Made by a program: the position numbers and the translations under genes | Notes under the pieces: model-generated | The model's database searches: none | What the model was told of the DNA's origin: nothing | Seen by the model: only the letters and a program-made list of their open reading frames with translations | Part shown: piece by piece, positions 1 to 46,821 of the stretch | Position numbering within the stretch: the first letter of the stretch is position 1 | Layout: the number at the start of each line of letters is the position of its first letter | Source: a virus | Lineage: Duplodnaviria; Caudoviricetes | Strand: one strand, 5' to 3' | Virus record (IMG/VR): IMGVR_UViG_3300036987_000019 | Location: 1 to 46,821 of that record | DNA: 46,821 nt

Positions 1-45
1 TTGGCACGGGCGTGGCAACAGCTCTCGCGACGCCTTCAAGCGCGA
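1..45. repeat. Terminal direct repeat, left copy (circular assembly overlap)
   Basis: TTGGCACGGG...TTCAAGCGCGA at 1-45 is identical to 46777-46821, and the ORF stays in frame across the junction. Confidence 0.95.
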
Positions 46-1115
46 ACATTGCATCTGCAGTCACGGATGAGACGGGCTCGGGGGCTCTTGTTTTCGCAAC
101 ATCACCCACGCTCGTTACTCCAGCGCTCGGAACGCCGTCGTCCGGCACGCTTACGAATGCCACAGGCCTCCCGATCTCAACGGGTGTCAGCGGCCTCGGG
201 ACGGGTGTCGCCACATACTTGGCGACACCATCCAGCGCCAACCTTGCCGCCGCCATGACGGATGAGACAGGTTCAGGGTCCGTAGTTTTCGCCACATCAC
301 CAACTCTGGTCACGCCTGCGCTCGGCACCCCATCATCAGCCACGCTGACAAACGCGACAGGTCTTCCTGTCTCGACGGGAATTAGCGGATTAGGGACCGG
401 TGTTGCCACGTTTCTTGCAACGCCGTCGACCGCAAACCTGGCAGCGGCAGTAACTGGAGAGACCGGCTCTGGCGCGCTAGTCTTTGGCACCTCGCCAAAC
501 ATCACGACCCCGACCGGAATCGTCAAAGGCGACGTCGGGCTTGGAAACGTCGACAACACGTCAGACACGACCAAGAATGCGGCGGCGGTCACACTCACGA
601 ACAAGACGATCTCGGCGCCAGCAATCACCGGATTAGCGGATATTCAGGGGGCGGCGAAGTTCACCGGCATCTCCAGCCCAACGCAGATCACCGCCACTCA
701 GAACGACTACAATCCAAGCTCCGTCATCTGCTCGACGGCTGAAACCTTGCGCCTGACATCGGATGCGTCACGGGACGTCACCGGCCTTGCCGGCGGCGTT
801 TCAGGATGTCAGCTCGTCATCATGAACGTGGGATCAAACCCGATCGTTCTGAAAGATCAGGCGGCCGGATCGACGGCGACCAATCGTCTTGCTCTTGGCG
901 GTGATGCCACGATCGCAACGCAGGCGTCATACGCCCTTCGCTATGACGGCACGTCATCACGTTGGCGGCCGCTGGTCTCCCCCGGAGCGGGCGGAGGCGG
1001 AGGCGGAGGCGTCACTTCTGTTGCGTGCGCCGAGGGCGCGCAGTGCTCGACCATCACCACAACCGGAACCGTCAAAACAACCTATGCCCGTCACTTCATG
1101 ATGGGCGGAATGTGA
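1..1115 (+). CDS. 3' part of a tail-fibre-like protein (begins at 46203; about 562 aa in total)
   Basis: In frame with the ATG at 46203. Has 65-aa Thr/Gly/Ala repeats and the fibre-shaft motif KGDVGLGNVDNTSD, and lies at the end of the tail operon. Confidence 0.85.
   Translation, partial: GTGVATALATPSSANIASAVTDETGSGALVFATSPTLVTPALGTPSSGTLTNATGLPISTGVSGLGTGVATYLATPSSANLAAAMTDETGSGSVVFATSPTLVTPALGTPSSATLTNATGLPVSTGISGLGTGVATFLATPSTANLAAAVTGETGSGALVFGTSPNITTPTGIVKGDVGLGNVDNTSDTTKNAAAVTLTNKTISAPAITGLADIQGAAKFTGISSPTQITATQNDYNPSSVICSTAETLRLTSDASRDVTGLAGGVSGCQLVIMNVGSNPIVLKDQAAGSTATNRLALGGDATIATQASYALRYDGTSSRWRPLVSPGAGGGGGGGVTSVACAEGAQCSTITTTGTVKTTYARHFMMGGM
12..500 (+). repeat. 195-bp (65-aa) tandem coding repeats in the fibre gene
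   Basis: The VATxLATPSxAN...ETGSG...FATSPTLVTPALGTP unit recurs at 12, 207 and 402, plus a partial copy before the junction, with synonymous divergence. Confidence 0.9.
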
Positions 1116-1117
1116 GA

Positions 1118-1525
1118 ATGAACATGAAGATTTTCGGATTCATCAAGGCGTCAATTCTTGCACTGGGCCTGCTCATTGCGCCGCTCTCGGCAAACAGCGC
1201 TGAAGTGCTGAAGGTTCTCGGACAACTCAATCCGTCCGCAACCACGGCGACAACGCTCTACACGGTTCCGGCGTCGACTTCGACTGTCGTTTCCACCATC
1301 ACGGTGGCGAACCAGGCGGCAAGCGCGGGGTCATTCCGGATCGCCATTCGGCCTGCTGGCGCAACACTCGCGGCGCTGCATTACATCGCCTACGATACGG
1401 CGATACCCGCCAATAATACGATCGTCCTGACGCTGGGACTGACTCTTGCCGCAACTGATGTTGTGACGGTCTACGCCAGTTCGGCGTCGATCTCATTCAG
1501 CATCTTCGGCTCTGAACTTTCCTGA
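1118..1525 (+). CDS. Small beta-rich virion-type protein with N-terminal signal peptide
   Basis: MNMKIFGFIKASILALGLLIAPLSANSA leader. The mature part (KVLGQLNPSATTATTLYTVPASTSTVVSTITVANQ...FGSELS) resembles small tail-associated proteins I recall from uncultured tailed phages. Confidence 0.75.
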   Translation: MNMKIFGFIKASILALGLLIAPLSANSAEVLKVLGQLNPSATTATTLYTVPASTSTVVSTITVANQAASAGSFRIAIRPAGATLAALHYIAYDTAIPANNTIVLTLGLTLAATDVVTVYASSASISFSIFGSELS

Positions 1526-1539
1526 TCGGAGCGCAGAAC

Positions 1540-2526
1540 ATGATCAAGGGATTTAAGCCAGCATCGCGCATTCTTGCTGGGTTGGCCGCACTTGCGTTGG
1601 TCGCGTGGGGATGGCCGCAGGCCGACGCCCGCGTGGGCCTTCTTTCAGATCGCCTGATCTCGACGCAGAGCATCAATAACGGGTTTGTTGCATCTCCTTC
1701 GACAGTCAGCGTTCTCGTCGTAGGTGCTGGTGGCTCCGGCGGCGGCGGGCCGGCTGGAAATGACTTCGGTGCCGGTGGTGGTGCGGGTGGCGATGTCGAA
1801 ACAGCGAGCTCAATTTCAGTCGCGCCTGGCGTTGCATACACCATCACGGTCGGGACGAGCGCTGGTGTAACAGCGATCGGCACACGCGGACTGAATGGAG
1901 GCACATCGATCGCGGCGCTTGGCTCAACTGTCACAGCACCCGGCGGTGGTGGCGGCGGGACACGATACACCGGCGGCGGCGCCGGCCTGACCGGTGGCTC
2001 TGGGGGCGGCAGCACTTACAATCTCGGCACCGGCATATCCGGGACCGCGGGGTCTGGCGGAACGGCTCACATCTTTGCTGGCGGCATCTATAACGCCGGT
2101 GGTGCCGGTGGTGGCGGTGGCGGCGCGGGCGGCGCAGGTTCGAACGCGCCAGGTACAAGCGGAGGCGCTGGCGGCGCCGGCTTCTCTTCCTCGATCTCTG
2201 GCTCGGCTGTGACTTATGGTGGCGGTGGCGGCGGTGGCGGCGGTACTGGTGCTACGACAAGTTCGGGTGGTTCTGGCGGCGGCGGTACTGGTGGCGGTGT
2301 AGGCGCGGCCGGCGGCAACTGTACTCAGGCCAACTCTGGCTCAGGTGGCGGTGGCGGCGGATCAAACTCGGGCAATACGGGCGGCGCCGGGTGCGACGGT
2401 GTTGTGATTATTTCGTATCCATCGAACTATGTGGCGGCATCATCCACTACCGGATCCCCGACGGTCACAATCTCCGGCGGCAATCGGATTTACACCTTCA
2501 CGTCAAGCGGCAGCATCACGTTTTAA
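1540..2526 (+). CDS. Glycine-rich domain tail/receptor-binding-type protein with signal peptide
   Basis: LVVGAGGSGG...GGGGGG...GVVIISYP...IYTFTSSGSITF is a typical phage glycine-rich domain. N-terminal leader ends in ADA; GGAG upstream. Confidence 0.8.
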   Translation: MIKGFKPASRILAGLAALALVAWGWPQADARVGLLSDRLISTQSINNGFVASPSTVSVLVVGAGGSGGGGPAGNDFGAGGGAGGDVETASSISVAPGVAYTITVGTSAGVTAIGTRGLNGGTSIAALGSTVTAPGGGGGGTRYTGGGAGLTGGSGGGSTYNLGTGISGTAGSGGTAHIFAGGIYNAGGAGGGGGGAGGAGSNAPGTSGGAGGAGFSSSISGSAVTYGGGGGGGGGTGATTSSGGSGGGGTGGGVGAAGGNCTQANSGSGGGGGGSNSGNTGGAGCDGVVIISYPSNYVAASSTTGSPTVTISGGNRIYTFTSSGSITF

Positions 2527-3435
2527 ATCTATCTTGGTCCACACAGTCTGCGTTGCGAGATGGGTGGCAAATCCGCGCTTGAAATATCCAATATCGATCT
2601 CTTTCGGTGTAGCATCTTCCAGCGGGACCACACCAAGGTCGAAAGTCTTCATTCCGCGCTGTCTGCTACGGAGGATTGACTCGTAAATGTTCAAGTGCCC
2701 CATCGGCTTATCAAACCGCTCTCGATCATAGACGCCAGTGGCGTAGTGGGATATTTCGGTCCCATCTACGATTAGGGAGCCCGCAACGAGTTCGCCGGTT
2801 TTCAATCGTCCAAGGACAAGTTCACCGCGACCTTCGAAGCACGATTCAAACATGATATCCCACGTTTCCTGGGATCGTGTAACTCGACCCGCGACCTTTT
2901 TGTGAAACTCTTGAAATTCATCACAAGCGGACCGGTCTTTATTTTCGATGTTGACGAAAGAGAGATCGATGTTTCTTCGTCCCCAATTAATAAGAGAGCG
3001 AAAGCTCTTGCGCAGATGCCGATGAATTTCATCGGGGCTGAGCAACAAATCGCATTGCGCTTCTAGCCGAACCTTTGGCAGAAAGCCGCGCCGAAGGCAT
3101 GCTGCCCCCAGTTGGGAGGTTTTGCCGAGCGATAGTGGATCGGAAATCTTTGCAGCCGAGATAGAGAGCTTATCAAGTGTGTCAAAAGCTCTTTCCATCT
3201 CCTTTTCCGAGCAATCGGCGGGTGAAGTGACTTGAGCTGGGAAGCCATAGAAATCGAGAAGGTTGCTGCCAAGCGTTGCGTCAAAACGAACGCGACCAGA
3301 AACGAAACTAATGTCTCTGCGGTCTTCGCCGAAATACGCTGGGTAATACTTTCGACCGAAAGCGCCGAAGCACGGGTGGCGATGGTCGATCTGCGGTGTT
3401 GGGGCGCTGATCGCCTCTTGCATTTCCTGAACCAC
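2503..3435 (-). CDS. GNAT/FemAB-like (acyl/aminoacyl transferase fold) moron
   Basis: DLLLSPDEIHRHLRKSFRSLIN and YATGVYDR...GMKTFDLG...IGYFKRGF are FemAB/GNAT-like motifs. Opposite strand and visibly AT-richer than its flanks. Confidence 0.7.
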   Translation of the reverse strand: MVQEMQEAISAPTPQIDHRHPCFGAFGRKYYPAYFGEDRRDISFVSGRVRFDATLGSNLLDFYGFPAQVTSPADCSEKEMERAFDTLDKLSISAAKISDPLSLGKTSQLGAACLRRGFLPKVRLEAQCDLLLSPDEIHRHLRKSFRSLINWGRRNIDLSFVNIENKDRSACDEFQEFHKKVAGRVTRSQETWDIMFESCFEGRGELVLGRLKTGELVAGSLIVDGTEISHYATGVYDRERFDKPMGHLNIYESILRSRQRGMKTFDLGVVPLEDATPKEIDIGYFKRGFATHLATQTVWTKIDLKRDAAA

Positions 3436-3453
3436 TATAGGCTGAAAACGCCA

Positions 3454-3481
3454 ATTCTACGGGCGCGAGTAAACAAATCAA
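3454..3481 (-). promoter_or_regulatory. Putative sigma70 promoter for the GNAT/FemAB gene
   Basis: Minus strand reads TTGATT-16 bp-TAGAAT just upstream of the start. Confidence 0.4.
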
Positions 3482-3507
3482 CCCACAACCACCACCACAC
3501 GGCGGGT

Positions 3508-3696
3508 TCAGGGCATGCGTGCTGTCTTCGCGGCCCCTGATGAGGCGCTGGTCTCATTAGAAGTGGCGTCTTCGCTAACTGGGACATTGAGCAGTCTGAG
3601 AATCCGTCGGGCCTCGTTCTCGAAATCGGGGGCGACGCCTGATCGGTCCCTGAACATGGAGGAGAGATGTCCAGCTAACAGTTCGATGTTGGTCAT
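3508..3696 (-). CDS. Small hypothetical protein
   Basis: 62-aa ORF (MTNIELLAGH...) with GAAGG upstream. Confidence 0.4.
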   Translation of the reverse strand: MTNIELLAGHLSSMFRDRSGVAPDFENEARRILRLLNVPVSEDATSNETSASSGAAKTARMP

Positions 3697-3849
3697 GTTT
3701 TGCCTTCGTACATACTGCGACGCCCGCGCAGGCAATGCCTTTGGCATTCTCGCCGCCCGATAGTCGGCGGGAACTTAATCTCTCCGAGCCCACAAAACAA
3801 CGCCCAACCAGCCCGCCCTTACGGGCCGCTTTCCTATGGAGAATCCGAA

Positions 3850-4413
3850 ATGATCGACCGCAAGGTGTTCTTCGCCGGCATCCGCCAGGGGCCGTTCCCC
3901 GGCAAGCTGACGGCGGGGCAGGTGGCGGGTACGTCCGCCATTCTCGACGAGTGGGAGCGGCGCGGCCTGACCGACCTACGCTGGCTGGCCTACATGCTCG
4001 GCACCACGAAATGGGAAACCGACCACACTATGCAGCCCATCAAAGAGGGCGGCTCGCTGAAGTATCTCAAGGGCAAGAAGTACTGGCCTTGGTACGGGCG
4101 GGGCTACGTGCAGCTCACATGGAAAGCGAACTATCAGAAGTTTCAGGCGCGGGTCAAAAAGCTGTTCGGCGTGGACATCATAGCGGACGCCGATCTTGCC
4201 ATGCGCCCGGACGTCGCTGCCTTCATCATGTTCGAAGGCATGATCAACGGTGAGTTCACGGGCAAGAAGCTCAAAGACTATTTCACGGCCAGCAAGACCG
4301 ATTGGCTGGGCGCGCGCCGCATTATCAACGGCGTCGATCGCAAAGACGAAATCGCAGCCATCGCCAAGCAATTCTACGCCGACCTGACCGCCGCTATTGG
4401 GCTGGCAGCGTAA
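3850..4413 (+). CDS. Endolysin, glycoside hydrolase family 19-like
   Basis: LAYMLGTTKWET, YGRGYVQLTW..NY and ARRIING motifs; GGAGA RBS before ATG 3850. Confidence 0.9.
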   Translation: MIDRKVFFAGIRQGPFPGKLTAGQVAGTSAILDEWERRGLTDLRWLAYMLGTTKWETDHTMQPIKEGGSLKYLKGKKYWPWYGRGYVQLTWKANYQKFQARVKKLFGVDIIADADLAMRPDVAAFIMFEGMINGEFTGKKLKDYFTASKTDWLGARRIINGVDRKDEIAAIAKQFYADLTAAIGLAA

Positions 4414-4469
4414 CCACACCGCGCGCGGGCGGCCTCCCGCGCAAATCCTCACATCAATGGAGACGTTAC

Positions 4470-4724
4470 ATGAAATGGGACACCGTTTGGCAGATCGCGC
4501 GCTACATCCTGATCGCGGTCGGCAGCTTCGCGACCGGCAAGGGCTGGGTCACAGCAGATCAGGTTACCGCAGTCGTCGGCGCAATCGGAACGATCGGCGC
4601 TGTCCTCTGGGGCCTGTTCGTCAAGTCTGGCACCACTGCCGTTCCTGACGCGGTGGCGGCCCGCGCTGACGTGCCGACCGTGTCGGCGGCGACTGGCGCT
4701 GTTTCGACCGGCCCCGGCCTGTGA
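4470..4724 (+). CDS. Putative holin
   Basis: 84 aa with two hydrophobic segments, directly after the endolysin; GGAGA RBS. Confidence 0.7.
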   Translation: MKWDTVWQIARYILIAVGSFATGKGWVTADQVTAVVGAIGTIGAVLWGLFVKSGTTAVPDAVAARADVPTVSAATGAVSTGPGL

Positions 4725-4978
4725 GTTGGACGGCACTATTGGCGGCGGCGATTAAATCGCTGCCGCTGATCCTCCAGCTTATCCAGCAGTTCAAGTCTAG
4801 CGCTGATGCCAAGGTGCAGCGCGGGCTGGGCAGGGATGAGGCTGTAGCGGAATCTTTGACCGAATTCGCTCGCAAAGTCGGCATCGCGAACGAAGTTGAA
4901 GCCGAGGCGGCGAAGGATCACGCAAGCAAGCCCGACGACACAGCGTTCGATCCAGAATTTCAGCGAAAGGACATCTGA
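4721..4978 (+). CDS. Putative i-spanin-like protein
   Basis: Hydrophobic N-terminus then helical Ala/Glu-rich body; GTGA-coupled to the holin. Confidence 0.5.
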   Translation: MSWTALLAAAIKSLPLILQLIQQFKSSADAKVQRGLGRDEAVAESLTEFARKVGIANEVEAEAAKDHASKPDDTAFDPEFQRKDI

Positions 4979-5157
4979 TGCTGTGCTTCGGAATCCTCGT
5001 GATGGTCTGTCAGCTTCAGCAGCAACCCGTTCCCGTCGATACGTTCTGCCAAATCGCCAAGCCGATCTATTGGAGCTCGTCGGATACGCGGGCAACGAAA
5101 GAGCAAGCCGACAAGCATAACCGCGTTTGGAAAAAACTCTGCAAGCCTGCGGGCTAG
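4978..5157 (+). CDS. Putative o-spanin-like protein (59 aa, not in ORF track)
   Basis: MLCFGILVMVCQ...FCQIAKPIYWSSSDTRATKEQADKHNRVWKKLC. The C...IYWS..DT...HN....LC pattern is typical of alphaproteobacterial Rz1-like proteins; TGATG coupling. Confidence 0.6.
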   Translation: MLCFGILVMVCQLQQQPVPVDTFCQIAKPIYWSSSDTRATKEQADKHNRVWKKLCKPAG

Positions 5158-5172
5158 GATTGGAATGCTGGA

Positions 5173-5472
5173 ATGAACATAGACTGGACCATCTCGGTAG
5201 GAAGCATCATCCAGGTTCTTGCCATTGCTGGCGGCGGGCTACTCGTATTGATCACGATGAGAAACACGGTCTCCGTGCTTCAGCGCGACGTGGCCTCGAT
5301 CCAGATCGAGATCAAAAAAATGGGCGATATTCTGACCAAGATGGCCGTGGCTGAAACCCGGCTGGATAACACCGACACGCGCCTCACCAATGTTGAGCGC
5401 GATGTCCGAGACCTTCGCCACGGCGATGGCTTTATCCGCGGACCGCGCGGAATCGAGAAAGAATACGGCTAG
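5173..5472 (+). CDS. Membrane-anchored coiled-coil protein of the lysis region
   Basis: N-terminal transmembrane segment followed by a heptad-like region. Confidence 0.7.
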   Translation: MNIDWTISVGSIIQVLAIAGGGLLVLITMRNTVSVLQRDVASIQIEIKKMGDILTKMAVAETRLDNTDTRLTNVERDVRDLRHGDGFIRGPRGIEKEYG

Positions 5473-5595
5473 TCGGCCCGGCCGACAGGCTTAGGGGGCA
5501 TCTAGCCGGCCGGGCCTCAGCCGTCACGAAATTGATAGACGGCGCTGAACCAAGTCGCCGCCTCAGTTCCAGTTCCATCACCGAAAGGACTATCC

Positions 5596-6165
5596 ATGAT
5601 CCGCGTGTTTCTCGCGGGGCTCGGCTATGCCGTGACCTCGGGCTTCATTCTTGCCTTCGCTCTCTTGGTCGCCACTCCGGTGGACGCAAATGGGCTGCAT
5701 CCCCGGTGCAATATCGACTGGCCGTGCGCTTCAACGGATGCCCGGGTCAGACCCGGGCATGTCGCCCGACGCATCGCCCGCGCCGACCGCTTCCGTAACG
5801 TCGAGTTCGGCTCTCCGATGTATCCCCCGGAGACGGCGCGGAGTTGGCTGAATGGCCTATCCAAGCCCGCCCGCTACATCAGCGGCCGCTTGATCTGCGC
5901 GATCAACGTCAATGCAGCGCTGGCTGAGCGAGGTATCCGGGGCACCGGATCGGCGCTGGCGCATTCGTTCGATCATTGGGGCCGCGCCTCCAGTCCGACG
6001 CCGGGCGCCGTAGCGGTCACGGACAGGCGGGGAGGCGGGCACGTCGCTATTGTCTCTCGGGTCGAGGGCGGGCGGGTCTTCGTCTGGAATCCATCCTCGC
6101 GGGGGCGAGGCTGGCGCGAGGTCGAGTACACAAACCGACGCGCTCGGTATCGGGTGGCGGGGTGA
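5596..6165 (+). CDS. Exported CHAP/NlpC-like cysteine amidase
   Basis: Signal or anchor N-terminus; ICAINVN...SALAHSF..WG...PGAVAV...GGGHVAIV gives the CHAP-like Cys/His dyad; GAAAGGA RBS. Confidence 0.65.
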   Translation: MIRVFLAGLGYAVTSGFILAFALLVATPVDANGLHPRCNIDWPCASTDARVRPGHVARRIARADRFRNVEFGSPMYPPETARSWLNGLSKPARYISGRLICAINVNAALAERGIRGTGSALAHSFDHWGRASSPTPGAVAVTDRRGGGHVAIVSRVEGGRVFVWNPSSRGRGWREVEYTNRRARYRVAG

Positions 6166-6362
6166 GGCGGCGCTTTTTCGTCGCCACCGCAATATATCTC
6201 GCCGTCGCCGCAACGGCGTATCCAGTTATTTCCAGGTCTTTGGGCGGTCCAGCCATAGGTAGAATAGGTGCCGCGTTGGCATGGCCGGCGTGGTCAATTA
6301 TCGGGGCGCTAGATCTGCTTTGGCAGCACGCGCTCGATCCGCGATTCCGGAGCGCGCAATGA
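6162..6362 (+). CDS. Small membrane protein
   Basis: GTGA-coupled 66-aa ORF with two hydrophobic segments. Confidence 0.6.
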   Translation: MRRRFFVATAIYLAVAATAYPVISRSLGGPAIGRIGAALAWPAWSIIGALDLLWQHALDPRFRSAQ

Positions 6363-6439
6363 TCAACCCCCGCGGCTTCATCGTCGTGGCGCTGTTCGCC
6401 GCTGCGCTGCTTTCCTATTCGGCCTTCGGGCCGTCCTGA
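6359..6439 (+). CDS. 26-aa hydrophobic peptide
   Basis: ATGA-coupled ORF MINPRGFIVVALFAAALLSYSAFGPS with GGAG upstream. Confidence 0.4.
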   Translation: MINPRGFIVVALFAAALLSYSAFGPS

Positions 6440-6500
6440 ACCCCGAGAGGGGTGGCCGTTCACACGGTCTGTTGTCTCTGGACAACGCCTCCCTAAACTT

Positions 6501-6533
6501 GGCCGCGGTCCTTAAATGGGCCGCGGCCTTTTT
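6501..6533 (+). terminator. Rho-independent terminator ending the late operon
   Basis: GGCCGCGGTCC-ttaaat-GGGCCGCGGCC stem followed by TTTTT. Confidence 0.85.
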
Positions 6534-6543
6534 CGTTTCAGGA

Positions 6544-6810
6544 CTACGGCGCCTTGAACGGCTGGATGCTTCGGGAATCCCCGGACCACAACGCCTTGCG
6601 ATCTCCCGTCAGGAAGCCCGCGTAATCGTCTACGGCCTCGATCAGAGCTTGTGTGGCGCCGCCGCGTCGGTTGCTGAGAAGGTGAACCCGGAGCCGCCGT
6701 AGGGCGTCCAGATCGTCCTTAAGCCGCGCGGCCTCGGCTTCCTCATGGCGTTTTCGATCGCGCTCCTCGGCCCAGCCCTTGGCCGCGACCCGGTCCATTT
6801 TCTTCGTCAT
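6544..6810 (-). CDS. Hypothetical protein, probably SOS-inducible
   Basis: 88-aa ORF, ATGA-coupled to an upstream 30-aa ORF, downstream of a LexA box. Confidence 0.65.
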   Translation of the reverse strand: MTKKMDRVAAKGWAEERDRKRHEEAEAARLKDDLDALRRLRVHLLSNRRGGATQALIEAVDDYAGFLTGDRKALWSGDSRSIQPFKAP

Positions 6811-6899
6811 CGCTTCACCGGCCGGAGCTTCGACCCATGCTCCGCAACAAATCCGATGCGTCGTTCATTCAGGATTTTGGAGAGCGGGGAGGCTGGCAT
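6807..6899 (-). CDS. 30-aa ORF, probably leaderless
   Basis: MPASPLSKILNERRIGFVAEHGSKLRPVKR; the ATG lies 7 nt after a TATACT -10 element. Confidence 0.4.
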   Translation of the reverse strand: MPASPLSKILNERRIGFVAEHGSKLRPVKR

Positions 6900-6919
6900 G
6901 GCCACCAGTATAGAGGCTG

Positions 6920-6934
6920 GAACGGAGGGAGAAC
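6920..6934 (-). promoter_or_regulatory. Alphaproteobacterial LexA box overlapping a leftward promoter
   Basis: GAAC-GGAGGGA-GAAC (GTTC-N7-GTTC on the minus strand); -10 TATACT at 6912-6907. Confidence 0.75.
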
Positions 6935-6959
6935 AAGACGGCGCACCGAAATTCGCACA

Positions 6960-7076
6960 AGCGCACCTATTCATTTGAAATCAACGGCTTGGCGTTAATA
7001 AGCCGTTAAGGAAAACACTTCCTTAACACTTGGAATCGTTGAAGCCCGTGCGGCGTGTGCGTCAGGTGTGCGCGGG
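6960..7076. other. Putative attP region
   Basis: AT-rich non-coding stretch directly downstream of the integrase, with inverted repeats AACGGCTT/AAGCCGTT and GTTAAGGAA-N5-TTCCTTAAC. The call is positional inference. Confidence 0.45.
6994..7009 (-). promoter_or_regulatory. CtrA-binding consensus site
   Basis: Minus strand TTAA-CGGCTTA-TTAAC is a full TTAA-N7-TTAAC match. Confidence 0.55.
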
Positions 7077-8297
7077 TTATGTTTTCGGCTTGTTGCGATG
7101 GGCGGTGCGGGCGGCGCCGACGCGGCGGGCAGCCTCGAGCGCGGCTCGGTCATAGACCTTGGCGGTGGTGCGCTTGTCGGCGTGGCCGGCCAGTTTCGCG
7201 AGGTCGTCGGTGGAAACATCGGCCTCCCGGCCTTCGCTGATGCCGCCAGCGCGAAGGTCACGATTCCAGATTGCCGATGACACCTCTTTGGCGGTCCTGA
7301 TGGCGGTCCAGAGCTTCTGAAAATAGTCGTGCCGATACGGAAGGCCGGTGTTTGGGTTGACGATCAGCGGGCCCTTACGGTCCTCCGGCGGGATGTGAGA
7401 AAGTTCCTCGAGGACCATAGGGCAGACGCTGAAATCGACTTGGACGTCCTTTCCTGATGTGTCCTCGGTCTTGGTCGGCTTGAACTTGAAGATGTTGCTT
7501 CCGTCGATCTGCGACCACATCGGGCCGACCCATTTCATGCCGCGCTGGTGGACCAGCGACGGCCTCGGGTCGCTCATCGGTATCCATTGTCCGATCACAT
7601 CCCACTGGCGGACTGCGCCGTCGAACTGGATGGCGTAGGCAAGCGCTGCGGCCGGGTGCCCGGCATCATGAGCGCCGGCGCGCATCTTCACGATGTCATC
7701 GGCCGTCGGCGCCGCCACGCGCGACGGCTGCGTGGGGAATTCCATGGTGCTTAGAATGTCCAGAAACGCCCTGCACCCCGGCCTCCTGCATAGAATTCCG
7801 TGGGTGAGGGCAGATCGGATAACCGCTATGGCCATCCGCGCTTTCGGGATCTGACGCGGGACACCCGGCTTTGGCGGTTCGGACCATGACGCAAACCAGC
7901 GTTTCACATCCCGGCCGTCGCAGTCGTCGATGTGCAAATTGCCGATCTCGAGAATAACCATCCGGGCATAGACTTCGTATGGCTTAAGAGATGACGGCTT
8001 CAGCTTGTGATAGTCGCTGTCTTGGTCGGATTGCCAGAGTTCGATCAGGCTTTTGATGGTGCCGTCAAACTCGCTGGCAAGGCCACGGCGGCCTGAAAGC
8101 CACGCCCGCATTTCGGCCTGAAGCCTCTCGCACCGCTGGATCAGCGACGGGTGGTCATTGGCATACAGGGATAGGTTGACGTTCTTGACCGGGTAGCCGG
8201 CCGCAATCGCACTTTTGGTCGCGCGCCACATCGGCCGATCGCCGCGGTACGTCAGACCTGGCGCAACCGCCTTACCTTTGGCTTCTCCTGCTTCCAT
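7077..8297 (-). CDS. int: Tyrosine recombinase / phage integrase
   Basis: Catalytic pattern VRQWD...KT...RDLRAGG...LAGH...VYDR; 406 aa. Confidence 0.9.
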   Translation of the reverse strand: MEAGEAKGKAVAPGLTYRGDRPMWRATKSAIAAGYPVKNVNLSLYANDHPSLIQRCERLQAEMRAWLSGRRGLASEFDGTIKSLIELWQSDQDSDYHKLKPSSLKPYEVYARMVILEIGNLHIDDCDGRDVKRWFASWSEPPKPGVPRQIPKARMAIAVIRSALTHGILCRRPGCRAFLDILSTMEFPTQPSRVAAPTADDIVKMRAGAHDAGHPAAALAYAIQFDGAVRQWDVIGQWIPMSDPRPSLVHQRGMKWVGPMWSQIDGSNIFKFKPTKTEDTSGKDVQVDFSVCPMVLEELSHIPPEDRKGPLIVNPNTGLPYRHDYFQKLWTAIRTAKEVSSAIWNRDLRAGGISEGREADVSTDDLAKLAGHADKRTTAKVYDRAALEAARRVGAARTAHRNKPKT

Positions 8298-8557
8298 GCA
8301 CCCAGGTTCTCAACGCCACTCGGGGCCAGTCTCGGGGCCTTTTCGATCAGGCCGTATTCCTTGTCGAAGAACGCCCTCACGGCCGGCACATATCGGCCGC
8401 CCATCAAGGCGTCTATCTTGGGCAGGCCGCGGCCCTCCAGTAAAGCTGCGATCTGCCGCCATTCGGTAGTTTTCCCCGGTCCCATAAAGGCGTCCGCAAT
8501 CGCGTCGTCTGGCGCGAACAGCGGAAGTTCATCGAATTTCGGGGCGTCGCGCGTCAT
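8252..8557 (-). CDS. Putative excisionase-like DNA-binding protein
   Basis: Small ORF upstream of and overlapping int; GLPKIDALMGGRYVPAVRAFFD resembles winged-helix Xis-type proteins. Confidence 0.55.
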   Translation of the reverse strand: MTRDAPKFDELPLFAPDDAIADAFMGPGKTTEWRQIAALLEGRGLPKIDALMGGRYVPAVRAFFDKEYGLIEKAPRLAPSGVENLGAWKQEKPKVRRLRQV

Positions 8558-8685
8558 TAGATCCTGCCTCAATCACTTCCTGTGTTCACGTTGAAGGGTG
8601 GAGTCTTCATTCTCTTTCCCTCTGTGTTTGTTTAGATGGTGCGGACAAGGTGCGTGCATTGATGGATTGCGGAGAAGACGAGGGG

Positions 8686-9279
8686 TCAAACGCTGAGTGA
8701 TCTACGCAGTTGCTTGACCCATTCCGCGCGGCTTGCCGTCCGCTCGACTTCCTTGGCGTGCTCAGCGGCGTGATAACCAACGTTGTGCTGAGCCTTCTCC
8801 AGCTCAGTGGAGAGCCAATCCTTGCCAGACAATCGCACGGGTTCAGGGGAGCGATAGCTTCCACGTCTCGACATAACGAGTTGGTCGATCATGAACTTCT
8901 TCATCTCGGTGTGGTTGGCTGTTGGCGGCGTCCATGCCTCTACCTTCTTAATCATTGAGTTCAGGCGGCGCTCGGCTTCTGCTTCCTTCGCCTCGTATTC
9001 CTGGTGGGACTTCATGGCCTCATTGAACGCGCCCGTCGCGCTGGCTTCAGCCTCGTCAATGGTCATGACGTTCAGCCGCGCAAGTCGATCTTTGGCATCT
9101 GCCAGCCGTTTTTCGTGGAAGTCGCCCGGCTTGAACTCTTCAGGAATCGGCGCGTCCTGTGGTTCATCTCGCATTGTGATCAGTGCACCGAAGGCGCGAG
9201 CACAAGACATAGCGAAATCCTTGAACTCTGTGATCTCGCCATTTGCGACGGGGTAAGTGTATCCGGTTGCCATCTTCAA
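8686..9279 (-). CDS. Hypothetical phage protein
   Basis: 197-aa ORF (TGYT...FAMSCARAFGALITMRD) with GGAGA RBS. Confidence 0.75.
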   Translation of the reverse strand: MKMATGYTYPVANGEITEFKDFAMSCARAFGALITMRDEPQDAPIPEEFKPGDFHEKRLADAKDRLARLNVMTIDEAEASATGAFNEAMKSHQEYEAKEAEAERRLNSMIKKVEAWTPPTANHTEMKKFMIDQLVMSRRGSYRSPEPVRLSGKDWLSTELEKAQHNVGYHAAEHAKEVERTASRAEWVKQLRRSLSV

Positions 9280-10157
9280 TTCTCCGTCAGTGGTTGCAGT
9301 ATGGTCGGGGACTGTTCTGCTGGTGGGCGCGTATCCGCAACCGCTAAAAACTTCACGCGGTACGTGCGATATTTTGACCGATGATCTTCCTCGCAGAAGC
9401 GACGGAATGTCTGCTCGTGAGTTTCGCCGGGAAACATTTCAATGCTCGTTCCCATCATGCCGCCCTTCCACGATCCCTTTTCGGGACCGACTTCATTGGC
9501 GAAACTCATATCCAGCGAGCGTCGGCGCTTCTTTGGTGCGAAAATTCCAAGCCACTTGAACCAGCCCGTTCCAAGCGACCAGACGCGCTCCTCGATGTAG
9601 GTCTCGACGGAAATCTGCTCATTGTCGAAATCCTCAATCATGAAACCTACACGCGATATCGCGTCTTTGATGGGGCTATAGCGCTCCCACGGCAGGCTTG
9701 CGATGTTCTCGCTGGCGGCACCGTCTGCGCCATACAGAATGTGAGAGATTTGCCGCCATTGCGTCCACGGAAGGTGCTTGCACCAGCTTTGTTCGATACG
9801 GCTATCCATCATGGACCCGCCGTTCCGCCCGTACTTCACTTGCAGAAATCCGGCGCTATAGCTGACGCCATAGGTGCGCTGGTCAATTTCCCAATAGAAG
9901 TTCCTGCCTAACCGCTTGACGGTCTCAGCATCCCAGTCTGGGTATCGCTTCTCACGATGTGGCTTGACGATATGTGGCAACACCGACGCGAATGTAAACC
10001 ATGGCGTACTAACTCGCAGAAAGCATTTATCGTCGTTTGATGAATCGCGATCCCCAGCGGATTCCAGCATAATCGCCCAATGCGGGTACGGCTTTCCTGA
10101 TGCAAAAGTAAAAGGACCAATATAGCGGTCGTTGTCACCCCATCGCATTGCTCTCAT
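9276..10157 (-). CDS. Hypothetical phage protein
   Basis: 293-aa ORF with GGAGA RBS, coupled to the next gene. Confidence 0.75.
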   Translation of the reverse strand: MRAMRWGDNDRYIGPFTFASGKPYPHWAIMLESAGDRDSSNDDKCFLRVSTPWFTFASVLPHIVKPHREKRYPDWDAETVKRLGRNFYWEIDQRTYGVSYSAGFLQVKYGRNGGSMMDSRIEQSWCKHLPWTQWRQISHILYGADGAASENIASLPWERYSPIKDAISRVGFMIEDFDNEQISVETYIEERVWSLGTGWFKWLGIFAPKKRRRSLDMSFANEVGPEKGSWKGGMMGTSIEMFPGETHEQTFRRFCEEDHRSKYRTYRVKFLAVADTRPPAEQSPTILQPLTEN

Positions 10158-10190
10158 CTTGATCTCCGAAAAGTGGTTGCGGTACGTGTC

Positions 10191-10832
10191 CTAAATGTTC
10201 TGTGTCGATTCCGGCTTCGTGCAGTGGGTCTCTTTCTGCTCACCCCTCTTCGCTAAAGGGGGGAGAGAGCGGATAGATTCTGCTACATCGTTGCAAGCCT
10301 GCTCATAGGCCATTTCTGCATAGCCGTTCGAGTCGTCACGGTAGTTCAACTGATTGGAGTGCTGACGATTGTCGAGCGCGATAGCAGCACACCGCTCTAT
10401 CGTTTCTACCTCTACTCTTGAGAGTTCGGGTTCGGCGGCGAGGGCGCGTTGCTTCGCTGCGCTTAATTCATCATCGTATAGAAGGCCATTCTCGCGCCCC
10501 TCGGCGGCCAGCCTCATGAACTCACTGGATTCGCGCAGCTCGTTCCGCGTTTCTTTGAAGGACTCAAGGAATGGCGGCCCGATAGACGACTCCAGTGTCG
10601 TCAACAAACTTCCATAGTCATGCGCGGCTGCTGAGCAGTATTTCCGCAGTCGGTCCCGCTCCGCCTCCAGTTCGGTGATGCGTGCGGCGGGGACAAGCGA
10701 TAGCCCGTGATCAGCCATCATTGTCCTGATGGTCTTCGTCTCCCAATCACCGACAAACGCTTCCAGGTATTCCCAGAATTGTTCTGGCGTCCACCCGCGA
10801 TCCACCAAGCTCTGGCTCGCGCTGTCTGTCAT
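10191..10832 (-). CDS. Hypothetical coiled-coil protein (Ea/Ead-region-like)
   Basis: ARITELEAERDRLR...ETIERCAAIA...VAESIRSL mosaic typical of early-left genes. Confidence 0.65.
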   Translation of the reverse strand: MTDSASQSLVDRGWTPEQFWEYLEAFVGDWETKTIRTMMADHGLSLVPAARITELEAERDRLRKYCSAAAHDYGSLLTTLESSIGPPFLESFKETRNELRESSEFMRLAAEGRENGLLYDDELSAAKQRALAAEPELSRVEVETIERCAAIALDNRQHSNQLNYRDDSNGYAEMAYEQACNDVAESIRSLPPLAKRGEQKETHCTKPESTQNI

Positions 10833-11131
10833 GGGCGGCTCCAATCGTTGCCATACATGTCAAAGTGGCGGGCCTGTAGACCGTGAGCGACGGCAATCTG
10901 ATTGACGACGGATGCAGGCACACCCTTGCCGGAATCTTTGTAGCGGAATCCGCTGGAGCTGCACCAGTCGCAACGCCCCGTCATCGCAGGCGCATCGCAA
11001 TACCATTGCTTGCGCTTGCCATTTCCACGGCACGACCAGCAGATGGTGATGCCATCCGGCAACTTGTCGAATTGGATGTCCTGCGCATCCAGGTTTGGCT
11101 TTTCGATATAAACCTCGATCCGTTCCGTCAT
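10829..11131 (-). CDS. Small Cys-rich zinc-finger protein
   Basis: CWSCRGNG...CDWCSSSG; ATGA coupling. Confidence 0.6.
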   Translation of the reverse strand: MTERIEVYIEKPNLDAQDIQFDKLPDGITICWSCRGNGKRKQWYCDAPAMTGRCDWCSSSGFRYKDSGKGVPASVVNQIAVAHGLQARHFDMYGNDWSRP

Positions 11132-11367
11132 GGCTTTGTCCCCCGTCCTTGGGTAAGTGCTGCACGGCCTGCGTCGGTGGCTTTCTTCGCGCGCAAAGGG
11201 CTTTCGTATAATTCCGTCCACGCGCGGTTTGCGGCGTAGCGAATTGGATGGCTTTCGCTGATCTCACGCGCATTGTTGGAGATGATCGAAAGGCGCTTCA
11301 TCACATCGGTGAGATCGGCGTCGAGTTGTTTCTGCGCCTCACTCAGCCTCACGGCGGGATCGGTCAT
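11128..11367 (-). CDS. Hypothetical protein
   Basis: 79 aa, AAGGAG RBS. Confidence 0.65.
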   Translation of the reverse strand: MTDPAVRLSEAQKQLDADLTDVMKRLSIISNNAREISESHPIRYAANRAWTELYESPLRAKKATDAGRAALTQGRGTKP

Positions 11368-11817
11368 CTAACGTGACTCCTTGGAAGCGAGGGCCTTGAT
11401 GTTGCCGAACCAGGTCACCCAAAAGCGACCGTCTTTCATTGGCCCGATGATGCCGGAGTCGTCCTGCGAAGGATCGTGAACAATTGCACCGTTACAGATC
11501 ACGACAGAATGCCCGACTCCGTTGCGGCTTGTGCCGCCCAAAATCCCGTAAGTATCTGGATTAAGATACCCTGTGCTGAACAGCACACCTGCTAGATCGT
11601 CTGTTTCGTAAAACAGAGAAATTGGAATATACCCAATGCCAAGCAGCCAATCCCGCTCAGCCCTGGCCCATTCTTCTTCTGAGTACAGGCTTAAGTCGCC
11701 GAAATGAGGTATGTCCTCGATGGGCATTTCGAGGATAGAGGCGAGTGCCGCACGATGGCAGTCACCATAGATTCCTTCGTGTGGCTTATGCCGCAGCAAT
11801 TGCTTTACCGGGGTCAT
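11368..11817 (-). CDS. Hypothetical protein, possible C39-like peptidase fold
   Basis: Q...GDCHRAALASIL...GHSVVI...IVHDP pattern. Confidence 0.55.
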   Translation of the reverse strand: MTPVKQLLRHKPHEGIYGDCHRAALASILEMPIEDIPHFGDLSLYSEEEWARAERDWLLGIGYIPISLFYETDDLAGVLFSTGYLNPDTYGILGGTSRNGVGHSVVICNGAIVHDPSQDDSGIIGPMKDGRFWVTWFGNIKALASKESR

Positions 11818-12932
11818 CACCGCTCCCCTTTCGCTGGCTGGGCGGAAAGGATAGCGAGAATGGCACACTCAATTGCGCGACCAGTTGCGTGTGCTGCTAA
11901 TGTGCCTTCAAACTTCTTCGGTGTGTGATCGACTGCAATAGAGGCGCACTCTCGGATGATCGCCCCCCGATCAGCGACGGCTACGGGCTGCTGGGATAGG
12001 GCGGCAGTCTTGCTAGCCATTACTCTGGCGATAGCTCGGTCTTCTCGATATTCTGACGGCTGTAATGTTTCGTATATGGCTCTAAGGACTCTTAGGTTAC
12101 CAACCGTTATGTTCATCGCCGCTGGCGACTCCCAAATGTGGTCATCATCCCGCGCGCTTTCATCAACACATCCGTCAAGAGCCGCCACGAATGGTTCTAG
12201 CGCCTCCCTCACGTCCGGTGCTGATGGTGGGGCTTCTGACGGCTGTTCTGTGAGAGTGGCGGGGGCGGCGTAGAGCGGAATAACGGTTGAGTACGCTGCC
12301 GACGCAACGACCGGGCCGACGCCGTTCGCGTTGTTTGTCAGTTCAGCGAGCGTTTCTGGCGAGATATAACCGACCGGCCCCGCAGTCAGGGACGGGGATA
12401 CGAGGATCGAAAGCAGTTGGTCCCATTCGGTCTTACCGTGGTCACCACGAAACGAATTGAACCATTCTCTCAACCCTTCCACAGGGGGGTGTGGAGCGGC
12501 CTCAGTCCATTGGCACCTGTCACAGCATGCGTTGTCGGTCTGTTCGTCGATGCCAATCGGTTCGCCGCATCCTCGGCACATGCAACCATGAAGGCGAAGT
12601 TCTTCCCGCGCTGCGCTCCGCGCCTCGTCCTGCTTGAGGGAATTGCCATACTTCACCCATGTGGGCTTTCCCCCGGCTCCGTCATAGGGAAATTTGGCAT
12701 AGAACTTTTGCGCGAGTGTTTCGACAGGTTCAAAATTCCGATTTCGATTATCGTCCCACGCAAATTCACGCACTCTCGCTTGTGGGGCGGGGCTTTCGTT
12801 GGTGGAAAGCACCGCGCTAACAATTGAGGCAGTTTTAATCCTTGTTCCAGAAATCCAACCATCGACACTAAAGCCAAGTCGTTCCAATTCACGATAGGCC
12901 GATTCATCCGGGCGCTCGGTGCTGGTGGTCAT
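11817..12932 (-). CDS. Mosaic hypothetical protein (Ead/Ea22-region-like)
   Basis: Long ORF with PVGY...PLYAAP segments and CxxC motifs, coupled to its neighbours. Confidence 0.65.
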   Translation of the reverse strand: MTTSTERPDESAYRELERLGFSVDGWISGTRIKTASIVSAVLSTNESPAPQARVREFAWDDNRNRNFEPVETLAQKFYAKFPYDGAGGKPTWVKYGNSLKQDEARSAAREELRLHGCMCRGCGEPIGIDEQTDNACCDRCQWTEAAPHPPVEGLREWFNSFRGDHGKTEWDQLLSILVSPSLTAGPVGYISPETLAELTNNANGVGPVVASAAYSTVIPLYAAPATLTEQPSEAPPSAPDVREALEPFVAALDGCVDESARDDDHIWESPAAMNITVGNLRVLRAIYETLQPSEYREDRAIARVMASKTAALSQQPVAVADRGAIIRECASIAVDHTPKKFEGTLAAHATGRAIECAILAILSAQPAKGER

Positions 12933-13177
12933 GGGTGCGCATCCTCCGAGTAATTCATGGCCCATTCCATTAGGCAGTCCTCGCAGAGCGCCTCGCCGTC
13001 GTCATTGAAGCCGACAGCAGGCTCATCGCAGCCACGCGCCTCGCAAACCTGTGCTCCGCTTCCGTTGCAGGATTCGCATTCGCCTGTTCGCCAAACATCC
13101 GGGTCGTTGCCGCCATATTTGGATGTGTAGAGCGAGCCTTCGCCCGAGCATTTTGAACAGAAAAGGATAGCCATCAC
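12929..13177 (-). CDS. Small zinc-finger protein with DnaJ-like CxxCxGxG repeats
   Basis: CSKCSGEG...CESCNGSG...CEARGC...CEDC. Confidence 0.65.
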   Translation of the reverse strand: MMAILFCSKCSGEGSLYTSKYGGNDPDVWRTGECESCNGSGAQVCEARGCDEPAVGFNDDGEALCEDCLMEWAMNYSEDAHP

Positions 13178-13259
13178 CGCTCTCCGCTCTCAGGGGTGGA
13201 CAGAATTGAATCGTCCGCACGGCCCGCCAGCGCCATCAGTTCTTCCCGCTCAGACTGGT

Positions 13260-13673
13260 TCATGAGGATGCCTCGCATGATGCCCTTGCCTTGAGGGCGG
13301 AGATTGCGGCGATGCAAAGGGCGATGGGCAAACTGCAGCCCTTATGCTCTCCATAGAATGGACCGCCCTCGACGTTGAGACCAACCGCGGCACGAGCGAC
13401 CCCGTACAGGTCCGAAACCTCTTTCTCCATCCCCTCCGGCACAAGGCTCATCGCGGCGTCGATGGATTCCGAATAGGCCGGCACAAGAACGAGATGACCG
13501 AATTTATCTCGCGTCTCATCCATCTCGCAGACTCGGCCTGTTGCCGAGTGCGTGTAATTCCATTTCTTGCGATATGAGCCGTCCGTAACGGTGAGCCAGA
13601 TCAGCGTGTCCAATTCCCGATCCGCCCCCGTCGCATTTGTGAGCCGATCTAGGAGGTGTGTGTAATCGGTCAT
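13260..13673 (-). CDS. Hypothetical phage protein
   Basis: ATGADRELD..I...PAYSESIDAAMSLVPEG...PIALCIAA is a common phage pattern. Confidence 0.7.
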   Translation of the reverse strand: MTDYTHLLDRLTNATGADRELDTLIWLTVTDGSYRKKWNYTHSATGRVCEMDETRDKFGHLVLVPAYSESIDAAMSLVPEGMEKEVSDLYGVARAAVGLNVEGGPFYGEHKGCSLPIALCIAAISALKARASCEASS

Positions 13674-14047
13674 GACGCACCGCCAATCTTGGCGGTGGCG
13701 AGGGCTGCGCGGATAGACTGCACAACCGCATCATAAAATGAATCGTCTGCGTGTCGGCGGCGACCGAGGGGCGTATCGAGTAGCCCGCTCGCATTTTGAA
13801 GCGCTTCCAACGGATCGGGCGCGGCGGCAATCAGGCGGGCAACCTTGTCGCGCGATGGCTGTGGTCCCCAAATGCCGTTTGGCGCTCGCGGCGCGCCATC
13901 ATCAAAACCGCCACCATAGACCGTAGCGATCTCAAGGCCGTCTGCATCTTTTACATAGGCGCAGGCATTCTGCGGGTGATCCGCGCAAAATTGCCACGGC
14001 CCCGGCGTATGCGCCGTCCTCCCCCCATCTGCTTTTGCCTGGGTCAT
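13670..14047 (-). CDS. Hypothetical phage protein (HTPGPW...ARLIAAAP type)
   Basis: Recognisable HTPGPW and ARLIAAAPD motifs. Confidence 0.7.
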   Translation of the reverse strand: MTQAKADGGRTAHTPGPWQFCADHPQNACAYVKDADGLEIATVYGGGFDDGAPRAPNGIWGPQPSRDKVARLIAAAPDPLEALQNASGLLDTPLGRRRHADDSFYDAVVQSIRAALATAKIGGAS

Positions 14048-14310
14048 GGTGCGAAGCTCAGCTTTTCGAGTTTCGCAATTTGCTTCTTGAGTGAGGCGAT
14101 GCGCTTTGTGCGCATATCCTCCGCCTTCGCTAGAGCCGCGCCTCGTGTTAGGTGCCACTCTGATGGGCCATAAAAATGACGACGTTCATCCCACGCCCCA
14201 TCCCACGGCCCAGACTTGGATAGATAGCCATTTTCTGGCTCATCGCACCCGCTAAGAGACATGACGCCGTTAGTGAGAGCAAATTTGGTGATCCAGTAAA
14301 TAGTCGTCAC
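14044..14310 (-). CDS. Hypothetical phage protein
   Basis: WITKFALTNG...KRIASLKKQIAKLEKL; coupled on both sides. Confidence 0.7.
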   Translation of the reverse strand: MTTIYWITKFALTNGVMSLSGCDEPENGYLSKSGPWDGAWDERRHFYGPSEWHLTRGAALAKAEDMRTKRIASLKKQIAKLEKLSFAP

Positions 14311-14798
14311 GCGCTCGCTCCTATTTCCTTTACGCGGGCAGGGAGACGGCGGTTGTCGGCGAACGAGTTTCGCGACTGCATCGGCCGGCCTGCCGGGATC
14401 TTCTTGCGCTTGTCGCGCGGCGCGCGGGCCTTGATTTTCCGCGGCTGCTTGACGGGCTTCGGTGTCGCGGCGCGTTCTTCACCGCCGGACGCCTTCCAAA
14501 GTTCAGCGGCGATGGTGAATGGATTGATGCCCTTCAGGCGCCAGAATTCTTCTTCCGCCATGCTGTGCTGGCAATCGATTCCGATCCGGTGATGATAGGG
14601 ACACAGCGGGACCGTCCACTTGTCGGCCGGTTTCTCGGCTTTGCCGGTGTATTCCTTGCCGATCGCAAGGCACGCCATCCGGATGTGCGCGGGCTCCGCC
14701 TGGCGCTTGCAGAATGGAAGACAGCATGGCCGCGTCCGAACGAAAGCGAGATGCTTCTTGTCTTCATGGCGCGGGCTGCGCTGGCGGAGTTCGTTCAT
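14307..14798 (-). CDS. DUF968-like zinc/HNH-type protein
   Basis: HLAFVRTRPCC..C...AHIR...KPADKWTVPLCPYHH motif. Confidence 0.7.
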   Translation of the reverse strand: MNELRQRSPRHEDKKHLAFVRTRPCCLPFCKRQAEPAHIRMACLAIGKEYTGKAEKPADKWTVPLCPYHHRIGIDCQHSMAEEEFWRLKGINPFTIAAELWKASGGEERAATPKPVKQPRKIKARAPRDKRKKIPAGRPMQSRNSFADNRRLPARVKEIGASA

Positions 14799-14926
14799 AG
14801 CGGCCAGACTCCACCCTCGGTAGGCTCACGCTCCGACACCTTCGGGTCGTCGAAAACCCATGCGACCATAACGAGCGCGCCAAAAACACTGCCGACGACG
14901 AACGCCAAGACAATCTCTGCCATCAT
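14795..14926 (-). CDS. Small membrane protein
   Basis: 43 aa with one transmembrane segment; ATGA-coupled. Confidence 0.5.
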   Translation of the reverse strand: MMAEIVLAFVVGSVFGALVMVAWVFDDPKVSEREPTEGGVWPL

Positions 14927-15198
14927 CGAAGTCCTTCTGCTGCGGCAGCAATGGTTTCGCGCGCAAGCCAGACCGCCGCATCGGAATGCGCGCGGATCGC
15001 CTTCCACCCAAACTTCTCCGATGCCCCGTCGAACAGAAACAAGGCGACGTCAGGCTCGCTGGAAAGATCAAGACCTCGGCCGGTTTCGGCGACAAGGTCA
15101 TGCGCCATTCGGCGGATAAGGCTCTCGCGCTCCTTCGCCGCAACGAAATCCGCCGGCGAGAATCCGAGTTCGTTCACCAAGGCCACATGGAGATTCAT
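14923..15198 (-). CDS. Hypothetical protein
   Basis: 91-aa ORF, ATGA-coupled on both sides. Confidence 0.65.
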   Translation of the reverse strand: MNLHVALVNELGFSPADFVAAKERESLIRRMAHDLVAETGRGLDLSSEPDVALFLFDGASEKFGWKAIRAHSDAAVWLARETIAAAAEGLR

Positions 15199-15830
15199 AG
15201 CCGCGACCTTCCTGATGCAAGTTCACTTACGGTGAAATATCCAGCGGCGTTGCGCGCTGCGCGCTCGGCGTCGTAACGACTCTGCCGGTAAGATTTTTTC
15301 GAGGCCTTCTCGCCGGCGTCGCGTCGCCGGAAGAACGCTGTTCGCAGGCGCTCCCACGCTTCGCGCTGGGAATCCGACCATTCGACGTCGGTCGAAAGAG
15401 TCGGCGAGCGCGCCTGACACAGCGGGCGCTTCTGGTCGCCGGCAATCCAGCCCGGCACTTCGATCAGCAGGAAGCCAAGCTCCAGCGGCATCCGCTGGAA
15501 GGGGGTGATGGTTTGAAGTACGCGAACGATCGGCTGCCCAGCCTTCGACGACTTCGTGTAGGTGAGGGGAAGTCGCCATGCCCCCTCGATCTTGCCGTCA
15601 TGCGATACCGTGATCGAGTTCGGCCCAGCGTCGTGCTGGACGACCGTCATCACCACTTTTTGCCAATGCCCGCATCCCTTGAAACTGATCGGCCGCCGCA
15701 GTTCAGCGACCTTATCAGCCATCGCCTGCTTGACCGCGGCGGCGCCGGACGCGGCAACCTCATCGCGCTCGGCGGGCGTCATGTCCCACAAAGATTTCGT
15801 CGCGCGGTATTCGGTCTGTGCTGCTGACAT
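15195..15830 (-). CDS. Hypothetical protein
   Basis: Start MSAAQTEY coupled to the upstream stop codon. Confidence 0.65.
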   Translation of the reverse strand: MSAAQTEYRATKSLWDMTPAERDEVAASGAAAVKQAMADKVAELRRPISFKGCGHWQKVVMTVVQHDAGPNSITVSHDGKIEGAWRLPLTYTKSSKAGQPIVRVLQTITPFQRMPLELGFLLIEVPGWIAGDQKRPLCQARSPTLSTDVEWSDSQREAWERLRTAFFRRRDAGEKASKKSYRQSRYDAERAARNAAGYFTVSELASGRSRL

Positions 15831-16045
15831 CACCGATCGCTCCAAATCAGGAAGCCCAGGCTGGACATCATCAAAAAGAAACTCAAGGCGAGCGCGCTGA
15901 CGCCGAACAAGGTCAGCCACTCGATATGCCCCCAAGCGATATGTGCAACGGCACCGCTACAAACGTTATGGATATGGGTGACGCCGAAGTCTGAGGTGGA
16001 CTTGATGCACTCGGCTAAATTGAGATTTGTGTCTGCTGCTGACAT
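15830..16045 (-). CDS. Small membrane protein
   Basis: C-terminal hydrophobic segment; TGATG coupling. Confidence 0.55.
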   Translation of the reverse strand: MSAADTNLNLAECIKSTSDFGVTHIHNVCSGAVAHIAWGHIEWLTLFGVSALALSFFLMMSSLGFLIWSDR

Positions 16046-16203
16046 CACGCAGCCCGCCGAAATGGAGCGCGGCGCCAGAGCCGGTCAGCGATTGCCGTGT
16101 GACGGCAGAATTCGCGAAGGTCGTTCTCTTCGTCGGTGCGCGACCAGCGCGCGTAGGCGGCTGCGGCCTTATCACCGTGCCAGTCTGCAACTCGATCGTG
16201 CAT
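16045..16203 (-). CDS. First early-left gene (52 aa, not in ORF track)
   Basis: MHDRVADWHGDKAAAAYARWSRTDEE...; GGGGG upstream; stop coupled to the next ATG. Confidence 0.5.
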   Translation of the reverse strand: MHDRVADWHGDKAAAAYARWSRTDEENDLREFCRHTAIADRLWRRAPFRRAA

Positions 16204-16239
16204 GTCGCCCCCATCTGGATAAGAACCGATGGGGAGAAC

Positions 16240-16279
16240 CTACCACAACAATGGTAGTAGTCAACTACAAAAATAGTAG
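16240..16279 (-). promoter_or_regulatory. PL-like promoter with repressor operators (OL)
   Basis: CTACCACAACAATGGTAG (16240-16257) and CTACAAAAATAGTAG (16265-16279) flank a minus-strand TTGACT. Confidence 0.8.
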
Positions 16280-16281
16280 GG

Positions 16282-16881
16282 TCAATAATATTTCAGAGCG
16301 TAAGCGACGTGGCTCATGCTTCGGCCAGGCTTCCCGCCGCAGTGCTTGTTCCAATAGGAGGAAAATCCCTCATTGTCTGAGGTGTATGCCTTTTTGGCGG
16401 CGATGACCGCCCTCCCTGGCACTAAGGCGTTGAATGAATTCGCCGCGCGGTAGGTGAAGCAGAGAGCCCCCGCGTCCGTTTTTATGGTCTCTTCGAGCTT
16501 AAAACTGTCGGGGTTTTTCATGCTTTGTTTCAGGGCCCGCGCCGCCCGCACAGCGATCTGAAACTCGATTTCTTCGACCGCTTTGGCGGCATCCTCTTCG
16601 GCCTTCCGTGCCACGGCCTCTTTGTCCGCTTTGGCCTTCGCAGATGCGGTGGCCTGACGCTGCACCTCTGCTACGGCCCGTTCGTCGACTAACCGCTTCT
16701 TCCATACATCGGGGTCGAAGACCTGAGAGGAGAGGGCGCGCTGATAATCGGCGTGATTCTCGAAGCCGCGCTGCTTGGCGCTGGTATCCAGGTTTTGCTG
16801 TTTCCAGGCTTCATACGATCCCCACGCAAAAACCGAGCCGCCTATAATTCCAACAATTAAAACCTTCCTTTTCCAGCCCAA
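16282..16881 (-). CDS. Membrane-anchored protein co-transcribed with cI
   Basis: N-terminal transmembrane segment, coiled linker, and a C-terminal MKNPDSF...C..YRAANSFNA domain; GGAGG RBS right after the cI stop. Confidence 0.7.
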   Translation of the reverse strand: MGWKRKVLIVGIIGGSVFAWGSYEAWKQQNLDTSAKQRGFENHADYQRALSSQVFDPDVWKKRLVDERAVAEVQRQATASAKAKADKEAVARKAEEDAAKAVEEIEFQIAVRAARALKQSMKNPDSFKLEETIKTDAGALCFTYRAANSFNALVPGRAVIAAKKAYTSDNEGFSSYWNKHCGGKPGRSMSHVAYALKYY

Positions 16882-16890
16882 TACCGCCTC

Positions 16891-17550
16891 CTATTGAGGA
16901 TAATATTTCCCAAGCACTCTATGGCAAATGGACCATTCCTTACGAGATAAAGTGAATTCATGCGTACCGCCCCGTGGCGGGTTATGTTGGTAGACATGCC
17001 ATTTTTCGGCAGTGGCGCGCTGGTAGCGCTTGATTGTGGCCCGAGCCTCGCCGTCCCGCTCTGCATAGAAAATGCACGGTTTGCCAGCCATGGCCGGCAG
17101 GATCGGGTTAACGAGAGCAATGTCCCCCGGGTCGAACTCTGGCGCCATTGATTCCCCGACGACAAAGAGCCCATAGGCATTTTTGACATGCGCCACCTGG
17201 GCCGGGCGAGGGTGCCAATCTACGGGGTCCGTAGATCGGATGATTTCACCGGGACCGCCTTCAACCGAGGCATATATCGGGAAGTCTCGGCCCGGCATCA
17301 GAAGTGCGCTCTCAGCGATTATTTCCGGTGGTGGTTCAGGCGGCAGAGAAATGCCGGCCCAATCCGTGTCGAGGATTCCGGGGTCCACCTCCAGCGCGTG
17401 GGCGATTTTCGGAAGAAATTTTGTAGATTTGGTCGCGCCAGTTTCCAGCGCGCCTATAAGCTGCTGGCTGCAACCGGCAAGCTTGGCAAGCCCGGGCTGA
17501 GATAAGCCCTTGGCCTCCCTAGCGGATATCAATGCGTCTCTATCGATCAT
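16891..17550 (-). CDS. cI: CI-like repressor (XRE HTH + S24 peptidase)
   Basis: HTH AREAKGLSQPGLAKLAGCSQQLIGALETG; S24 motifs VVGESMAP and TIKRY; divergent from cro. Confidence 0.92.
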   Translation of the reverse strand: MIDRDALISAREAKGLSQPGLAKLAGCSQQLIGALETGATKSTKFLPKIAHALEVDPGILDTDWAGISLPPEPPPEIIAESALLMPGRDFPIYASVEGGPGEIIRSTDPVDWHPRPAQVAHVKNAYGLFVVGESMAPEFDPGDIALVNPILPAMAGKPCIFYAERDGEARATIKRYQRATAEKWHVYQHNPPRGGTHEFTLSRKEWSICHRVLGKYYPQ

Positions 17551-17560
17551 GGCGGGAAAT

Positions 17561-17625
17561 CTACTACTGACGTAGTAAAATCTCCCTACAATAATAATAG
17601 TTGAAATCTACCATAGTTGTGGTAG
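17561..17625. promoter_or_regulatory. OR operators and divergent PR/PRM promoters
   Basis: CTACTACTGACGTAG (17561), CTACAATAATAATAG (17586) and CTACCATAGTTGTGGTAG (17608); TTGAAA -35 at 17601. Confidence 0.8.
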
Positions 17626-17633
17626 GTAGGGGT

Positions 17634-17906
17634 ATGGAAACAGCCTCGCCCCATTTCCGCCCCTTGGTCCTTGAAGCCGTCAAGATCGTCGGCTCCCAGA
17701 ACATTCTGGCTGAGCGAATCGGGCGGTCGCAGCAGCAAGTCTCCGCACTATGCACGCGCGCAACAGCAATTTCAGCCGAGGACGCCTTGGCGATCCACCG
17801 GGCAACAGCGGGCGTCGTGCCAGCGTCGGCGCTTCGCCCCGACCTTTGGGCCCGTCCCGAAGATGTCCCCGCCACCTCTGAACCAGAGAGGGCGCCCGCG
17901 GCATGA
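17634..17906 (+). CDS. cro: Cro/YdaS-like regulator
   Basis: AVKIVGSQNILAERIGRSQQQVS...IHRATAGVV...LRPDLW. Confidence 0.85.
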   Translation: METASPHFRPLVLEAVKIVGSQNILAERIGRSQQQVSALCTRATAISAEDALAIHRATAGVVPASALRPDLWARPEDVPATSEPERAPAA

Positions 17907-18331
17907 GCCAGATTCCTCCGAACCCCGTTACCGTGAAGATCGGATGCGACAGCGGTGCGCTCACTGCCGCTATGACCGAACTCGATGATCTCGTGGGCGG
18001 GTTACTTGAGGCGTCGGTTGATATCCCGGATGCTTTTCGCGAGGGCCTTCTCGGCATCGAGGACAGGACGAAGGATCTGATCGATATCGGGTCGTATGTC
18101 GGCCCCACACTTCCCGCAGGCGAAACTCGGATGCTCTTGCAACCATCCGAGTTTTTTAACCGTCTGCTCGCCGCACTTCGTGCACGCGATTGGGATGTCG
18201 GCGTTTTTGTTGATCTGCATGATTCAGTCTCCGTTGGTTCTGCACCCTCCAACGAAGAACGCACGTCCGGTGAGTCGCAAGGCCCATCGGGCGTGTGTCC
18301 CCCTAAGCCACAGGGGGATTGTGACGCATGA
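17903..18331 (+). CDS. Hypothetical protein
   Basis: ATGA-coupled to cro and to the next gene. Confidence 0.5.
   Translation: MSQIPPNPVTVKIGCDSGALTAAMTELDDLVGGLLEASVDIPDAFREGLLGIEDRTKDLIDIGSYVGPTLPAGETRMLLQPSEFFNRLLAALRARDWDVGVFVDLHDSVSVGSAPSNEERTSGESQGPSGVCPPKPQGDCDA
18002..18220 (-). CDS. Antisense zinc-ribbon protein
   Basis: CTKCG...CGKCG followed by a helical tail; GGAGA RBS 7 nt upstream. Confidence 0.65.
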   Translation of the reverse strand: MQINKNADIPIACTKCGEQTVKKLGWLQEHPSFACGKCGADIRPDIDQILRPVLDAEKALAKSIRDINRRLK

Positions 18332-18699
18332 CGCATCACCCAAGCCCCAGCCAGAACGCGCCAAACAGCATCGCAAGCAGTGCGCCGACGCTAGCGCAGC
18401 CGATGAATTCGAATCCTCGCGGCAGTGTCATTGAAATTCCCTCGTTCCTCCCCCTGGCTTCGTCAACGTCGCCGGGTACTTCGGCCGCAGCAGATACAGA
18501 TTCCCCGTTTGCTGCGGCCGATTTTTCTTCAGCGCCGGGCATGGCGCTTACGCAAGAACAAAACTCCGAGCCGTTATCCATTCCATCTTTCCTGCACTGC
18601 GCTCGTCCAGCGCATGACGCGATAAAGCCGGAACTCGTTGGAACCGTCATTCCAATTGCATCTGCGAACAATGTAGCAACCGGGGAATCCGCATGTTGA
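18328..18699 (+). CDS. Hypothetical low-complexity protein
   Basis: Coupled ORF with IPSFL motif twice. Confidence 0.4.
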   Translation: MTHHPSPSQNAPNSIASSAPTLAQPMNSNPRGSVIEIPSFLPLASSTSPGTSAAADTDSPFAAADFSSAPGMALTQEQNSEPLSIPSFLHCARPAHDAIKPELVGTVIPIASANNVATGESAC

Positions 18700-19151
18700 G
18701 CGATGCGCAGATTGCATTGAAGGCAGCAACGCGCCGGGCCGTGAAGATGGCGGGCGGGTCCGTCGCTGCATCGAAAGACCTGCGCGTCGATCAGGGGCGG
18801 CTATCGAACTATGGGAACGCGGATGGGCCGCTATACGCGCCCATTGATGTTGCGTTCGATCTTGACCGGCTCGCTGGCGACAACGTCATCCTTCGCGCTT
18901 GGGCCGATCTCTGCGGCTTCGATCTATCTCCTCGCGATGCGAGCGGCGCGGCGTCCCACGATCTCACCGTCGCCGCCGGCCAGGTCGCACGCGAATCCGG
19001 CGAACTGATTTCAGCAACCATCGAAGCTGCGGCAGACGGCAAGGTCACGCCGAATGAGGCGCGCGCTATCGATGAAGCCGCCGCCGATCTTCAAGAAAAA
19101 GTTGTCGACATTCGAGAGGCCGCACGCCGATCGATGGTCGCTCGTTCGTAA
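18693..19151 (+). CDS. CII-like phage regulatory protein
   Basis: N-terminal HTH-like segment and C-terminal ESGE...[15 protein letters not shown]; position after cro. Confidence 0.65.
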
Positions 19152-19191
19152 CCCGCTCGCATCACTGCGGCATCTAGAAGGGGAGTTGGAT

Positions 19192-19788
19192 ATGCAGGGG
19201 CAAGAAAGCGTTTTGTATTTTCAGCCGCGCACGTTGACTCCATCTGCGCTGATGTTTGCCGCCGCGCGCCGGGAGCGACTTGCCCGCATGGAGCGGGCCG
19301 CGCTGCAACAGGTCGTCAAAGCAATCGAATGCACCACGGCGGACAGAACAGAGCCGCCGCCCGTCGAAAAACCACAGCAAGAAAGCCCAGATGACGATTG
19401 GGCTGATCGGCAAAAGAAACTCTGGTTTGGCGTCGTCGCAGATCTCGGGCCCGTAACGCCGAGAGCAATCCACATCAGCGATATTCAGAAGGCTGCGGCG
19501 AATTTCTACAACAGCACCGTCACCGACATGTGCGGCCCCCGCCGAACAGCGCAAGTCGTGCGCGCCCGTCAAATTGCGATGTACCTCGCCAAGACGCTGA
19601 CGCTACGGTCACTTCCGGACGTCGGCCGGCGCTTCGGTAATCGTGACCACACCACGGTTCTCCATGCCGTTCGCAAGATCGAAGGGCTTTTGCCGCGAGA
19701 CCCAAATCTCGTTGCTGAAATCGAGTTTCTTAAAAGCGAAGTTTCGGCCTGCACGGCGCGCAACACAGCAGCGATGCCGGTGGAGTAG
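19192..19788 (+). CDS. Protein with DnaA C-terminal (domain IV) DNA-binding domain
   Basis: [40 protein letters not shown] signature; no AAA+ domain. Confidence 0.9.
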
Positions 19789-19793
19789 GGGCG

Positions 19794-20144
19794 ATGGAGC
19801 TTTTCGACCTCATTCAGAAAGACCGGACGGAACGAGAATTCGGCATTGAGCGGTCTGCCCGCCATGCCGATGAGAGCTGTCCGCGATGGACCGATCAGGC
19901 CTTCGACTGGATCTGCAAATACGCAGAATCGCATTCCGTCTTCATCAGCGAGGAATGCACCCGCGCTGCGATGGAGGCTGGGCTTCCGGCCCCGACCGAT
20001 GATCGCGCATGGGGTCATCCGTTCCAGCGCGCATCCCGCGACCTGATTATCAAGAAGATCGGCTACGGCATCAGCAACCGTCGGCATCAGTCGCCGACGC
20101 CGAAATGGCAATCAATGCACAAGAACTTCTGGAGGGCGGCATGA
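19794..20144 (+). CDS. Hypothetical phage protein
   Basis: 116-aa ORF in operon. Confidence 0.7.
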   Translation: MELFDLIQKDRTEREFGIERSARHADESCPRWTDQAFDWICKYAESHSVFISEECTRAAMEAGLPAPTDDRAWGHPFQRASRDLIIKKIGYGISNRRHQSPTPKWQSMHKNFWRAA

Positions 20145-20500
20145 AATTGGCTGAGCTAGGCGAACTCGCGGCGGCGGAGAAGGTCATCAAGGATCTTCAG
20201 GCCAAGCTGGCCGCTTTGTCGGACGCGGAAGACCAAATCACTGCGCTGAAGATCGATTTGGCTGAGGCTCGCGACGAGATCGCGGGCCTTGAAGCAACAA
20301 ACTCCAGCCTTAACGACGATCTCGACGATCTGAATGCGAAGATTGAAGAGCTCGAAGAGGCGGGAGATGTCACGGGCGCGGTTGACGCGTTCCTCGACTG
20401 CTGCGAGCGCGTCGGCCCCTTGCGTTACGTGGTGCCGCAGAGCGATAGGGCGTCGCAGGCCATCGTCGCGCTTCACGACGCAATCGGGGCGACGCCATGA
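20141..20500 (+). CDS. Coiled-coil hypothetical protein
   Basis: ATGA-coupled, heptad-rich. Confidence 0.65.
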   Translation: MKLAELGELAAAEKVIKDLQAKLAALSDAEDQITALKIDLAEARDEIAGLEATNSSLNDDLDDLNAKIEELEEAGDVTGAVDAFLDCCERVGPLRYVVPQSDRASQAIVALHDAIGATP

Positions 20501-21603
20501 AGTGCACCGTCAACGCAGGGGAATTCCTGGCTGCACTCCGATCTGTTCAGGCCCGCGCCAAGCATACCGGATCAATCGACATCCTCAGGCACATCCGGCT
20601 CGATGTCGCCAATGATCGCCTGACGCTGCTCGGCCACGATATGGAATCATGCAGTATCGACACTGTCGAGGCCGACGACGCCGAGGCGGGCGCGTGCTGT
20701 GTGCCGGCCGATCCTCTGGTCCGATTGATCACCGGCCTCCCGAAGCAATCGACCGTCATCATCCAGCCGGAAGGCACGTCCGCACTGATCAAGTCCGGCC
20801 GGTCGCGTTATAAACTGCCGATCCTTCAGGCTGATGTCTTCCCCGACGCGCTTGTTCCGGAAGGCGGCATCCGCGTCACACTCTCCGCCGATGACGTGAA
20901 GCAGCTTTTCGAGCGACCGGCGGCCGGGTTGAACCCGAAGGATGAGAGACCCATCGCGTCGGGCGTGTGGCTGCACGAGGAGGGCGGAAATCTCGTTAGC
21001 GCCAGCTACGCCACGTACAATCTGATGCGCTTCGCCACCGAGATAGCCGCGCAAGGGTTTGCCGGCGTGATGGTGCAGAAGTCGACGATGGACGAACTCG
21101 CCCGGTTCGGACCTGGGGTGCTGACAATCTCTAAGTCGCTCATCTCAATTGAGAATGGCGCGCGCCGGTATTGTTCGAAACTGGTGGAGGCGTCGTTCCC
21201 GGAGTCATACCGGAAGACCATTCCGGCCACGTCCGGCGCCTTCGTGGATGTTGACCGCGCTGAACTGACGTCCTGCCTTAGCAGGTTGGCGAGCATTTCG
21301 GACTTCAGCAACACGAACATGGTCGATCTTCGGGTGGAAGAAGGCGACCTGAGCCTGTCGCTCGTCGGCACCGCTGACGGCATGGAGAACATGGAATGCG
21401 ACGTCAGCGGTGCGGCCGGGCTTCGCGTCTGCGCGCCAGCTCAGCAACTGCTGACCGCGGTCAAGATCCACACTGGCGACAAGCTCCGCATCTACATGCG
21501 CGGCGAAATGGACCCGTTCCGCATTGTGGACGAGACCGAGCCGACGGCCGTCAATGTCCAGATGCCGTGCCTTTCCAAGAACAGGGAGGCGCAGGCGGCA
21601 TGA
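20497..21603 (+). CDS. dnaN: DNA polymerase III beta sliding clamp homolog
   Basis: 368 aa; IL..I.L......LTL.GHDME, SGRSRYKLP...FP, SKLVEASFP.SY and terminal MP follow the beta-clamp pattern. Confidence 0.85.
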   Translation: MKCTVNAGEFLAALRSVQARAKHTGSIDILRHIRLDVANDRLTLLGHDMESCSIDTVEADDAEAGACCVPADPLVRLITGLPKQSTVIIQPEGTSALIKSGRSRYKLPILQADVFPDALVPEGGIRVTLSADDVKQLFERPAAGLNPKDERPIASGVWLHEEGGNLVSASYATYNLMRFATEIAAQGFAGVMVQKSTMDELARFGPGVLTISKSLISIENGARRYCSKLVEASFPESYRKTIPATSGAFVDVDRAELTSCLSRLASISDFSNTNMVDLRVEEGDLSLSLVGTADGMENMECDVSGAAGLRVCAPAQQLLTAVKIHTGDKLRIYMRGEMDPFRIVDETEPTAVNVQMPCLSKNREAQAA

Positions 21604-21899
21604 AAGCCCAAGCAATCGCATCTGCTGCTGCTGATCTGGTCGGGGGTGACCGGCGCGAAGCCTATGGCGACGTTATCTCCGGCCTGACACGCATCGCGAT
21701 CCTCTGGAACGCGCACCTGCACATGATCGGCAACGCGCCGCCGAAGCCCATCGGCCCCGCAGACGTTGCCTGGATGATGTCCGAGCTCAAGCACGCGCGA
21801 GCGCACACGGGGCCGTTTCGACTCGACAATTACGTTGATGCATGTGGCTGGGCCGCAATCGCCGGCGAAGCCGCGACCCCTGAATCGGAGGCGTCATGA
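21600..21899 (+). CDS. DUF6378-like protein
   Basis: LVGGDRREAYG...IAILWN...DVAWMM..LK.AR...DNYVD..GWAA. Confidence 0.75.
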   Translation: MKAQAIASAAADLVGGDRREAYGDVISGLTRIAILWNAHLHMIGNAPPKPIGPADVAWMMSELKHARAHTGPFRLDNYVDACGWAAIAGEAATPESEAS

Positions 21900-22114
21900 C
21901 CGAGCAAACCAGATCCCGTTGCGTCAGTATCCACGAATCCGAAGTCATGGAATGGTGGAATATAGGCTGGGAATTTCAGGGCGTCGACATCCAGCGTCAA
22001 AACTACTGCCTCATGGAATGGAGGAGCGACAAACCACCTGTCGCCCCGTTTCGTGATGAGGAGTTTTCATCGCTCGTTGCGGCTGTAGCTTCATTGGAGG
22101 GGAGGGCTGCCTAG
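21896..22114 (+). CDS. Hypothetical protein
   Basis: 72 aa, GGAGG RBS. Confidence 0.6.
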   Translation: MTEQTRSRCVSIHESEVMEWWNIGWEFQGVDIQRQNYCLMEWRSDKPPVAPFRDEEFSSLVAAVASLEGRAA

Positions 22115-22810
22115 ATGGCACTCAAGGCATATTCCGTCCTCGAAAATAACGAGAACACCGGCGCAATCTATTTCGCGGAGCACGATATCGTGGCCCGACG
22201 GCGAGGCGCGAACGAGTATGCCGACGGTGACATCAGCTATGTCACATGCCGCCGCGCGCCTTGGGCGGACGAATGGGCCAATAAAGACGAGGATGTTCCC
22301 GTCCGCGTCATGATCGCCTACGGGTGGCATTTCGAATGCTGCGGCTGCGGGGCGCGCATTGATGAGGACTACCTTTACGACGAGGATCTACCACTCGATG
22401 GCGTAATCGGCACACAGCATAGCCGCGTATTTTGCTCCGAAATCTGCGAATGTGAATTCAAATTGCATGAGGCGATCCGGCGGGACCGCGAACGTCGAAT
22501 GATCGACGTTATGAAGTCTCTTGTTTTGAAGCGGTTTCCGACGGTCGAATTTTCGGAGGCCAAGGACAATTGGAAACCCCATGCTCATGCCGAAAAGCGG
22601 GGCGAATCTTGGCAGGTCACTCAAGCGGTGGTTTCATTTGCGTTTCCGGGGATGAAGATTGCCCCAGCGTCCTATCGTTTCGACCTTGATCACCACAAGA
22701 TCGGTCCCGTCAAGCCGCACTTCACTTGCTGCTATGGCGACAAGGAAGCCTTTGAGGCGTGGGCTGATTCCGACGCTTCGCGCGGCGCTTCATTGGAGGC
22801 GGTGGCGTGA
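22115..22810 (+). CDS. Hypothetical Cys-containing phage protein
   Basis: LKAYSV...CRRAPWAD...GWHFECCGCG. Confidence 0.7.
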   Translation: MALKAYSVLENNENTGAIYFAEHDIVARRRGANEYADGDISYVTCRRAPWADEWANKDEDVPVRVMIAYGWHFECCGCGARIDEDYLYDEDLPLDGVIGTQHSRVFCSEICECEFKLHEAIRRDRERRMIDVMKSLVLKRFPTVEFSEAKDNWKPHAHAEKRGESWQVTQAVVSFAFPGMKIAPASYRFDLDHHKIGPVKPHFTCCYGDKEAFEAWADSDASRGASLEAVA

Positions 22811-23532
22811 GGCGACCTTTAGCGCTCGATTTGTTCTGCAAGGCCGGCGGCGCTTCGATGGGGCTTTATCGCGCCGGCTTCGACGTGATTGGCGTCGATA
22901 TCGAGTTTCAGAAACGATATCCGTTCCAGTTTGTGCAGGCTGACGCGCTCCGGTCGCCGTTCGATCTTCGTCAGTTCGATTTCATCTGGGCCTCGCCGCC
23001 GTGTCAGGCGCACACGTCCATGAAGACGATGCACAACGCCAAGGATCATCCGGACTTGATCCCGGCCACCCGCGCGATGCTCAAAGCCTCCGGTGTTCCA
23101 TATGCGATCGAGAACGTCGTCGGCGCGCCGCTGGTCGACTATTTCCAGCTCTGCGGGACATCGTTCGGCCTCGGTGTCGATGACGCTGATCTACAGCGAC
23201 ACCGCATCTTCGAAACGTCTTGGCCGATTATGTTCACGCCGCAATGCCAGCACGGCGCGCGGCACACGCAGGGCGTCTATGGCGGGCACATTCGCAACCG
23301 TAAACGCCGAACGATCGGCGTTTACGGGGAGGGTTGCCGTGACAGCCGGCGCAAGATGGACCGCGGAGTCGCGGACTTCACCGTCGATCAAGGCAAGAAG
23401 GCCATGGGCATCGACTGGATGACCATTGCTGAACTCTCGCAGGCGATCCCGCCAGCCTATGGCGAATTCATCGGGCGTCACGCCTTGGCTGAAATCCAAT
23501 TCCACCGTCAATCAATCGAGAGCGCAGCATGA
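22807..23532 (+). CDS. C5 cytosine DNA methyltransferase (short type)
   Basis: LDLFCKAGG (motif I), WASPPCQ (IV), IENV (VI), RHR.FE (VIII), QAIPPAY (X). Confidence 0.88.
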
Positions 23533-23819
23533 CACCAGAAACCGCCAGCAACACCGGCATCGCTCCGGCCTCTGACACCGCGCACTCGTTCGCCAAGGGC
23601 CAGTTGAAGGCCATCATCGAACGTATCGAGAAGCTCGAGGAAGAGAAAAAGACGATCTCGGACGACATCAAGGACGTGTACGCGGAGGCGAAGGGCAACG
23701 GCTTCGACGTGAAAGCACTCCGCACGATCATCCGGATGCGCAAGCAAGACCCGAACGAGCGCCATGAGCAGGAAACCATCCTCGATACATACAAGCAGGC
23801 GTTAGGGATGCTGGACTGA
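23529..23819 (+). CDS. gapR: GapR/DUF2312 nucleoid-associated protein
   Basis: [48 protein letters not shown]. Confidence 0.92.
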
Positions 23820-24313
23820 TGGGTGTTCTGATAGAAAATCTGCCGCGCGATGGAACGTGGGTTTATCTTTATGTTCTCGCAGGGCTGGGGCGCGAGCACG
23901 AGCCTTTGCGGCCTGTAAAAATCGGCATTACCGGCAACATGCCGGCCCGGCTGGCGGCCGTTCAGACAGGATCGCCCCGCCGGCTACATGCGGCGATGGT
24001 CATTAATATTCCAAACCGCGAAATCGCGCGCACTTTCGAGTCGGCTTTCCATAGCTTCTACGCTGGGAAAAGACTTCAAGGTGAATGGTTCGATATCGAT
24101 CCGATAGACGCAATGTCGATGGTTTGCGTCGCCTTCAAAGATTACTTCGAGCGCGGCTATGCAGAGAACGGCGGCGACGCGCTCCCCCAAGAATTATGCG
24201 AGATGATCGGGCTTCCTCACTGGGAGCGTGAGATCAAAGTGTTGCGCGCTTGGCGTCAGTATTACAGCGAAAAAACAAACGTTGTTTCCTTCTCGGGGCC
24301 TACCGCAAAATGA
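23819..24313 (+). CDS. GIY-YIG (T5orf172/MUG113-like) nuclease-domain protein
   Basis: YLYVL...VKIGIT...RLAAVQTGSP...ESAFH...GEWF. Confidence 0.8.
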   Translation: MGVLIENLPRDGTWVYLYVLAGLGREHEPLRPVKIGITGNMPARLAAVQTGSPRRLHAAMVINIPNREIARTFESAFHSFYAGKRLQGEWFDIDPIDAMSMVCVAFKDYFERGYAENGGDALPQELCEMIGLPHWEREIKVLRAWRQYYSEKTNVVSFSGPTAK

Positions 24314-25548
24314 CTGAACCGCTCACGCCACCGGATCTCGATCTGCGGGATTTCCCCTACATGCCGCTCGACGTCGTGCGGCTGCGGGACAGCGACCTTG
24401 CCGTGGTGGCGTCGGGCGACGAATTCCGCACGGCTGTCATCCTGTGGTGTGCGTCGTGGCATCAGGTGCCTGCGGCGTCATTGCCGACCGATGATCGGTT
24501 GCTGGCGAGCCTGGCTGGCTTTGGGCGCGATCTGAAGGGCTGGAAGGCTGTCCGCGAGGCCGCGTTGCGTGGCTTTATAACGTGCAGCGACGGGCGGCTG
24601 TATCACCCCGTAATCGCCGAGAAGGCGATCGAGGCGGGTACGAAGCGCCGGAACCAGCGCGGGCAGACGGCCGCAGCGACGGAGGCGCGACGGTTAGCGA
24701 AAGAATTACGTGACGCTGAGCTTAAGGCGCAACGTGACGCTGAACGTAACGTGGAACGTGACGTGCAACGTAACGATGATCGTTACGACTCAGGGAACGC
24801 CGAACGTGACGTTCACCAAGGGAAGGGAAGTGAAGGGAAGGGACCGGAATCGAATCGAATTGAAAAAACAGAGAGAGGCTCTCTCTCGGTCGTGAAGGAT
24901 TCGGGAAAGCAGGGCGACGGTCCTTGGCCGATTGACGACAACTATCAACCATCTGAGCCTGCTATCGAATATGCCTACAGCCTTGGTATGAAAAAGGCTG
25001 ATCTGAATTCGGAGTTGAGTAAGTTCGCCGCAGACGGCATGGCGCTTCGGAAGGTTAGCTTCGACCTCGACGCCAGCTTCAAAAAGCGCTGCGATCAGTG
25101 GTTTGATTATCAGCGCAGGAACGCGCCAAAGGCTCCCGCGTCGGCTGCTGGTCCTGTGAGGCCGGAGGATTTGACGCCAGCGTTCTGGGATTCCGCGGTT
25201 AAGCGCTGGAAATCCAATGAATCGTTGTGGCCCCGAGGCGTCGGCGGCGAGCCTGGCATGGTCGGCTGCAAGTGCCCGGCGAATATCTTGGTCGCGAACA
25301 TGATCGATCCCGCGAACGGCCGCAGCATCTCGGCACCGTTGGTCTGGATCTCGGAGGGATCGATCGAGATGGGGGCATATTGCCACAACGCCGGCATCAG
25401 GAACGTCAAACCACCAGCGATATTCGAGATCGAAGAGGATGGCGTCGTCAAGCGTGGCGCCTACGTCCCGAAAATTGTTCCCGACGGATACGACAGCGCC
25501 ACCGGCGAACGAATCCCCCCGGCTAATTCAGAGGTCAGTGCGGCATGA
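24310..25548 (+). CDS. Replication initiator, DUF1376/YdaU-like
   Basis: PYMPLDVVRL...LWCASWHQVPAASLPTDD.LL..LAG...DGRLYHP; internal iteron array. Confidence 0.8.
   Translation: MTEPLTPPDLDLRDFPYMPLDVVRLRDSDLAVVASGDEFRTAVILWCASWHQVPAASLPTDDRLLASLAGFGRDLKGWKAVREAALRGFITCSDGRLYHPVIAEKAIEAGTKRRNQRGQTAAATEARRLAKELRDAELKAQRDAERNVERDVQRNDDRYDSGNAERDVHQGKGSEGKGPESNRIEKTERGSLSVVKDSGKQGDGPWPIDDNYQPSEPAIEYAYSLGMKKADLNSELSKFAADGMALRKVSFDLDASFKKRCDQWFDYQRRNAPKAPASAAGPVRPEDLTPAFWDSAVKRWKSNESLWPRGVGGEPGMVGCKCPANILVANMIDPANGRSISAPLVWISEGSIEMGAYCHNAGIRNVKPPAIFEIEEDGVVKRGAYVPKIVPDGYDSATGERIPPANSEVSAA
24707..24845. repeat. Iteron array / replication origin inside the initiator gene
   Basis: AACGT(G/A)ACG at 24731, 24743, 24755, 24767 and 24803 (variants at 24707, 24779), all in 12-bp phase, followed by purine-rich AAGGG repeats. 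Confidence 0.75.
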
Positions 25549-26315
25549 GCACCACGGCTGATGTTACAGCTTGTTTGCGCGAACGGTATTGCGCCCCGGA
25601 GTTCGCCTTCTTCGAGGAGGTTGGCGATGCCGGCTCAATGAGCCGCGTCCATGCTGACGGTGTGGCGATCAATATGTGGGCTTCGCGTGGCTACGCGATC
25701 ACGGGATTCGAGGTCAAGGTTTCTCGGTCGGATTGGTTGCGGGAGTTGAAGCAGCCGGAGAAGGCGGAGCCGATCATTCGTAAGTGTGATTATTTCTATC
25801 TCGTCGCGCCTGAGGAAATCTACAAGCCCGACGAGGTCCCGCCGTCATGGGGTATCCTCGGTTTTAAGGACGGAAAATTGCGCGAGAAGCGCAAGGCTCC
25901 GAAATTGGAGCCGGAGCCGATTACGCGTCAATTCGTCGCTCAGATGTTTCGCCGGGGTCACCAGATCGAGACCCGGAACATCGAAGCCATCGTCAATAAG
26001 GCGATGATTGAAGAGCGTGCCGCAAACGCGAAACGCGTCGAGAGCGCAGTGACGTCTCGCACTCGCGACCTTGAGCGAATGGCTGAAAAGTGGCGTGCGG
26101 TCGAGCGAGCCATCGGCAGTGAATGGCTCACGGACGAGAAACTTATCGAAGCGGTGCGCATCGTGATGAAGTCCGGTGTGCAGGGCGTCTATGACGGGTT
26201 GCCCCAACTTCTAGCCAGCCTGCGACGCGGCGCAGATCAGATTGAGAAAGCACTGGAGCCATTGCGCGTTCCTGAAATTCAGTTCGCGGCTAATTCAGGG
26301 GAGAATGCGACGTGA
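25545..26315 (+). CDS. MmcB-like PD-(D/E)xK nuclease protein
   Basis: EV...ADGVAI...GFEVKVSRSDWLREL..PEK...CDYFYLVAP...EVPPSWG. Confidence 0.75.
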   Translation: MSTTADVTACLRERYCAPEFAFFEEVGDAGSMSRVHADGVAINMWASRGYAITGFEVKVSRSDWLRELKQPEKAEPIIRKCDYFYLVAPEEIYKPDEVPPSWGILGFKDGKLREKRKAPKLEPEPITRQFVAQMFRRGHQIETRNIEAIVNKAMIEERAANAKRVESAVTSRTRDLERMAEKWRAVERAIGSEWLTDEKLIEAVRIVMKSGVQGVYDGLPQLLASLRRGADQIEKALEPLRVPEIQFAANSGENAT

Positions 26316-26485
26316 CGGCCAAGGCTCCGGATTTTGGATTTATCTACGACCTGCGCCGCGGTTTCTACGTCAACGGTGCATCGCTCTGTCCGTGCTGCGG
26401 TGCTGATGACGGTTACGACAAATGCGAATACTGCGGCGGAAAAGGTTGGCTTCCTGAAGAATGGGATGATGCAGATGCGGACTAG
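26312..26485 (+). CDS. Small zinc-finger protein (57 aa, not in ORF track)
   Basis: GTGA-coupled; CPCCG...CEYCGGKG. Confidence 0.55.
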   Translation: MTAKAPDFGFIYDLRRGFYVNGASLCPCCGADDGYDKCEYCGGKGWLPEEWDDADAD

Positions 26486-26807
26486 AGACAGGCTTGCGGC
26501 TGAGTTGCGGAAGGTCGCCGACCATGCATCGCCAGCAAACGCGGTGAAGTATCTGGCGCTGGCATCTAGGGCCGATACCGGCGAATTCGACGACTATGCG
26601 GACACGCATGTCTGTCCGATCACACAGCTTTACACTGAGCTTATGGCTGCTGGGTTTACGAAGTTCGCGGCGCGTGTCGCTAACGGCGAGTTCGACGCGA
26701 CGAAAGAAGAAAGCGACGAATGGGCGCGAAGCCCGTCGGGACAGGCAGCGGCGAAAGAGCTACCGCCTGAGATGCGCCAGATATTTGGTTTGGACCTTTT
26801 GAACTAG
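26466..26807 (+). CDS. Hypothetical phage protein
   Basis: MRTRDRLAAEL...ANGEFDATKEESDEWARSPSGQ; exact start uncertain. Confidence 0.65.
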   Translation: MMQMRTRDRLAAELRKVADHASPANAVKYLALASRADTGEFDDYADTHVCPITQLYTELMAAGFTKFAARVANGEFDATKEESDEWARSPSGQAAAKELPPEMRQIFGLDLLN

Positions 26808-26816
26808 GAGATCGAC

Positions 26817-27056
26817 ATGCCGGAGACGATTACCAACCAAGAAGCTATCCAGATGATGAATCGCTGCAAAAGCGAAATCACCAATCTGAAGGCGGCTATC
26901 GCGCACCTACAGCCGAAGGCTGACGCTTACGACAACCTTGCGGCAATTGTCCGGCTTCTGCCTCAGCCATCGCAGGGCTATGGCGAAGATCTGGTCTGGG
27001 TGCTGGATAAGCGCATCCGTGAGTTGACGCCGAAGCCGGCGGAGAATCCAGCATGA
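26817..27056 (+). CDS. Hypothetical protein
   Basis: AGGAGA RBS, 79 aa. Confidence 0.7.
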   Translation: MPETITNQEAIQMMNRCKSEITNLKAAIAHLQPKADAYDNLAAIVRLLPQPSQGYGEDLVWVLDKRIRELTPKPAENPA

Positions 27057-27259
27057 GTGAATTCAAATCAGACCTGATCGACGTCGCTGTTGTCCGTCAC
27101 GCCGAAACGGACAAGGCGATTCTCGTGTCGGAAACAGCACACAAGGAAGATGCTGTCTGGCTTCCGAAGTCACAGATCGAAATTGAGAACGACGGCCACA
27201 AGAATTTCGTGACCGTCACGCTTCCGGAATGGCTCGCCAAGGACAAGGGTTTGATCTGA
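27053..27259 (+). CDS. Hypothetical small beta-rich phage protein
   Basis: ETDKAILV...VWLPKSQIE...LPEWLA..KGL. Confidence 0.75.
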   Translation: MSEFKSDLIDVAVVRHAETDKAILVSETAHKEDAVWLPKSQIEIENDGHKNFVTVTLPEWLAKDKGLI

Positions 27260-27513
27260 TGCATATCGGTCGTATCGAAGGTGCAACGCGCGTTCTCGGA
27301 AAGTCTCAGGGCTACCTTGGGCTACCTGTCCGCGATGTCATGGTGAATTGCACTGTTGGTGGCGAAGGCACGCCGGCGATGGAAACGGCTTGGCTGCCGA
27401 CGCCGGAACAGATCGCACGGATCGTTGCTGGTGCTGCCGTCCATGTCCGAATTCTCGGAACTAGCCACCCGCCGATCATGGTGGACGTCGGACCCGTTCC
27501 ACCAATCGAGTAA
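27259..27513 (+). CDS. Hypothetical phage protein
   Basis: MHIGRIEGATRVLG...METAWLPT...HPPI; TGATG coupling. Confidence 0.7.
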   Translation: MHIGRIEGATRVLGKSQGYLGLPVRDVMVNCTVGGEGTPAMETAWLPTPEQIARIVAGAAVHVRILGTSHPPIMVDVGPVPPIE

Positions 27514-27551
27514 CCGCGTAATCCAAAACACAAACTATCGAGGCAGAGACG

Positions 27552-27722
27552 ATGACGGCCATCAAAATTGACCAAGGAATTATGCAGCGGCTGACGGTCA
27601 CGATCACGCTTCCTCGCATGTTCGTGTTCCGGATTTGGCTCGGCTGTCAGTTGATGCGTCTCGGTGGCGTCGTCGCCGGGTGTCGTATCGTTGTCGAAAC
27701 ATCAGAAACCGAAGCCAAGTAA
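27552..27722 (+). CDS. Small hypothetical protein (56 aa, not in ORF track)
   Basis: MTAIKIDQG...RIWLGCQLMRLGGVVAGC; GAGG RBS. Confidence 0.5.
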   Translation: MTAIKIDQGIMQRLTVTITLPRMFVFRIWLGCQLMRLGGVVAGCRIVVETSETEAK

Positions 27723-27766
27723 CCCGCCGCATTAATTGAACAAATCGAAACTCAAGAGGCAGAGAC

Positions 27767-28312
27767 GTGGCAAGCGAACAGCAGACATCGGATTGGTACG
27801 TCGTTCTCACGCAACCAGGTCGCGAACTGACCACGGTTTGGCGGCTGCATAGGATGGATCTGGAGCTTTACGTTCCGGCGGTTATCCGACTCGTGAAGTC
27901 GGGTGGCTGGCGAGGGAAGGCCGCCAAGGTGCGGACGCCGCAGCCCCGGCCGATGTTTCAGGGCTACGGGTTTTTGCGCTGCGATAGCGTGACGTCCGAG
28001 AAGCGGGTCAAGGACTGCGACGGCGTCATGGGCTTGCTGCCGTGGCGAGGGAGCGGGAAGGCTGCGCGCCTGCCACACGAGGCGATCATGGCGATCAGAG
28101 CGAAGCAGCTTGAGCAGCATCGCATGGTGTTGGATTCGAAGGGCGTCCGCCCATCGTCATTCAAGCCCGGCGACATGGTTCGCGTGGACGAGGGCTCGGT
28201 CTATTCCGGCCTCGTCGCCAAGGTCGAAAGCATCGACACGAAGGGGCGGATTGAGATATTGTTGGGCATGATCCGGCACACGTTGCCGGCGGATATGGTG
28301 GTTGCTGCGTAG
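27767..28312 (+). CDS. NusG-family transcription antiterminator (late regulator)
   Basis: NGN domain WYVVLTQPGRE...PMFQGYGF and KOW FKPGDMVRV.EG..YSGL.A.V; occupies the Q position. Confidence 0.85.
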   Translation: MASEQQTSDWYVVLTQPGRELTTVWRLHRMDLELYVPAVIRLVKSGGWRGKAAKVRTPQPRPMFQGYGFLRCDSVTSEKRVKDCDGVMGLLPWRGSGKAARLPHEAIMAIRAKQLEQHRMVLDSKGVRPSSFKPGDMVRVDEGSVYSGLVAKVESIDTKGRIEILLGMIRHTLPADMVVAA

Positions 28313-28324
28313 TGGGAGCGTTTT

Positions 28325-28516
28325 GTGAACCTTGCAAAATTGACATCGGCTGATGGCCGAGAAGTTTTCGTGAATACCGACGAGATCGTCGCGATGGAAG
28401 GTTTTCAGGGATTTACCCGGATTACCTTTACGTCTGGCACTGAAATGGCCGTCAAGGAGTCCCCGCACCACATCATCGGTGGGCTGCCCGATGGCGGGAA
28501 GCGATCCGCTCGCTAG
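28325..28516 (+). CDS. Small FlbD-like-fold protein
   Basis: LTSADGREVFVNTDEIVAME....TRITF..G....VKES. Confidence 0.55.
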   Translation: MNLAKLTSADGREVFVNTDEIVAMEGFQGFTRITFTSGTEMAVKESPHHIIGGLPDGGKRSAR

Positions 28517-28584
28517 GTGCCTGTGAACAACAGCTAGATATTGTTGCAGGTCGAACGCAAATCACTTACGGCTGAATCGTTCGG

Positions 28585-28700
28585 TCATGCGGGGCATCGC
28601 GTGATCTGGCGTGCCGGAGATAGGGACCAGCCCGAAACGGTAAGCGCCACAGGCAAAAGCAGCCTGATTCCGGGCAATATCTTGCCCTGCTGCCGCATGA
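28585..28700 (+). ncRNA. Structured late-leader RNA (candidate)
   Basis: Closing stem TCATGCGG/CCGCATGA encloses three hairpins (see findings). Confidence 0.45.
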
Positions 28701-28732
28701 GCGGTTTTCGCCATTTCAACATCAGGTGCTGC

Positions 28733-28900
28733 ATGGGTGACGTTCTGTCATTCCCCCGACCTGTGCCAAAGGACGGTGGCAAGGCGCGCATCCTCGCAGC
28801 CCGCGCCCATCGCAAGGAAGCAGAGCAGGCGACACCGGACAGTCTCGTGATGCTGCGTGCCGATCCTGAGTACACCGCTCCACCGTGTGATTGTGCCTAG
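28733..28900 (+). CDS. Small hypothetical protein
   Basis: MGDVLSFPRP... with AGGTG RBS. Confidence 0.5.
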   Translation: MGDVLSFPRPVPKDGGKARILAARAHRKEAEQATPDSLVMLRADPEYTAPPCDCA

Positions 28901-29338
28901 GTGGCATCGCTTCCACCTGTCCATCGCCCGTATGGCATAGGCGCACCGCAGCACAGGCTACAGCGCAACAGGGAAGCGGATAGCAGGCGAGGCTCGGCAC
29001 GCAAGCGGGGCTACACCACACAGTGGGACATGGCATCTAAGGCGCACCTGCGAGACCATCCGCTCTGCATAGGGTGTAGTGCTGTAGGTCGCACGGTAGA
29101 GGCCAAGGTAGTTGACCACGTCGAGCCACATCGTGGTGACATGGTGAAGTTCTGGAATAGGGACATGTGGCAGGGGTGCTGCACATGGCACCACGACACA
29201 GTGAAGCAACGCCTCGAGCGTCTGCTCTCTACCGGTGAGGCCCAGCTAGAGGACATGTGGTTGACCTCCGACCTCGCGAAAAAAATAACAATTTCAATGA
29301 AATATTCTTTCAACGCCCCCGGGGGTCAAAATCTCTGA
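28901..29338 (+). CDS. HNH endonuclease (terminase-associated)
   Basis: RGSARKRGY...HPLCIGC...VVDHVEPHRGD...C..HHD..KQ. Confidence 0.9.
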   Translation: MASLPPVHRPYGIGAPQHRLQRNREADSRRGSARKRGYTTQWDMASKAHLRDHPLCIGCSAVGRTVEAKVVDHVEPHRGDMVKFWNRDMWQGCCTWHHDTVKQRLERLLSTGEAQLEDMWLTSDLAKKITISMKYSFNAPGGQNL

Positions 29339-29400
29339 GGCGTTTTCTTTCGGGACCGGTCGTCGCCCAAAAAATCTACGCGTGCAATTCTGAGGTGTTT
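29315..29400. other. Putative cos site region
   Basis: GGGGGTCAAAATCTCT...GACCGGTCGTCGCCCAAAAAA between HNH and terS, the usual position in HK97-type cos phages. Exact cut site unknown. Confidence 0.5.
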
Positions 29401-29406
29401 TTCCCC

Positions 29407-29877
29407 ATGGCCCACCAGGGAGGACGGAAGCGCAAGCCGGATCATCTGAAAATCGTCACTGGAACGGCGCAGCCGAGCCGGATGAACTCGGAGGCGCCAG
29501 CGGCTCCGACCGATCTTCCTAAGCCGCCGCACTGGTTAACGGTGCGCGGCACTGAAATCTTTCACGGGCTTGTGGCGATCTTGGACGAAATGGGAATCGC
29601 GTCGTCGGCCGACGCGGCGGTGATCACCCTTTGCGCCTCACGCATCGAGGAAGTTGAAATCACGACAGCCTTAGTTGAGGACAACGGGCGGACGTTCGAA
29701 ACGGTCAACGAGAGCGGTAGCACCATGTACCGATCGCGCCCCGAAGTGGCGCAGCGCAATGAAGCGATGCGGCACGCACAGTCGCTGCTGAGCGAATTGG
29801 GGCTGACGCCGGCGGCGCGGTCCAAGGTTTCCATCATCAACAAACCAGAAGGAAACCCGTTCAAGAATTTGGGATGA
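29407..29877 (+). CDS. terS: Terminase small subunit (P27 family)
   Basis: GRKRKPDHLKIVTG...PPHWL...LGLTPAARSKV. Confidence 0.9.
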   Translation: MAHQGGRKRKPDHLKIVTGTAQPSRMNSEAPAAPTDLPKPPHWLTVRGTEIFHGLVAILDEMGIASSADAAVITLCASRIEEVEITTALVEDNGRTFETVNESGSTMYRSRPEVAQRNEAMRHAQSLLSELGLTPAARSKVSIINKPEGNPFKNLG

Positions 29878-29878
29878 C

Positions 29879-31600
29879 ATGGCCGACAAGTTTCCCCATG
29901 TGGACCTCGCGCTTCAGTACGCGAAGGCGGTCGCCGCCAAGAAGATCCCGGCTTGCAAATGGGTGAGGCTGGCGTGCAAGCGTCATGTCGCGGACCTTGC
30001 GAAAGCGAAAACCAAGGCGTTTGCCTACCGCTTCGATCCGGTCAAAGCCGAACGAGTCTGTAAATTCATCGAGTTGCTGCCGCACACGAAAGGGGTGTGG
30101 GCCTCGAAATCGGAGCTTCTGAAGCTCGAGCCGTGGCAGTGCTTCAAAACGGTCTGTCTGTTCGGATGGGTCCGGAAGCAGGACAACCTCCGGCGCTTCC
30201 GTAAGGCTATCATTCTCGAGCCTCGCAAGAACGCCAAGTCTACATGGGCCGCGGCGGTTGGGCTCTACATGCTCACCGCCGACGGCGAGCACGGCGCGGA
30301 AGTCTATTCCGGCGCCACTACCGAAAAGCAGGCTTGGGAAGTTTTCCGGCCAGCCCGGCTGATGGCGCTGAAAACACCAGCCCTGAAGGCCGCATACGGC
30401 CTGGACGTTAACGCTTCGAACCTGCACATCCTCGGCAATGCCAGCCGATTTGAGCCGATCATAGGAAAACCAGGCGACGGCGCGTCGCCATCATGCTCGA
30501 TCGTGGACGAGTACCACGAGCACGATACAGACGCGATGGTTGACACGATGGAGACCGGCATGGGTGCGCGCGAGCAGCCGTTGTCCATCATCATCACAAC
30601 CGCCGGCGACAATCTCGCGGGGCCTTGCTACGCCGCTGTTCTCGACGCGCAGCGGATGCTTGAAGGCGTAATTGCGAACGACGAAATGTTCGCGCTGATG
30701 TACGGCGTCGATCCGGAGGACGACTGGACGTCCGAGATTGCGCTGCGCAAAGCAAACCCGAACTACGACGTTAGTGTGAATGGAGAATTTCTCCGCGCGC
30801 GCCAACGTGAAGCCATTAACAACGCGCGGAAGGTTGGAACGTTCAAGACCAAGCACCTCAATATGTGGGTGCAGTCCCGGTCAGCCTACTTCAACATTCA
30901 AAGGTGGAACGAGAGCGCGCAGCCGAAAATCGCGCTAGCGGATTTTGAAAAGCAGCCCTGCCGTATAGGGCTCGATCTCGCGGCGAAGGTCGATATCGCC
31001 GCCATTGAGATCATCTTCAAACTTGCCGAGTGCGACTGCAAGGCGGCGAAGGACCTGATCGCGAAGGGATTCGAGTACGTCAGGTTCGGGAAATACTTCC
31101 TCCCGGAAGCGACGATCGAGCAAGGGGAGAACGAGCACTATCGGGGCTGGGTCAATTGTCCGGAAGCGTGGATCACGCAGACCGACGGCGAGATGATCGA
31201 TTACATCGAGGTGCGCGACACGATCATCGACCTAACGGAAAAGTTTCAAGTCTCCGAAGTTGCCTACGATCCGCACCAGGCCATGATGATGGTCAGCGAG
31301 CTAATGGCGAAGGGCATCCCGGTGATTGAGGTTCGGCCGCTGGTGCTGAATTTCTCCGAACCCATGAAGCAGATGGACGGCCTGATCCGATCAAGGAAGA
31401 CCGCCCACAACGGCGACCCTGTGTACACATGGATGCTGTCAAACGTTGTCGCCAAGCCTGACGCGAAAGACAACGTCTACCCCCGCAAGGATCGTGAAGA
31501 AAACAAGATCGACGGGCCTGTGGCGCACATGATGGCGCTCGCCCGGTTCATGACAGGTGCTGCCTCTCAATCCTTCTGGGAAGTCGCGGCCAGCGCTTAA
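29879..31600 (+). CDS. terL: Terminase large subunit
   Basis: LEPWQ, PRKNAKST (Walker A), IVDEYH (Walker B), IITTAG, GLDLA and KIDGPVA. Confidence 0.96.
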   Translation: MADKFPHVDLALQYAKAVAAKKIPACKWVRLACKRHVADLAKAKTKAFAYRFDPVKAERVCKFIELLPHTKGVWASKSELLKLEPWQCFKTVCLFGWVRKQDNLRRFRKAIILEPRKNAKSTWAAAVGLYMLTADGEHGAEVYSGATTEKQAWEVFRPARLMALKTPALKAAYGLDVNASNLHILGNASRFEPIIGKPGDGASPSCSIVDEYHEHDTDAMVDTMETGMGAREQPLSIIITTAGDNLAGPCYAAVLDAQRMLEGVIANDEMFALMYGVDPEDDWTSEIALRKANPNYDVSVNGEFLRARQREAINNARKVGTFKTKHLNMWVQSRSAYFNIQRWNESAQPKIALADFEKQPCRIGLDLAAKVDIAAIEIIFKLAECDCKAAKDLIAKGFEYVRFGKYFLPEATIEQGENEHYRGWVNCPEAWITQTDGEMIDYIEVRDTIIDLTEKFQVSEVAYDPHQAMMMVSELMAKGIPVIEVRPLVLNFSEPMKQMDGLIRSRKTAHNGDPVYTWMLSNVVAKPDAKDNVYPRKDREENKIDGPVAHMMALARFMTGAASQSFWEVAASA

Positions 31601-31608
31601 AGGTATCG

Positions 31609-32895
31609 ATGCCCATGGGCTTCTGGAAAAGACTCGTAGGGCTCGAGGAAAAGAATGTCCGTGTTCTCACGTCTTCCGATCTTGAGAAGGTGCTTCGCAC
31701 CGGCGGAGCGTCGCGGTCGGGCGCGGTCGTAAATTGGGACACCGCGCTCGAGGTGTCCACGGTCCTTGCCTGCACGCGGGTCATTGCCGAGGGCGTGTCT
31801 CAGGTTCCGTTCCGGCTCTATCGTGACGTGCCGGCGGGCCGGAAGGCGGCCACGGACCATCCGCTGTATCGCGTTTTGTATCGCCGCCCGAACCCATGGC
31901 AGACCAGCTTCGAGTTTCGCGAGACGATGCTGTTCCACACGATCCTGACGGGCAACGGATACGCCTTCGTCAATCGCGTCGGGCGGGACCGGGAGGTCCG
32001 TGAGCTCATCCCGATCGAGCCCGGCCGCGTCCGTGTCGAGCAGCAGAGCGATTACAGCCTTGTTTATTGGGTGACCGGCAGGGACGGGTCTCGGCAGGAT
32101 TTCGGTCAGGATGCAATCTGGCATCTTCGCGGGCCGTCCTGGAATTCGTGGCTCGGGCTCGATGCGACGCGCCTCGCGCGCAACGCCATCGGACTTTCGA
32201 TCACCCTTGAAGAAGGGCAGAGCGATTTCCAGCGCAACGGCGCTCGTACCAGCGGCGTCCTGTCCGTAAAGCAGACGATGGGGCCGGAGAAATTCGAGTT
32301 CCTGTCGGCGTGGCTGGACAAGCATCTGCCTGGCGGCGAGCGCGCCGGCAAGCCGATGATCGCAGACCAGGACGCAGACTACAAATCGATGTCCATGACG
32401 GGCGTCGACCAGCAGCTTCTCGAGACGCGCAAGCATCAGATCGAGGAAATCTGCCGAGAATTCCGCGTCATGCCCATCATGATCGGGCAGTCTGACAAGG
32501 CCGCAACCTACGCCAGCGCCGAGCAGATGTTCCTTGCGCACGTCGTTCACACCTTGATGCCTTGGTATGACCGGATCGAGCAGAGCGCCGACGTCAACCT
32601 CCTGACCGATCAGGAAATCAAGGAAGGCTACTACGCCAAGTTCACGCCGAACGCGCTGATGCGCGGTGCGGCGAAGGACCGGGCGGAATTCTATTCCAAG
32701 GCGCTGGGCTCCGGCGGCGCGAAGGGTTGGATGACGCAGAACGACGTCCGCGCCCTTGAAGAACTCGATAAGTCCGACGATCCGAAAGCCGATGAGTTGC
32801 CGCAGCCGCCCGTGGCTGCCCCCGCAAAGCCAGATCCAGCGAAACCAGCCGATAACGCGCCCGATGAACCGGGCGCCGAGGATGACGCACCATGA
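31609..32895 (+). CDS. Portal protein, HK97 family
   Basis: HPLYRVL..RPNPWQT.FEF...LTGNGYA...GWMTQNDVRALE. Confidence 0.95.
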   Translation: MPMGFWKRLVGLEEKNVRVLTSSDLEKVLRTGGASRSGAVVNWDTALEVSTVLACTRVIAEGVSQVPFRLYRDVPAGRKAATDHPLYRVLYRRPNPWQTSFEFRETMLFHTILTGNGYAFVNRVGRDREVRELIPIEPGRVRVEQQSDYSLVYWVTGRDGSRQDFGQDAIWHLRGPSWNSWLGLDATRLARNAIGLSITLEEGQSDFQRNGARTSGVLSVKQTMGPEKFEFLSAWLDKHLPGGERAGKPMIADQDADYKSMSMTGVDQQLLETRKHQIEEICREFRVMPIMIGQSDKAATYASAEQMFLAHVVHTLMPWYDRIEQSADVNLLTDQEIKEGYYAKFTPNALMRGAAKDRAEFYSKALGSGGAKGWMTQNDVRALEELDKSDDPKADELPQPPVAAPAKPDPAKPADNAPDEPGAEDDAP

Positions 32896-33593
32896 AGCGC
32901 GAGAACTTTTACTCTCCGGTTGAGGTGAAATTTGCCGATGATGGCGGCGCGACGGGCACTTTCGAGGGCTACGGCGCTGTGTTCGGCAACCTCGATTCCT
33001 ACGGCGACGTTATCCAGAAGGCCGCTTTCAAGGACACCTTGAAGGAATGGAAGAAGGCCAAGCGTCTTCCGCCTATGTTGGTGCAGCACGGCGGCTGGAT
33101 GATGACCGATCAGGACGCCTTGCCTGTCGGAAAATGGATGGAGATGGAAGAAGACGACCACGGCCTGAAGGTCAAAGGACGTCTGATCAATCTCGATACC
33201 GAAAGCGGAAAGCGAATCTACGGTGCGATGCGCGAGGGCGTGCTCGACGGCATGTCGATCGGCTACCGCGCGAAAGAATTCGCCGTCGGCACGAAGCCGG
33301 AAGAGCCGCGCCGCACTTTGAAGAAAATCGATCTCGTTGAACTGTCTGTCGTTACGTTTCCCGCGAACGGCGCCGCGCGCGTCTCGCAGGTCAAGAGCGC
33401 CGACGAGTTGAAAGTCGAGATCAAGAAACTCGCCGATCTGGCTGACTTCCTTCGTGAGGTTGGAGGCCTGTCCAAGTCGGCAGCGGAAGCTGTTTGCAGC
33501 AACTTCCTCGCCAAATCGCATCAGGGTGAGCCTGAGACGGAAGAGGCATTCACAGCCGCAGCCGCGGCGTTCCTCAAATCCATCAAAGGATAA
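32892..33593 (+). CDS. Prohead protease, HK97 family
   Basis: FEGYGAVFGNLDSYGD...ML.QH...GMSIGY...ELSVVTFPAN. Confidence 0.95.
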   Translation: MKRENFYSPVEVKFADDGGATGTFEGYGAVFGNLDSYGDVIQKAAFKDTLKEWKKAKRLPPMLVQHGGWMMTDQDALPVGKWMEMEEDDHGLKVKGRLINLDTESGKRIYGAMREGVLDGMSIGYRAKEFAVGTKPEEPRRTLKKIDLVELSVVTFPANGAARVSQVKSADELKVEIKKLADLADFLREVGGLSKSAAEAVCSNFLAKSHQGEPETEEAFTAAAAAFLKSIKG

Positions 33594-33599
33594 TTCGAA

Positions 33600-34823
33600 A
33601 TGACCGATGCAACCGCAACCCTGAACGAGATCAAGTCTGCGTTCGAGGAGTTCAAGACCAAGAACGATTCCGTTATCGCGGAAGAGATCAAAAAGGGCAC
33701 CGCCGACGTCGTTCGCAAGAATGAAGTCGAGGCCATCAACACCGCCATCACCAAGCTTTCTGAAGAAATGAAGGAGCTTGAGGCCAAGTCGAACCGTCCG
33801 GCAGTCGGCGACAAGGGCCTGAACAAGGACCAGATCGCCCATAAGGCCGCGTTCGTGAAGTGGGCTCGCAAGGGCACCGAGGAAGGTTTGGCCGATCTCG
33901 AGGCCAAGGCCCTCAATGTCACCACGTCCGCCGATGGCGGTTACGCGGTGCCGGAGGAACTGGACCGCACGATCTTGGACCTTCTACAGGTCGTATCGCC
34001 GTTCCGCGCCCTCGCCAATTCGATCACCGTTGGCGGGTCGGACTACAAGAAGCTGGTCAATCTCAAGGGCACCGGTTCGGGCTGGGTCGGCGAGACCTCC
34101 GCTCGCGCAGAAACCAGTTCGCCGACCTTCGCGGAGATCACCCCGTTCATGGGCGAAATCTACGCAAATCCGGCGGCAACGCAGCGGATGCTTGACGATG
34201 CCTTCTTCAACGTCGAGGCGTTCCTCGCCGGCGAGATCGCGGACGAGTTCTCGAAGCAGGAGGCTACCGCGTTCGTGGCCGGCGACGGCACGAACAAGCC
34301 CAAGGGCTTCATGAACTACACGATCAACACCTCGGCTGATGGCGTCCGCACGTTCGGACACCTTCAGAAGAAGATCACCGGCGTTGCCGGTGCCTTCATC
34401 GCCACCACGTCCTCGAGCAATCCTGGCAACACCTTCATCGATGTTATCCACTCGATGAAGTCTCCGCTCCGGCTGGGTGCGTCGTGGGTCATGAACTCGC
34501 TGACGCTTGCGGCCGTTCGCAAGCTGACGGACCTCCAGGGCAACTATCTGTGGCAGCCCAGCCTGACCGTGGACAAGCCGTCGACCTTGCTCGGCTACGC
34601 GGTGAATGAGGTGCCGGACATGCCCGACATCGCGACCACCTCCAATCCGATCGCCTTCGGCAACTGGAAACGCGGCTACACGATCGTCGATCGCATGGGC
34701 GTCCGCCTCCTGCGCGACCCGTACACCAACAAGCCCTTCGTGAATTTCTACACCACGAAGCGCGTCGGCGGCATGGTGGTGGACTCTGAGGCGATCAAGA
34801 TCCTCTCGGTCTCGTCGAACTGA
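33600..34823 (+). CDS. Major capsid protein, HK97 fold
   Basis: N-terminal delta domain; DGGYAVPEE...GDGTNKPKG...FGNW.RGY.IVDR.G...RDPYT. Confidence 0.96.
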   Translation: MTDATATLNEIKSAFEEFKTKNDSVIAEEIKKGTADVVRKNEVEAINTAITKLSEEMKELEAKSNRPAVGDKGLNKDQIAHKAAFVKWARKGTEEGLADLEAKALNVTTSADGGYAVPEELDRTILDLLQVVSPFRALANSITVGGSDYKKLVNLKGTGSGWVGETSARAETSSPTFAEITPFMGEIYANPAATQRMLDDAFFNVEAFLAGEIADEFSKQEATAFVAGDGTNKPKGFMNYTINTSADGVRTFGHLQKKITGVAGAFIATTSSSNPGNTFIDVIHSMKSPLRLGASWVMNSLTLAAVRKLTDLQGNYLWQPSLTVDKPSTLLGYAVNEVPDMPDIATTSNPIAFGNWKRGYTIVDRMGVRLLRDPYTNKPFVNFYTTKRVGGMVVDSEAIKILSVSSN

Positions 34824-34838
34824 GGCTGAAATCCTATC

Positions 34839-34870
34839 GGGCGGCGACTTCGGCCGCCGCCCGCCACTTT
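34839..34870 (+). terminator. Hairpin (weak terminator or stabiliser) after the capsid gene
   Basis: GGGCGGCG/CGCCGCCC stem with a cTTCGg loop and only a weak U tract. Confidence 0.5.
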
Positions 34871-34881
34871 CGGGAGAGTTG

Positions 34882-35583
34882 ATGTCCGACGCCATCCGAT
34901 TGCTGATCGCAACCCACACACACGGCAGCGTGACGCCGGCTTACTGCCAGAGCCTCGCCACCGCGACGGCATTCTTGGCCGCGCACGGCGTCCCGCACGC
35001 GGTGATGATGTTTGAGGATAGTTTGGTCGACCGTGGCCGCGATCGTGCCGCTGCAACGCTCCTTGAGAGCGACTGCACCCACCTTTTGTTCATTGATGCA
35101 GACATCGAATTCGAGCCGGGAGCAATAATTAAGCTGCTGGCAGCCGGAAAAGACCTCGTAGTCGGTGCTTATCGGAAGAAAAGCGACCGTGGCGAGTTCG
35201 CAATTTCATTTTTAGAGGGTGCAGACCAGCACCTTGAGCAGTGTCCGGAGACCGGCGTCGTCAAAATTGCGCGTGCCGGCACCGGATTTATGATGATTTC
35301 GCGCGCTGTTTTCGAGCGTTTGGCGGCCGAAATCCCCGGGATTTCCTACAAAGACTACAGCAATGCGGCCGATCCGCGCGCGATGCACGCCTTTTTCGAG
35401 CATATCGTGCGCGACGGGCGCCGCTGGTCTGAGGATTACACCTTCTGCGAGCGGTGGCGCGGCGTTGGCGGCGACATCTGGCTCGACCCGACCATCAACC
35501 TTTCGCATTGGGGCGGAAACCCATGGAAGGGTTCGATCCTCGATCACATCCACTCAGTAGATGACGCGCAGAGTGCAGCATAG
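34882..35583 (+). CDS. GT-A fold glycosyltransferase
   Basis: LLIAT...SLVDRGRD...THLLFIDADI (DxD)...GAYRKK...GTGFMMISRAVF...SEDYTFCERW...GG.IWLDP...LSHWG; GGGAGAG RBS. Confidence 0.82.
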   Translation: MSDAIRLLIATHTHGSVTPAYCQSLATATAFLAAHGVPHAVMMFEDSLVDRGRDRAAATLLESDCTHLLFIDADIEFEPGAIIKLLAAGKDLVVGAYRKKSDRGEFAISFLEGADQHLEQCPETGVVKIARAGTGFMMISRAVFERLAAEIPGISYKDYSNAADPRAMHAFFEHIVRDGRRWSEDYTFCERWRGVGGDIWLDPTINLSHWGGNPWKGSILDHIHSVDDAQSAA

Positions 35584-35592
35584 GAGACGGCA

Positions 35593-36021
35593 ATGAAGGA
35601 TTTCTATGGGGCGTGCAGTCCTGCGGTTCTGATCGGTGACGCGACTATCTCGGCCAACAATACGCCGGCGGCCGTGCAGATATCGGACTTCGAGTCCGTC
35701 CTGTTGCTGATTTCAGTCGGGATCGGCGGCATCACCTTCTCCGGCACGAACAAAATCGAGTTCAAGCTGACCCATTCCGACGATGACCAGAACTATGCCG
35801 CGGTTGCGCAGGCCGACGTCGCGGGCGCGACCGTTACCGCAGGCGGAATTATCAAGTCCCTCATCGCCGCTCACGCCGCCGCGGACGTGACGAAGGTCGG
35901 GTATCACGGCGGGAAGCGCTATTTGAAGCTTCTGGCCGACTTCGGCGGCACGCACGGCGCAGGCACGCCGATCTCGGCTATCGCGCTGCGCATCAATCCG
36001 AACATCGCCCCCGCTGTCTGA
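35593..36021 (+). CDS. Putative capsid decoration/cement protein
   Basis: Beta-rich, KLTHSDD...VGYHGGKRYLKL; next to the capsid gene; AGGAGA RBS. Confidence 0.6.
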   Translation: MKDFYGACSPAVLIGDATISANNTPAAVQISDFESVLLLISVGIGGITFSGTNKIEFKLTHSDDDQNYAAVAQADVAGATVTAGGIIKSLIAAHAAADVTKVGYHGGKRYLKLLADFGGTHGAGTPISAIALRINPNIAPAV

Positions 36022-36620
36022 TGTACTGTCCCGTTCTTGTCACGCCGCCAACCATCAAGCCGGTCTCTTTGACCGAGGCAAAGGCGTGGCTGGACATCGG
36101 CTACACTGACAAGGACACGGTTATTGGCGCCCTGATCGGTGCAGCCACGGCGCACCTGGACGGATGGACCGGAATCCTCGGGCGATGCCTCTGCGAACAG
36201 ACGTGGCGACAGGACTTCAACGACTTCCGGTCCTGTCTGCGCCTCCCGCTGTTCCCTGTGATCTCGATCACGAGCGTGAAATACACGGACACGAACGGCG
36301 CAGAGCAGCCAATCGCGACCGAAAACTACACGCTCAAGCATGACGACCTCGGGGCGTATATCGAGTTCACCAGCAGCTATTCGTTTCCGTCGCTCAATTC
36401 AGAATCCGCCGCGGTGCGGGTGACTTATCTGGCCGGATACGCCGATATCGCCGGAACGCCAAAGACGAGCTCGGTGCCGGATGACATCAAGAACGCCATC
36501 GCGCTTCTGGTGCGGCATTGGTTCGATAATCCCGGCGCCGTTGTGGTCGGTGTGACTGCCCAACAGCTTCCGCAGGGTGTTGACGCATTGCTCGCCAAAT
36601 ATCGAAGGCCCCGTTTCTGA
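36021..36620 (+). CDS. Head-tail connector (gp6-like)
   Basis: PVSLTEAKAWL...LIGAAT...QTW...VPDDIKNAIALLVRHWFDN. Confidence 0.88.
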   Translation: MYCPVLVTPPTIKPVSLTEAKAWLDIGYTDKDTVIGALIGAATAHLDGWTGILGRCLCEQTWRQDFNDFRSCLRLPLFPVISITSVKYTDTNGAEQPIATENYTLKHDDLGAYIEFTSSYSFPSLNSESAAVRVTYLAGYADIAGTPKTSSVPDDIKNAIALLVRHWFDNPGAVVVGVTAQQLPQGVDALLAKYRRPRF

Positions 36621-37003
36621 TGCAACGCCGCTACGATCGCCAGATCATCATTCAGCGGAAGACTGTCACGCAATCGCCGTCGGGCGAGGAAATCGAAGCG
36701 TGGGTAGACCTCGGTTACAAGTGCTTGGCATTCGTCGCGCCGACGCGAGGGAGCGAGCGATTTACGTCACCGGAGAAGGTCGCCGAGCAGGAAGTAACAT
36801 TTACGATCCGGTTTCATGAGATCCCTGCTGCGTCCCGGCCGCTCGGTCCAGAAGATCGCATCATCTATCCAGTCGATGGGCTGGGGGCGAACGTTCAAGC
36901 GCCGGCAGCCAATCGGGTTTACGACATTGTCAGTCCTGATGAGGTGGGGCGCCAGGTCGATCTATCGATCAAGACCATCCGGCGCGCGGACGTAACGTCG
37001 TGA
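36620..37003 (+). CDS. Head closure / head-tail adaptor
   Basis: DRQIIIQRKT...GE....W...GSERF...FTIRF. Confidence 0.82.
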   Translation: MQRRYDRQIIIQRKTVTQSPSGEEIEAWVDLGYKCLAFVAPTRGSERFTSPEKVAEQEVTFTIRFHEIPAASRPLGPEDRIIYPVDGLGANVQAPAANRVYDIVSPDEVGRQVDLSIKTIRRADVTS

Positions 37004-37407
37004 AGGATATCCGTCCAGCTCTCCGCGCTTTCCTCCTGGCCGATCCCGGCATTGCCGCGGTCGTTGGAACGCGGATCTATCCAATCAAGATTCCGCAGGG
37101 CGTCAAACTCGCGAGCATTGTCTACACGCGGATTTCGGGGCCGGGCGATTACTTCATGGAAGGTCCATCGGGGCTTGTCCGCCATCGTCTTCAGCTGGAT
37201 TCGTGGGCAGCGACAGCCGACGCCGCAACCGCTCTCGCAAATCTCGTCAAGGACCGGATCGACGGTTTCTCAGGCGTCATGGGTACGGGCGGAATAGCCG
37301 TCAACGTCCAAGGGGTTTTCCAAACTGATCTCCGTGAGGACTACGACGATACAGCGGCGCTGCATCGCTGCGGGCGGGATTTCATGTTTGCTTACGAGGA
37401 AATTTGA
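37000..37407 (+). CDS. Tail terminator/completion protein (DUF3168-like)
   Basis: LLAD..IAAVVGTRIYP...IVYTRIS...RLQLDSWA. Confidence 0.82.
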   Translation: MKDIRPALRAFLLADPGIAAVVGTRIYPIKIPQGVKLASIVYTRISGPGDYFMEGPSGLVRHRLQLDSWAATADAATALANLVKDRIDGFSGVMGTGGIAVNVQGVFQTDLREDYDDTAALHRCGRDFMFAYEEI

Positions 37408-37595
37408 TGAAGCTGACAGTTCGCAACGTGAAGACCGAGTTCATGCGCGAGGCAATGCCGATGCTTTGCGACGAGGCCGGTAAGCCATTGCCGGGTCAGC
37501 GTGCGGTTACGGTGAAGTCATCCATCGATGATGTAACAACGTTGCTGGTTGAGTTTGTCGTGATCGGCGACATAGAAGTAATCGAGAACACCTAA
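37407..37595 (+). CDS. Small hypothetical protein inserted in the neck module
   Basis: 62-aa TGATG-coupled ORF, GAGG RBS. Confidence 0.55.
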   Translation: MKLTVRNVKTEFMREAMPMLCDEAGKPLPGQRAVTVKSSIDDVTTLLVEFVVIGDIEVIENT

Positions 37596-37598
37596 GCC

Positions 37599-38147
37599 GT
37601 GGCCTCCATCCGAAAGACCATCAAGGTCGAAGGGCTCAAGGAGCTTGAGAAGGCGCTACAAGAGTTGCCGCGCGCGACCGGTGGCAATGTGCTGAAGCGA
37701 GCAATCCTCATACCAGCGCAAGCGTTTGCGGACGCCGCCAGCGCCGCCGCCCCGAAGGATACCGGCCTTCTCAAGCAAGAGATTAAGCCGAGCAAGCCGA
37801 GGATTATTTCCGCCGGCAAAGCGGCGTTTGCTGCCGCAATGAGTTCGGGCGCTTCGCGCGTAGAGGCGGGACAGGCGGCGCGAGATGCGAACAGAGCCGC
37901 AGGCGGTGCGGGTCGCCACGCTGTTGTTGAAGTTGGACCGACGAAAAGAGCTTTCTATGGTCGCTTCCAAGAGTTCGGAACCGCGCACCACAAAGCCCAG
38001 CCCTTTATGCGCCCAACGTGGGACCGGATGGGCAACATCCTGATCGATATGGTCGCGACGACTCTGAAAGAAGAAATCGAAAAGGCGCGCGCGCGTCTCG
38101 CCAAAAAGGCGGAACGCGACGCAGCAAAGATCAAGTCTGGAACTTAG
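37599..38147 (+). CDS. HK97 gp10-family tail component
   Basis: VEGLKELEKAL..LP...APKDTG.L...FYGRFQEFGT....AQPFMRP.WD. Confidence 0.88.
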   Translation: MASIRKTIKVEGLKELEKALQELPRATGGNVLKRAILIPAQAFADAASAAAPKDTGLLKQEIKPSKPRIISAGKAAFAAAMSSGASRVEAGQAARDANRAAGGAGRHAVVEVGPTKRAFYGRFQEFGTAHHKAQPFMRPTWDRMGNILIDMVATTLKEEIEKARARLAKKAERDAAKIKSGT

Positions 38148-38207
38148 TTCAATTCCCCATTCCCGCCGGGGCGCGCGGGCTTTCAAATCTGACATGGAGA
38201 TACTTCG

Positions 38208-38888
38208 ATGACCCAAGCGGCTATCGGCTACGGCACGCTGTTCAAGATTCGCACCAGCACTGGCCCTGACGTGTTCACCACGATCGGCGAGCAGGCGAGC
38301 GTGACGCCGTTCGGCATCGCGGTCGACAGCGTCGATGCCTCGCACGAGGAGAGCCCCGGCGCGTGGCGCGAGTTCATCCCGGGCCTGAAGGATGGCGGCG
38401 AAGTCTCGCTCGAGATCCATTACGTTCCCGGCGGCACTGCGGAAGCGACGTTGCTCGCCGCGCTCGGCACGACAAAGGTCTGCCGGGTCGTATTCCCGTC
38501 TGGCGCGCAGGCGAACTTCAGCGCCTTCATCACCGAAATGTCAGCGGAAACTCCGCTTGATGACAAGATGGTGATGAGCGTCACGCTGAAGTTGACGGGC
38601 GCCATCACCATGTCTGCGGCCGTTGCGCCGTCGAACTCGATCCTGCCCGCCATCTCCGGCGCGCTGACCGAGAGCGCGGTCCTGACTGCCTATGAAGGCG
38701 TATGGGCCGACGAGCCGACCTCGTTCACCTATCAGTGGAAGAACGCGGGCGCGCCAATCAGCGGCGCAACGGCTAAAACCTATGTCATCGTTGCTGGCGA
38801 CAGCGGCGATGCAATCACGGTTACGGTCACTGGTGTTAACTCGGCTGGCAGTGCATCTGCGACCAGCGCCGCCGTCACCGCAGCGTAA
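38208..38888 (+). CDS. Major tail tube protein with C-terminal Ig-like domain
   Basis: VDASHEESPGAWREFIPGLKDGGEV tube motif; C-terminal PAISG...FTYQW...ISGAT..TY...D.G..ITVTVT. Confidence 0.88.
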   Translation: MTQAAIGYGTLFKIRTSTGPDVFTTIGEQASVTPFGIAVDSVDASHEESPGAWREFIPGLKDGGEVSLEIHYVPGGTAEATLLAALGTTKVCRVVFPSGAQANFSAFITEMSAETPLDDKMVMSVTLKLTGAITMSAAVAPSNSILPAISGALTESAVLTAYEGVWADEPTSFTYQWKNAGAPISGATAKTYVIVAGDSGDAITVTVTGVNSAGSASATSAAVTAA

Positions 38889-38898
38889 CGGGTGATTG

Positions 38899-39282
38899 AT
38901 GGCAAATTTGCAAAAAGGAGAGGTCTCTCTGCCTGCGGGCGAGCAGACCTACATCCTCTCTTACTCGGTGAACGCGTTTTGTCACCTTGAAGAGGCTGAT
39001 GGTCGGACTTTCGGTGAGATCATTCAGGAACTGATGGACCCGAAGAAGGTCAGCATTCGGCAGCTACGTCAATTTGTGCATGCTGGTTTACTGGATCATC
39101 ACCCCGATCTCTCTCTGACCGATGCCGGCCGCATCATTATGCTGGCCGGTGGCGTGAACGCCGTTATGGAGGCCGTCGGCAGGGGCCTCGAATCCTCACT
39201 CCCGGAAAAGGAGGCGAGCGGTACGCCGCGCCCTCCGAACCGGGCGGACCGCCGAAAGGCTGGGACTGGCCCGGCCTCCTGA
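38899..39282 (+). CDS. Tail assembly chaperone (G-like)
   Basis: MANLQKGEV...L.YSVNAFCHLEE; between tube and tape measure. Confidence 0.8.
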   Translation: MANLQKGEVSLPAGEQTYILSYSVNAFCHLEEADGRTFGEIIQELMDPKKVSIRQLRQFVHAGLLDHHPDLSLTDAGRIIMLAGGVNAVMEAVGRGLESSLPEKEASGTPRPPNRADRRKAGTGPAS

Positions 39283-39572
39283 AGACGTGGGTATCAATGG
39301 GACTTGATCCAGATGCCTTCTGGACTAAGACCCCGCGATATATCGCCCTCGTGTTTGAGGGGAAGGCCGCTCAGTTCCGCCGCGAACATAATGAGCGGAT
39401 GTCACTTGCGTGGCACGCGGCCGGGTTGCCGCGCATGAAGAAATTTCCAGACCTAAAAAAACTCCTCGCCCGCGAAACGTTTGCGGCGCGCAAGCGCCCT
39501 CAAACGTCCGACGAGCAATGGGCGATTTTCGGGGCGATGGCTGAAGCCAGTAAAGTCTTGAGAAAGAACTGA
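39204..39572 (+). CDS. Tail assembly chaperone extension (T-like; -1 frameshift or independent start at 39297)
   Basis: The -1 frame is open from before GGAAAAG (39204-39210) through WDWPGLL...GLDPDAFW..TP. Confidence 0.65.
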   Translation, partial: GKGGERYAAPSEPGGPPKGWDWPGLLKTWVSMGLDPDAFWTKTPRYIALVFEGKAAQFRREHNERMSLAWHAAGLPRMKKFPDLKKLLARETFAARKRPQTSDEQWAIFGAMAEASKVLRKN

Positions 39573-39573
39573 T

Positions 39574-41781
39574 ATGGCAGGCGGTTCGGTCATAGGCGCC
39601 TTACGCGTAGTCCTCGGTTTGGACTCCGCTGATCTCGACAAAGGACTCAAGAGCTCGCAGGATAACGTGCGGGCTTTCGGATCGTCTGTCTCGTCTGCGA
39701 TGGCGACAGCTACCGCCGCGATAACCACAGCCGCTCTCGGTATTGGCGTCGCGATAAAGAAAAACATCGATCAATTCGACAATCTGTCGAAGGCGTCGCA
39801 GAAAATCGGCGTCCCCGTTGAAGAACTGTCGGCCCTCCGCCATGCGGCGGAACTGTCCGACGTGAGCATGGAGTCTCTGCAGAAAGGCGTCGGACGTCTT
39901 GCAAAAAACTTAGTTGAGGGCGCGCAAGGTGCCGAAGCTCCGACAGAAGCTTTCGCCGCTCTTGGGATCAGCGTCCGCAACGCCGACGGGTCGATCAAAA
40001 CTGTCTCACAGGCGCTTCCTGAGATTGCCGACAAATTCGAGAGGATGCGTGACGGTCCGGAGAAGACCGCGCTGTCGATGAAGCTACTCGGTAAGTCGGG
40101 CATGGACCTCATTCCCATGCTGAACGGGGGCGCCGCCGGTCTCAAGGAGATGACGGACGAAGCCAAGGCGCTCGGTCTGGTTATCAGCACCGATACCGGC
40201 CGCACCGCTGAGGCGTTCAACGATAACCTGACGCGTCTCAAGGCTGTTCTCACCGGCGTATTCACCCAGGTTACAGCGAACGTTTTGCCTGCGTTGGCTA
40301 CCTTCTCTCAGTTCCTTATTGACGGCGCAAAGAACTCCGGCTTCTTGCAGATGGCGTCGAGCGCGCTCACCACGGGCTTCAACGCTCTCGCTAGGGTCGC
40401 GATCGTTGTCTATGACAACATCGGGCTTGTCCTGAAAATCGGCGCTGTGTTTGTCGGCGCGCAGATCGGCGCCGCTGCGATCTCGTTCGGTCTGGCGTTT
40501 GTGAAGATGGCCGCTGCGATCCGGGCGGCCGGTATTGTCATGGGTGCATTCGAACTGATCCGCGGAATTACGATGCGCGGCATGTTGCTGATGGCCGGCA
40601 TCGTCGCGCTCGCCGCCGGCGCGTTCGATGGTTTCAGCGATAAGATCAGCAAGATTGGCAGCATCGTCAGCAACCTCATGCCCGAAGGATCGGGCGAGAA
40701 GGTTAAAGAGATACTCGGGGCGCTCGGGCTGAATCTTGAAGGATTAACCGCTGATCTTACGAAGTGGCAAAACGTCTCCGGGAAGAATGGAGGCGGGTTG
40801 TTCAACCCTGATCTTGCCAACAAAACGAAGGATGCTCTCGATCAGTATCTTTCGAGCCAGCGAAAGGCGATTGCGGGACACGAAGCCGAGGCTGCTTCTA
40901 TTGGAAAGTCTGCCGCAGAGCTTGCGGCGCTTCGCATCATTAAGGGTGCAGATGCGGTAGCCGAAGAAAAGGGCATAAAGATTTCGGCCGAACGGCGCAA
41001 GGAAATCGAGGCGACCGCGAAGGCTGCGGCAAACGCTCAGCTTACCATTCAAGCAAATCAACTCACGGAAGAGATGAATTTGCCGTGGGTCACGCGCAAC
41101 AAGAAGCTTCAGGAATACAATAACCTGCTGCTGCTGGGCAAAATAAGTAGTGATACATTTGCTGCTGCGCAGGCCACCATTCAGTTTCCGAGCTTCACAT
41201 CGGCGGCCAATGCCGCGATGGATTTTGGCGCGCGCCTTGATGAGCTTGCAACGACGACAGTCAACGGCCTGTCGTCGGCCATCTCAGGGCTGATCACAGG
41301 CACCAAGAGCGCCGCTGAAGCGTTCTCGGCATTTGCGAAACAGATCATCTCTGACATCGCGGCAATGATCGTCAAGATGCTGATTTTCAAAGCGCTGAAA
41401 TCCGCCTTAGGCTGGGGCCTTCCGTTTGCGGACGGCGGCAGTGTAGGTACGGGTTTCAGTCTCACGGGGACCGGGGGCCTCTTCGCCGACGGTGGCTCGG
41501 TTTGGGGTGCCGGAACGGCGACCAGCGACAGCATCCCGGCGATGCTTTCCAACGGTGAATTTGTGGTGAACGCGAAGGCCGCCGATCAAAATCGGGGGCT
41601 TCTTACCGCCATCAACGAAGGGAAAATGCCCGACAGGGCTCCTACGTCGGGCGGCGGAAACCGCACCATCAGCATCGCAGGCATTGACCCCAACAAGCTT
41701 TATTCGGGCGATAACGTCCGCGCTCTTATTGAAGCCCTGCACGGGGCGCAGCGCGACGGCTACCAATTGAGCCCCGCCTGA
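39574..41781 (+). CDS. Tape measure protein
   Basis: IGALRVVLGLDSA N-terminus, Ala-rich helical body, C-terminal FADGG...GTATSDSIPAMLSNGEFVVNA. Confidence 0.92.
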   Translation: MAGGSVIGALRVVLGLDSADLDKGLKSSQDNVRAFGSSVSSAMATATAAITTAALGIGVAIKKNIDQFDNLSKASQKIGVPVEELSALRHAAELSDVSMESLQKGVGRLAKNLVEGAQGAEAPTEAFAALGISVRNADGSIKTVSQALPEIADKFERMRDGPEKTALSMKLLGKSGMDLIPMLNGGAAGLKEMTDEAKALGLVISTDTGRTAEAFNDNLTRLKAVLTGVFTQVTANVLPALATFSQFLIDGAKNSGFLQMASSALTTGFNALARVAIVVYDNIGLVLKIGAVFVGAQIGAAAISFGLAFVKMAAAIRAAGIVMGAFELIRGITMRGMLLMAGIVALAAGAFDGFSDKISKIGSIVSNLMPEGSGEKVKEILGALGLNLEGLTADLTKWQNVSGKNGGGLFNPDLANKTKDALDQYLSSQRKAIAGHEAEAASIGKSAAELAALRIIKGADAVAEEKGIKISAERRKEIEATAKAAANAQLTIQANQLTEEMNLPWVTRNKKLQEYNNLLLLGKISSDTFAAAQATIQFPSFTSAANAAMDFGARLDELATTTVNGLSSAISGLITGTKSAAEAFSAFAKQIISDIAAMIVKMLIFKALKSALGWGLPFADGGSVGTGFSLTGTGGLFADGGSVWGAGTATSDSIPAMLSNGEFVVNAKAADQNRGLLTAINEGKMPDRAPTSGGGNRTISIAGIDPNKLYSGDNVRALIEALHGAQRDGYQLSPA

Positions 41782-41782
41782 C

Positions 41783-42589
41783 ATGATCGTCATTTCCAGC
41801 AACTATGTCCTGTCACCGGCGGCGGCAGCGGCGGACCCAGACCTTCCGGCGGTCGGCTATCACAACGTGGTGCGCGCGGACTCCATCGTCGTGGATACGC
41901 AAGAGGAGAACTACCCAGCCTCAAATCTCGCAAATCCGGCCACGCATCTCGAATGGCGGGCAGCGGACGACAGCGAGCAATACATCACGATCACGACAAA
42001 CGAAGTCGATCCGATAGATTACGTCGGGATCGCGCGGCACAACCTCGGGACAGCCGAGATCGTCGTTTCGGTTGAAGCAAATATTGATGCCGTCTGGACC
42101 GAGATCGTCGAAGAAACGATGCTGCCGGACGACACGCCTGCGGTGCTCCGGTTCGCGGCCGCGTCGTATTCGCAGGTTCGCATTCGCCTGCAAACGGGAT
42201 CTGATGCGGCGCGCATCGCGGTTGTCTATTGCGGGAAGCTCCTAGATCTGGAGCGCAAGGTTTGGGTCGGGCACACGCCACTGCCTTACGCGCGCAAGAT
42301 CGACGTGGCCAGCAATCGTAGCGTGAGCGGAAACTTCCTCGGCAGGATCATTCTCGGGGAGGGCCGCGAGTCCACCATCCCGCTCTCGCTGTTCACGCCA
42401 TCATGGTATCGCGCGAACATGGACGCCTTCCTCGTCGCGGCGCAGGAAATCCCGTTCTTCTTCGCGTGGCGTCCAAGCACCTATCCCAACGAGGTTGGAT
42501 TCTGCGATCTCGTCGATGATCCGATGCCCACGCCAGTCGGGCCGAGCAATCTGCTTGCGTTCGACCTTAAAGTGAATGGTGTGGCGTGA
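41783..42589 (+). CDS. Distal tail/baseplate protein
   Basis: 268-aa ORF right after the tape measure gene (YPASNLANPATHLEW...DYVGIARHNL). The call is positional. Confidence 0.65.
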   Translation: MIVISSNYVLSPAAAAADPDLPAVGYHNVVRADSIVVDTQEENYPASNLANPATHLEWRAADDSEQYITITTNEVDPIDYVGIARHNLGTAEIVVSVEANIDAVWTEIVEETMLPDDTPAVLRFAAASYSQVRIRLQTGSDAARIAVVYCGKLLDLERKVWVGHTPLPYARKIDVASNRSVSGNFLGRIILGEGRESTIPLSLFTPSWYRANMDAFLVAAQEIPFFFAWRPSTYPNEVGFCDLVDDPMPTPVGPSNLLAFDLKVNGVA

Positions 42590-45558
42590 AGGCGCTCGAA
42601 TACATCGAGATCGACATTCCTGTTTGTAGTTTGATCTACGGGACAGCACCTTGCACGGCCTCGATCCCAACGACAGGCGCGATCAAGTGCTTCAACACAC
42701 GAGCCACCTGTCAGGATAGAGACAATCTGACCGAGGCTGACGTTACGCTGCGGTTTGCAAAGCCGACTTCATACCTTCCGAAAGAAATCGACTGCATCCC
42801 GAATGTGCAGGAAACGTCTTTCACGCCCGCAACAATCTCGCTCGGTGAAAATCTCGGAACGCGCGCAACGCTCAGCGCGACGTTTTTCGACGAGCCTCAT
42901 TCCGATACGGGCGAAGGCTTCGACAAGTACCTTGCAGACCGCGACTATAATCCGTGGGAGCAGGGGACGTTCTGGGGAAAATTCCGCGCCCGTCAGCCGT
43001 TCCTGCGGGGCTGCAATATCAGACTGATTAGAGGCCTTAAGGGTCAAGCCCTTGAGGAAATGGAAACCCGGCATTTCATCATCGAGAGTTTCGACGGACC
43101 GACGCCTGACGGAAAATATACGCTCGTTGCAAAGGATGTTCTGAAGCTCATCGACGGTGACCGCGCACTTGCTCCAGCCGTCAGCACCGGGTTTCTGGTT
43201 TCGGCGATCACGAGCAGCGCTACGGCTGCAACACTCTCGCCCGCAGGAGTCGGAGACGCAGAATACCCTTTAGAAGGCTATCTCGCGATAGGTGGGAAGG
43301 AGATCGTTTCATTTACGCGCGGTCAGCCAGACCCAGCAGGTGAGAACGACGAAGCCACTAAAATCCTGCTTCATTTTGATGGCGCGGACGGCAGCGCTGT
43401 TATAGTCGATTCCGCGCAAGGTGCGACTTCACCCGCTCACTCATGGCTGGCGGTAGGTGCTGCTCTAAGCACTATCGACAAGCAATTCGGGACTGCGTCA
43501 CTAAAGACAGTATCCGGCTATATCACCGCTTCCGCGCATGTTGATTATCGGCTTGGTGTGCTGCCGTGGTGCATTGAATTTTTCCTCAATTGCAACGGAA
43601 CATCGGGCCAGGTGGCCCTTGCCGGCCAGATTGGCGGCGGCCTTGGCGGGTCAGGAAACACCTCATTTTATATTCTGAGGACGACGGCAAATAAGATCGC
43701 CCTGACTGTGTCAGACGGAAGTTCATTCACCTCCGTCACCGGAACAACATCAGTCAACGACACAACAAGGCGTCATATTTCATGTAAGCGCGTCGGTAAC
43801 GTACTTCGGCTTTATGTCAATGGAGTGCAAGAAGGCGGCGACGTTGCCTTCACTGGGTCAATCCCTAATAGCACGGCAAACTTCTCCATTGGACGCGCGG
43901 GAGATTATACGGGATTTGCCGCCGCCTCTGTCTATATCGATGAATTTAGGCTGTCGGTAGGTTCATCACGGAACAACTCGGTGCCGTCAGCGGCGTATTC
44001 TGCGAACACACCACCAATCTCCACGGGCAACGCGATTACGATCACTGCTCGCGGGCTTTTTAATACAGTGGCAGTTCCAGCCAGCGCGCAGGACAGAGTC
44101 CAACTCGTTCTTCCGTATACTTCTGATGATCCATCAGTAATCATCTACGATCTGATGGTGAACTACGCCGACGTCCCGGCCGGATTTATCAATCTCTCCG
44201 ATTGGCAGGCCGAAACCGCTACGTTCCTTGGGCGTCTCTACAGCGCTATTATTTGTGAGCCTACGTCAGTCGCGACGCTTGTTTCGGAGTTGATCCAGCA
44301 GGCCGGGCTTTGCATCTGGTGGGATGACATCGCGCGAAAGGTGCGGCTCCAGGTCTTGCGCGGAATCGTGACGGACGCTGCGAGGTTCACGCCCGACAAT
44401 TACATCTCGCTATCGACCAAAGAGCAGCCGGACAAACGTATCTCACAAGTCCTGACCTATTTCGGACAGATCAATCCGCTCAAAAATATCTCCGATCTCG
44501 ACAACTATCGTTCTTCGTCGCTGGTTAAAGACGTCGAAGCGGAAAGCGATTATGGCGGAGCTGTCATCAAGAAAATTCTCTCCCGCTGGATTCCCGGCGT
44601 CGGCGGCCGAACGGTCGCGGATCGTCTCGGCACGATCCTGCTTTCAAGATACCGCGACCCGCCCCGGAGACTGACATTCGATCTTGGTCGCTATGCGGGG
44701 ACGGACGTTTCCCTCGGTGGTGGTTATCGCGTTTCGGCGCATTGTTTTCAGGATGAGACCGGGGCGCTCGTTGATGTTCCTGTCCAAGTCACGCGACTGA
44801 ATCCTCCAGCAGATCGGTTCAAGGTCGAAGCTGAGGAAGTTCTATTTGCGTCTTCAAACGACGATCCAAACTTCCATCCGATCGTCATCGACGCGAACAC
44901 AACGAACGTCAATTTGCGGGCGGTGCACGATTCGATCTACGGGACGCCGAATGCAGATACGGTTGTCGAGTGCAGAATTCTCGCGGGCGTTAAGGTCACA
45001 TCCGCTAGCCGATTACTCCCGTCATTCGATGTGGGGTCGTGGCCCGCCGGCGTAACGATCACTCTCATTGTCGAGGGTGATCTACGGGCGGCAGGCGGCA
45101 ATGGCGGCCAGTGCTACTACCCCGGCCTCGGAGCAGGGCAACCCGGCACGCCGGGTGGCACCGCGCTCTACACGCGCCAAGCCATCAATCTTAGGCTTCC
45201 GGCAGGCAGCAAGCTTTGGGGCGGCGGTGGCGGAGGCGGTGGCGGCGGCGCGAACGATCTCGGTAAATATGCCGGTGGCGGTGGTGGCGGTGCGGGCGAC
45301 ATCCCGGGTATAGGCGGCGGTGGTGCGTACTATCCGGGAGCCACCGGCACAGACACGACGGGCGGCGCTGGAAGCCCCGGCGAGCCCGCAACCCTGCAGG
45401 GCGGAAACGGCGGCGGCCCCGGTTTAGCCGGCGCCACTGGTCCGGGATCGACGGCTCCGGGCGGCGCGGGCGGCGCGGCAGGCGCTGCAATCGACGGCGT
45501 CAGTCACGTCACCATCACCGTTACAGGCGGGGATTCCCGCGGTTCTCTGATCAATTAG
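42586..45558 (+). CDS. Tail tip/hub protein with inserted LamG-like domain and glycine-rich C-terminus
   Basis: N-terminal C..IYG..PC.A...KCFNT..TC; internal LLHFDGADGS...LYVNG...IDEFRLS lectin-like domain; Gly-rich tail. Confidence 0.8.
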   Translation: MKALEYIEIDIPVCSLIYGTAPCTASIPTTGAIKCFNTRATCQDRDNLTEADVTLRFAKPTSYLPKEIDCIPNVQETSFTPATISLGENLGTRATLSATFFDEPHSDTGEGFDKYLADRDYNPWEQGTFWGKFRARQPFLRGCNIRLIRGLKGQALEEMETRHFIIESFDGPTPDGKYTLVAKDVLKLIDGDRALAPAVSTGFLVSAITSSATAATLSPAGVGDAEYPLEGYLAIGGKEIVSFTRGQPDPAGENDEATKILLHFDGADGSAVIVDSAQGATSPAHSWLAVGAALSTIDKQFGTASLKTVSGYITASAHVDYRLGVLPWCIEFFLNCNGTSGQVALAGQIGGGLGGSGNTSFYILRTTANKIALTVSDGSSFTSVTGTTSVNDTTRRHISCKRVGNVLRLYVNGVQEGGDVAFTGSIPNSTANFSIGRAGDYTGFAAASVYIDEFRLSVGSSRNNSVPSAAYSANTPPISTGNAITITARGLFNTVAVPASAQDRVQLVLPYTSDDPSVIIYDLMVNYADVPAGFINLSDWQAETATFLGRLYSAIICEPTSVATLVSELIQQAGLCIWWDDIARKVRLQVLRGIVTDAARFTPDNYISLSTKEQPDKRISQVLTYFGQINPLKNISDLDNYRSSSLVKDVEAESDYGGAVIKKILSRWIPGVGGRTVADRLGTILLSRYRDPPRRLTFDLGRYAGTDVSLGGGYRVSAHCFQDETGALVDVPVQVTRLNPPADRFKVEAEEVLFASSNDDPNFHPIVIDANTTNVNLRAVHDSIYGTPNADTVVECRILAGVKVTSASRLLPSFDVGSWPAGVTITLIVEGDLRAAGGNGGQCYYPGLGAGQPGTPGGTALYTRQAINLRLPAGSKLWGGGGGGGGGGANDLGKYAGGGGGGAGDIPGIGGGGAYYPGATGTDTTGGAGSPGEPATLQGGNGGGPGLAGATGPGSTAPGGAGGAAGAAIDGVSHVTITVTGGDSRGSLIN

Positions 45559-45572
45559 AACGGAAATTCAGA

Positions 45573-46178
45573 ATGGTTCTCGCTGTTCACCACATCCAAG
45601 TGCAGGATTCTGAGGGCAACGTGGTGTCAGGCGCGCACGTCGAAGTTCGCCGCGAAGTGCCAGGCCAGCCGCTGGCAGCGCTGAAGTCGGATCGAGATGG
45701 CATTACTCCGCTCAGCAACCCATTCGATGTGAATAGTGTCGGTTACGGTGAGTTCTACGTGGCGGGCGGCTCCTATCAGGTCCGGGTGTACACCGGCCCG
45801 AGCGGCGCCCCGACCTTTGAGGCTCCGATCCGGCACAATGTCGCAATCGGGTTGCTGGCCGAAAGTGATTCAGCCGGATCGCGCGTGCCGCTGACTGTTA
45901 CAGAAGCCGGCGATGTCACTGCCGCCGTGGGGGTTGATGATTACTTCATTGAGAAGACTGTCGGGGCGGCTACAAACTTCTATCTCCCGAGCGCCGCGAG
46001 CCGCACAACGCCCATTCGCATCATCGATTCAAAGGGCGATGCGAACACGAACAACATCACCGTGATCCCTGTATCCGGAGAAACGATCTTCGCCATCGCT
46101 GACTACCATCACATCATTGATGGGAACGGCGGTCAGGTCACCTTGACGCCGCGTCCCGACGGGACCGGCTGGGTCTAA
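45573..46178 (+). CDS. Tail-associated protein (no signal peptide)
   Basis: QVQD..GNVVSGAHVEVRRE...LSNPF...G.GEFYV.GG.Y, then a C-terminal LP...I.D.KG.A..NNITV...ETI domain. Confidence 0.7.
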   Translation: MVLAVHHIQVQDSEGNVVSGAHVEVRREVPGQPLAALKSDRDGITPLSNPFDVNSVGYGEFYVAGGSYQVRVYTGPSGAPTFEAPIRHNVAIGLLAESDSAGSRVPLTVTEAGDVTAAVGVDDYFIEKTVGAATNFYLPSAASRTTPIRIIDSKGDANTNNITVIPVSGETIFAIADYHHIIDGNGGQVTLTPRPDGTGWV

Positions 46179-46202
46179 TACCGCCAACAAATTGGATCGA
46201 AC

Positions 46203-46821
46203 ATGAAGCATCTTCGCAGCATCTTTGCCGCAACACTTGCGCTTGCGCTGTCAGTGGGCATCGCATTCGGACAGAGTGGGCAGGGAAGTTCACCGCTTAC
46301 CGGAGCAAAGGGCGGCACGAACAACGGGTTCATGCAGTTCACCGGACCGGCTTCGTCGCTGAAGACCTACACGCTCCCGAATGCCTCTGACGCGATTGCG
46401 ACCCTCGCCGCGATCCAGACGGTAACTGGTGCGAAAACCTTCGCGAGCGCGAAACTATTACTGGCTGGTTCGTCTTCTGGCGCAGGCACGCTAAACGCAC
46501 CCGCCGCCGCGTCAACCTACGTTTGGACGCTCCCCGCCGCGACGGACACCCTCATCGGCAAGGCTACGACCGACACGCTAACGAATAAGACTTTCGACAC
46601 TGCCGGCACAGGCAACTCGTTTTCGATCAATGGCCTCGCGGCAACGTCGAACACGGGTACAGGCGCCGTCGTCCGAGCCACGTCGCCGACGCTGGTTACT
46701 CCAGCGCTGGGGACGCCTACGTCCGGCGTCCTGACCAACGCAACAGGCTTGCCGATCAGCACGGGTGTATCGGGGCTTGGCACGGGCGTGGCAACAGCTC
46801 TCGCGACGCCTTCAAGCGCGA
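46203..46821 (+). CDS. 5' part of the signal-peptide-bearing tail-fibre-like protein (continues at 1-1115)
   Basis: MKHLRSIFAATLALALSVGIAFGQ...TLTNKT...ATSPTLVTPALGTP; no stop before the window end and in frame across the overlap. Confidence 0.85.
   Translation, partial: MKHLRSIFAATLALALSVGIAFGQSGQGSSPLTGAKGGTNNGFMQFTGPASSLKTYTLPNASDAIATLAAIQTVTGAKTFASAKLLLAGSSSGAGTLNAPAAASTYVWTLPAATDTLIGKATTDTLTNKTFDTAGTGNSFSINGLAATSNTGTGAVVRATSPTLVTPALGTPTSGVLTNATGLPISTGVSGLGTGVATALATPSSA
46777..46821. repeat. Terminal direct repeat, right copy
   Basis: Identical to 1-45. Confidence 0.95.

Follow-up and report, generated by a model that had tools for sequence, protein, structure and literature searches.

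Sec-type signal peptides on three consecutive tail-fibre module genes of a temperate tailed phage suggest export and possible attachment to the virion at lysis

Tail fibres of Caudoviricetes are expected to be synthesised in the cytoplasm without a signal peptide, an expectation from which three genes (here named A, B and C) at the end of the tail operon of IMG/VR virus IMGVR_UViG_3300036987_000019 depart, as all three carry leaders. This raises the question whether their products are exported and, if so, in what manner they could become part of a virion. The window that was analysed is the whole stretch of this DNA, 46,821 nucleotides in length, and its tail operon ends with four consecutive genes in the order leaderless adaptor, A, B and C, which are listed below together with two features that provide context.

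42586 to 45558, plus strand: central tail-tip protein, leaderless (context), with a LamG insert and a gp38-like C-terminus (PF13385, PF05268, phrog_11439 tail fibre)
45573 to 46178, plus strand: leaderless adaptor of 201 aa (proposed dock), with an N-terminal virion-anchor domain of ~95 aa and a C-terminal beta-sandwich of ~96 aa
46203 to 46271, plus strand: predicted Sec-type signal peptide of fibre A, 23 aa, with a predicted cut before Gln24
46272 to 46821, plus strand: mature N-terminus of fibre A (proposed docking end) with a conserved Gln-first motif, and start of the shaft, running on across the junction
1 to 1115, plus strand: C-terminal part of fibre A, with shaft repeats of ~48 aa, a PF25692 beta-sandwich near the C-terminus and four Cys
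1118 to 1525, plus strand (start at 1118 or 1124): B, predicted signal peptide and 108-aa jelly-roll (proposed connector of fibre to tip)
1540 to 2526, plus strand: C, signal peptide (by the rule-based test) and glycine-rich PF21722 (Gly_rich_2) domain, with two Cys (proposed adhesin tip)
3850 to 5157, plus strand: lysis cassette (context), with a leaderless endolysin (3850-4413), a holin (4470-4724) and an Rz-like spanin (4978-5157)

The window ends in 45 bases that are identical to its first 45, and this repeat has no further copy, indicating a circular genome with a 45-bp overlap, and the IMG/VR record is of the direct terminal repeat class with a completeness of 100%. Splicing of the region from 46203 to 1115 across the window ends generates a single open frame of 562 aa, in line with the original prediction that this fibre gene spans the ends. 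An intact database protein of equal length (P0129) matches both halves, with an identity of 90% for the first 156 aa and of 94% (349/370) for the remainder; the junction is therefore considered to be real, and an assembly artefact was rejected on the basis of this homologue and the direct terminal repeats. The genome is that of an HK97-type tailed phage that is temperate (an integrase and a repressor-type gene are present) and that encodes a holin, an endolysin and a spanin. A, B and C are located downstream of the tape measure, tail-tip and adaptor genes, with fibre-type domains and PHROG tail-fibre matches, and their mature parts look, as had been proposed, like ordinary phage structural domains (PF25692 in A, a jelly-roll in B and PF21722 in C).

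The leaders were assessed by means of a rule-based signal-peptide test, which requires a basic n-region, an uncharged h-region of nine residues with a mean Kyte-Doolittle value of at least 2.0, and small residues at positions -3 and -1. The N-termini of A, B and C read as stated in the claim of three consecutive genes with a Sec leader, and all three pass this test, with predicted cuts after G23 (A), after S27 or alternatively A28 (B), and after A30 (C), the calls being of the SPI type and not lipoprotein. Seventeen of the 18 other late genes in the region 29257-46178 are negative, among them 45573-46178, which bears out the accompanying claim that the upstream tail genes are without such a leader; the lone positive is the tape measure gene, from an internal alternative start only. 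The background of the rule amounts to 10 positives among 715 called genes (80 loci of leaderless relatives), none among the 150 best anchor/adaptor homologues, none among 101 short B homologues, and one among 120 glycine-rich C-type homologues, the latter having been retrieved in a search dominated by low-complexity distant matches.

In homologues of fibre A the predicted cleavage site coincides with a mature motif, Q-x-x-x-G-[TS]-S-P-L, which is never found internally: each of the 51 homologues with this motif has a leader of 18-30 aa, with A or G at -1 and A, V, S or T at -3. The first mature residues represent the most conserved part of the leader-bearing fibres, and close relatives differ in the fibre body that follows the conserved leader and motif, as is the case for receptor-binding proteins; in one locus (L193) approximately the first 17 mature residues are kept with a different body behind them. 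The DNA pattern employed for the fibre motif also matched unrelated genes (about half of 20 loci, and 6 of 11 in a second search, these six being without the adaptor), which were left out of the counts. The four Cys of fibre A are found at positions 435, 461, 534 and 540 of the full protein, and its C-terminus is of the F-[LM]-M-G-G type that is typical of A-B-C cassettes and that also ends the genes upstream of B in most leaderless loci.

B matches PHROGs 1276, 693 and 11338, and its model (pLDDT 92.9) is closest in fold to the KHP40 cement trimer and nucleoplasmin (Z 9.9) and to the HFTV1 turret (Z 9.4); since this fold is a generic jelly-roll, it does not fix the place of B on the particle, and a homologue, phiPsal1_021, is annotated as a putative virion structural protein. 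The homologue comparison that had been called for revealed leaders on 19 of 120 B family members (query included), in the form of 19-40 extra residues of diverse sequence of which 18/19 pass the rule-based test, while the other 101 are 109 aa in length and begin, without leader, at the mature B N-terminus. Leaders of very different sequence retain the n/h/c pattern. The counts given here are not phylogenetically independent, as 18 of the 19 leader-bearing B proteins group in a single clade. The single Cys of B is present in 99/101 leaderless versus 3/19 leader-bearing forms, and its loss may be a single event because of this same clade structure. The search with C gave distant glycine-rich proteins only, and conservation of its leader therefore rests on the genes that follow B in two loci (L108 and L302). 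PDB sequence searches with the adaptor, B and C returned nothing useful, the models of the adaptor and B had no Foldseek match with an E of 0.001 or lower, and the ESM Atlas matches were to unnamed viral clusters only.

The leaders appear to be inherited as a block on the A-B-C cassette. Among 70 distinct B domains in their loci, 58 belong to complete trios that are leaderless on every gene and one to a trio with a leader on all three, the remainder having a weak call downstream only (2) or being incomplete (9). A further 33 distinct B loci included 12 that were all-negative, 18 that were incomplete, one with a weak upstream call only, one with leaders on B and the next gene where A is truncated, and one all-positive locus from the same phage as the all-positive trio of the first set; a pattern designed to enrich for leader-bearing B returned leaderless forms for the most part. 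The number of Cys residues in mature leader-bearing fibres is even in 69, odd in 10 and zero in 5, compared to 9, 15 and 12 for leaderless matches of the same fibre search and 38, 45 and 6 for leaderless anchor-fused fibres, and this apparent pairing points to an oxidising compartment for the leader-bearing fibres. The export part of the original prediction was therefore strengthened, as a reading of sequence patterns, by leaders that were added at the start of leaderless homologues, that are diverse yet of constant n/h/c architecture, that occur block-wise and that accompany mostly paired Cys: A, B and C are very probably exported.

Because leaders are present on A, B and C but not on the preceding anchor, the fibre is likely to be folded outside the cytoplasm, which directs attention to the adaptor. 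In the predicted model, the mean pLDDT of which is low (65.6), the N-domain resembles the fibre anchors of Pam1, P22, Sf6 and lambda (Pam1 tail chain: Z 9.2, rmsd 2.1, 81 aligned; P22/Sf6 head-binding domains: Z 7.5), and 89 of its best 150 homologues are leaderless proteins of at least 350 aa. The C-domain, also modelled at low confidence, can be superimposed on residues 79-184 (XD1) of CBA120 TSP4 (Z 6.0, rmsd 3.0, 77 aligned), and its matches to PF07880 are weak, below cut-off and present in 4/15 members. With the C-domain alone as query, 73 distinct domains were fetched with their loci: a leader-bearing gene follows the adaptor subtype, which was defined post hoc when part of the locus data was known, in 33 of 36 viral loci (3/36 being without such a neighbour), and follows other C-domain forms in 7 of 32 evaluable loci, 5 more not being evaluable. 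In bacterial genomes all eight adaptor matches (from 7 of 401 host-family genomes) precede a leader-bearing gene. The same C-domain is joined to different N-domains in siphophage- and podophage-type tails, and one leaderless protein, P0378, constitutes a natural dock-fibre fusion in which adaptor-like residues 1-208 (35% identity) are followed by a fibre shaft and a tip, the latter being 54% identical over 408 columns to the leader-bearing fibre P0123; P0378 is a single sequence and is without the Gln-first motif. Complex prediction with three adaptor C-domains and three fibre N-termini (60 aa) scored 0.01 against a mark of 0.32; the controls did not fold, and the score counts neither for nor against binding.

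The original prediction had left two fates side by side, joining of the virion at or after lysis and release as soluble decoys or adhesins. The former is favoured because a leaderless anchor-bearing gene precedes such fibres and because a natural adaptor-fibre fusion exists, and it is probable that periplasm-folded fibres join adaptor-bearing virions at lysis; the latter stays a rival. In the favoured course of events A, B and C would pass through Sec, with cleavage by signal peptidase I (before Gln24 in A), and would form disulfides and assemble in the periplasm as fibre, connector and tip, for both of which the case is strong. The adaptor, judging from fold and homology, may bind the tail tip in the cytoplasm via its head-binding-type N-domain, and its C-terminal beta-sandwich may receive the Gln-first N-terminus of mature A, as suggested by gene neighbourhood and the one natural fusion. 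Adaptor and fibre could then meet after the holin has opened the inner membrane, at a time when the outer membrane is still intact or is being removed by the spanins, or else they could meet in the lysate. Such a route might yield disulfide-stabilised fibres, and it might keep receptor-binding parts out of reach of cytoplasmic defences directed at tail fibres. On a wider scale, it is slightly favoured that several tailed-phage morphotypes, here of Bradyrhizobium relatives, employ two-compartment virion assembly with a portable socket-and-plug joined at lysis; lysis itself would in that case form part of assembly, and co-infecting phages could exchange their fibres. Socket and plug would in that reading consist of the C-terminal beta-sandwich on the cytoplasmic adaptor and the Gln-first peptide on disulfide-bonded periplasmic fibres.

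An unlikely alternative is that A, B and C are exported late and freed at lysis as a fibre complex that serves as receptor decoy, blocker or effector, masking receptors on debris or neighbouring cells, while the virion uses a cytoplasmic tail-tip protein. The evidence for export fits such a role equally well, and non-virion receptor-directed phage products exist, such as T5 Llp and Campylobacter phage Gp047. The hub protein 42586-45558 moreover has gp38-like and LamG domains of its own, which makes it a candidate cytoplasmic receptor-binding protein, and the exported module could therefore be dispensable or off the particle. What this alternative leaves unexplained is why a leaderless anchor without a receptor-binding body stands before such fibres (33/36 and 8/8), why conservation is strongest at the first mature residues, and why the fused P0378 exists. 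It is less probable still that the module is a lysogenic-conversion adhesin or a superinfection barrier on the host surface, a role compatible with a temperate phage and reminiscent of the MAT proteins of Bdellovibrio bacteriovorus, described as signal-peptide-bearing, tail-fibre-like and surface displayed (PMC10769870). Within the late operon the genes take the position of the fibre genes and begin 24 bp after the adaptor, no sigma-70-like promoter was found in 44800-46821, the leader calls are not of the lipoprotein type, and no membrane-anchor or barrel family was matched in the domain search of the phage proteins; in addition, the two motif-bearing fibres found in the 401 host-family genomes both sit behind an adaptor in prophage tails.

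Two further readings concern the leaders themselves. Uncleaved or slowly cleaved leaders could hold the fibres at the inner membrane, from which virions would collect them before lysis; a hydrophobic N-terminus could serve as such a tether, and T4 proheads mature at the membrane (PMC9026906). This is rendered very improbable by the strict -1 and -3 residues (51/51 each) and the basic n-region, which indicate cleavage and N-in/C-out translocation, and by the Cys pairing, which indicates an oxidising compartment. Hardly credible is the reading in which the leaders are unused and translation begins downstream, for example at Met44 of A, to produce ordinary cytoplasmic fibres: leaderless forms are the norm for B and C and Met44 is invariant in 14 aligned N-termini, but some homologues have Val at this position. 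The ribosome-binding signal ahead of the leader start (taken as the best-scoring candidate start, a choice that favours it) averages -4.4 kcal/mol in 21 loci versus +0.3 kcal/mol, i.e. no signal, ahead of the conserved internal Met in 14 loci, and an internal start at Met44 was discarded as unsupported. Any start codon near the mature start is present in just 6/21 loci, and retention of the n/h/c pattern by otherwise dissimilar leaders likewise counts against unused leaders.

Assembly of periplasmic fibres onto virions at lysis, the reading preferred here, would depart from the standard account in which tailed virions are finished in the cytoplasm prior to lysis, as in a T4 review (PMC9026906). 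The parts are known domain families and it is the route that is new: no description of tailed phages whose fibres bear signal peptides was found in the open-access PMC/bioRxiv literature, in accordance with the original statement that such a route is not known as a described pathway, and term look-ups in PMC3556154, PMC12309495, PMC12633290, 10.64898/2026.03.17.712343, PMC5723332, PMC12656738, PMC7824862, PMC13274417 and PMC11597636 brought up nothing relevant. Were fibres to mature in the periplasm and be attached at lysis, the completion of virions would require Sec, signal peptidase and probably the Dsb enzymes, and host-range proteins would, as we infer, escape fibre-modifying cytoplasmic defences such as Bil, which modifies tail fibres (10.1101/2023.09.04.556158). 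Annotation that classes genes with a signal peptide as morons would then overlook receptor-binding proteins. Should A, B and C instead act as decoys, the module would be a variant of exported phage products and not a new assembly route. The locus makes the question testable, as a likely socket and plug are named, a fused form serves as a natural control, and the module is present in cultured strains of Bradyrhizobium, namely Bradyrhizobium sp. DOA9 (locus L186), SYSU BS000235 (L188), PUT101 (L185) and AUGA SZCCT0176 (L191).

Among known systems, T4 gp9/gp10 and gp34-gp38, CBA120 TSP4 and G7C gp66 resemble the present proposal in that a virion-anchored protein carries separately made receptor-binding chains; the adaptor C-domain is weakly similar to TSP4 XD1 and T4 gp9 (Z 6.0), and a glycine-rich tip is common to both. 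T4 fibres are built independently and added in the last step (PMC9026906). All chains of these systems are made in the cytoplasm and are in place before lysis, whereas here the distal chains have Sec-type leaders and the anchor does not. Furthermore, Chao et al. (PMC8825819) assign XD1 the role of a spacer, with no binding of trimeric partners by this domain in TSP4, gp9 or gp10, the docking domains shown in TSP4 and gp10 being XD2/XD3. The MAT fibres of B. bacteriovorus are cellular surface adhesins without a virion, whereas the phage genome studied here is complete and has the three genes in its tail operon; the MAT fibres are described as having a conserved beta-rich N-domain of ~130 aa after the signal peptide and, in many of them, an S74 chaperone (PMC10769870), and no S74 family was matched in the domain search of the present phage, the comparison being one with this published description.

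Closer in gene content are the A-B-C cassettes of environmental phages (e.g. Pontimonas phage phiPsal1_020-022; phrog_1276), which share the gene order and the upstream C-terminal motif, and B is 73-82% identical to 109-aa database homologues; these cassettes differ in being without leaders and in the conserved single Cys of B. The Mtd-containing tail protein gp20 of Marinomonas phage P12026 is headed by the same N-terminal anchor in the same gene order, but anchor and receptor-binding body form one leaderless chain, as do the anchor and tip of P0378, both of which are like those described here. The fibre of Bradyrhizobium phage ppBjS10J-1 (WAX24465.1), a phage for which no publication was found in the open-access literature, has the same shaft repeat and is leaderless, and none of the records among the cultured-phage matches examined had a leader-bearing module. 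The pIII protein of filamentous phages likewise binds receptors, is disulfide-bonded and becomes part of a virion after export by Sec; it differs in being membrane-anchored and added during non-lytic extrusion, whereas the phage studied here is of the HK97-type tailed kind and carries lysis genes.

The phage genome is complete and circular (46,776 bp, with a terminal overlap of 45 bp in the window), and domain and PHROG matches point to an HK97-type head and a lambda-like tail tube and tape measure. An integrase is encoded, as is a lysis cassette composed of a holin, a leaderless endolysin and an Rz-like spanin. Named homologues of fibre A (see below) are mostly from Bradyrhizobium and Tardiphaga, and Bradyrhizobium prophages display the same tail gene order, the host being likely a member of this group. 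Further features are:

5596-6165, +, CHAP-like secreted protein with leader or anchor, 3' of the lysis cassette
6162-6362, +, small hydrophobic ORF with leader or anchor, 3' of the lysis cassette
16282-16881, -, membrane-anchored protein adjoining the repressor
19054-19788, +, DnaA C-terminal HTH protein
20497-21603, +, phage-encoded DNA polymerase III beta-clamp homologue
27767-28312, +, NusG-family antiterminator, 5' of the late operon

The product of 9276-10157 (-) strongly matches the CBASS inhibitor Acb3 (PF25187, E 3e-60). The GNAT-like gene 2503-3435 (-; PF13480), convergent with the fibre module and low in GC (51% vs 59%), is likely a moron, and might modify the host surface or a metabolite.

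The original prediction assigned a tripartite Sec signal peptide (leader) to each of three consecutive genes, A (fibre, 46203->1115 across the junction), B (jelly-roll, 1118-1525) and C (glycine-rich, 1540-2526), and none to the upstream tail genes. A rule-based test written for this analysis, rather than SignalP, was positive for all three and negative in 17 of the 18 other late genes, the exception being the tape measure, which scores from an internal start only; the background, taken from loci of leaderless relatives, was 10 positives among 715 genes. The leader ATG has a ribosome-binding signal 5' of it and the conserved internal Met has none, a comparison tilted towards the leader start, since the top-scoring candidate was taken as that start. 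Joining the fibre across the contig ends, as had been proposed, proved correct: A reads through the circular junction as 562 aa, and its intact homologue P0129 is likewise 562 aa.

The expectation that leaders would be kept in some homologues while others begin at the mature N-terminus also held. Among the best 120 of 7,810 matches, the B family is bimodal, 101 members being 109 aa long and starting where mature B starts, and 19, query included, carrying leaders of very diverse sequence; no leader was detected in the 80 IMG/VR loci retrieved with B. The Gln-first mature N-terminal motif of A occurs in 51 of 120 homologues of its N-terminal part, in each case behind a leader of 18-30 aa (-1 A or G, -3 A/V/S/T, +1 Gln) and never inside a protein, and another 33, out of the 69 without the motif, bear leaders in different architectures. 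Gly-rich relatives of C, which are distant matches, have a leader in 1 of 120. Taken together, these comparisons mark the leaders as selected features.

A, B and C behave as a single unit. In nearly all cases B is flanked 5' by a gene whose product has an F-[LM]-x-G-type motif at its end, and 3' by a tip-like gene. Fifty-eight complete trios lack a leader on any gene; L108 has leaders on all three, L302 on B and the next gene (its upstream gene being truncated), and three further loci show one weak call, on a neighbour gene only. Of the leaderless forms, 99 of 101 retain the single Cys of B, against 3 of 19 with a leader, counts that are not independent because 18 of these 19 constitute one clade of the B-domain tree (all 19 forms with a leader and 45 of the 101 without; two label changes). 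The mature part of leader-bearing fibres has an even number of Cys in 69 and an odd number in 10. Such patterns fit an oxidising compartment. Export of A, B and C is very probable. In other phages, five or more leader-bearing fibre-like genes occur in a row (L108 5448-13203, L197 324-7767). The JGI name 'glucose-6-phosphate dehydrogenase assembly protein OpcA', attached to many B-family members (P0012 and P0022 among them), looks like a propagated mis-annotation.

The gene directly upstream of A (45573-46178) looks like a dock, or adaptor, for the fibre. By the rule-based test, neither it nor its 150 best homologues have a leader. In model comparison its N-domain resembles fibre or tailspike anchors of Pam1, P22, Sf6, Pan3 and lambda; in 89 of the 150 best matches this domain forms the N-terminus of a long leaderless protein and, within the same gene order, that of the Mtd-containing tail protein in Marinomonas phage P12026. 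Beyond it lies only a 96-aa beta-sandwich (C-domain) with weak likeness to CBA120 TSP4 XD1 and T4 gp9. The adaptor subtype was defined post hoc on a first set of loci; in later loci, fetched by the C-domain alone, 33 of 36 distinct domains of this subtype are followed by a leader-bearing gene, mostly with Gln as the mature start, vs 7 of 32 for other C-domain forms. All eight adaptor matches in bacterial genomes (7 of 401 genomes, family of Bradyrhizobium sp. DOA9), two of which were already in the query alignment, precede a leader-bearing gene. Gene order, leaders and leader-adaptor co-occurrence are plain observations. The C-domain also recurs behind other, unrelated N-domains, both in siphophage- and in podophage-type tails. 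Among close relatives the leader and first mature residues are kept while the fibre body is swapped. P0378, a leaderless single chain, joins an adaptor-like N-terminus to a tip 54% identical to leader-bearing fibre P0123.

The podophage-type loci L165 (7572-8612), L166 and L181 have a leader on a second fibre gene as well, one apparently of anchor type; its homologue in L171 (3159-4415) is leaderless, providing a matched pair. In L189 (Bradyrhizobium guangxiense CCBAU 53363, 9900-11318) a leader-bearing fibre gene is split soon after the leader into two frames (76 aa and 370 aa), reflecting decay, slippage or sequencing error.

We favour, as reasonably probable, a mechanism in which A, B and C would be made late and pass through Sec to the periplasm, to be cleaved, gain disulfide bonds and assemble there. 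The adaptor would be mounted on the cytoplasmic tail; once holin lesions form and the envelope breaks down, the two parts would meet, and the Gln-first end of A would plug into the adaptor. Docking and its timing are weaker inferences than export. Two points count against docking: XD1 is a spacer in solved systems, according to PMC8825819, although the adaptor has this domain in terminal position, where its distal face would be free; and the phage has a cytoplasmic tail-tip protein with a gp38-like end (42586-45558, +; leaderless, 990 aa, 14 Cys), whose LamG domain looks inserted since relatives are mostly 757-785 aa. That A-B-C acts instead as free decoys or effectors is unlikely, and a lysogen surface adhesin, in a phage with an integrase, is less likely again. 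Uncleaved leaders serving as tethers, set beside the uniform cut-site residues of A homologues, seem improbable, and unused leaders very improbable.

Virion docking of an exported fibre, here a proposal from sequence, would surprise phage structural biologists, and the question is directly testable in cultured Bradyrhizobium lysogens. No description of signal-bearing tailed-phage fibres was found in searches of open-access PMC and bioRxiv papers. Filamentous-phage pIII shares export with A-B-C and is not part of a tailed virion. Bdellovibrio MAT fibres are likewise exported, as described in PMC10769870, but do not belong to a tailed virion. The proposed module would work much as adaptor and fibres do in T4, G7C and CBA120, whose chains, unlike A-B-C, are synthesised in the cytoplasm.
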